Shown piece after piece: positions 1-32,520 of a stretch of 32,520 nucleotides of DNA. The stretch is from Burkholderiales bacterium (GTDB lineage Bacteria > Pseudomonadota > Gammaproteobacteria > Burkholderiales > SG8-39), in assembly GCA_005777205.1 (NCBI GenBank), contig SXNB01000259.1, positions 1 to 32,520 of the forward strand, read 5' to 3'. The stretch's first letter is position 1; every line of letters starts with the position of its first letter. The notes under the pieces are model-generated. The model was not told where the DNA came from and did no database searches. It was given only the letters and a program-made list of their open reading frames with translations. Position numbers and translations under genes: made by a program.

Positions 1-29
1 CTCGAACCTGGGACCCAGTGATTAACAGT
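1..29 (-). other. Truncated 3' portion of a tRNA-Asn(GUU) gene, running off the window start. Probable prophage attachment-site core.
   Basis: The reverse complement of 1-29 reads CTGTTAA / TCACT / GGGTC / CCAGG / TTCGAG. These are an anticodon loop with GTT, the 3' anticodon stem, the variable loop, the T-stem and the start of a GGTTCGAG T-loop. The bases 5' of the loop (rc of 30-35, ..TTCGCA) cannot pair with TCACT, and no D-arm is present. Only the 3' part of a tRNA is here. Confidence 0.6.
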
Positions 30-112
30 GCGAAGCTCAGAAATGCCGTTGCACTGAAAGTCGTGTCTCGAAGCGATCCGGATTGTACAGGCAATAGGAG
101 GCTGTGCGCAGC

Positions 113-129
113 GTTGATCCTGTTGCAAC
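113..129. promoter_or_regulatory. Operator-like palindrome GTTG-N9-CAAC, with extended arms AGCGTTG...CAACGCT at 110-132
   Basis: It has the same 4-9-4 palindrome architecture as the two sites at the early promoter (31518-31534, 31574-31590). It lies in non-coding DNA between the att fragment and the moron. Confidence 0.3.
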
Positions 130-176
130 GCTTCAATCCGGTTTCGGACCGCCGGCGTCCCTGGGACGTCCCGTAG

Positions 177-461
177 TTACTCGCCGACTGCGCAAATTCG
201 CCACCAGAAATAAAGTCCCAATGCTGCGCCGAGCGGGCAGATGACCCTCAGACCAGTTCGCATGTTGCTTGCATAGATGTGTGTCTCGGAATTAAATCGA
301 TAAAGAGAGAAGTCATCTCCCAAAACAGCCCCCGTGAACACGGCTACGAACCCTATGGCGAGTACCGATATGCAAAAGACGACTGGGAGAAGTGCGCCGA
401 TCAAGATGTATAGGAGAGGGGTCTGCTTAATCTTCTCCCACAAGTTACGGTTCATGGGCAT
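177..461 (-). CDS. Small integral membrane protein (94 aa, 2-3 predicted TM helices). Moron, possibly for superinfection exclusion or lysogenic conversion.
   Basis: The ATG at 461 is preceded by AGGGAG 6 nt upstream. Hydrophobic stretches are LLYILIGALLPVVFCISVLAIGFVAVFTGAVL and ICPLGAALGLYFWW. Local GC is about 50-55% by hand count, against mid-60s for the rest of the window. Confidence 0.6.
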   Translation of the reverse strand: MPMNRNLWEKIKQTPLLYILIGALLPVVFCISVLAIGFVAVFTGAVLGDDFSLYRFNSETHIYASNMRTGLRVICPLGAALGLYFWWRICAVGE

Positions 462-785
462 CTCCCTGGAAGGCTACAAGCTTTGGAAATGTACCCGGTG
501 TGGAAAGGTTTTACCCGGAAAGTTCGTTGGCCGGTGTTGACATCCGCCACCAACCAACGAGACGATGCTGCCCAAGGAGCCTAGAAACTCCGAACACAGC
601 GTCCTCCGCCCACGTCAGGGCGGATTGCTATTTGCAGCCCGGTCGATGCCGGGAGGGCGACGGATACAAGACCCGCGAGGGGAAGAAGTCCGCCGACTGT
701 GTTCGGTTTCTAGCCTCCCGGCTTCCTCGTGGGCGCGCCTAGAAACGCTTCTGCGAGGGGTTTCCAACCTCACACAGGAGCGTTC

Positions 786-1625
786 ATGGCCACTCTGCCC
801 GCCTCCCTGGACTTCCAGGGCATCCAGCTCGACGTCGTAGATCATCTGTCCCGCCCGTGGATAAGGGGGTGCCAAATTGGCGCCCCCTTGGGCTATTCGG
901 ACCCCGAGAGCGCAGTAAAGAAACTGTACGCCGCTCACTCTGACGAATTCACCGACCAGATGACGGCCGTTGTGAAGCTCGACACGGCCGGCGGCCGTCA
1001 GGATGTCCGGATCTTCTCGCTGCGCGGCTGCCACATGCTGGCGATGTTCGCGCGCACCGAGCGCGCCAAGGCGTTTCGCGCCTGGGTGCTGGATGTGCTG
1101 GAGAGCCTGGAGCAAGAGACGCCACCGGCCACGTCGGCCGTCGCGGTGCTGCCGCGCGTGGGCGAGGCGGATGCCGTCGTGTCGGCCGGGCGCTGCTTCA
1201 GTGCGTATCTACGCGTCGGCCGAGCCTTCGGCCTTCCCGGCGCGGCGGCGATCCTGCGCGCCAACCGTGCAACGCTGGTGCGTACCGGCGTGAACCTGAT
1301 GCGGGATCTCGACCTGGACGCGGCGCAGATGCAGATCATCGGCCCTGGCGGGAACGCAGCACCGGCAGAAGTGATCCTGGAGCGCGCCGACGACCTCGCC
1401 ACGCGCCAGGACGCGAACGCCTGGTACTTCGGTCGCACAGCTTGGTTGAAGCTCTGCGAGGGCTACTCGGCCGACGCCACGGCGAAACTGCTGCGCGATT
1501 TAGGGCATTTGGTCTCAGATCGGGACCGCCTCACCAAAAAGACGGGGTTCCCAGGCCGGCCCGGCATGTTCGTAGTGCGCAAAGCGAAAACAACAAGCTT
1601 TGGAGATGCACATGGGAACGCATGA
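786..1625 (+). CDS. Phage antirepressor with an N-terminal BRO-N domain and an Ant/KilAC-like C-terminal half
   Basis: The ATG at 786 has AGGAG at 776-780. The N-terminus LDFQGIQLDVV..PWIRGCQIGAPLGY..GGRQDVRIFSLRGCHMLAMFARTERAKAFRAWVLDVLESL follows the BRO-N pattern (F.G..v..v.....PWF.a.dv...LGY.......G......isE.GlY.Li..S....A..F..WV...VLP). The track start at 729 is an upstream GTG without an RBS. Confidence 0.8.
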   Translation: MATLPASLDFQGIQLDVVDHLSRPWIRGCQIGAPLGYSDPESAVKKLYAAHSDEFTDQMTAVVKLDTAGGRQDVRIFSLRGCHMLAMFARTERAKAFRAWVLDVLESLEQETPPATSAVAVLPRVGEADAVVSAGRCFSAYLRVGRAFGLPGAAAILRANRATLVRTGVNLMRDLDLDAAQMQIIGPGGNAAPAEVILERADDLATRQDANAWYFGRTAWLKLCEGYSADATAKLLRDLGHLVSDRDRLTKKTGFPGRPGMFVVRKAKTTSFGDAHGNA

Positions 1626-1821
1626 GAAAAGGGACCGCCGGGAGGGCCTGGCTGGGGAGCTGGCAATCCTGAGCTACAGCCTGGACCACCTGAGCGATCG
1701 GGAACTGGCCCGGCTGCTGACAGCGGATATTTCCCGGCGGGAGAAGCCTTGGGTGCTGCGCGCGGCGAAGCGGATCGTGAAGCGACTCAGCGCGCGTCCT
1801 TCACCGCGCCCCGATTCATGA
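1612..1821 (+). CDS. Hypothetical small protein (69 aa)
   Basis: The ATG at 1612 is 6 nt after TGGAG (1601-1605). Third-position GC is high. It overlaps the end of the antirepressor gene by 14 nt and converges on the 3' end of the giant gene with a 35-nt overlap. Confidence 0.4.
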   Translation: MGTHEKRDRREGLAGELAILSYSLDHLSDRELARLLTADISRREKPWVLRAAKRIVKRLSARPSPRPDS

Positions 1822-4800
1822 CCGTGGCTTCCGCCTCGTCGATCTCGGTACGACGCTGATACAGCGCGTCGCGATCGACCGCGGTCTTGTCCAGGCGCTG
1901 ATTCAGGGCCTCGCCGGAGATTCGCCCAGCGCGGGCCTCGCGGCGCTGCTTGTTCTCGTAGCGCTTGATTTCCGCTTCCTCGGCGGAGAGGCGCTTGCGC
2001 TCGAAATCCGCCCCCTCGTCGAAGCGGATCGGCCGGAGCTTGATGCCGAAGGAAGCAAGCAGCGCATCACGCGTCACGATCGGGTGCTCGCCGCGGTCCA
2101 GGCCGGTGAACTGCCCGAAGCCCAGCTGCTCACTCACCCGATTGGCCGTCTCTGCGACCGGCGTCGCGATCGGCGCCGGCTCGCCGCTGGCTGCGGCCTC
2201 GCGCGCAGCGTTGGCCAGGCCTTCGAGGATCCGGGTCTGGTGATAGCTGCCGGGCATGAGCTGGTTCGAGGGGGTCCAGGCCTGATAGATGTAAGCAGCG
2301 ATCGCCTTCGCCTTCTCGTCCTCGGGCGCACCAGGAGCGTAGATCTCGCGTCCCTTCCAATCCTCATTCATCGCCACGTCGAGAAGCACACGCACCGGGC
2401 TGGATCCGAAAATGTCGCTGCCCCACCAATCCGGCAACCAAGGAAGATCCGCGCGGCGGTTGCCGCTCTCGGCCTGGAACACGTTGCCGAGCGCGTGCGC
2501 GTTGCCCAACGCCAGGCGATGGCCTTCCAGGAAGGGCACATGCACCGCATTGCGCGCGCCCCAGGCAGAGCGGCCGGCGTCCCAGGGCGCAGACAGTTCG
2601 TCCTCGGCCTCGGCGACGTTCCAGTACTGGCCGGGTTCCAGGCCCTCCATCGCCATGCCGGCGTAGTTCACGGCTTCATAGGCCGCTGCCAGCGCCAGGA
2701 CATACTCCGGGTTGCGCGCGACGTTCCGCGCGATCGCCGGGATCGCAAAGTAGGTGTAGCTGATAAAGGGCGAGCCAATGGGCAAATCGCGAACGATCTT
2801 CAGCGCGTCCGGTAGATCCGCGTAGTCGAAGAAGAACTGATTCGCCGCCTGCGCAGCCTCCGTTCGGCTGGAGCCACGGCGGCGCTCGGCCAGGTACACC
2901 GCCATCTTGAACATCTCGTCCTCGAAGCGGTACAGCCGCTGCGCGGCGTCGCCCAGGGGCTTCACGGCGCGAAACGGCGCAGCCAGGCCCCTGATCGCCG
3001 GCTCGGCCGCCGCGCGCGCCAGCGCCGCGCCGGTCTGCCACGGTCCCTTGGCGCCGACAACGGATACCTTGTTCCGGATAAACCACTCCTTGGCCTTCAT
3101 CACCGTGGACAAGACAAACGTCGCGTCCGGGATCTCCGGCTGCTCCAGGAGTTCGCGGGCGAGATCTTCAAGGCCGGTATCGCGATCGTCGCGGCCCACG
3201 ATCGCGCCCACCCGGTTCGCATCGAGCACGCCGTCCTCGGTCGCCTCGCGCACCAGCTGCTCGCCCTCGCCTTGCCACAGCGTCCGGAGCGATCGGCCGA
3301 GATCCGCCGGCGAGTAGCCGGCCATCAGCAACATCTGGCTATTGCTGTGCGTGTTGTTGAAGTGGGTGACCGGGTTGTAAACCGTCTTCCACAGCTTCCA
3401 GCGCGCGAGTACATCGCGATACATCTTGAACGCCGGCGCATCGCCCAGCGGGTGCCGCCCGTAGTTCTTCAGGCCTGCCCACACATCGGGGCGGACGTAC
3501 ATCCCGGCCAGCGCGCCATGCTTGCGCACCGCGCTGCCCTTGCCCGCCTGCGTCGCGGGGACATGCTGCCAGCTCGCCTTCTGCTCGGCCGTCGCCGCTG
3601 CGGGGCTCACTGCCCAGTCACTGCGCTTCGATACGGTATCGAACAGCGTCGCCAACGACAGATCGTGGCTGATCTCGTTCATGCCGCGCACGAAGCGGTA
3701 GCCCGCGTCGCCGATCTCGCCCCAGGCCTCGCGCTCGGCCTTCGTCCAGTCGCGGTGCATCAGGATCCCGTCATCCTTCGTACCGCGCACGCTCCAGCGC
3801 CGGCCGGTAGGCTGGAGGTCACGATCGAAGTCCTCCAGCCGACGAAGCTTGTCCATCGATGCCATGTAGTTAATCGGATGATCGCCGGGCACGATGGGCA
3901 CCTCATCCGCGGCGAACAGGAAACTGCGCAGCTCGCCATTCTGCGAGCCGACGTATTCATGAAACTCCGTCTTGGCCAGCGTCCTGCGTTCCGCGCGCAG
4001 CTGCGCCAGCTCCTCGCCCTCCGCCTTGCCCATGCGCTCGGTCAAATCATTGAACTGATCAACCACATCAGAGACACCGGGGCTCAGGAACTCACGCTGG
4101 AACACGTCGTCGGTGCCGCGTGAGATCGCGTAGGTGCCGGACAGGCTCTGCCGCTTCGCCTCTCGGAACTGGCCATCGCCCTCGAACAGATGCTTGCGGT
4201 AGTACCGGTGCAGATAGCCGCCGGCCTCGATATCCTCCGGGAGCATCTTCAGCGCCTTCATCCGCTCGGCCGCCGTCGTCAGCATCTTCTCAAGCTCGTC
4301 CGCCTGGCGGTGGATCATGTTCAGATCCTTGATGATCCCGCGCCGCTCGATCAGGTCCGCCATCTGCCCGCGCTGCGACGGAGTGAAGTTGTCGCGCAGG
4401 AAGGCGCCCATGTCGGTCACCTCGCGGTTGATGATCTGCTGCATCGCCCGCTGTCGGCGCTTCAGGTCGCGCAGATCCATCGGACCGCGGCCGAACCCCG
4501 GAAGCTTGTCGATCGCAGCGCCGATCTTGTCGAGCGCCACATCCATGATCGCGCCCTTGCCGGAGATCTTCGCCTTGCGCAGCGCGGCCACGCCGCCCGC
4601 GCCCGCGGCGGCGCCGAACGCGATGTCCGCGAACCAGGCCGGAGTGCCCGGCGTCTCGTCCGACAGCGTCGCGCCGCCCACGCCACCCGCGAACGCGCCT
4701 GCGGCGGAGCGCTCAGGATTCAGGCCGATATCGCGTGCGTACTCGGCCAGGGCCTTGCCGAAAGGGTTGGCGTGGAAGGCACTGCCAGCCGGCTGGCGGT

Positions 4801-7330
4801 GAAAACCCGCAGCTCTACGAGAGTCGCCTGCCGTCGTGAAGGAATCGACCAGTTCGCGTCCGGTCGCCTCTCCGAACCGGCGCAGGTTTTCCGCTGCCTC
4901 GTCGGAGTCGGTGCGCGCAAACAAGCCATCGGCGTTGGTTTCGTCGATCGCCCGCAATAGCCGGTTGCTGCCGCCCTCGTCGCCGCCGCGCAGCGCGGCC
5001 ATTTCCTCGGCCGACATTTCAACGAACCGAAGCGGCCGGCGCTGAACATCAACCAACAGGACGCCCTGGCGCCCCCCTCCCATTTCGTTGACGACGCGCT
5101 GCGCATCGTTCGGCCCGTCGATGGACGGGACGGCGCTCGCTGGCCCAACTAGGCGGCGCTCAGTGACCGGGAGCGTCTGCTTACGCGGCGCAGCGGGGGT
5201 CGCCGCGCCAACCACGCCATTGACGTCGGTCCATCTACCGCCAGGCGTGACGACGATGCTCCCCTCAAGTTCTACGCCACTGCCGCGCAGAACATTCTCG
5301 ATCCGGGAGGTAACAGCCCGGTCGGCCGAACTGGCTTCCGTATTGCCGCTCGGATGGTTATGCGCAACCCAGGCCCGCTTGGCCCCCGGTGTATTCGCCA
5401 CGATTCCACCAAACAGACCCGGATCGGTTGGCGCCGAAGCGATCGAGCCAGTATGGATGCGCGCCACGCGCAGCACGTTGCCCTCACCATCCGCGATCAC
5501 AGCAAGCAACGATTCCTGCGCGTCCTTGCGCAGAGGGGCCACCACATGCGCCACATCGGCCATCGACTCGACCTTGCTCTTGCCGGTGGGAAGCCGCGCC
5601 GTCGTCACATGCCTGACCTTGGGTCCCAGCCCCCGCGCAAGCCTCTCGCGCGCGTTCAGGAGCGCGAGAGGGTCAGCGCCCGGAATCATGATATCGACGC
5701 GATCCAGGCCCTCCGTCGCAGCGCCGGCGCGATCGGAAACGCCGCCATCCGGCTCGCGCGACGCCGGCGGCTCCGGTATCGTCTTGCCGTCAGTCCCCGC
5801 TCCCTCCGCAGTTCGCATACCAGAGGGCTCCGGAGCATAGGCGCCACTGGGGTTACCCCCCTTGGCGCCACCGGGGGCTGGCCGATACAAAGGGCTGTCG
5901 CCGCCTGCGCCAGGCTCGCGCAGCCCTGTCAGCCCGTCAGCTTCTCCGCGGTATCCACCGGCGGCGGCGCCTTCCGCTCGCGCTCCCGCTTCAGGTAGTC
6001 CTGCGCCAGCTGGCGCACCCGCTGGCGCCGGCTCGGCGCTTGTGGCTTCTCGTTCACGGATCAGGGCCTCCAGGGCGTTGAAATAGTCGTCGTCGATCTC
6101 GTGGCGCACGGCCAGCGTCTCGATCTCGTCCGGGGTCAGAAGCTCTTCCGCGCGCAGCGACAGACCGAACTCCCGAGGCGTCGGCTGGATATCGTCGGCG
6201 AGCACGGCGTCCAACAGTTCCGAGTCCAGCTCGCGGCGCGCAAGGCCGGCGATCTCGTCGCGCGGCGCCGTCGGCGCGGCCGGCGCAATCTCCTCCCCCG
6301 GCAAACGCTCCAGGACAGACACATTCGCCTCGCGGAAACTTCTGACGCCTTCCGCCGCGTTGGCGGGCGCGGCGCTGCTCGGCGCGGGTGCTGGCTGCGG
6401 CGCCGGCTCGGGCGCGTCAATCATCTCGTTCAGGCGCGCGATGCCCTGCTCCGGAGGCAGGCCCGCGTCCTCAGCCGCGCGGGCGGCTTCCTCGTGCGCC
6501 TGGTTGATCGCGGCGGACCGCTGCTCGGGCGACAGCGTGCGCCAACTGCTGCGCAGGCCGCTGGCGATCAGACGAGCCGCCGTGTCCAGCGCAGGCACCG
6601 CCACGGCGCCCACACCGGCCGCCAGCGCCACGGCGCCGGGGTCATTCACCCCGCCGCGAGCGCCTTGATGCGCCGCTTCTTCGAGTGCCCCGGTTCCGGC
6701 GCCTGACGCAGCAAGGACGCCCAGCCTGGCGGGAATTGAAGCCGCGCCGAGCCCTGGCGTAAGAGACACCAACAGCGACAATGGGTCTGTCATCGCACGG
6801 GCCATGCGGCCACCTAACACGGGCAGCAGGCCGGATTCCTGGGCTTCCGGAACGCGAGCGTCACGCATAGCTAGTTCGTTCTGGCGCACCGCTAAACGTG
6901 CCTCGCTCTCAGGAGTTCCCTGGCTCTTCAACTGAAGCATGCGGAACCATGCTGGAAGGTTTTGAGACAAGCTGGTGGACTGCTGGAATGCCTGACCAAA
7001 AGCCTGTAGCCCTTGCGGCGCCGGCTCGGCGCCCACCGTCTCCGGCCCGCGCAACGGGATCTGCGGCGCCGCCACCTTCGGATCGAGCACCTGGAGAGCA
7101 GGCGCCATCGAGCGCAGCGGCTCGGGGATCGGGTTAGTGCTTTGCACCTGGACGGCGTTCGGGTCCAGCGCCAGCGGTGCGGGAGTTGCAGCGGGCGCAG
7201 GCGCCACCGCCTTGAACTCATCCCACCCCGACGCCGCCGACTCGACAGACTTGAACTCGTCCCAATCTTCGGAGGTGGAGACGGCTCGGGCCGGCTCGAC
7301 GATGCGGAACTCGCTCCAGGGATCGGCCAT
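1787..7330 (-). CDS. Giant virion/ejection-type polyvalent protein (1847 aa) with a central RadC-like JAB/JAMM domain
   Basis: This is an uninterrupted 5.5-kb ORF and the last gene of the virion operon. Its ATG at 7330 shares one base with the upstream stop (TGATG). The N-terminal third is rich in Ala/Pro/Gly, with Gly/Ala hydrophobic segments. The JAB motif AWVAHNHPSGNTEASSAD lies at aa 653-670. A C-terminal region of about 900 aa is unassigned and ends in a coiled coil. Confidence 0.9.
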   Translation of the reverse strand: MADPWSEFRIVEPARAVSTSEDWDEFKSVESAASGWDEFKAVAPAPAATPAPLALDPNAVQVQSTNPIPEPLRSMAPALQVLDPKVAAPQIPLRGPETVGAEPAPQGLQAFGQAFQQSTSLSQNLPAWFRMLQLKSQGTPESEARLAVRQNELAMRDARVPEAQESGLLPVLGGRMARAMTDPLSLLVSLTPGLGAASIPARLGVLAASGAGTGALEEAAHQGARGGVNDPGAVALAAGVGAVAVPALDTAARLIASGLRSSWRTLSPEQRSAAINQAHEEAARAAEDAGLPPEQGIARLNEMIDAPEPAPQPAPAPSSAAPANAAEGVRSFREANVSVLERLPGEEIAPAAPTAPRDEIAGLARRELDSELLDAVLADDIQPTPREFGLSLRAEELLTPDEIETLAVRHEIDDDYFNALEALIREREATSAEPAPAGAPAGAGLPEAGARAEGAAAGGYRGEADGLTGLREPGAGGDSPLYRPAPGGAKGGNPSGAYAPEPSGMRTAEGAGTDGKTIPEPPASREPDGGVSDRAGAATEGLDRVDIMIPGADPLALLNARERLARGLGPKVRHVTTARLPTGKSKVESMADVAHVVAPLRKDAQESLLAVIADGEGNVLRVARIHTGSIASAPTDPGLFGGIVANTPGAKRAWVAHNHPSGNTEASSADRAVTSRIENVLRGSGVELEGSIVVTPGGRWTDVNGVVGAATPAAPRKQTLPVTERRLVGPASAVPSIDGPNDAQRVVNEMGGGRQGVLLVDVQRRPLRFVEMSAEEMAALRGGDEGGSNRLLRAIDETNADGLFARTDSDEAAENLRRFGEATGRELVDSFTTAGDSRRAAGFHRQPAGSAFHANPFGKALAEYARDIGLNPERSAAGAFAGGVGGATLSDETPGTPAWFADIAFGAAAGAGGVAALRKAKISGKGAIMDVALDKIGAAIDKLPGFGRGPMDLRDLKRRQRAMQQIINREVTDMGAFLRDNFTPSQRGQMADLIERRGIIKDLNMIHRQADELEKMLTTAAERMKALKMLPEDIEAGGYLHRYYRKHLFEGDGQFREAKRQSLSGTYAISRGTDDVFQREFLSPGVSDVVDQFNDLTERMGKAEGEELAQLRAERRTLAKTEFHEYVGSQNGELRSFLFAADEVPIVPGDHPINYMASMDKLRRLEDFDRDLQPTGRRWSVRGTKDDGILMHRDWTKAEREAWGEIGDAGYRFVRGMNEISHDLSLATLFDTVSKRSDWAVSPAAATAEQKASWQHVPATQAGKGSAVRKHGALAGMYVRPDVWAGLKNYGRHPLGDAPAFKMYRDVLARWKLWKTVYNPVTHFNNTHSNSQMLLMAGYSPADLGRSLRTLWQGEGEQLVREATEDGVLDANRVGAIVGRDDRDTGLEDLARELLEQPEIPDATFVLSTVMKAKEWFIRNKVSVVGAKGPWQTGAALARAAAEPAIRGLAAPFRAVKPLGDAAQRLYRFEDEMFKMAVYLAERRRGSSRTEAAQAANQFFFDYADLPDALKIVRDLPIGSPFISYTYFAIPAIARNVARNPEYVLALAAAYEAVNYAGMAMEGLEPGQYWNVAEAEDELSAPWDAGRSAWGARNAVHVPFLEGHRLALGNAHALGNVFQAESGNRRADLPWLPDWWGSDIFGSSPVRVLLDVAMNEDWKGREIYAPGAPEDEKAKAIAAYIYQAWTPSNQLMPGSYHQTRILEGLANAAREAAASGEPAPIATPVAETANRVSEQLGFGQFTGLDRGEHPIVTRDALLASFGIKLRPIRFDEGADFERKRLSAEEAEIKRYENKQRREARAGRISGEALNQRLDKTAVDRDALYQRRTEIDEAEATVMNRGAVKDAR
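5231..5608 (-). other. RadC-like JAB (JAMM metalloprotease-fold) domain inside the giant protein, about aa 575-700
   Basis: Codons at 5345-5362 read CAT AAC CAT CCG AGC GGC (HNHPSG), followed by NTEASSAD. This gives the H-x-H-x7-S-x2-D metal-binding signature typical of the RadC/DUF2466 family. The upstream part SLLAVIADGEGNVLRVARIHTGSIASAPTDPGLF matches the RadC core pattern. Confidence 0.75.
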
Positions 7331-8460
7331 CAGCGCACGCGCAGGTTGCCGGCCGGGTCGATGAAGTACGTTCCCGGCTGTAGGGCGCGCGCCTCCTCCA
7401 CCGTTTTCACCCTGCGCGCCGACTTGCGCAGCGCTTCCAGGCGCGCCTGCTCCTCGCTGGCGTTGATCTGCTCGGCCTCGGCGGTCACGTCATCGGCCGT
7501 CGGCGCCACCGGCTCCGGAGCCCCGCCACGGTTGGCGATGTTGACGTAGTAGCCGATGCGCTCATCCACGTCCTTCTTCAGCGCCGCCGGATCATTCCGG
7601 TACTTCGGCCGGTTGGACTCCATCAGTTCTTGCTCGACTTCGCGCACCAGCGCCGGCGTCACGTTCGACTTTCGCGACTGCTCCAGCACTTCCTTCTCGC
7701 TGATCCCGCGCACGTCCGCCTCGTACTGCGTGTTGCGCTCGAACGCGCTCGGACCACTCGCGGCGTCCGGCTTCGCCTCCAGCGGCGTGCCGTCCGGCCC
7801 CAACACCGGGCGATACTGAATCGCCCCGTTCGAGCCGATGTACGAATCGAAGTAGCCCAGCTTTCCGTCCGGTCGCAACCCCGTGATCCGCGGCCGAGGT
7901 GCAGCGGCGCCGGCCTGGCGGGCCTGTACGCCGCGCAGCTTCGCGGTAGCCCTTGCCGCCTCGGCATCCGCATCGTTTTCTTTCGCGCCAGCCAGGCGCT
8001 CGGTCGCCAGCGCCTGGACCGCGCTCGACTCACCCAGGATCGGATTGGTTTCGCCTGAAAAACGTTTGTAGGCCACGCCGCCGGACATGCCCACCGGATC
8101 CACGTCCCGCCCACCCAGCGCCATCACCCGCTCCGCCGGCGTGGCGAGCTGCGCCGTCTCGCGCTGGATCGCGCGCTCCTTCAAGAAGTCCGTCAGCGCG
8201 CCCACCACATGCCGCGGCTGGTCGGAGCTGTTGAACAGGTTCTTGTAGAGATCCAGATCGTCGGCCGGCCCGAGCTGCGGCGCGGGCAGCGCGCTGATCC
8301 CTTCGGGGCTGCGAAACACCGCCGAGTTGCCCTGCTGCGAGACGCCAGGGGCATCCGGCAGCGCGGATACCCCCTGCCGCTCCAGCAGCAGCTTGGCGGC
8401 CTCGAACGCACTGCGCCGGCGCTGCGCCCCGGGATTGATGAAGTCGAAGTAGCCGGCCAT
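7330..8460 (-). CDS. Hypothetical virion protein (376 aa), a candidate internal/ejection protein
   Basis: The ATG at 8460 follows the TAA of the upstream gene after a 2-nt gap. Its stop overlaps the giant gene's start. I recognised no motif. Confidence 0.75.
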   Translation of the reverse strand: MAGYFDFINPGAQRRRSAFEAAKLLLERQGVSALPDAPGVSQQGNSAVFRSPEGISALPAPQLGPADDLDLYKNLFNSSDQPRHVVGALTDFLKERAIQRETAQLATPAERVMALGGRDVDPVGMSGGVAYKRFSGETNPILGESSAVQALATERLAGAKENDADAEAARATAKLRGVQARQAGAAAPRPRITGLRPDGKLGYFDSYIGSNGAIQYRPVLGPDGTPLEAKPDAASGPSAFERNTQYEADVRGISEKEVLEQSRKSNVTPALVREVEQELMESNRPKYRNDPAALKKDVDERIGYYVNIANRGGAPEPVAPTADDVTAEAEQINASEEQARLEALRKSARRVKTVEEARALQPGTYFIDPAGNLRVR

Positions 8461-8462
8461 GT

Positions 8463-9005
8463 TTAGCCCATCGTGGCGGCGGAGCCACTGTTGCCGATGC
8501 CGACGCTGAAGCCGCGCCCGCTGCTGCTGCTGCTGCTGCCCTTGCCGCCGAAGTAGATGTCAGCCAAGGCCATGAGGTCTTCCAGGTCGCGGCGCGCATT
8601 CGCCGACTGCGAGTCGTACAGCTTGGCGTTCTCGCCAGCGGCGATCTGCGCCAGGATCGCTTCCGTCTCCTTGCTGATCGCGTCGATCTGTGCGGCCGCG
8701 TCCTGGTCGGCGAGCTGATTCGCGCGCAGCTGCTGGAAAGTCGTCAGGCTCGGATCCGCGCCGATGCGCTCGCCGGCCTGCTGGCGGGTGCGCTCTACTG
8801 CGGCCGTTCGCGTGGCCCCCGCACCGCCGATGCTCCGCAGCTGCTCGGGCGTCAGCTGCGCATAGCTGACATCCGCGGTTCCGGTCTTCGCCACCTCGCC
8901 GAGCCGTCCACCGCTGAGGCGGTCGATCTCACTGAAATAGCCGGTCACCTGTTGGGGCGTCAGCGGCTTGCTGCTGCTGCTGCTCTTGCTCTTTCCGACT
9001 GACAT
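8463..9005 (-). CDS. Hypothetical virion protein (180 aa) with Ser runs and Gly-Lys motifs at both ends
   Basis: The ATG at 9005 has GGAG/GAGGG 8-12 nt upstream. The N-terminus is MSVGKSKSSSSSK and the C-terminus is FGGKGSSSSSSGRG. The central part is a Gln/Ala-rich helix. Confidence 0.8.
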   Translation of the reverse strand: MSVGKSKSSSSSKPLTPQQVTGYFSEIDRLSGGRLGEVAKTGTADVSYAQLTPEQLRSIGGAGATRTAAVERTRQQAGERIGADPSLTTFQQLRANQLADQDAAAQIDAISKETEAILAQIAAGENAKLYDSQSANARRDLEDLMALADIYFGGKGSSSSSSGRGFSVGIGNSGSAATMG

Positions 9006-9460
9006 TGCTTTGCCCTCGCTCCGCTACGAAACATCCACCGAATCCGCCCATCGCGCTTGCGCAGATGCGCGCTGAAGCTGGCGGCGGTCGGGTTGACCTG
9101 AATGGTCAAATTGAACAGTCCGCGATACACATGTCCTGGCGCCCAGGGAGCCGTCACGGTCGCAGCGATGTGAACGTGCGGCCCCGCCGTCAAGGGGACC
9201 ATCACGCTGCCGCGGATCAACTCGGCGTGATCGGGATCACGCAACCTCGCCAGGCCCGCGTCGTCCGTGCAGTACCACCCCTGCCACCCCAACAGCTTTC
9301 CCTCGCTCGCCAACATGCCCCACTGGCCGGACTTCAACAGCCAGAGGAAATGCAGCCGGTGAACCTCCGGATCGTCGCGCTCGAACGGATGGCCCGGCCG
9401 CGTGTACAGCTGCGCCAGTAACCGCGCCATCCGCTCGAACGCTTCGACCGATCCGGTCAC
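8960..9460 (-). CDS. Hypothetical 166-aa protein with weak resemblance to HlyC/CyaC-type toxin-activating acyltransferases
   Basis: The ORF starts at a GTG at 9460, with an alternative ATG at 9430. It uses more TTG/TTA/AAT/ATT codons than its neighbours. Its 3' end overlaps the next gene by 46 nt. See the findings for the collinear motif resemblance. Confidence 0.55.
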   Translation of the reverse strand: MTGSVEAFERMARLLAQLYTRPGHPFERDDPEVHRLHFLWLLKSGQWGMLASEGKLLGWQGWYCTDDAGLARLRDPDHAELIRGSVMVPLTAGPHVHIAATVTAPWAPGHVYRGLFNLTIQVNPTAASFSAHLRKRDGRIRWMFRSGARAKQCQSERARAAAAASR

Positions 9461-9462
9461 GA

Positions 9463-9876
9463 TCAGACCACGTCGTCGTTGATGTAGCCGCGCAGGATCA
9501 CCAGGAACTTCGCCGCGTCCAGCGCGTTGTTCGCCAGGACGTACAGCTCCTTCTCCGACAGCGGCTTGCCGGCGACGTAGGCCTCCGTCCCGGCGCGGGC
9601 CACCAGGCCCAGCGCGCCGTTGAGGTTGCCGCCGTCGAGCAGGCCATCCGGATCGGTTGTGTCACCAATGTCGATCGTCGCCGTGCCGCCCTCGGCAGTC
9701 AGCAACAGCACATCAGTTCCCTCGTGCACGAAGCCCTTGGGGGTCTTGACGAACAGCGCCGAATCGCCGCTGGCGATGTTGATCGCGGCGGTATCGATCA
9801 GCGTGGGGATTTCGACTCGGCGGGACGACTGCGGACGGTTCTTCCCGACGCGATCGCGGATATCAACGATAGCCAT
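9463..9876 (-). CDS. Hypothetical virion protein (137 aa)
   Basis: The ATG at 9876 has AGGAG 7 nt upstream. The composition is beta-rich. Confidence 0.8.
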   Translation of the reverse strand: MAIVDIRDRVGKNRPQSSRRVEIPTLIDTAAINIASGDSALFVKTPKGFVHEGTDVLLLTAEGGTATIDIGDTTDPDGLLDGGNLNGALGLVARAGTEAYVAGKPLSEKELYVLANNALDAAKFLVILRGYINDDVV

Positions 9877-9918
9877 AGCATTACTCCTGAGAAACGATTA
9901 CCCCTGTCGGGGCGGGGA

Positions 9919-10137
9919 TCACAACAACACCAGGCGCACATCTGCGCTGGCGGTCGGGATGAGGATCAGGGTCTGGCGCGTATCTGCGGCCGGATCCTGG
10001 ACGTGGAAAGCGACCGGCGCGGTCTGGTAGATCACCAGCCAGCCCTCGATCTGTCGCCCAAGCCCGTGCGCGATCTGGACCTGTTGGCCGGCGACCACGG
10101 ACAGCGCAATGGCATCGGTGGCGAGCTTCGGGATCAT
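9919..10137 (-). CDS. Hypothetical small virion protein (72 aa)
   Basis: The ATG at 10137 shares one base with the upstream stop (TGATG). It is co-directional with the tail genes. Confidence 0.6.
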   Translation of the reverse strand: MIPKLATDAIALSVVAGQQVQIAHGLGRQIEGWLVIYQTAPVAFHVQDPAADTRQTLILIPTASADVRLVLL

Positions 10138-10613
10138 CAGGTCGCCATCTGTCCCGCCGATCGCTCGGCGTTAAGCAGCTCGTTGAGCTTGTCGCGGATC
10201 GCCGTGACCTCGGCCTGCGTCGGCGGATTGCTGATCGCGCCAGCCAGGCTGGCCACAACCGCCGCCTGTTTGACCAGGCCCAGTTCACCCGGCGTCGCCG
10301 CCTTGTCGTTCACCACGCAATCCTTGCCGCCGCTCTTGACGCTGCCGGAAGCAGAAATGGATGCGGCGGTCACGCCGGCGACGAACACGCCGGTCTGTCC
10401 GATCACGGCGCCGCTAGAAGTGATCTCCGGTGCAGCAATCGGGCCGGTGTAACTGCCTCCAGATCGTGGCACCACCTCGCCGGAGATCGCGCCACTGCCG
10501 ATCGAGCCGCCGACGATCTGCTCGCCCGTGATGTTCGAGAGCGCGTTGGCGATCAGGTTGAAGTTGAAAATGATGTCTTCCAGGCTGCGGACTTCACGCA
10601 GAACGATTGCCAT
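10137..10613 (-). CDS. Fibre-like virion protein (158 aa)
   Basis: The ATG at 10613 overlaps the upstream TAA (TAATG). The middle is Gly/Ser-rich. The C-terminal segment PPTQAEVTAIRDKLNELLNAERSAGQM resembles the helical tails seen in many phage fibre or decoration proteins. Confidence 0.7.
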   Translation of the reverse strand: MAIVLREVRSLEDIIFNFNLIANALSNITGEQIVGGSIGSGAISGEVVPRSGGSYTGPIAAPEITSSGAVIGQTGVFVAGVTAASISASGSVKSGGKDCVVNDKAATPGELGLVKQAAVVASLAGAISNPPTQAEVTAIRDKLNELLNAERSAGQMAT

Positions 10614-11962
10614 TACTGTCGCCCCCGAATGGATGGCTTGAAGCCGGTCAATTCCACCCGACCAGCGCAGGAAATCAGATGCTCGAACCGATGGCCCGCC
10701 ATGTAGATCGGGATCTCGTGTCGCGTGGGCTTGCCGTTCGGATCGAGGATCGAGCCGTCCCAGAGCTGCGAGAACGGCGATCCGGCGGCGGCGCCAGGCA
10801 CAGTGGTTTCCACCGACAGATCGTCCACCACCGCGGTATAGGTCACCGGCGCGTCAGGCTCGCCGATCGCCTGGAGAAACACCCGCTCCAGGAGCGCACG
10901 GCGATCCGTCGATTCTGGCCAGGTCGCCAGCAAAGTGGTGACGCGGCGGGCCGGGCCGGCCAGCGGCGTATCGACGCCATCGCTGCGGTTGCAAATCCAG
11001 ATGCCGTCATCGCCATACCAGCCGAAGTGATTGCCCAGCGTGATGACGCCGCGCACCGATTCGACGATCTCGCCGATCTCGAAGCTCGACGTATGGATCA
11101 CGAAGAGACGGCTGCGGATCACCAGGAGCAGGAACCGCCCATCCGGGCTCAACGAAATATGCGCGCTGCTGTCTGGCACCTCGAAAGCCTTATCCAGATT
11201 GTTGCCGCCCAGGTGGCCATCGCTGCCCACCTCATGAACGCCCACCGCCGAGACGTAGAACAGCCGCGTCCCGTTGCCATCCAGGCCACGCGGCCCGGCC
11301 ACGCCACGCTGGCGCACCAGGTAGTCATGCGACCAGTTGAACTGGCTGTCGCCGGCGATCTGCCACAGCGCCCGGAGCGAACCGACAGCGAGATACCCTT
11401 CCTGGGCGCACAGCGCCGTCAGCGAGCTGCGGTCGCCGGACTGCAGCTCGACCGTGAACGTCGGATCCCAGTAGTGCGGCCGATCGTTGTCCGAATGTTG
11501 CGCCCGATTCCCCGCGTGGATCACCCACAGCCGATTGCGGAAGGTCTCGACAGCGGAAGCGATCGGAACCGGATACGGCGCACCGGCCGGGTCCAGGAGA
11601 TCGTTGGCGAACGTCCTGCGCTGATAGCCGAGCAAGGGGTCGTGCACCACGTACCAGAGCGGATTCGCGCCATCGGCCACATACAGCCGGTCTTCGCGCT
11701 CGGCGTTGCCAATCAGGGCCTGGAATGCGGTCGCATCGAGGCTGACACCCGAGTCGCCAATCGGATGCTCGATCTGATCCCACAACACGCACTCAGTGCC
11801 GCGATAGAACAAGATGCGCTTGTCCCACTCCACCGCCGCACTGACCGGGCCGGATACGATCTGCGTCGCCCCGGGGCGACTCGCAAAATGTCCCGGCCAG
11901 ATCGGGAGTGCATTGTCCATGCGCCGGAACGTCTCGGGTTTGTAGCGGAGCGAGAGCGTCAT
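10613..11962 (-). CDS. Tail structural protein (449 aa), function unassigned
   Basis: The track ORF extends to 12145. The ATG at 11962 forms an ATGA overlap with the stop of the upstream gene (11959-11961), which I take as the real start (MTLSLRYKPETF...). The sequence is beta-rich and repetitive (LWYVV, LWVIH, LFYVS, LFVIH). Confidence 0.8.
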   Translation of the reverse strand: MTLSLRYKPETFRRMDNALPIWPGHFASRPGATQIVSGPVSAAVEWDKRILFYRGTECVLWDQIEHPIGDSGVSLDATAFQALIGNAEREDRLYVADGANPLWYVVHDPLLGYQRRTFANDLLDPAGAPYPVPIASAVETFRNRLWVIHAGNRAQHSDNDRPHYWDPTFTVELQSGDRSSLTALCAQEGYLAVGSLRALWQIAGDSQFNWSHDYLVRQRGVAGPRGLDGNGTRLFYVSAVGVHEVGSDGHLGGNNLDKAFEVPDSSAHISLSPDGRFLLLVIRSRLFVIHTSSFEIGEIVESVRGVITLGNHFGWYGDDGIWICNRSDGVDTPLAGPARRVTTLLATWPESTDRRALLERVFLQAIGEPDAPVTYTAVVDDLSVETTVPGAAAGSPFSQLWDGSILDPNGKPTRHEIPIYMAGHRFEHLISCAGRVELTGFKPSIRGRQ

Positions 11963-12423
11963 GGGCTGTACACGTAGGACAGTGTTACGCTGAAGTCCTT
12001 CTGGACGGTATCGGCCCCAAGCCGGACGATGACCCGCCAGTTCGCCGTCTCGGACTGGTTGCGATCCAGAAGCGCGCGAAAAGTCGCCCCGCTCGCCTGC
12101 GGGTTCACGATAGAGATCAGAGTGCTTCCGCTGAGGTAAACCCACTCGACCGACAGGCTGAATCCATCGCCGCCGATCGCCCCCGTTGCCAGTGTCATTT
12201 CCACCTCGGTCTCCAGCGGGCAGGAAACGGGAAACCCACCGCCTGGGCAGGTGACCGCATTGGAGTTGACGGAGTCAATGAGGAGCCGGAGCTTGCGGAA
12301 TACGACGCGGTTCTCGCCGCCCACGCGGCGCAGGATCGTGCGGATTTCCTGCCACGCTCCACCCGAGCGATACAGCACCCGACTGATCCTGCGTTGATTG
12401 ACGCCCTGGCGGATCCGGATCAT
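11959..12423 (-). CDS. Hypothetical tail protein (154 aa)
   Basis: The ATG at 12423 forms an ATGA overlap with the upstream stop. It is co-directional with its neighbours. Confidence 0.75.
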   Translation of the reverse strand: MIRIRQGVNQRRISRVLYRSGGAWQEIRTILRRVGGENRVVFRKLRLLIDSVNSNAVTCPGGGFPVSCPLETEVEMTLATGAIGGDGFSLSVEWVYLSGSTLISIVNPQASGATFRALLDRNQSETANWRVIVRLGADTVQKDFSVTLSYVYSP

Positions 12424-13169
12424 TCGAAGATCATCCAGATATCGCCATCCTCGCCATCGCCCGGGTCGGGCACCACATTGGTCACCGTCAGCTTTCCGTA
12501 CACCTGGCCACCATTGGCGCAGAAGGAAGGCGCATTAACCTGCCCGGTGAAGTCATCCCCGGCCTGGTTCGCTGGCGTGTAACCCAAAGCCTCCAAGACG
12601 CGCTCCTCGGTCACCACGCTGTTCGTAACCAGCGCGCCATCGATCAGGTTGATGACCACGCCGTCCAGCGCGCTGGTCAGGCCGGCGCCCTCATCGTCCA
12701 GCGTAAGGTTCACCGTCGTGACCGTGCCGTTCCAGCTGCGGCTGGCCACCTCGCCATACACGAAGGCGCCCGCCAGGCTGGCGCGCACGCGCGTGCCGAC
12801 CAGAAGCGTCGTCGTGATGTCCGCGGGCACCGTGAAGGTGTCCTCGTCCACATAGGCCACCGAGGGCGCGATCGCCTGCGTCTGCGGCGAATTGAAACGC
12901 TGGTTCGCCCACGTCAACAAACGATTGAGCAGGCCCACCAGTGTCTTGCGCCCCTGCGCGTCCTCGGGGAGATCCTCGTCGGCGAAATAGGTCAGCCAGA
13001 AGCTGATCGTCGTGGGGTCCGCGGCAAGGCGATCCGCCGTGTCCTCGCCGGGCATCAGGACGCTGGCGAGCAGATCCTGGAAATCCTGGTTCTGCGGCTG
13101 CTGTCCGATCGCGAACGGCGAATCCACATTGCCCGCCAGCTCCTGCCGCGTCCTGATCTCGCCCGTCAC
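12420..13169 (-). CDS. Tail fibre-like protein (249 aa)
   Basis: The GTG at 13169 forms a GTGA overlap with the upstream stop. The C-terminal part LGYTPANQAGDDFTGQVNAPSF...GDGEDGDIWMIFE resembles common phage tail-fibre repeat motifs. Confidence 0.75.
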   Translation of the reverse strand: MTGEIRTRQELAGNVDSPFAIGQQPQNQDFQDLLASVLMPGEDTADRLAADPTTISFWLTYFADEDLPEDAQGRKTLVGLLNRLLTWANQRFNSPQTQAIAPSVAYVDEDTFTVPADITTTLLVGTRVRASLAGAFVYGEVASRSWNGTVTTVNLTLDDEGAGLTSALDGVVINLIDGALVTNSVVTEERVLEALGYTPANQAGDDFTGQVNAPSFCANGGQVYGKLTVTNVVPDPGDGEDGDIWMIFE

Positions 13170-14008
13170 GGAAGCACCTCGAAATAGTTTTGCTGGCCGA
13201 ACGGCGCCGTCCCGTCGTCAACCAAGAGGTAATCGCCGGTGGAAAGGATCATCTCGAAGCCCACGCCCTCGATGCTCGCGGGCACCAGCACCTCCACCGC
13301 CGTGGCCGTGGAGGAATTGGCGAGCCCCTGGACGTCGCCGTCCAGTTCGTCGCGCCAACGATGAATCACCGGCACCTCGTGCGCCTCCGTCTTCGCCGCG
13401 CGCAGCTGCTCGCGATACCGGGCCTCGAACGTCGCGGCGTCCTGCGACAGCTGCTCGCGGTCGAAATGGCGGCCATACATGCCGATCACGCCATTGACGA
13501 TCAGCGGCTCCCACTCATGCGGAACGATCGCAATGTGAATCGGCCGCTGGTAGAGCACACGGAACGAAATCGGCTGGCTCGGCGCCGGCCACAGGTGCAC
13601 GCGCTTGCCAGCCTCCAATGCGTAATGCGTGCACTCGCGCGCGGCGTTCGGCCGGTTGCAGGCCGCGGCCTGGGCGCGCAGGTCCGTGATGTGCGACAGC
13701 GTCGTAAGGCGCAGGCGCCGCGGCGCATAGATCGACACCACGCGATCCAGATGGCCCTTCAGGTCGATGATGTCCTGCCCGGCCTGGATCGTTGCCGACT
13801 TCAGGTTGTCGAGGAACCACCAGCGGTGGCCCATCGCGGAAATGCGGAGCGTCTGGTCGGTCCAGCGCTCCACCTTGCGGAAGAATTCTGCGTGCTGCGG
13901 GTTGTCGCGGTTGAGCACCCCGACATGAAAGATCAGATCCGAAATATCCTGCGCCACGCGATCGATTCGCGTGTGATCGGCGACAGGGAACGGAAGCGGC
14001 AAGGTCAT
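13166..14008 (-). CDS. Hypothetical head-tail joining or adaptor candidate (280 aa)
   Basis: It is the first gene after the capsid gene hairpin. The ATG at 14008 has GAGG about 10 nt upstream. The functional call is by position only. Confidence 0.7.
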   Translation of the reverse strand: MTLPLPFPVADHTRIDRVAQDISDLIFHVGVLNRDNPQHAEFFRKVERWTDQTLRISAMGHRWWFLDNLKSATIQAGQDIIDLKGHLDRVVSIYAPRRLRLTTLSHITDLRAQAAACNRPNAARECTHYALEAGKRVHLWPAPSQPISFRVLYQRPIHIAIVPHEWEPLIVNGVIGMYGRHFDREQLSQDAATFEARYREQLRAAKTEAHEVPVIHRWRDELDGDVQGLANSSTATAVEVLVPASIEGVGFEMILSTGDYLLVDDGTAPFGQQNYFEVLP

Positions 14009-14032
14009 GGTCGGTTCGCCTCACAAAGCAAC

Positions 14033-14071
14033 CGGGGAGCGACGGACGCCCTACACATCCGCCGATCCCCG
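14033..14071 (-). terminator. Imperfect 12-bp hairpin just downstream of the major capsid gene. Possibly a leaky terminator or an mRNA-stabilising stem.
   Basis: CGGGGA-g-CG-a-CGGA [11-nt loop] TCCG-c-CG-a-TCCCCG. On the minus strand it is followed by GTTGCTTTGTG, which is only partly U-rich. Confidence 0.35.
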
Positions 14072-14101
14072 ATGCTGTTCATGGGCTGGTTCCCGGGCCG
14101 A

Positions 14102-15100
14102 TCAGGTGAAGACGATCTTGCCGTTCATGTTGCGTCGCTTGGTGTAGATCGACGCATAGACCAGGCAGTTGCGGGCCTTGGCTTCCTTGCCCTTGACCTT
14201 CTCCCAGGCGGTCATCGTGAAGTTCGTCCCCTTGTGGATGCGGATCGGGGTGTTCTTCGTGTTGATCGCCCAGCCTTCCTTTGCCGCCAGCGTGGCATCG
14301 TAGATGTAGGTCTTGCCCTTGTTGTCCTTGAAGCTCAGGCCCGAGCCGCCGGTCTTGGAACCGGAATCAACCAAGGTCACCTGGACCTTGCCCTCCCAGT
14401 AATCCAGCTGCTTGTCGAACAGATCCTCGCCACAGACCATCAGATCCGGTTCCTGGCCCTGGTAGGCGCACTTGCGGAACAGTGAGCGCAGGCCCAGGCG
14501 CATTTCCGTCGCCAGCGAATACTGGCCGCCGCCGGTCTTGACGCCGGACTGCGGCGCCCAGTAGCCGAAGCCAGCTGCCGCCGGATCGATGCCGCCGCAA
14601 GCCAGCGTCGGGTTCATGATGCGACCCAGGCCGGTGAACTGGCGGCCGTCCGCAAGCTGGCTGCCCATGATCCGCGTGTTGAAGAAATTGTTCATCGACT
14701 CCTTCAGCTGCGTCGCCTTGGTTTCCACCAGGTCCACCAGCTGCTCAGGGCCGGAGTTCTTCACCAGCTCCTCGCGGGAGTACATCTGCGTACCGATGAT
14801 GTGGCCGTAGGGGAATTTCGCCTCTTCGAGCCCATCCTGCGGCGTCATATCGACGTCGTCGTAATGGGTGAAGTCCTTGACCGTACTGTTCTCCTTGACC
14901 AGCAGCTTGACGGGCACATACAGGCCGATCGAGTCGCGCAGCTCGATGCGATCGTTCTCCTCGTAGTACTTCCACAGCGGGTGCTCGATGGTGAGGTGCG
15001 AGACGACTTCCTTGTCCATCTCGTCCATCGTCGCGATGAACAGGTCATCGACGTCCTCGACGCCGGCGAAAAGCGGTACACCAGATTGGCTAAGCGACAT
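14102..15100 (-). CDS. Major capsid protein (332 aa, presumed HK97 fold)
   Basis: The ATG at 15100 has GGAG 8 nt upstream. It sits immediately downstream of the scaffold-like gene and is followed by a hairpin. Size and composition are typical of podovirus-type coat proteins of about 330-345 aa. The call rests on position and composition, not on a diagnostic motif. Confidence 0.75.
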   Translation of the reverse strand: MSLSQSGVPLFAGVEDVDDLFIATMDEMDKEVVSHLTIEHPLWKYYEENDRIELRDSIGLYVPVKLLVKENSTVKDFTHYDDVDMTPQDGLEEAKFPYGHIIGTQMYSREELVKNSGPEQLVDLVETKATQLKESMNNFFNTRIMGSQLADGRQFTGLGRIMNPTLACGGIDPAAAGFGYWAPQSGVKTGGGQYSLATEMRLGLRSLFRKCAYQGQEPDLMVCGEDLFDKQLDYWEGKVQVTLVDSGSKTGGSGLSFKDNKGKTYIYDATLAAKEGWAINTKNTPIRIHKGTNFTMTAWEKVKGKEAKARNCLVYASIYTKRRNMNGKIVFT

Positions 15101-15136
15101 GACTATGCTCCGAAATTGATTGACGGTCCGTCGCGA

Positions 15137-16360
15137 TTACTGGGAGGCCTGAGCAGACAACTTGCGCTGTGCGCGTGCCAGCGCGCGCATGCCGGGGCTC
15201 TGCCCGGCGTCGCTGGCCTTGCCGTTGGTGCCGGGCGCTTCGGGGCGAGGCGGCGCAGTGGCGCGCTTGCGCGCCGCCTCTGCCTCCGCCTTCAGGGCCG
15301 AGTTCTCGGCGCGCAGCGCGGGGAGTTCGGCGGCGGCCGCGGCCACGGCGTCATAGGACGCCAGCCGGTACGCCTGAGTCACCGACAGGTTCGGCGCCTT
15401 CGCCAGCGTGTCCAGGACACTCTGCTCGTGCGTACCGAAGTCGGGGATGTCCTTCTTCGCCGCGGTGAACTGCGTCCGCAACTCGTTCAGGCGCGCCTCG
15501 CGCTTGCCCTGCTCGGCGGCGCGCTGCTGCTCCGCCGACTGCTCCTTGCGGAAGCGTTCCAGCGCCCGATTCTCGATGAACGCCGCCATGTCCGCCGTGC
15601 TCTTGAACTCGGGCATCGCGCCCTCGTCCGCGGCCGGCGCCGGCGCGTCCCCGAAATGCACCTTCAGCCCCTTCTGCTGCGCCAGCTGCTGGATCACCAG
15701 CTGCGGCTCGGCTTCAAACCGTGCCGACAGTTCCACCAGCTCGCTGACAGCGCCAGGCTCTGCGCCGTGCTGGCGCATCGTCTGATTCAACACTCCCAGT
15801 TGATCGCGTTCACGGGCCAGGGATTCATTGGCTCGCGTAAGGCCGGCGCGCATGTTCTGGTACTGATCCATCACAAGCTTGCGGCCATCCTCCGGGAGCT
15901 TCGCGAAGCGCTCCCGGTCTGCCTGCGGCCAATCCTTCGGGGCCTCGGTGCTGCCGGCGCCGGCGTCGCCGGCCTCCGCGCCTGTCGCGCCTTCCTTCGG
16001 CTTGCCTTCGCCCGCCGCCCGGGTGCTCGCGCCGCCTTCCGCGCCATCGGCGCCAGCGGCGTCCGGTTTTGCAGGAGAAACGGCGGCCTGTCCGGCCGCG
16101 GTTGATGCAGAGGGTGTCGCCGCGGCGGGCGCGGCGGCGCCGGGCTTGCCCGGCTTGCTGCGCGCGGCGATCTTCGCCTGCGCAGTCTTCAGAGAATTCT
16201 GGGCCGCGTTGCCGATCGTCTCGGCCGGCTTCGCAGCGGGGGCGGCCGGAGCAGCCGTGGAACCAGCAGCCTGGCTTGCGCCAGCCGCCGTATCTACCGA
16301 AGCAGAAGCGCCGGCCGCGCCGGAGTTATCGCTACCGCCCTGATTTAGTGTTGTATTCAT
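15137..16360 (-). CDS. Scaffolding protein (407 aa)
   Basis: I take the ATG at 16360 as the start; the track's TTG at 16378 is less likely. The N-terminal half is Ala/Gly/Pro-rich and low in complexity. The C-terminal half is charged, Gln/Ala/Glu/Arg-rich and helical. It lies directly upstream of the capsid gene. Confidence 0.7.
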   Translation of the reverse strand: MNTTLNQGGSDNSGAAGASASVDTAAGASQAAGSTAAPAAPAAKPAETIGNAAQNSLKTAQAKIAARSKPGKPGAAAPAAATPSASTAAGQAAVSPAKPDAAGADGAEGGASTRAAGEGKPKEGATGAEAGDAGAGSTEAPKDWPQADRERFAKLPEDGRKLVMDQYQNMRAGLTRANESLARERDQLGVLNQTMRQHGAEPGAVSELVELSARFEAEPQLVIQQLAQQKGLKVHFGDAPAPAADEGAMPEFKSTADMAAFIENRALERFRKEQSAEQQRAAEQGKREARLNELRTQFTAAKKDIPDFGTHEQSVLDTLAKAPNLSVTQAYRLASYDAVAAAAAELPALRAENSALKAEAEAARKRATAPPRPEAPGTNGKASDAGQSPGMRALARAQRKLSAQASQ

Positions 16361-16496
16361 GGCAACTCTATACTCCAAAAAAAGCGCTCATACAAGCGCG
16401 ATTGAAAAAGGCCCGAGTTCCGCGTGGAACAGAGCGCCGACTAGTCCCCTTTGCCGTCTAATCTTTCCCCGACCAGGTTAGTCGTCATGCTGTCGC

Positions 16497-16781
16497 CTAA
16501 CCTGCGTTGGGCTGCGGGGCGAAGAGAATCTTGTCGGCCTCTTCGCGCCACGCTGCGCCGTGCTTGCCGTACATCGTCAGCATCCAATGTAGAGCGCACG
16601 CCTGCTCGTCTTCGGCCTTGCGCGCCGGGTCGTACAGGCCCAGTTCCTTAAGCCTCCAAGCCATGCGCGAAACAGCAAAGCAGGGGCGTCCGAGAATCCA
16701 CCGCACTTCTTCGTCCAGCGGCAGTGCGCCCAACAAGCTGTTCAACGCGACGGCCCCGCCAACCGGCGGTTGCTCACTCAT
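16497..16781 (-). CDS. Hypothetical protein (94 aa)
   Basis: The ATG at 16781 has AGGAG 6 nt upstream. Confidence 0.7.
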   Translation of the reverse strand: MSEQPPVGGAVALNSLLGALPLDEEVRWILGRPCFAVSRMAWRLKELGLYDPARKAEDEQACALHWMLTMYGKHGAAWREEADKILFAPQPNAG

Positions 16782-16816
16782 GGTTTTCTCCTTCGGGGCC
16801 GCGTGTTAACGCGGCG

Positions 16817-17050
16817 TTAGGCCTCATCGGGAAACTGCGGAATAACCTTGAACACTTTGGCCGTCACCGTGCCGATGCCAGCATCGGACAACCGGGCGTC
16901 AAACCGATTCCATGCCGTGTCCGCGCCTTTGCGCTGGGCGATGCACCGCGCCGAAGTCAACAAGTCTTCCAGCTCCAGCTCTCTAGCCGTCTTGGCGGTC
17001 GCCACTTGCGAGAGTTCGAGGTACAGCTTGTTGATCGTTTCCAGTTCCAT
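16817..17050 (-). CDS. Hypothetical protein (77 aa)
   Basis: The ATG at 17050 has AGGAG 6 nt upstream. Confidence 0.7.
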   Translation of the reverse strand: MELETINKLYLELSQVATAKTARELELEDLLTSARCIAQRKGADTAWNRFDARLSDAGIGTVTAKVFKVIPQFPDEA

Positions 17051-17063
17051 CGCTTGCTCCTAT

Positions 17064-17255
17064 CTAAAAAGATGCCTCAAGGCTCTCGCCCTTGATGGCA
17101 GTCCAAGTGCCCAGCCGCTTGTTCCATTTCGGCTGGCACTCGAACCAGTGCCAGGACCCGTTGGCATCCCTCGCCTTCCAGCGCGCCCACAGCGGCGCAC
17201 CGACATCGCGGGGCGATTTAGGGCCGCGCAGCGTCTCCAACGATCTATCCGCCAT
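17064..17255 (-). CDS. Hypothetical Trp-rich small protein (63 aa)
   Basis: The ATG at 17255 has GGAAGG 6 nt upstream. It overlaps the end of the Rz gene by 11 nt. Confidence 0.6.
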   Translation of the reverse strand: MADRSLETLRGPKSPRDVGAPLWARWKARDANGSWHWFECQPKWNKRLGTWTAIKGESLEASF

Positions 17256-17718
17256 TTTCAGCCTTCCACTGCTGAAACCCGCGATACCGATTCAGAAATT
17301 CGGTGCAGGTCGCAAGATCTCTTCCGACGGCCTCGGCGAAGGCTCGGTCTTCATCCGCTCGCGCTCCATCCGCATCGTCTCCAGCTCCGGAATCGGCCGC
17401 ATGAAGATCTGCGGCGCCGGCGGGCACTGGTGGATGATCTGCGGGCTCGCGCAGGCAGACAGAACGAACACGATGCACAACGCGCTCGACAACTGGGCGG
17501 TCCTGGTTCGATTGATCGACATAAGCGGTAACGGCCTCCTGGCCGGAGAGTGCGGATTCAGCCTGGCTTTCAAGCGCGAGCAGGCGCAGCTGCTGCCGCG
17601 CATCGGCGATGTCCTGCTGCGCAGCCTCCAGCCGCTCGGTCTGGATCCACACCGCCGCGGCGAGCCCGAAGGCCAGCGCCAGGCGCCAGTGCGCGAGCAA
17701 CCACAGCGGCGCGGTCAC
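17245..17718 (-). CDS. i-spanin (Rz-like, 157 aa)
   Basis: The GTG at 17718 forms a GTGA overlap with the upstream stop. It has an N-terminal TM helix (LWLLAHWRLALAFGLAAAVWI) followed by a coiled coil (ERLEAAQQDIADARQQLRLLALE). It contains an embedded lipoprotein ORF in another frame. Confidence 0.8.
   Translation of the reverse strand: MTAPLWLLAHWRLALAFGLAAAVWIQTERLEAAQQDIADARQQLRLLALESQAESALSGQEAVTAYVDQSNQDRPVVERVVHRVRSVCLREPADHPPVPAGAADLHAADSGAGDDADGARADEDRAFAEAVGRDLATCTEFLNRYRGFQQWKAENGG
17292..17522 (-). CDS. o-spanin (Rz1-like lipoprotein, 76 aa), fully embedded in the Rz gene in another frame
   Basis: The ATG at 17522 gives MSINRTRTAQLSSALCIVFVLSAC, with the lipobox L-S-A-C. The mature part is short and Pro-rich (CASPQIIHQCPPAPQIFMRPIPE...RPSEEILRPAPNF). 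Confidence 0.8.
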   Translation of the reverse strand: MSINRTRTAQLSSALCIVFVLSACASPQIIHQCPPAPQIFMRPIPELETMRMERERMKTEPSPRPSEEILRPAPNF

Positions 17719-18236
17719 AGAAAGCTCTCCGGAAAGTCACCAGTGCGGAGAACACGGGCCAGCGTCAGCGTGCGCTTGATCGCCACCGGATCATTGCCGG
17801 TCAGCTCGGCCCACTGGTGCAGGAACAGGATGTCATGCGCCGATTCGTAGTCCCTCGCCTCCATCGCGCGCCAGAAGTCGCGCTGCGCCAGGAGCACATC
17901 GGGGCCGAACAACATCGCGACATGCGCGATCACCACACCGCGGCCGACCGTCAGGTCCGACAGCGTCCACAGCCTCGGCCAGAGGATACGCATCACATCG
18001 CGCGCCTCCTCGGTCAGCTGCAGCTCGGCCACCGCCTTGGAGACGCCCACGCGGCTGATCTTCCAGAGCCATCCGGCCAGCCAGTCCTGCCCCTTCTGGA
18101 AAGGCTTCTCGTGGAACCGTTCGAGCTTCATGACTGACTTCACCAGGGCAGCCTCCGTCGCCTTGAACAATCGCTCCGCCCGCGCCGACACATCGCCGTC
18201 TTCGCGAACCTGGTAAGTCCGGCCCTCATCGTTCAT
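17715..18236 (-). CDS. Hypothetical 173-aa protein, possibly a degenerate GH24/T4-lysozyme-like protein
   Basis: The ATG is at 18236. Its motifs are collinear with T4 lysozyme: NDEG..Y....D (Glu-x8-Asp), AERLF..TEAALVKSV, and the C-terminal RTGDF. It lacks the TIGxGH beta-hairpin. See the findings. Confidence 0.6.
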   Translation of the reverse strand: MNDEGRTYQVREDGDVSARAERLFKATEAALVKSVMKLERFHEKPFQKGQDWLAGWLWKISRVGVSKAVAELQLTEEARDVMRILWPRLWTLSDLTVGRGVVIAHVAMLFGPDVLLAQRDFWRAMEARDYESAHDILFLHQWAELTGNDPVAIKRTLTLARVLRTGDFPESFL

Positions 18237-18453
18237 TCCTGCACCCGGAATCGCGGCGCTGCATGCTGTTCTTGAGATCCTGGATCTCGCGTTCCTGCGC
18301 GCGCGCCAAGGCCGCCGAGGCGGTCGCCAGCTCGCGTTCCATCCGGTTCGTGTAGCCCGCCACGATCGAGATCGCCACGGTCACCAGGAACGACACCACC
18401 GCCCAAGGCTGCGCCTGGATCGACCAGAACCGGTCCGCCGATCGCCGGCTCAT
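18226..18453 (-). CDS. Small single-TM protein (75 aa) in the lysis cassette. Candidate antiholin or lysis regulator.
   Basis: The ATG at 18453 forms an ATGA overlap with the upstream stop. The TM helix is WAVVSFLVTVAISIVAGY, followed by a charged helical tail. The track ORF extending to 18642 is an upstream extension that overlaps the holin gene. Confidence 0.6.
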   Translation of the reverse strand: MSRRSADRFWSIQAQPWAVVSFLVTVAISIVAGYTNRMERELATASAALARAQEREIQDLKNSMQRRDSGCRNER

Positions 18454-18677
18454 CGCAGATCCGCCTGCTTCCACAGCCGCAACAACGGGATCAGGACGGC
18501 CACCAACAGCTTGACCACCTGGTAGTGCGGGGACTCGACAAGCATGGAGGCCATCGGGATCTGCTCCACATGCGAGAAAATCAGATCCGCCATTTCGAGC
18601 ACAACCAGGAGCGCCGCCGCGCGCACCGAAAGAAACTTCCACCAGCTGCGCCAGTCCTCGATCAGCTTGTCGCTCAT
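18450..18677 (-). CDS. Holin or pinholin candidate (75 aa, two TM helices)
   Basis: The ATG at 18677 forms an ATGA overlap with the endolysin stop. The TM segments are FLSVRAAALLVVLEMADLIF and VVKLLVAVLIPLLRLW, followed by a charged C-terminus. Confidence 0.65.
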   Translation of the reverse strand: MSDKLIEDWRSWWKFLSVRAAALLVVLEMADLIFSHVEQIPMASMLVESPHYQVVKLLVAVLIPLLRLWKQADLR

Positions 18678-19207
18678 GCTGCCTCCCCGATCTTCACGCG
18701 CCCCTCGCAATAGGCCCGCTCTTCGTTGCGTCGTCGCACCAGCCCCGGAAGCTTCACCCCGCGCGCCGTCATCCACCCCTCGGTCAGCGCACGACAGCCC
18801 CCGGCGTAGTCGCCGCGGTTGAACCGCTGCCGGATCTGCGGCTGGCGCCCGTTCTTGAGCCAACAGAGCCCGTCCTTCACTCCCGCCCGCCCCGGCCCGA
18901 CGTTGAACGCGAACGACACCAGCGCGATGCGCTGGCCCTCGGTCAGAGGAACCGTGATGCAGCGATCGACGATCTCATTGGCCGCGTAAATGTCCTCCGC
19001 GAGCAGCTCCCGGCATTCCTCCAGCGTCTTGACCTGCCCGAGCTGGACGCCAGCGGTAGCGCCATAGCAGATCGTCGGGATCCCGACCGGATCGAGGTAA
19101 GCCGTCTTGCGCAGGCCTTCGTAGCCGCCGATGACGGCGACGGCGGTCGCCAAAATGGCAGCAAGCCGGCGGACGGACCTATTTTCCTGATGTTGCTTCC
19201 CGGTCAT
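18674..19207 (-). CDS. SAR endolysin (GH24 lysozyme with an N-terminal signal-anchor-release domain, 177 aa)
   Basis: The ATG is at 19207. A weakly hydrophobic Ala/Gly-rich N-terminal helix (RRLAAILATAVAVIGG) is directly followed by YEGLRKTAYLDPVGIPTICYG. This carries the catalytic spacing Glu30-x8-Asp39-x5-Thr45 typical of R21/P1 Lyz-type enzymes. Confidence 0.85.
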   Translation of the reverse strand: MTGKQHQENRSVRRLAAILATAVAVIGGYEGLRKTAYLDPVGIPTICYGATAGVQLGQVKTLEECRELLAEDIYAANEIVDRCITVPLTEGQRIALVSFAFNVGPGRAGVKDGLCWLKNGRQPQIRQRFNRGDYAGGCRALTEGWMTARGVKLPGLVRRRNEERAYCEGRVKIGEAA

Positions 19208-19213
19208 AGCCCG

Positions 19214-21871
19214 TCAAATCCCGTAAAACAGCTTATCCACACACGGCTGCATCAGCCCTCGCGCGCCGGTAGAGCCCGGATGCAGCCCATCATCCCATGC
19301 GCCCCAAAGATTGGATGAGGCGCGCGGCCCAAAGACAGCGCGAGCGTGGAAAAACTCTGTCTTGTTTTGGTTGGCGATATGAAGCTCATACCCTGCGATC
19401 GTGAAAGGCAGCAGATTTTCCGGGCTGATCGTCGAATTCTCTGGCGACGGCATGAGAACGATCACGGTATTAGGCGAGTCCGCCCACACCGCGTCCATAT
19501 ACGTCTGCAAGTTCGCCTTGAACGCAGTCGATCCGACCGATGCGACATCGTTGGTGCCGTCGATCAAGATGAGAACGTGCGGCAGCATCACGGACAGGTA
19601 GTCTCCAATAGCGGCTGAAATCGTCGCAAGGTTCGCGCTTGTCGCACCGCCGTTTCCGATCTTGCTGACTTCCACGCCGGCCACAGATCGGACTGCATAG
19701 GCGCCATAGATCACAGCGGTTCCGGCGTTCCCGGTCGTGTCGATCTCGATGGTGTGCGTGGTATCGGTTAGGCCAGAAATCAGAACCGAAGAAACCGCAT
19801 TCGTGCCGGCGCAGGAAATGGTAGTCCACGATCCGGAATCTGCCCTGTAGCGGAAAGTCCCCGTCGTATCGCGGTAGAAGATGCGAACCGACGTGGCCCG
19901 AAGATTCCCGATGGAGATAGTAGCGTCGGCGCGAGTGGTGGCAATCGCGAAGCCGTCAACACTCAGACCGTAGTCGTCGTAAATCCCGGTATAACCGGAG
20001 GCAGCCGCATCGCAAGTGATCCAGCCATCAGCCAAAGCGCCGGCATTGTTGCTCATGGAAGCACGCGGGAACTTCTGAAAAGTCACGCCGTCCATCTGCT
20101 GAACCGGCGGATCGTTGAGGGCGGTAAAGTCACTGTCAACGCTGATCCATCCATGACCGGACAGGCCGATGGCTTCGCCTAGAATGTCGCGAAGCCGTTG
20201 CGGGATCCACACGCGCTCTGCCCAGGAGTCGCCTGCAACTGCGATTTTTAGCGGCGCGGTGCCGCTCTCCTGCGCAGCCGCAGCGAAGCCACGTACCAGG
20301 TGCAGGTTCCGGCCATCTGAAGCTAGCGGGATGACGTTCGTTCTTCCGGCCTCCAACTCATTCAGCCGTGCGTCCAGAAGGGCAATGTCGTTCTTAACGC
20401 TCGGCTGGTAAGAAACCTTCAGCCGGAACTGCGGCCGGCCTGTTGCACCTAAAGGCGTTTCGCTTGATCCGACCGCGCCAGCGTTCAGGTATTGCGCCGA
20501 AGTGTCGGAAACAAACGTGGTCCTGCCGCCGCTGTTCTGAATGGCGACGCGGCCGTTTTTCGGAATGGAAAACGCAGTGAAGTCGACATCTGATGCACGC
20601 AGAGTAACTTGACCGGTAGCAGTCGCAGTAATAGTCGTCTGAGAGACATAGGCCAGAGTGCCGTCGTCGTTCTCGGAATAAACATAAACAACAAAATTCC
20701 CAGCAAGAGAAACGTCTAGCTCAATCTCCTCAACCACTTGCTGATCAAACAAATAATGGCCATTTCCGAATCGGATGAAGCCACCTGTCAGCGTAGAGCC
20801 AGAAGAAAATTCGGGCTCAAAAATTGCGGTTGCAGGCTCATATCCACCAAGCCGCTCAGAAACAGTTTTGTAGTCGATAGTCGTCTCGGTATAGGCGACA
20901 GCGATAGCAAGACGCGGGCGATTGCTGGTCGAACTGTATGCAACAGAAGCGCCACCGACGATAGTCGCAGAGAAAATGCCGCTGCCTAGTCCGGTCGTCA
21001 ACGCAATTTGTGCGCCGCCCGTAGCAGCAGAGTACGCAAACCGTTCTCCGGAATTGACTTCGACCGACAGCGCGGACAGATCGATGACGTTTGCGCCAAC
21101 TATCAAGCCTGTAAGGTTGGCGACGATAGTGTCGCTGAAGGGGCTGCTGCCGCCTGACAAGATGTGAAGCGCGCCGGTTCCATCACCAGCCACACGAATC
21201 CACAACAGAACTTTGGACAGCGGACCTGTTCTGGTGATGGCGACACCGCTTGACCATGTGTTGTTGACGCTCCCGGTATTTCCATCGGCTGGCGCCGGGC
21301 CGAATGTCTCCTCAAGATTGGTAACAATTACAGACTTCTCAAAACCGGAAAGGATGTGAGTGGAAAGTTCCGCCTCTGTACCTGTTGCCACGTCGAAAAG
21401 AAACACTTCATTCCCGGAAACCTTGCGGAAATAGGTAGGCCGGGTCAATTCATCCGTTTCGTTCGGAACAACAAGAAATGGAGCGCCTTCGGCAGTATCG
21501 GAAAGGCCTTGTGCGATATCGTCTTTTGGGTTGGCCGCAGCGAAAGCAATCTGGCTGTACGTCAGCGCGTTAGCTTCGCTTAGAGCTGCGGCCGCAGCGA
21601 GACCTTGAGCAACAGCCTTAGCGTCTTGACTGGCGGCCGCGTCGAGATGGGTTTGAGCGCGATCCGAAGCCGCGGCTACAGCGGCCGCCTGCGCCTCGTC
21701 GCGATACCCGGCGACCGTCTCGTCCACGATTGGCGCCACCAGCGGCGCGACCAGTTCGGCGACCTGCCCCGCGGTCGCGGCCTTGTCCTCTTCGCCGACA
21801 CGCACAAGGAGCTTGTCGTTCGCCGTCAGCGGGGAGGTCGGTGGATCCAGGTCATCGAGTGTCTTGCCCAT
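19214..21871 (-). CDS. Tail spike or fibre (885 aa) with a C-terminal SGNH/GDSL-type esterase domain
   Basis: The ATG is at 21871. The N-terminus is Ala-rich, high in GC and anchor-like. The middle holds two similar beta-rich modules (about aa 190-330 and 345-490). The SGNH blocks are AVAGDSWAE (aa 544-552), SKIGNGGAT (736-744), IDGTNDV (770-776) and WDDGLHPG (859-866). GC is visibly lower from about 19.3 to 21.5 kb. Confidence 0.8.
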   Translation of the reverse strand: MGKTLDDLDPPTSPLTANDKLLVRVGEEDKAATAGQVAELVAPLVAPIVDETVAGYRDEAQAAAVAAASDRAQTHLDAAASQDAKAVAQGLAAAAALSEANALTYSQIAFAAANPKDDIAQGLSDTAEGAPFLVVPNETDELTRPTYFRKVSGNEVFLFDVATGTEAELSTHILSGFEKSVIVTNLEETFGPAPADGNTGSVNNTWSSGVAITRTGPLSKVLLWIRVAGDGTGALHILSGGSSPFSDTIVANLTGLIVGANVIDLSALSVEVNSGERFAYSAATGGAQIALTTGLGSGIFSATIVGGASVAYSSTSNRPRLAIAVAYTETTIDYKTVSERLGGYEPATAIFEPEFSSGSTLTGGFIRFGNGHYLFDQQVVEEIELDVSLAGNFVVYVYSENDDGTLAYVSQTTITATATGQVTLRASDVDFTAFSIPKNGRVAIQNSGGRTTFVSDTSAQYLNAGAVGSSETPLGATGRPQFRLKVSYQPSVKNDIALLDARLNELEAGRTNVIPLASDGRNLHLVRGFAAAAQESGTAPLKIAVAGDSWAERVWIPQRLRDILGEAIGLSGHGWISVDSDFTALNDPPVQQMDGVTFQKFPRASMSNNAGALADGWITCDAAASGYTGIYDDYGLSVDGFAIATTRADATISIGNLRATSVRIFYRDTTGTFRYRADSGSWTTISCAGTNAVSSVLISGLTDTTHTIEIDTTGNAGTAVIYGAYAVRSVAGVEVSKIGNGGATSANLATISAAIGDYLSVMLPHVLILIDGTNDVASVGSTAFKANLQTYMDAVWADSPNTVIVLMPSPENSTISPENLLPFTIAGYELHIANQNKTEFFHARAVFGPRASSNLWGAWDDGLHPGSTGARGLMQPCVDKLFYGI

Positions 21872-21881
21872 GCCCGCGCCC

Positions 21882-22181
21882 CTAGTACGCGCCGATCACA
21901 ACGGCGCCGGCGCTCTCAGCGATGCGCAGGCGGAAGGTTCCCGGCGTGTCCAGCGAGATCGCAGGATCCGAAACATTCAACTTGGCGAGGTTGACCCACA
22001 ACGCGTCGGCGGCCTGCGCCGGATCGTCCACCTCGTCAGTCAGGATTTCGAGATCCACTTCTTCCTCGCCGGCGAGGCCGCGCACGAACAGCGTCTGGAC
22101 CTCGCCCGGCCCGACGAAAAACGCGGCGGACAATGGCGCTGCGACAGCGCCCTCGGATCGAATCAGGATGCTGGGCTTCAT
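21882..22181 (-). CDS. Hypothetical protein (99 aa) coupled to the portal gene
   Basis: The ATG at 22181 forms an ATGA overlap with the portal stop. Confidence 0.65.
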   Translation of the reverse strand: MKPSILIRSEGAVAAPLSAAFFVGPGEVQTLFVRGLAGEEEVDLEILTDEVDDPAQAADALWVNLAKLNVSDPAISLDTPGTFRLRIAESAGAVVIGAY

Positions 22182-24070
22182 GGTCGGCCTCCTCGGCTCT
22201 CGGTAATCGCATTGATGGCCGAGCGAAGCGCCTGGCCACTGTTGAAGTTCTGTGGGCTCGCCGACGGAAGCGCGGCGTTCGGCGCTGCGGCGCCCGGGAG
22301 CCCAGGCATCGCGCCGGGCGTCATTCCTGGCAGCTGCGCACCTGCTCTCGCGGCGCGCATCAGCGCTTCCATGCCCTTCACATCGAACATGGTCAGGCTG
22401 TTCCGCAGCAGGGCTAGATCGAACTGCGGCCCGAACTTTTGGAACAGTTGCCCGAACATGTCGGACAGGAATTTCTGGCGCACCGGCGTCATCCCGCTCT
22501 CGCCGGCCATCGCCTGGATCTCGAAGCGGCCCTGGAAGGCCTCGCGGCCATAGGTGAGCATCTGCGGCGCACCGATCTCGTCAGGCACGACGATGGACTG
22601 CCCACCCGGCGCGAACTCGCGCAGGAGGCAGCGGTGCGTTTCGGCCACCTGGCCGATGAAGCGGAGTTTCAGATTGCGCTTTCGCGTGATCCGCGCGGAG
22701 CCGATCGTGAAGATGCGATCGCTCTCGGTCGCGGTTTCCGCGCCGCCCTGCGCCACGGCGGAGACGCCGGTGTTCTGGTCTACATCGTTCACCGCCTGCG
22801 CGATCTGCGTGTAGAGATCGCGCGGAACAGCGGTGGACTGGATCGTCTTGATGAGGTCATCCCATTTCGCGTCTTCAGGAACCTTGACCCCCACGGCCGC
22901 GCCGTCGGGCGATTTCATCGCGGCGTCCATTTCCTCCTGGGAAATGGATCCCATCCGGAACAGGACCAGCAGCTTCTGCTCGCGAGTCAGGTTGGCGGCG
23001 CGGGTTCGCAGCTTGTCGGCCTCCAGTCCGAGTACGCGGATGCTTTCGACCTGGCTGACGCCGAACGGCTGATCGTTGGCGGGGATCGGGATCAGGAAAC
23101 TGAAGGGCGACTTGTCCGGATGATCGAAAGTGACGGGCCACTGCTGGCGGCGCAGCTCGTACAGCTTCGACTGGACCGACTTCTCACCGCGGCGGCGACG
23201 GCCGGCCTGCTGGGTGAACTCGCTGCTCTCGATGAAATCGATCAGCTCACGCCGCCGCTTGTCCCAAATTGTGATATGGCGGACCGAGTCTTCTTCGAGC
23301 GACTCATCGGTCTGCGGATCTTCGCCGTACAGCGACTTCCTACGGATCGCCGACGGCTTGATGCCCTCCGGCACATCGAAGCCCCTTGCGCGCAGCGCGT
23401 CCAGCGTCGTGATCGCTTCGCGTCCGTGCCAGCTCGCGCTCCACATCGAGAACGCAGAGGCGTCGAACAGGAACTCCAGCGGCGACACGTAATCGTCCTG
23501 GACCGCCTCATAGATCACCTGGCGCCGCGTCGGCCGCGCGTAGAGGTCCTGCCCGGACTCGTCGGTCGCTGGAACGAAGCTGCCGTCCGGCTGCTCGACC
23601 ATCTGCAGTGCGGGCTCGCCGGGGACCTCGGCTTCTTCGGTGCGCCACCAGGTGTAGGTGATGCCGTGCCCGATCATGACCGCATCACGCGTCACCGCAT
23701 CGCACACGTCGCCCTGCCCCATGATGCCGCCGCCATACAGGCTCGAACGGATCGCGTACTCCACCAGGGCCTCGCGATGCGCATCGTCGCTTCCCATCGC
23801 GCGGGTGAAATCCTGCGCCGTGGCCTTGATGCTTACCTCGGGGATATCGAGCATCGCGAACGTCTGCTCCAGGTTCCGATGCACCAGGCCGATCTTGACC
23901 TGGTCGCCGGAGGGCAGCGTGACGTTCTGATCCTCGTTCTTGTCCCGGAGCGCGCGATAGGCGTGCGTGTGAAGTCGCGCATACAGCTGCCACTCGTTCT
24001 CGCAACGCTCGCGCCGCGTCCGCGCGTTGTTGATCTTGAGCGCCCAGGCGTCCGTGTCGGTTTCGCTCAT
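22178..24070 (-). CDS. Portal protein (630 aa)
   Basis: The ATG at 24070 has GGAG 7 nt upstream. It lies immediately downstream of the large terminase. Size and acidic composition fit a portal. The call is positional. Confidence 0.75.
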   Translation of the reverse strand: MSETDTDAWALKINNARTRRERCENEWQLYARLHTHAYRALRDKNEDQNVTLPSGDQVKIGLVHRNLEQTFAMLDIPEVSIKATAQDFTRAMGSDDAHREALVEYAIRSSLYGGGIMGQGDVCDAVTRDAVMIGHGITYTWWRTEEAEVPGEPALQMVEQPDGSFVPATDESGQDLYARPTRRQVIYEAVQDDYVSPLEFLFDASAFSMWSASWHGREAITTLDALRARGFDVPEGIKPSAIRRKSLYGEDPQTDESLEEDSVRHITIWDKRRRELIDFIESSEFTQQAGRRRRGEKSVQSKLYELRRQQWPVTFDHPDKSPFSFLIPIPANDQPFGVSQVESIRVLGLEADKLRTRAANLTREQKLLVLFRMGSISQEEMDAAMKSPDGAAVGVKVPEDAKWDDLIKTIQSTAVPRDLYTQIAQAVNDVDQNTGVSAVAQGGAETATESDRIFTIGSARITRKRNLKLRFIGQVAETHRCLLREFAPGGQSIVVPDEIGAPQMLTYGREAFQGRFEIQAMAGESGMTPVRQKFLSDMFGQLFQKFGPQFDLALLRNSLTMFDVKGMEALMRAARAGAQLPGMTPGAMPGLPGAAAPNAALPSASPQNFNSGQALRSAINAITESRGGRP

Positions 24071-24107
24071 GCATCACTCCGCTGGAGTTTTTCCTGAGAA
24101 ACGCAGA

Positions 24108-26189
24108 TCATCGGATCGCCCCCGTATCGAGCTGGCCGGTATCCCGGAGATAGCGCCGGAAGTGCTGCGCGAGAACCGGCGGAAGCTGGACAACCGGCGC
24201 CGAATCCACCGCCACAGCCTCGGGGATAGACTCATCCCCGACCATCAGCGACATCAGCGCCGCATCGGCAAGGTTGCCGCTCGGCTCATGAGTGCGCTTG
24301 AAGATGTCATCCTTGCTTTCCACCCAGATTCGCTTGCTCTCGTCCTCGTGCGCGCCCGGCGCGGCGAGCTGCTTGCGCAGGCGCTTCTGGCTCGTTTCAT
24401 CGAGCAGGGACAGCGAGCAGCGGAGGTTGGCGAACCAGCGCCGGCCGGCGTGGTGCCACATCTGGTCGCGCTTGCGGTAGTAGCGCGTGTTCGTCGCCTT
24501 ATTGCCGGCGTTGAAGAAGATCACCCGAACGCCAAGCTCGGGATGTTGGACGTGGTAGTAGTTCGCCAGGTGCTCCATCGCACCGCGCCCGACGCCATTG
24601 GCGTCGCCGATGATCGTGCGGGCGCCGTGCACCTCGACCGCGTCGATCGCCGCCCTCGCGGCGACAAGCGTCACATCGTCCGGCTTGTTCGGCGGAAGCC
24701 ACTCGTTGGCGTACACCGCCGCGAAACCGCGGCGCACGAACAACGCATGCTTGTCGCTGGACATCCCGAAGTCCATTGACACCACAGCGTGCTTGCGGGC
24801 GTCCTCGGGATCAGGCGCACGCGCCGCGGCGGCGTCGAACCACTGCGTCATGATGACCTGCTCGAAGTTGCTGCGCGGCGTCAGGCCGCGAACACGGACG
24901 CGGAACCGGTCCGATTCTTCGTCGCCGGCGCACTCACCCAGGATCGTCTCCCAGTACCGCGGTTCGACGAGGCCGCGAGCGCGCAGGTTGTGCATCCGTC
25001 CTCGGAGATCGCGGTACGGAAGGGGATACACGATGTCCCGATTGCTCATCCGGCAATCCAGTGGGTGCACCGCGTAGCGCTTGCGATCCTTCGTGTTCTC
25101 GGCGAAGCGGCCATCGGCGCGCGTGGCGTTGCCGATCTGGAGCAGGCGAGCGCCTGGCTCGGACAGCGCACCTTCCAGGACCTCGTAGATCTCGTTCGCG
25201 ACACCGGAGGCCTCTTCCACCGCGACGAAGATGCCGCCCGAGGGCGCCGCGTCACGCGTCTCGTTGAACAGCTTGGCGATGTCACCGAAGGCGTCGTCGT
25301 CGTCGAGTGCGTGCGCGCCTTGCAGGCCTTCCGGCTTGTCGGCGCGCGCTGTCCTGGCGACCACACTCCAGTCGGCGTAGTCGGGGTTTCGGTGGTTGAT
25401 GCTCGATCCGAGGATTTCCCACTCGGCCGCGATGGCCGGGTGCGCCTTCTGGAGCCGGCGGAACATCTTGCGCAGCTCACCCCACAGGCGACCGGACAGC
25501 TGCTCGGCCGTCGGCGCCGTGACCAGGATCATGCAAAACCGATGCGTGATGAGGAACAGCCAGATCGCCACTGCGAGAATGCGCGTCTTGCCCAGCCCGT
25601 GGCCGGACGGCGCCACGACCTGGCGCTTCGCATTGTTCGGGTCCAGCCCGTACAGCTCATAGACCGGCGCCGGCGAGTCGAAGAGGTCGAGCAGGATGTG
25701 CGCCTGGTACGGGAGCGGAACGACGCGCAGCGCTTCCACGCAGGCGCAGACCGGATCCACGCGCCAGCGCAACAACAGCTGCGCCAGCTTCGCGCTCTCC
25801 AGCTTTGGCGTCACCGACCATTCCCAGGCGATTCGCTCCGCCTCGGTCATCGCCCGGGCCGTGTGCTTCAGTGCATCCACCTCCGGCCCCGAGACCGGAA
25901 TGGCAATAGCGGGCGGCGCCGTCAGCGCTTCCGCTCCTTCCTGCGGCCTGCCCTCAAAACTGGCCGCGACTCCGGGTTTGCCATCCTGATCGGCGCGGAC
26001 ATGGCGTGTTTCGCGCGAGTTTGTGATTGGCAGGGGTTCCGGGGCCGCGGCCAAGTCCTGCCCACAAGGGAGAGGATGGGCGGGATCGTTGACAGGCTCG
26101 GCGCGCGCGGGGGGCGCCGCTGGGTCCGAACCTAGGTTGAGCAGTGCGAGGGCGAGCGGCGAAGGCGGCTGCTGGGGGCTGCTGCTCAT
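24108..26189 (-). CDS. terL: Terminase large subunit (693 aa)
   Basis: Walker A is APSGHGLGKT and Walker B-like is GIFVAVEEASG. C-terminal RNase-H-like nuclease acidic motifs are VVSMDFGMSSD and IIGDANGVGRG. The ATG at 26189 forms an ATGA overlap with the upstream 57-aa ORF. An N-terminal extension of about 150 aa is Pro/Ala-rich. Confidence 0.9.
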   Translation of the reverse strand: MSSSPQQPPSPLALALLNLGSDPAAPPARAEPVNDPAHPLPCGQDLAAAPEPLPITNSRETRHVRADQDGKPGVAASFEGRPQEGAEALTAPPAIAIPVSGPEVDALKHTARAMTEAERIAWEWSVTPKLESAKLAQLLLRWRVDPVCACVEALRVVPLPYQAHILLDLFDSPAPVYELYGLDPNNAKRQVVAPSGHGLGKTRILAVAIWLFLITHRFCMILVTAPTAEQLSGRLWGELRKMFRRLQKAHPAIAAEWEILGSSINHRNPDYADWSVVARTARADKPEGLQGAHALDDDDAFGDIAKLFNETRDAAPSGGIFVAVEEASGVANEIYEVLEGALSEPGARLLQIGNATRADGRFAENTKDRKRYAVHPLDCRMSNRDIVYPLPYRDLRGRMHNLRARGLVEPRYWETILGECAGDEESDRFRVRVRGLTPRSNFEQVIMTQWFDAAAARAPDPEDARKHAVVSMDFGMSSDKHALFVRRGFAAVYANEWLPPNKPDDVTLVAARAAIDAVEVHGARTIIGDANGVGRGAMEHLANYYHVQHPELGVRVIFFNAGNKATNTRYYRKRDQMWHHAGRRWFANLRCSLSLLDETSQKRLRKQLAAPGAHEDESKRIWVESKDDIFKRTHEPSGNLADAALMSLMVGDESIPEAVAVDSAPVVQLPPVLAQHFRRYLRDTGQLDTGAIR

Positions 26190-26359
26190 GCGCGCCTCGC
26201 GATCGTCTGGCGCAACAGCTGCTGGACCTTCAGCGGCGCAACGGCGTTCGCGCGCGCGGCCAGTGTCACCAGCGAAAGCCGAAAGCCCGGCAACTGGGCG
26301 ATGCGGCGCAGGACTTCGCCCGGAAGCGGTTCAGCGGCTGGCCGGGCGAAGGCTTCCAT
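26186..26359 (-). CDS. Hypothetical 57-aa ORF translationally coupled on both sides. It is below the ORF-track size cutoff.
   Basis: My hand translation gives MEAFARPAAEPLPGEVLRRIAQLPGFRLSLVTLAARANAVAPLKVQQLLRQTIARRA. Its ATG shares one base with the upstream stop (TGATG), and its TGA overlaps the TerL ATG (ATGA). Confidence 0.5.
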   Translation of the reverse strand: MEAFARPAAEPLPGEVLRRIAQLPGFRLSLVTLAARANAVAPLKVQQLLRQTIARRA

Positions 26360-27171
26360 CAGGCCGCCTCACCGGAAGAATCAAGATTTTTTCCGTCGAG
26401 GCTATTAACACCGCGGGGGCCGGCGGGGGGGGTATGGGGGGTGGCCGCCCGGGTGGCCCGCGCGCCGTAGGCTCCGCGAGCGCCAGCCAGCTCGAATCCA
26501 TCGGGCTGGATCAGCATCGGTTGGGGGTCGAAGAACGCACGAGGGCCGCCCTTGCCGATCACCTGTCCATCGGAGTCCAGGGTGACCGTCTGAGACTCAG
26601 GAGGCGCACCATCTGATTTGCCGTCGCCTGATCCGCCATCACAAGCCGTTGATTGTTCTGAACTTTCGCTATCGTCGCCGCCATCCAGGGACGTTTCCGG
26701 GCCTTCCGCGCCCTCGCCGACCATGCCCGGCAACCGCTCCAGTGCCTCCATCAGCGCCGACTTCCGGCCGCCACCGCCAGGGGGGTCATCGGAGGCCGGC
26801 GTCGCGATCGCATAGAGCTTGAGCACTTCGTCGCCGCGGCCTGCGAGCACCATGTCGCAGGCGATGCGAGCTGCGGCCTGGGTCGCCACCTCTTCCGGCG
26901 ATCCCGTCAGCCCCTTGAGTCGCCCGGCTTGCTCCAGGCCCGACTGCAGAGCATCCACCAACAGCCGCCGCGCCTGGCTGACACCGCGTTTCGGTGCGCC
27001 AGCTCCGGATCGCGCGCCGCCCCAGCTCACGCCGAAGCCCTCGTCCGCGCCATCTTGAAATCTTCCGGAGTCACCAACCCGCCCCCTGCGAACCACAATC
27101 GACGGCCCTGTTTTAGCAAAGTGTTGATTTAAGTACAACTCTAAATAGAGATAACGGCCTCCCAGCCTCAC
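26359..27171 (-). CDS. Putative small terminase or DNA-packaging protein, with an uncertain start
   Basis: The call rests on position directly upstream of TerL. The first ~25 codons from the GTG at 27171 are AT-rich and look non-coding. A GTG at 27030 preceded by GAGGG is a plausible start (224 aa). The N-terminal part is helical and the middle is acidic, Gly/Ser/Asp-rich and low in complexity. Confidence 0.45.
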   Translation of the reverse strand: MRLGGRYLYLELYLNQHFAKTGPSIVVRRGRVGDSGRFQDGADEGFGVSWGGARSGAGAPKRGVSQARRLLVDALQSGLEQAGRLKGLTGSPEEVATQAAARIACDMVLAGRGDEVLKLYAIATPASDDPPGGGGRKSALMEALERLPGMVGEGAEGPETSLDGGDDSESSEQSTACDGGSGDGKSDGAPPESQTVTLDSDGQVIGKGGPRAFFDPQPMLIQPDGFELAGARGAYGARATRAATPHTPPAGPRGVNSLDGKNLDSSGEAA

Positions 27172-27189
27172 TCCCTCTGCCGTTCCTTG

Positions 27190-27454
27190 GTCCCGGCCTG
27201 TCCCGTTCCTGTCCCGCTCTCGTCCCGTTCCTCATGGAAAACGATATCCCGTTACCCTTCAGGCAAATGCGACCGGCCGAGGCGCCCTACATTGACCGTG
27301 GTCCCGGTGTCCCGGCGTCAACCGGTCGAATGTCAGTTTCACCGGACTCAGGATCACTCTACAGGCCTCTACTTTTCCGGCGGGACAACCGGGACAATCG
27401 GTACGCACCTGTTTTAAATGGATTATTTTTTGTCCCGATCGGACCGCGGTCCCG
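27190..27454. repeat. Array of GTCCCG motifs (8 forward, 2 reverse) with an adjacent AT-rich tract. Candidate cosB/pac terminase-binding region or replication-origin iterons.
   Basis: Forward copies start at 27190, 27200, 27211, 27222, 27301, 27309, 27432 and 27449. Reverse copies (CGGGAC) start at 27381 and 27390. The first four are spaced 10, 11 and 11 bp apart. The AT-rich tract GTTTTAAATGGATTATTTTTT lies at 27411-27431. Confidence 0.7.
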
Positions 27455-27495
27455 ATTGCCTCTTGCTGGTCCGGCCCGGCGATGCCCCGAGCATG

Positions 27496-27526
27496 AAAAA
27501 GCCCGAGTGCCTTTCGACACCCGGGC
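27496..27526 (-). terminator. Rho-independent terminator after the primase/helicase gene
   Basis: On the minus strand the sequence is GCCCGGGTG-tcgaaagg-CACTCGGGC followed by TTTTT. The stem pairs 8 of 9 bp. It lies about 25 nt downstream of the stop at 27550. Confidence 0.7.
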
Positions 27527-27530
27527 TACT

Positions 27531-27547
27531 GTTGCAACTGATGCAAC
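27531..27547. promoter_or_regulatory. Operator-like palindrome GTTG-N9-CAAC
   Basis: GTTGcaactgatgCAAC has the same 4-9-4 architecture as the early-promoter operators. It lies between the primase stop codon and its terminator. Confidence 0.3.
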
Positions 27548-27549
27548 TA

Positions 27550-30500
27550 TCAGAGCAGCGACGATCCCTTCCGACGATACAAATCCGCCTGGCGCTCCGC
27601 GATGCGCTCGGCCTCGGTCACGTCCTCCCCTAGCAGGGTCGCACTGATCCAGTAAGCCGCAGGACGGACGCCGCCCAGCGATGGGATGCCGGGGCACTTG
27701 CAGGTACGCCGGTCGCCCTCGGATTTCATCAGGTTGCGCTCGCGCAGGGTCGCCACCACCAGTCGCGTGTCGTAGTCACCGCAAAGAGTGGCCAGCGCCT
27801 GAGGCATGACGAGAAACCACCGATTCTCTTCATGGTCCTTGTAGCGATATCCGAGCACGACGCGCTGAGGCGCGTTCTCGATGTCGTACATCGGGAAGCT
27901 GCCGATGTTCTCGATCATGTTCTCGCGCAGCTGCGCGACGCCGCGGTCCGCCTCGCTGCGCTCATTGCCGATCGAATCCAGCCAGCGCTTCGCCACCGCC
28001 AGCGTCGCCTCCATCACCTCAGCCACCGACCAGTCAATGACCTTTGCGCACTCCGGCCCAGCCTTGCCACCAGCAAGGGCCACCAACGCGAAGCGACGCA
28101 ACACGCGGCGCCCCTCGGGAGGTAGTTTCCCGCCGGATCCCGTGAGCTGCTTCGCCAGCCACTCCTCGATCATCTTCAGCTCGTCCTTCAGCTGGCCGAC
28201 GACGATGCTGGTGCCATGAGCTGCGTACTCCGCGAGCAGCCAGCGCACCAGCGCTGGCCCCGCCGAGCCGTAGAACTTCGCGCAGCTGGACTTCAGATCC
28301 TCCACGAAAACCTTCGTGTCAGTCGTGCCCCAGATCTTCTCCACAATCCCGCGCTCGCCGTTTTCCTTGTCCACCGGGATATCCACGATGCGCAAGAGCT
28401 GTCCGCCCTTCAGCGCCTGCTGCGCCTTCAGCGCCGTCTGGTGCAATGACACCTCGCCATTGCTGAAAATCAGCGTGCGCCAGCTGCGCGGCTTGCGCAG
28501 CCCGCCGTTGATCGTTGAGCGCTCCTTGCCCTTGCCGCCAGCCAGTTTATAGATCGCCTGGCCCACGTCCTGGATGTCCGTCTGCCCGATCTCATCCAGC
28601 GCCAGCAGCTGGTGGGAATGCAGCTCGGCGATCCCCTCCATTGCATTCACCGTCGCGTCCCATTTCCGGATCGCCGTGGACTCCGAATCGTTCGCAGGGT
28701 CGGCCGCGTTGCCCCAGACCGACATCGCCACCTGCGCGCACGTCGTCTTGCCGCCTGTCGTTGTCCCGTAGTAGTGGAAGCCGCCGCCCTGCTCCTCGCA
28801 GGGCCGCATCAACGGGCCTGCGAGGCCGATCATCAACGCGAACATCAACAGCGGATTCCCCCGCGCGCGCTTTGCCACCTGTTCCTGCCACTGCAGCAAA
28901 GTGCCCTCGGCGCGCATGGATTCGGCGTAGGACAGCGGCAGGTCGCTCTGATAGACGATCTCGTTTTCGGCCGAGCCGATCACCTGGTCAGGCAACACAA
29001 ACACCAGCTTTCCTGTGCTCTGCGCCGTGATCCAGCCCAGGCGGGAGGTCGATTGCACTCGCCGCGCGCATCCCCGCTGTTGCACTACCAGGTAGCGGCT
29101 CACCCACTTTTCCTTGCCTGGCAGCACCAGAGCGCCCTGGCTGGCCAGCAACTTCGCGAGCACATTGCCATGCTCGTACATCGTTTCAGACTGGACCGCC
29201 TGGCTGCGCAGCTTCCAGGTGCGATCGAAGAAGCGGATATTCACACCCTGCTCGTTGCTGCTGGTGCCAAACGTCAGCGCATCGATCCAGATCGGAGACA
29301 GCGAGATCGTCTCCACCTTGTCCTCGCCGCGGGGCATGTGCACCCCGTCCGCATCGATGACAAACGATCCGTAGATCTTCGGCCAGGGCAAGCCCGTATC
29401 CGGATGGTTCTCTACCTTTTCCTTTGCCCAGGGCCACTCCTCGCCAGGATCTGCTCCGCCCCTGTCCGGCGCCGGCCGGAGTTGGTGCCCGTCCATCCTC
29501 ACCGAACCATCACTTCGCGACGGCGCGGCCTGCTGAACATTGGCCCATACCGAGAGCCCCGCGGGCGAGCGCGTCGCCTTGTTGTTCGGAAGGCGACAGC
29601 CGCCACGCGGGCAACCGCCGAACCCCTTGTCCTGGATCGTTGAGCAGCGCCACGGCCCCATCATGTTCGCGCGCACCTCGGCGATCTTCGCCTCGGTGTC
29701 GGTCGGCGAGTACTTCGCGTGCGCCTCGCTGGCCTTGTGTATCCAGTCGTCGGCACTGAACCGCGCAGCCACCGAGATCATCGCCACCCACTGGTCATAC
29801 GTCAGTACCGCCGCCGTCGCCGGCGTCGAGGCGTGACGCATGAACGCGCAGCGCTCCACCACCGCCTCCAGATCCTCCGGCGGATCCAGCGGGCGATCGG
29901 GATCTCGCGCCTCGCGCGCCTGCTCCACCGTATCGTCGGGCTTGACCCCGTTCTCGCGCAGGAACTCCGAAACGCGGGCAGCCGGGTTGCGACCCTTTTC
30001 CAGGATCCAGCGCGTCCGCTCGATCGCATCAGGGATCACCTCCGCGTTGTCGTCGATCCACGCCGCGGAACCATTCGCGTAATTCACCCCGCCGCACATC
30101 GGCAACGCAATCAGGTTACCCAGGCCGCGCTTCGACAGCCGCGCCTGTGCCGGGAAAAACCGGTCGAACGTCGAGAAATCCTCCTCATCGCGCAACAGCT
30201 GCGACTCCTCGAACAGCCAGCGCCCCAGCGCCCTCGCCTCGCCCGCGTTCACCGGCGCATCGAAGAACAGCCAGACGTGATAGCCGCGCATCGAGCGCGA
30301 ACGCTCCACGATCGGCATGAAATCCTGGAACTCGCAGACCTCCACGAAGCGGCGGACTTCCGCCCAAACCTGATCGGGCTGCAGTGTCCCCTCGTGATCG
30401 TCGAAGTCGGCCGCGATGAACCTCGTCATTCCGTCCGGCGTCAGCGGATATACGCCCAGGCGCTCCTTTCCGCGGAGGTGCGTCACCAGCGCCGCAACAT

Positions 30501-30756
30501 CCAGCTTGCGCATCACAAAGCTATCGAAGCCGCGGCGATCCTTCGCCTTGTACTCCAGGACCAGCTCATCCGGCGCCGCCTCGTAATCCGGCGCCACCTT
30601 CTTGCCCTTCCAGGGCGACCAGCCCTTCACCAGCTCGCCGGTATCCTTGGCCTTGAACTCGTAGTAGCGGGCCGCCACATCACGGCGACCGCAGACCAGC
30701 TCCAGGAGCATCTGTGCCAGCTTCTGGAATTCCCCCTGCGTCGAAGGCCAGTTCAC
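27550..30756 (-). CDS. Replication protein (1068 aa): archaeo-eukaryotic-type primase-polymerase fused to a DUF927-like P-loop helicase
   Basis: The GTG at 30756 forms a GTGA overlap with the Cro-like stop. AEP motifs are FIAADFDDHEG (DxD), RGYHVWLFF (catalytic His) and DRFFP. A Cys cluster follows (WRCSTIQDKGFGGCPRGGC). Walker A is YGTTTGGKTT and Walker B is LLALDEIG. Confidence 0.85.
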   Translation of the reverse strand: MNWPSTQGEFQKLAQMLLELVCGRRDVAARYYEFKAKDTGELVKGWSPWKGKKVAPDYEAAPDELVLEYKAKDRRGFDSFVMRKLDVAALVTHLRGKERLGVYPLTPDGMTRFIAADFDDHEGTLQPDQVWAEVRRFVEVCEFQDFMPIVERSRSMRGYHVWLFFDAPVNAGEARALGRWLFEESQLLRDEEDFSTFDRFFPAQARLSKRGLGNLIALPMCGGVNYANGSAAWIDDNAEVIPDAIERTRWILEKGRNPAARVSEFLRENGVKPDDTVEQAREARDPDRPLDPPEDLEAVVERCAFMRHASTPATAAVLTYDQWVAMISVAARFSADDWIHKASEAHAKYSPTDTEAKIAEVRANMMGPWRCSTIQDKGFGGCPRGGCRLPNNKATRSPAGLSVWANVQQAAPSRSDGSVRMDGHQLRPAPDRGGADPGEEWPWAKEKVENHPDTGLPWPKIYGSFVIDADGVHMPRGEDKVETISLSPIWIDALTFGTSSNEQGVNIRFFDRTWKLRSQAVQSETMYEHGNVLAKLLASQGALVLPGKEKWVSRYLVVQQRGCARRVQSTSRLGWITAQSTGKLVFVLPDQVIGSAENEIVYQSDLPLSYAESMRAEGTLLQWQEQVAKRARGNPLLMFALMIGLAGPLMRPCEEQGGGFHYYGTTTGGKTTCAQVAMSVWGNAADPANDSESTAIRKWDATVNAMEGIAELHSHQLLALDEIGQTDIQDVGQAIYKLAGGKGKERSTINGGLRKPRSWRTLIFSNGEVSLHQTALKAQQALKGGQLLRIVDIPVDKENGERGIVEKIWGTTDTKVFVEDLKSSCAKFYGSAGPALVRWLLAEYAAHGTSIVVGQLKDELKMIEEWLAKQLTGSGGKLPPEGRRVLRRFALVALAGGKAGPECAKVIDWSVAEVMEATLAVAKRWLDSIGNERSEADRGVAQLRENMIENIGSFPMYDIENAPQRVVLGYRYKDHEENRWFLVMPQALATLCGDYDTRLVVATLRERNLMKSEGDRRTCKCPGIPSLGGVRPAAYWISATLLGEDVTEAERIAERQADLYRRKGSSLL

Positions 30757-31007
30757 GCCGCCCCCTCGGTCGGCGCGTAGCAGCCTTCATAGGTGAGCGG
30801 CGGATCTTCTGCCTTGAACTCCTCGATCAGCGCCGACGCGGCCCTAATCCCTGGCTTAGACTTGCCGGCCTTCCAGCACCAGACCGCATACCGACTCAAT
30901 CCGGTCGCCGCGCGTGCCCTGGCCACGTTCTTGCTGGTGGAAAGAATCCTTTGCAGCTGCGTCAGCGGAGCGTCCAATGTGGTGTCCTTGCGTTTTGAGT
31001 GTTGCAT
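30753..31007 (-). CDS. Cro/YdaS-like small HTH regulator (84 aa from the ATG at 31007, or 91 aa from the GTG at 31028)
   Basis: HTH-like segment: VARARAATGLSRYAVWCWKAGKSKP. It is the first gene of the leftward early operon and is divergent from the XRE repressor. Confidence 0.65.
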   Translation of the reverse strand: MQHSKRKDTTLDAPLTQLQRILSTSKNVARARAATGLSRYAVWCWKAGKSKPGIRAASALIEEFKAEDPPLTYEGCYAPTEGAA

Positions 31008-31096
31008 TAGTTGAAACCCTTTATGCACCAGAGGGTGCCCTGAGTGTTGGGTCAGCAGCCATAGATTGCGGAATGTTGGTTGGCGAACCTGTTGGG

Positions 31097-31435
31097 ATGA
31101 AACGACCCAGTGTTTATCCCTACAAAATCACCGAGCCGCCGGGCGCTAACGTCTATCGCCTGCGCAACGACAAGCAGTGGAGCCAGCGCGAACTGGCCGA
31201 CCGCTGCCAGTGCGACTGGACCTCCATCTCGCGCCTGGAGAACAACCAGAGCTGGTCGCGTGACTTGCTGGAGCGCATCGCAAAAACGTTTGGAATCAAC
31301 GTCAGCGACCTGTTTACCCCACCGGAGCTGGCGCAGATTTACACGCTGTCCGAGCCACGCCGGAATGCGATCCTGTCCATGCTGGCAGACGCCGTAGCCG
31401 CGCAAAAAGCCGAAGACCAGGCCGCCAAGCGCTAG
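31097..31435 (+). CDS. XRE-family HTH repressor (CI-like, 112 aa, with an alternative start at 31073)
   Basis: VYRLRNDKQWSQRELADRCQCDWTSISRLENNQSWSRDLLERIAKTFGINVSDLF is a canonical HTH_XRE (HTH_3) signature. The track start at 30914 is an upstream extension across the divergent gene. Confidence 0.8.
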   Translation: MKRPSVYPYKITEPPGANVYRLRNDKQWSQRELADRCQCDWTSISRLENNQSWSRDLLERIAKTFGINVSDLFTPPELAQIYTLSEPRRNAILSMLADAVAAQKAEDQAAKR

Positions 31436-31465
31436 GCCCGGCCGCTCCTCTTCACTCACCCCGAA

Positions 31466-31504
31466 GCCGCTGAAAATCCCCTGAAAGAACCGGGATTTAG
31501 CGGC
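31466..31504 (+). terminator. Strong hairpin downstream of the repressor gene. Terminator-like, but without a U-tract.
   Basis: GCCGCTGAAAATCCC [11-nt loop] GGGATTTAGCGGC pairs 13 bp with one bulge. Confidence 0.4.
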
Positions 31505-31517
31505 AAGCGACCTTAGT

Positions 31518-31534
31518 GTTGTAATCATTGCAAC
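31518..31534. promoter_or_regulatory. Operator palindrome GTTG-N9-CAAC, distal site
   Basis: tAGTGTTGtaatcattgCAACgct lies 13 bp upstream of the -35 element. Confidence 0.5.
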
Positions 31535-31546
31535 GCTCACCCCGGC

Positions 31547-31575
31547 TTGACGTCCCTGAAATCCTTTCATAGTGT
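31547..31575 (+). promoter_or_regulatory. Sigma70-type early promoter for the rightward operon
   Basis: TTGACG (31547-31552), a 17-bp spacer, then TAGTGT (31570-31575). The downstream gene starts at 31613. Confidence 0.5.
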
Positions 31576-31590
31576 TGAATCAGTTTCAAC
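31574..31590. promoter_or_regulatory. Operator palindrome GTTG-N9-CAAC overlapping the -10 element
   Basis: tAGTGTTGaatcagtttCAACaca, with perfect 8-bp arms GTGTTGAA/TTCAACAC. Confidence 0.55.
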
Positions 31591-31612
31591 ACAAAGGACA
31601 GGGAGAGTTGAG

Positions 31613-31873
31613 GTGAATACAAGCATCCGCACGCTCAAGCTGGGGAGCACCGAGACGCTCAGCTGGGATCAACTGATCTCCGCCGAAGTCGATCGCATCG
31701 ACGAAACGCCGATGCTGCGCCTGAAGGTCAGTGGCAAGCAGACAACTGAAAGCGCGGCCGCCGCGCTCGGCGAAGTCATCCACCTTGCCGGCTGGACCTT
31801 CCATACCCTCAACGTGCTCCGCGATGCGCAGGGCCGTATCGAAGCGGTCACCGTCCAGGCGACCCGGCCATGA
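31613..31873 (+). CDS. Hypothetical early protein (86 aa)
   Basis: The GTG at 31613 has GGGAGAG 5-6 nt upstream. The track's upstream start at 31547 lies inside the promoter. Confidence 0.6.
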   Translation: MNTSIRTLKLGSTETLSWDQLISAEVDRIDETPMLRLKVSGKQTTESAAAALGEVIHLAGWTFHTLNVLRDAQGRIEAVTVQATRP

Positions 31874-32109
31874 CCGGCCAGATCACGGACGGCGCCCAGG
31901 CCGCCCTTACCTTCCTGGAATCCATCGCCGGGGTCGATCACGACCTGACCTGGTGGGTGGAATTCCTCGCCGCGATCTCGGGCAGCGTCGCCATCGGCGC
32001 CGGCCCCGGCTACCTCCCGCGCGTGTTGCGCGAGCTGGCCGCCGACATCGAAGCCATCGAGACGGAAGGCGCACCCCACCAAGCGCTGACGCGAGGCCGG
32101 CTCCAGTGA
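31870..32109 (+). CDS. Hypothetical early protein (79 aa)
   Basis: ATGA overlap with the upstream stop. Confidence 0.6.
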   Translation: MTGQITDGAQAALTFLESIAGVDHDLTWWVEFLAAISGSVAIGAGPGYLPRVLRELAADIEAIETEGAPHQALTRGRLQ

Positions 32110-32327
32110 CCCGCCCCACCTACATCGGCGGCCTCGTCGTGGACACCGACAGCCAATTCATCGCAGCGCACGTCGCGACCAAGGCCCACACGCCTTACGG
32201 CGCGCGAGGCGTCGTTGCCGTCGGCGGCCAGCTGGTCCGCTGGGCCACCGTCCACGAGTTCAACAAGCAAGGCGGGTTCACGCCGCCATCCATTTCGCCT
32301 GAAAAACGGAGTTCCACCCATGTCTAA
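32106..32327 (+). CDS. Hypothetical early protein (73 aa)
   Basis: The GTG at 32106 forms a GTGA overlap with the upstream stop. It is in frame with the 31731..32327 track ORF, whose upstream part is a shadow. Confidence 0.5.
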   Translation: MTRPTYIGGLVVDTDSQFIAAHVATKAHTPYGARGVVAVGGQLVRWATVHEFNKQGGFTPPSISPEKRSSTHV

Positions 32328-32520
32328 AGCCAAGCCCGCTCCAGCCCCGGAGACGATGTCGCGCATCCCGCTGCACCTGATCGCGCCCGATCCCAAGCAG
32401 GACCGCAAGCACTTCGACGAGGAGGAGATGGCCAACCTCGCCGACTCCATCCGCGAGCAGGGCGTCATCCAGCCCATCCTGGTTCGCCCCTCGTCGCCGG
32501 GCCGCTTCGAGATCATCGCC
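32320..32520 (+). CDS. ParB-like N-terminal (ParB/Srx nuclease-fold) domain protein, partial, running off the window end
   Basis: My hand translation from the ATG at 32320 gives MSKAKPAPAPETMSRIPLHLIAPDPKQDRKHFDEEEMANLADSIREQGVIQPILVRPSSPGRFEIIA. This matches the ParB box pattern (I.L..I.P...Q.RK.FDEE.L.EL..SI...GV.QPI.VR.....YEIIAG). Confidence 0.8.
   Translation, partial: MSKAKPAPAPETMSRIPLHLIAPDPKQDRKHFDEEEMANLADSIREQGVIQPILVRPSSPGRFEIIA

Follow-up and report, generated by a model that had tools for sequence, protein, structure and literature searches.

Polyvalent Proteins and Other Giant Virion Proteins

Phage polyvalent proteins are giant multidomain proteins, encoded with virion genes of the portal and terminase type, that are predicted to be packaged and injected; RadC is listed among their domains (Iyer et al. 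2017; PMC5512222). The summary of that paper places RadC only in polyvalent proteins of the conjugative-element type, and prophages are mentioned elsewhere in it. A processing peptidase is held to be a core requirement of these proteins, and a third class is host-domesticated (Iyer et al. 2017; PMC5512222). A comparable case is gp47 of the Stx phage phi24B (2811 aa; LPD5/LPD1/LPD38/MuF-C), which was found in virions by proteomics and proposed to be an ejection protein. Both it and its relative PA2 gp48 (2793–2811 aa, with LPD5, LPD1, MuF-C and LPD38) are giants encoded next to the att site, by the last gene of a short-tailed temperate phage; PA2 gp48 is the last gene before attR. The coliphage N4 vRNAP, gp50, follows a similar logic, with an N-terminus that binds lipid, catalysis in the middle and a very large C-terminal domain, and is packaged and ejected. 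In many other polyvalent proteins, the processing is performed by a zincin MPTase.

The 1847-aa protein described here is encoded in a 32,520-nucleotide stretch of DNA, analysed whole and called the window below. It is a known kind of protein, since the 2017 framework already accommodates polyvalent virion proteins that carry RadC (Iyer et al. 2017; PMC5512222). Like the phage-type polyvalent proteins, it is a multidomain giant encoded with portal/terminase-type virion genes, but it has just one recognisable enzyme domain, a RadC; a second RadC copy is inactive. Unlike the window protein, phi24B gp47 and PA2 gp48 have no RadC. In contrast to N4 gp50, it has neither an RNAP domain nor the HExxH C1 subdomain. 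The features are collected in Table 1.

Table 1. Features of the giant gene and the two genes upstream of it (window coordinates).
Feature	Position (nt)	Strand	Basis or remark
Giant gene, 1847 aa	1787..7330	-	Terminal gene of virion module, coupled upstream
376-aa gene	7330..8460	-	Directly upstream of giant gene
180-aa gene	8463..9005	-	Upstream of 376-aa gene
N-terminal region, aa 1–527	5750..7330	-	Composition, homologue alignment
Variable cassette 1, aa ~100–214	6689..7031	-	Comparison with L002
Gly/Ala-rich hydrophobic helices, aa ~172–310	6401..6817	-	Kyte-Doolittle, family comparison
RadC + pseudo-RadC cassette, aa ~528–851	4778..5747	-	Window compared with L002
RadC-like JAB domain, aa 589–696	5243..5566	-	Pfam, AF2, Foldseek
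E606, JAMM general-base glutamate	5513..5515	-	Alignment
Metal-binding loop H657-N-H659-P-S-G-N-T-E-A-S667-S-A-D670	5321..5362	-	Sequence, 60-sequence alignment
Pseudo-RadC domain, aa 713–848	4787..5194	-	hhalign, HMM, AF2
C-terminal module, aa 846–1847	1787..4795	-	Family searches and alignments

Position and Setting of the Giant Gene

The original prediction of this frame, preceded by the 180-aa and 376-aa genes, was correct in coordinates and order. The giant gene is translationally coupled to the 376-aa gene through an ATGA overlap, in which its own ATG start and the upstream TGA stop share nt 7330. On its other side lies a converging Bro-N/Ant-like gene (729–1625, plus strand), and in the loci compared, the giant genes of relatives are also terminal in the virion module, which bears out the claim that it ends the virion operon. 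The same strand block includes the SU10 portal, SU10 adaptor, major capsid protein and lysozyme. These virion genes are of the portal/terminase type with which phage polyvalent proteins are encoded. In relatives from Endozoicomonas and other Gammaproteobacteria, a conserved 510-158-137-166-180 gene series precedes the giant gene, which is again the last.

The 376-aa product has no family match in Pfam or PHROG searches. In L002, L003 and L004 as well, a gene sits immediately upstream of the giant one, and L005 has a weak relative of the 376-aa gene upstream of its giant gene; the product may be an internal or ejection protein. Homology links the 180-aa protein to part of a 658-aa L001 protein that has a weak Peptidase_S74 match, and on this basis it may belong to a needle or fibre and not to a core. 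The proposed likeness of the small–medium–giant series to a T7-like core set is a weak analogy: the 180-aa protein looks fibre- or needle-like, the C-terminal module of the giant is without a PDB match, and compared with the T7-type core/ejection proteins (gp14-gp15-gp16), the giant protein lacks an N-terminal lytic transglycosylase.

The giant protein might instead be a non-virion prophage cargo or lysogenic-conversion factor beside the attachment site, acting in defence or exclusion. It does sit at the prophage edge next to the Bro/Ant-like gene, and host-domesticated polyvalent proteins are a described class (Iyer et al. 2017; PMC5512222). However, it shares its strand and is translationally coupled with the tail-gene series, and its position is kept across diverged phages. 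Furthermore, homologues carry cell-wall lysin domains at the N-terminus (SLT in P0007 and in 4 of 22; glucosaminidase in P0004), a feature of ejection proteins, and a comparable giant, which in Stx phages is also encoded last, as seen in PA2, is in phi24B virions. We regard cargo as very improbable. From the position, the coupling, the lysin-bearing homologues and the analogy to phi24B gp47, the giant protein is probably packaged and injected.

The RadC Domain

The predicted RadC/JAB domain is confirmed both by HMM search and by predicted structure. Pfam RadC (PF04002) matches aa 589–696 with an E value of 2.4e-13 and a score of 50.5 bits (cutoff 22.1). PHROG 10276 also matches, and the NCBIfam RadC models match across the domain alone, with scores under the cutoffs set for whole proteins. 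The AF2 model of the domain has a pLDDT of 92.7, and its top Foldseek match is Chlorobium tepidum RadC, 2QLC (E 1.2e-6, target-normalised TM 0.80, rmsd 2.9 Å). When the whole giant protein is compared to PDB sequences, 2QLC is the only match with E <0.1.

The JAMM set of E606, H657-x-H659, S667 and D670 is all present, in the canonical HxH-x7-S-x2-D spacing. The HNHPSG motif is exactly where it had been read, at aa 657–662 (nt 5345–5362), but the spacing given for the rest of the signature, x6-S-x2-D, was wrong and is x4-S-x2-D. In a 60-sequence alignment, the two His and the Asp are invariant and the Glu and Ser are at least 90% conserved; the E606 column has Glu in 36 of the 36 aligned sequences with a residue there. 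As judged from these residues, the active site is intact, and hydrolase activity is predicted.

The fold and the E...HxH-x7-S-x2-D site are the same as in the RadC-family JAB proteins (PF04002; 2QLC; E. coli YicR, YeeS, YkfG and YfjY). Ordinary RadC is a protein of ~225 aa with an N-terminal helix-hairpin-helix region (PF20582) that is absent from the window RadC. The window RadC also differs in being placed within a giant protein and fused to a degenerate duplicate.

Pseudo-RadC and the Exchangeable Cassette

The duplicate, which we call pseudo-RadC, has no Pfam model. Its profile matches that of RadC in hhalign with a probability of 93.7% and an E value of 1.9e-7, and its HMM finds ordinary RadC proteins over their catalytic domain. 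The AF2 model has the beta-alpha topology of RadC with the metal loop deleted and the Glu lost. By profile and model, it is a degenerate and catalytically dead RadC duplicate in tandem. Of 168 giants sampled from the phage-type family, 40 have RadC, and pseudo-RadC follows it in 38 of those 40.

The two copies form a cassette. Between the window and L002, a prophage otherwise ~90% identical, the cassette has no DNA alignment and an amino acid identity of 42–60%, versus 90–100% in its flanks, and the genes neighbouring the giant gene are 99–100% identical. The 3′ boundary of the cassette is the start of the C-terminal module. Both alleles keep E-H-H-S-D. It is clear that the cassette was swapped as a block between the window prophage and L002. 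Fast turnover between near-identical prophages suggests a role in host–phage conflict, and the swap fits what is expected of an arms-race effector.

The original prediction connected the JAB domain to CBASS and Bil defence. In such a reading, the cassette would be an injected (iso)peptidase that removes ubiquitin-like or cyclase conjugates of CBASS (Cap2/Cap3), Bil or Bub-type systems. The complete JAMM set and the conflict-gene-like evolution of the cassette are compatible with this. The pairing of an active JAB with an inactive one lacking the metal site also recalls the MPN+/MPN− JAMM modules of deubiquitinases (Rpn11–Rpn8, CSN5–CSN6, BRCC36–Abraxas), but in those eukaryotic complexes the two are separate subunits, and the window has a tandem fusion of the RadC clade, so the likeness is architectural only. 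There is fold kinship as well: in Foldseek, an Rpn11 homologue, PfJAMM1 and CSN5 match the RadC domain at E 0.04–0.2, and BubCD (9ea4) matches at E 5e-4 but with a TM of 0.23. However, the TM of the JAMM deubiquitinases is 0.33–0.53, far behind 2QLC. Pfam returns RadC only, with no match of the giant protein to Prok-JAB (PF14464, the Cap3-type family) at E <=0.1. According to Iyer et al. 2017 (PMC5512222), the groove that takes the ubiquitin tail is missing from the RadC clade, and nucleic acid is its likelier substrate. Finally, the window's genes include no CBASS, CD-NTase or E1/E2/Ubl gene. We consider the deconjugase reading quite unlikely, and this part of the original prediction is not supported.

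A different role for RadC would be that of a cis-acting maturation peptidase standing in for the zincin MPTase, cutting either the giant or its virion neighbours at head assembly or after ejection. The zincin HExxH motif is absent from the giant protein, and a processing peptidase is core to polyvalent proteins according to Iyer et al. 2017 (PMC5512222). Every JAB domain characterised so far is a metallopeptidase. Within the close subfamily, RadC and pseudo-RadC sit at a domain joint just upstream of the C-terminal module, at a fixed distance of 145–175 aa. On the other hand, RadC is 400–2000 aa away from that module in distant members, RadC and MPTase are both missing from many family members, and swapping of divergent cassettes between near-identical phages is unexpected for a housekeeping enzyme. 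This role is unlikely.

The N-Terminal Region

Over its N-terminal ~560 aa, the protein is 31–50% Ala/Pro/Gly per 100 aa, as had been noted. Aa 1–527 are poorly conserved except in the closest relative. Against L002, variable cassette 1 has no DNA alignment and an amino acid identity of 34–44%. The Gly/Ala-rich helices are the sole N-terminal element common to several family members, and possibly contact the membrane. One of the two hydrophobic stretches cited for the N-terminal third, GVGAVAVPAL, is indeed among them (aa 239; Kyte-Doolittle 1.69); the other, GAFAGGVGGA, lies instead in the opening part of the C-terminal module (aa 878).

Proposed Function

We favour, with a probability of about 0.7, a phage-type polyvalent protein that is synthesised late alongside the virion proteins, packed into the head and ejected with the DNA, and that consists of an N-terminal leader, a RadC/pseudo-RadC effector and the C-terminal module. 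The single giant polypeptide would enter the head of a short-tailed temperate phage of the SU10-portal/adaptor type and be expelled into the cell together with the DNA. The Ala/Pro/Gly-rich N-terminus with its Gly/Ala helices would be a flexible, membrane-contacting leader. The exchangeable effector would be a predicted active Zn-type RadC/JAB hydrolase fused to its dead duplicate, which is probably a scaffold or substrate-binding partner, as MPN− subunits are for MPN+ enzymes. The cassette most likely would act in the early phase of infection, on a macromolecule of the host or the phage, with a nucleic acid or protein adduct a likelier target than a ubiquitin-like conjugate. The C-terminal module (~1000 aa) may serve in capsid incorporation, form part of an ejection conduit, or both.

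The original prediction of an injected polyvalent effector thus stands in part, without the CBASS/Bil link: a polyvalent-type giant with an intact RadC site ends a podophage-like virion module. We infer that an injected effector is the best reading from the position, the coupling, the homologues with SLT, glucosaminidase and polyvalent domains, the cassette swap and phi24B gp47. RadC is among the most widespread domains of bacteria and mobile elements lacking an assigned activity. Here it is found in a probably injected protein, with a strongly constrained active site and in a cassette swapped between near-identical prophages. The two natural alleles, together with point mutants, make a concrete system for a search for the RadC substrate.

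The C-Terminal Module and the Wider Family

The C-terminal ~900 aa had been described as without a recognisable motif, but the module is in fact the best conserved and most widespread part of the giant protein. It is matched in 7521 protein clusters, 2177 of them at E <=1e-30, and is nearly always C-terminal, in proteins of 1500–4700 aa. BLAST alignments have joints at aa ~568 and ~846. The module opens with FHANPF and Gly-rich helices (aa ~870–920), and its invariant polar residues include R1193, D1194, E1199, H1323, N1325, N1326, E1470 and D1471. Its N-terminal partners are ART-PolyVal, ddrB-ParB, InPase, LPD1/3/5/37, MuF-C, PBECR3, Zeta toxin, SLT and glucosaminidase. Through the backbone shared with these multidomain homologues, the giant protein is placed by sequence in the phage polyvalent class. 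The term polyvalent suits the family more than the 1847-aa member because just a single catalytic domain can be recognised in the latter.

Neither Pfam nor PHROG has a model of the module, and searches of the PDB found no relative, either of the predicted fold (best E ~1) or of the sequence profile, solved ejection proteins included. In BFVD, the fold matches C-terminal chunks of viral "large polyvalent protein associated domain" proteins at E 1e-31 to 1e-29. With more than 7500 clusters, the module is a good target for annotation and structure determination, and structural work on it would bear on how giant proteins pack into and leave phage heads.

There are weak fold matches of the module to the C-terminal chunk of N4-like vRNAPs (E 2e-4, TM 0.2–0.28); the N4 gp50 entries in the PDB, 9pnt and 9pnr, match the fold only at E ~3 and do not match in sequence. 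A more tentative extension of the preferred reading, which we hold to be doubtful, is that the module is a universal delivery chassis, perhaps distant kin of the N4 vRNAP C2, that bears swappable effectors. Commonly, the effector would be an obligate RadC + pseudo-RadC heterodimer in one chain, a counter-defence enzyme evolving by rapid allelic replacement. If that were true, it would provide the first tractable biological assay for the long-orphan RadC family.

The relationship to the Stx phage giants does not run via the C-terminal module. HMM scores between the module and the LPD38 C-terminal region of PA2 and phi24B are not significant, only two short motifs match PA2 gp48 in collinear order, and Pfam LPD38 matches neither the window's giant protein at E <=10 nor any of 31 distant carriers of the module. 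The link is instead through LPD5-LPD1 in another family member, P0006, which has this region in common with phi24B gp47 and PA2 gp48 at 35–37% identity.

Genomic Setting

The giant RadC protein is real, but it is of a kind already known. Three things are worth pursuing beyond the earlier finding. One is the obligate tandem of RadC and a degenerate copy of it, the second is the exchange of that tandem as a cassette, and the third is the very large C-terminal module, which is without a family model and is structurally an orphan.

The 32.5-kb window has a G+C content of 60-69%, and nearly all of its long genes are on the minus strand. The contig that encodes the giant protein spans 401 kb. It is read as a prophage because in L002, the locus of the closest relative (giant protein P0002), the block is followed by genes for a DeaD helicase and an acyl-CoA dehydrogenase. 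The 693-aa protein, which has no Pfam or NCBIfam match, occupies the slot expected for the large terminase and may be a divergent TerL. The 885-aa GDSL-like protein, encoded between the portal and lysozyme genes, is probably an esterase-bearing tail fibre or spike. The lysis genes have an atypical placement inside the virion block, between portal/fibre and scaffold/capsid.

Features of the prophage, in forward-strand coordinates of the window
Feature	Position (nt)	Strand	Matches or remarks
AEP-TOTE/DUF927 primase-helicase, 1068 aa	27550-30756	-	AEP-TOTE E 7e-43; DUF927 E 1.3e-59
693-aa protein, directly upstream of portal	24108-26189	-	'unknown' PHROG match only
SU10-type portal	22178-24070	-	
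885-aa protein, C-terminal GDSL/SGNH-like	19214-21871	-	Pfam 27.8 bits, below cutoff; phrog_14987 E 6.5e-47
Lysis genes	17715-19207	-	lysozyme and small downstream ORFs
Lysozyme	18674-19207	-	
Major capsid protein	14102-15100	-	
SU10-type adaptor	13166-14008	-	
Genes for 249, 154, 510, 158, 137, 166, 180 and 376 aa	7330-13169	-	
Giant gene, 1847 aa	1787-7330	-	last in transcription order
Second swapped cassette	6689-7031	-	aa ~100-214 of the giant protein
RadC + pseudo-RadC cassette	4778-5747	-	aa ~528-851 of the giant protein
Bro-N/anti-repressor-like gene	729-1625	+	converging on the giant gene
Candidate variable cargo spot	172-511		

The giant gene begins with an ATG that overlaps the stop of the preceding 376-aa gene. 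The series of 510-, 158-, 137-, 166- and 180-aa genes and then the giant gene is kept in diverged relatives, found in Endozoicomonas and other gammaproteobacterial assemblies; therefore, the original prediction was correct in making this the final and biggest gene of the virion module, and the arrangement is conserved. The analogy to the T7 gp14/15/16 core set, drawn from the small-medium-giant order, is weaker, since the 180-aa protein looks fibre- or needle-like. It is a homologue of part of a 658-aa protein at another relative locus (L001) with a weak Peptidase_S74 match. The 376-aa protein lacks informative relatives.

Against 50,697 phage records, a near-identity DNA search with nt 8000-32520 gave no match, and tblastn with the giant protein gave only a 160-aa match at 28% identity in Helicobacter pullorum prophage-like records. 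A scan of genome contigs with the single giant protein returned nothing, and a second scan returned five loci. The relatives come from Endozoicomonas, Sedimenticola, Immundisolibacter and unclassified Gammaproteobacteria MAGs. A search of the window for tRNAs found none, and no convincing terminator was found downstream of the giant gene. Near the left end, beside the Bro/Ant-like gene, a segment is unmatched in L002, which is otherwise collinear, and this may be a spot for variable cargo close to the end of the prophage.

The RadC Domain

The RadC-carrying giant gene was correctly read apart from two small corrections. Pfam RadC (PF04002) matches aa 589-696 with E 2.4e-13 and 50.5 bits, where the curated cutoff is 22.1 bits, and the RadC models of NCBIfam and PHROG 10276 ('DNA repair protein') match the same stretch. 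The HNHPSG motif is aa 657-662, and translation puts it at exactly the predicted nt 5345-5362. All the JAMM residues are present (E606, H657, H659, S667 and D670), which together with the Pfam match bears out the reading of an intact RadC/JAB domain. The first correction is to the spacing, which is the canonical HxH-x7-S-x2-D, that is, x4 after HNHPSG and not x6. The second is to the hydrophobic stretches assigned to the N-terminal third: GVGAVAVPAL is there, at aa 239, but GAFAGGVGGA is at aa 878.

RadC 2QLC is the sole PDB sequence relative of the giant protein. An AlphaFold2 model of aa 560-850, built from a 60-sequence alignment, has a pLDDT of 92.7 and a pTM of 0.88, and it contains two domains with the common order beta-alpha-beta-beta-alpha-beta-alpha-beta. 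For the first domain, the best Foldseek match in the PDB is again 2QLC (E 1.2e-6, TM 0.80 target-normalised, rmsd 2.9 A). JAMM deubiquitinases and cytidine deaminases rank after it, at E>0.01.

It had been proposed that the domain removes the ubiquitin-like conjugates of CBASS or Bil-type systems. This finds no support and is improbable: the best fold match is RadC, the giant protein has no Prok-JAB profile match, and no E1, E2 or Ubl genes are seen within the window. The published argument that the RadC clade lacks the groove holding the ubiquitin tail (Iyer et al. 2017, PMC5512222) points the opposite way; the same paper names nucleic acids or nucleotides as the probable targets of RadC. According to a 2025 review, no RadC activity has been established so far, and our literature search found neither an established activity nor an anti-defence role.

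A Degenerate RadC Follows the Intact One

Judged by profile comparison, the second domain of the cassette, aa 713-848, is a degenerate RadC. Against an ordinary-RadC profile, it gives 93.7% probability and E 1.9e-7 over 104 columns, with the HNHPSG...S..D loop falling in an alignment gap and the glutamate lost. In plain HMMER, the second-domain HMM finds ordinary RadC proteins of ~220 aa, matching their catalytic domain (for example P0194, E 7e-8). The homology is convincing only with the broad RadC profile and plain HMMER; a first hhalign of JAB1 versus domain 2 with family-only profiles was weak, at 14% probability.

RadC is present in 40 of 168 sampled family proteins. Among these carriers, the pseudo-RadC comes 8-39 residues after RadC in 38 of the 40, whatever the place of the pair in the domain array; this count includes three proteins absent from model building. 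The catalytic set E-H-H-S/T-D is retained down to ~25% identity in 35 of the 36 sequences with an aligned first domain, and the exception, P0035, has no RadC match whatsoever. We found no description of the tandem in Iyer et al. 2017 (PMC5512222) or Pfam. Its architecture is like that of MPN+/MPN- pairs, a likeness that does not make it one of them.

Two relatives have a pseudo-RadC with no active RadC ahead of it, namely P0035, which is full length, and P0017, which is seemingly truncated at the N terminus; thus, the dead domain can persist alone. The tandem also occurs free-standing in proteins of 319-452 aa (P0169-P0172) on short metagenomic contigs.

Exchange of the Tandem as a Cassette

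The window and L002 are collinear, with 88-94% DNA identity across most of the ~17 kb compared, and their proteins of 137, 166 and 180 aa have 99-100% identity. Two segments of the giant gene have no DNA alignment to L002. One is the RadC + pseudo-RadC cassette, in which protein identity is 42-60% versus 90-100% elsewhere. Its 3' breakpoint falls at the start of the C-terminal module (C-module, aa 846-1847), and the active site is retained in both alleles. Such a pattern would be expected if the cassette is an exchangeable effector under diversifying pressure, and not if it is a structural element.

The placement of RadC at a domain joint and the lack of any zincin peptidase in the giant protein (no HExxH motif) would also suit a peptidase that processes the protein in cis. 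We think this unlikely, however, since the cassette is swapped between prophages and many family members do without RadC.

The second swapped segment has 34-44% identity to P0002 versus >90% in its flanks, and it overlaps the start of a Gly/Ala-rich hydrophobic element.

The C-Terminal Module

BLAST against 30 homologues reveals two sharp joints in the giant protein. The stretch aa ~846-1847 is common to all family members and aa ~568-845 to a subset, whereas the first ~560 aa are fully matched only in P0002. The Gly/Ala-rich element (aa ~172-310) is an exception to this poor N-terminal sharing and recurs in several members. When the C-module profile was run exhaustively against 1.84 billion representative proteins, it matched 7521 clusters at E<=1e-3, of which 2177 reach E<=1e-30. 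Among the 150 matches listed, the module is almost always C-terminal in a protein of 1500-4700 aa.

Upstream of it lie the domains that are classic for phage polyvalent proteins. Among 22 close relatives, the partners are RadC (9), SLT (4), GGDEF (3), methyltransferase (2), ddrB-ParB (1) and LPD3 (1). Among 31 distant relatives, they are ART-PolyVal (12), LPD37 (3), MuF-C (3), LPD1 (2) and RadC (2), with single occurrences of LPD5, InPase, PBECR3, LPD3, Zeta toxin and others. Individual sets include glucosaminidase, ddrB-ParB and RadC in P0004; LPD5, LPD1 and RadC in P0006; and SLT and InPase in P0007.

No model in Pfam, PHROGs or NCBIfam matches the C-module, and its profile has zero matches to PDB sequences. 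The AlphaFold2 model (29-sequence alignment, pLDDT 77.5, pTM 0.72) is mostly helical, and Foldseek against the PDB returned nothing significant (best E ~1; solved N4 gp50 entries at E ~3). The BFVD matches of the model are to C-terminal chunks of viral proteins annotated as 'large polyvalent protein associated domain-containing' (E 1e-31 to 1e-29, TM 0.54-0.68), with names that include Zeta toxin, ART-PolyVal, helicase, LT_GEWL, RelA/SpoT or methylase. N4-like virion RNA polymerases are matched only weakly, in their C-terminal chunk (E ~2e-4, TM 0.2-0.28).

Several polar residues are invariant family-wide: R1193, D1194, E1199, E1205, D1223, H1323, N1325, N1326, N1330, E1470 and D1471. Their conservation suggests that the module, which is otherwise taken to be structural, has a binding or catalytic site.

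Packaging and Known Analogues

The giant protein fits the phage-type class of polyvalent proteins described by Iyer et al. 2017 (PMC5512222), for which head packaging and injection were predicted and RadC is among the listed domains. The summary of that paper confines RadC to the conjugative-element type, and the frequency of RadC in phage-type giants of the C-module family is a modest correction to it. Comparable giants have direct support for packaging: according to a preprint from 2026, gp47 of the Stx phage phi24B (2811 aa; LPD5, LPD1, LPD38 and MuF-C) is abundant in virion proteomics and is proposed as an ejection protein. The PA2 homologue is likewise the last gene, there before attR, and its LPD5-LPD1 region is shared by P0006. 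N4 gp50 follows the same logic, with a lipid-binding N terminus, a catalytic central part and a very large domain at the C terminus.

We also considered the C-module as a relative of the C-terminal region of phi24B gp47/PA2 gp48 or of LPD38. Neither of two profiles gave a significant score in hmmsearch, and Pfam LPD38 has no match in the giant protein or in 31 distant C-module carriers. Because homology to the PA2 C-terminal region is not demonstrable, we only infer that the giant protein is packaged and injected, at a probability of roughly 0.7.

In the close-subfamily giants (P0032-P0052, alignment A3), a GGDEF diguanylate-cyclase lies upstream of the C-module in 3 of 22 and a small methyltransferase (MTS) domain in 2 of 22. 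A cyclic-di-GMP synthase delivered from a capsid would be unusual.
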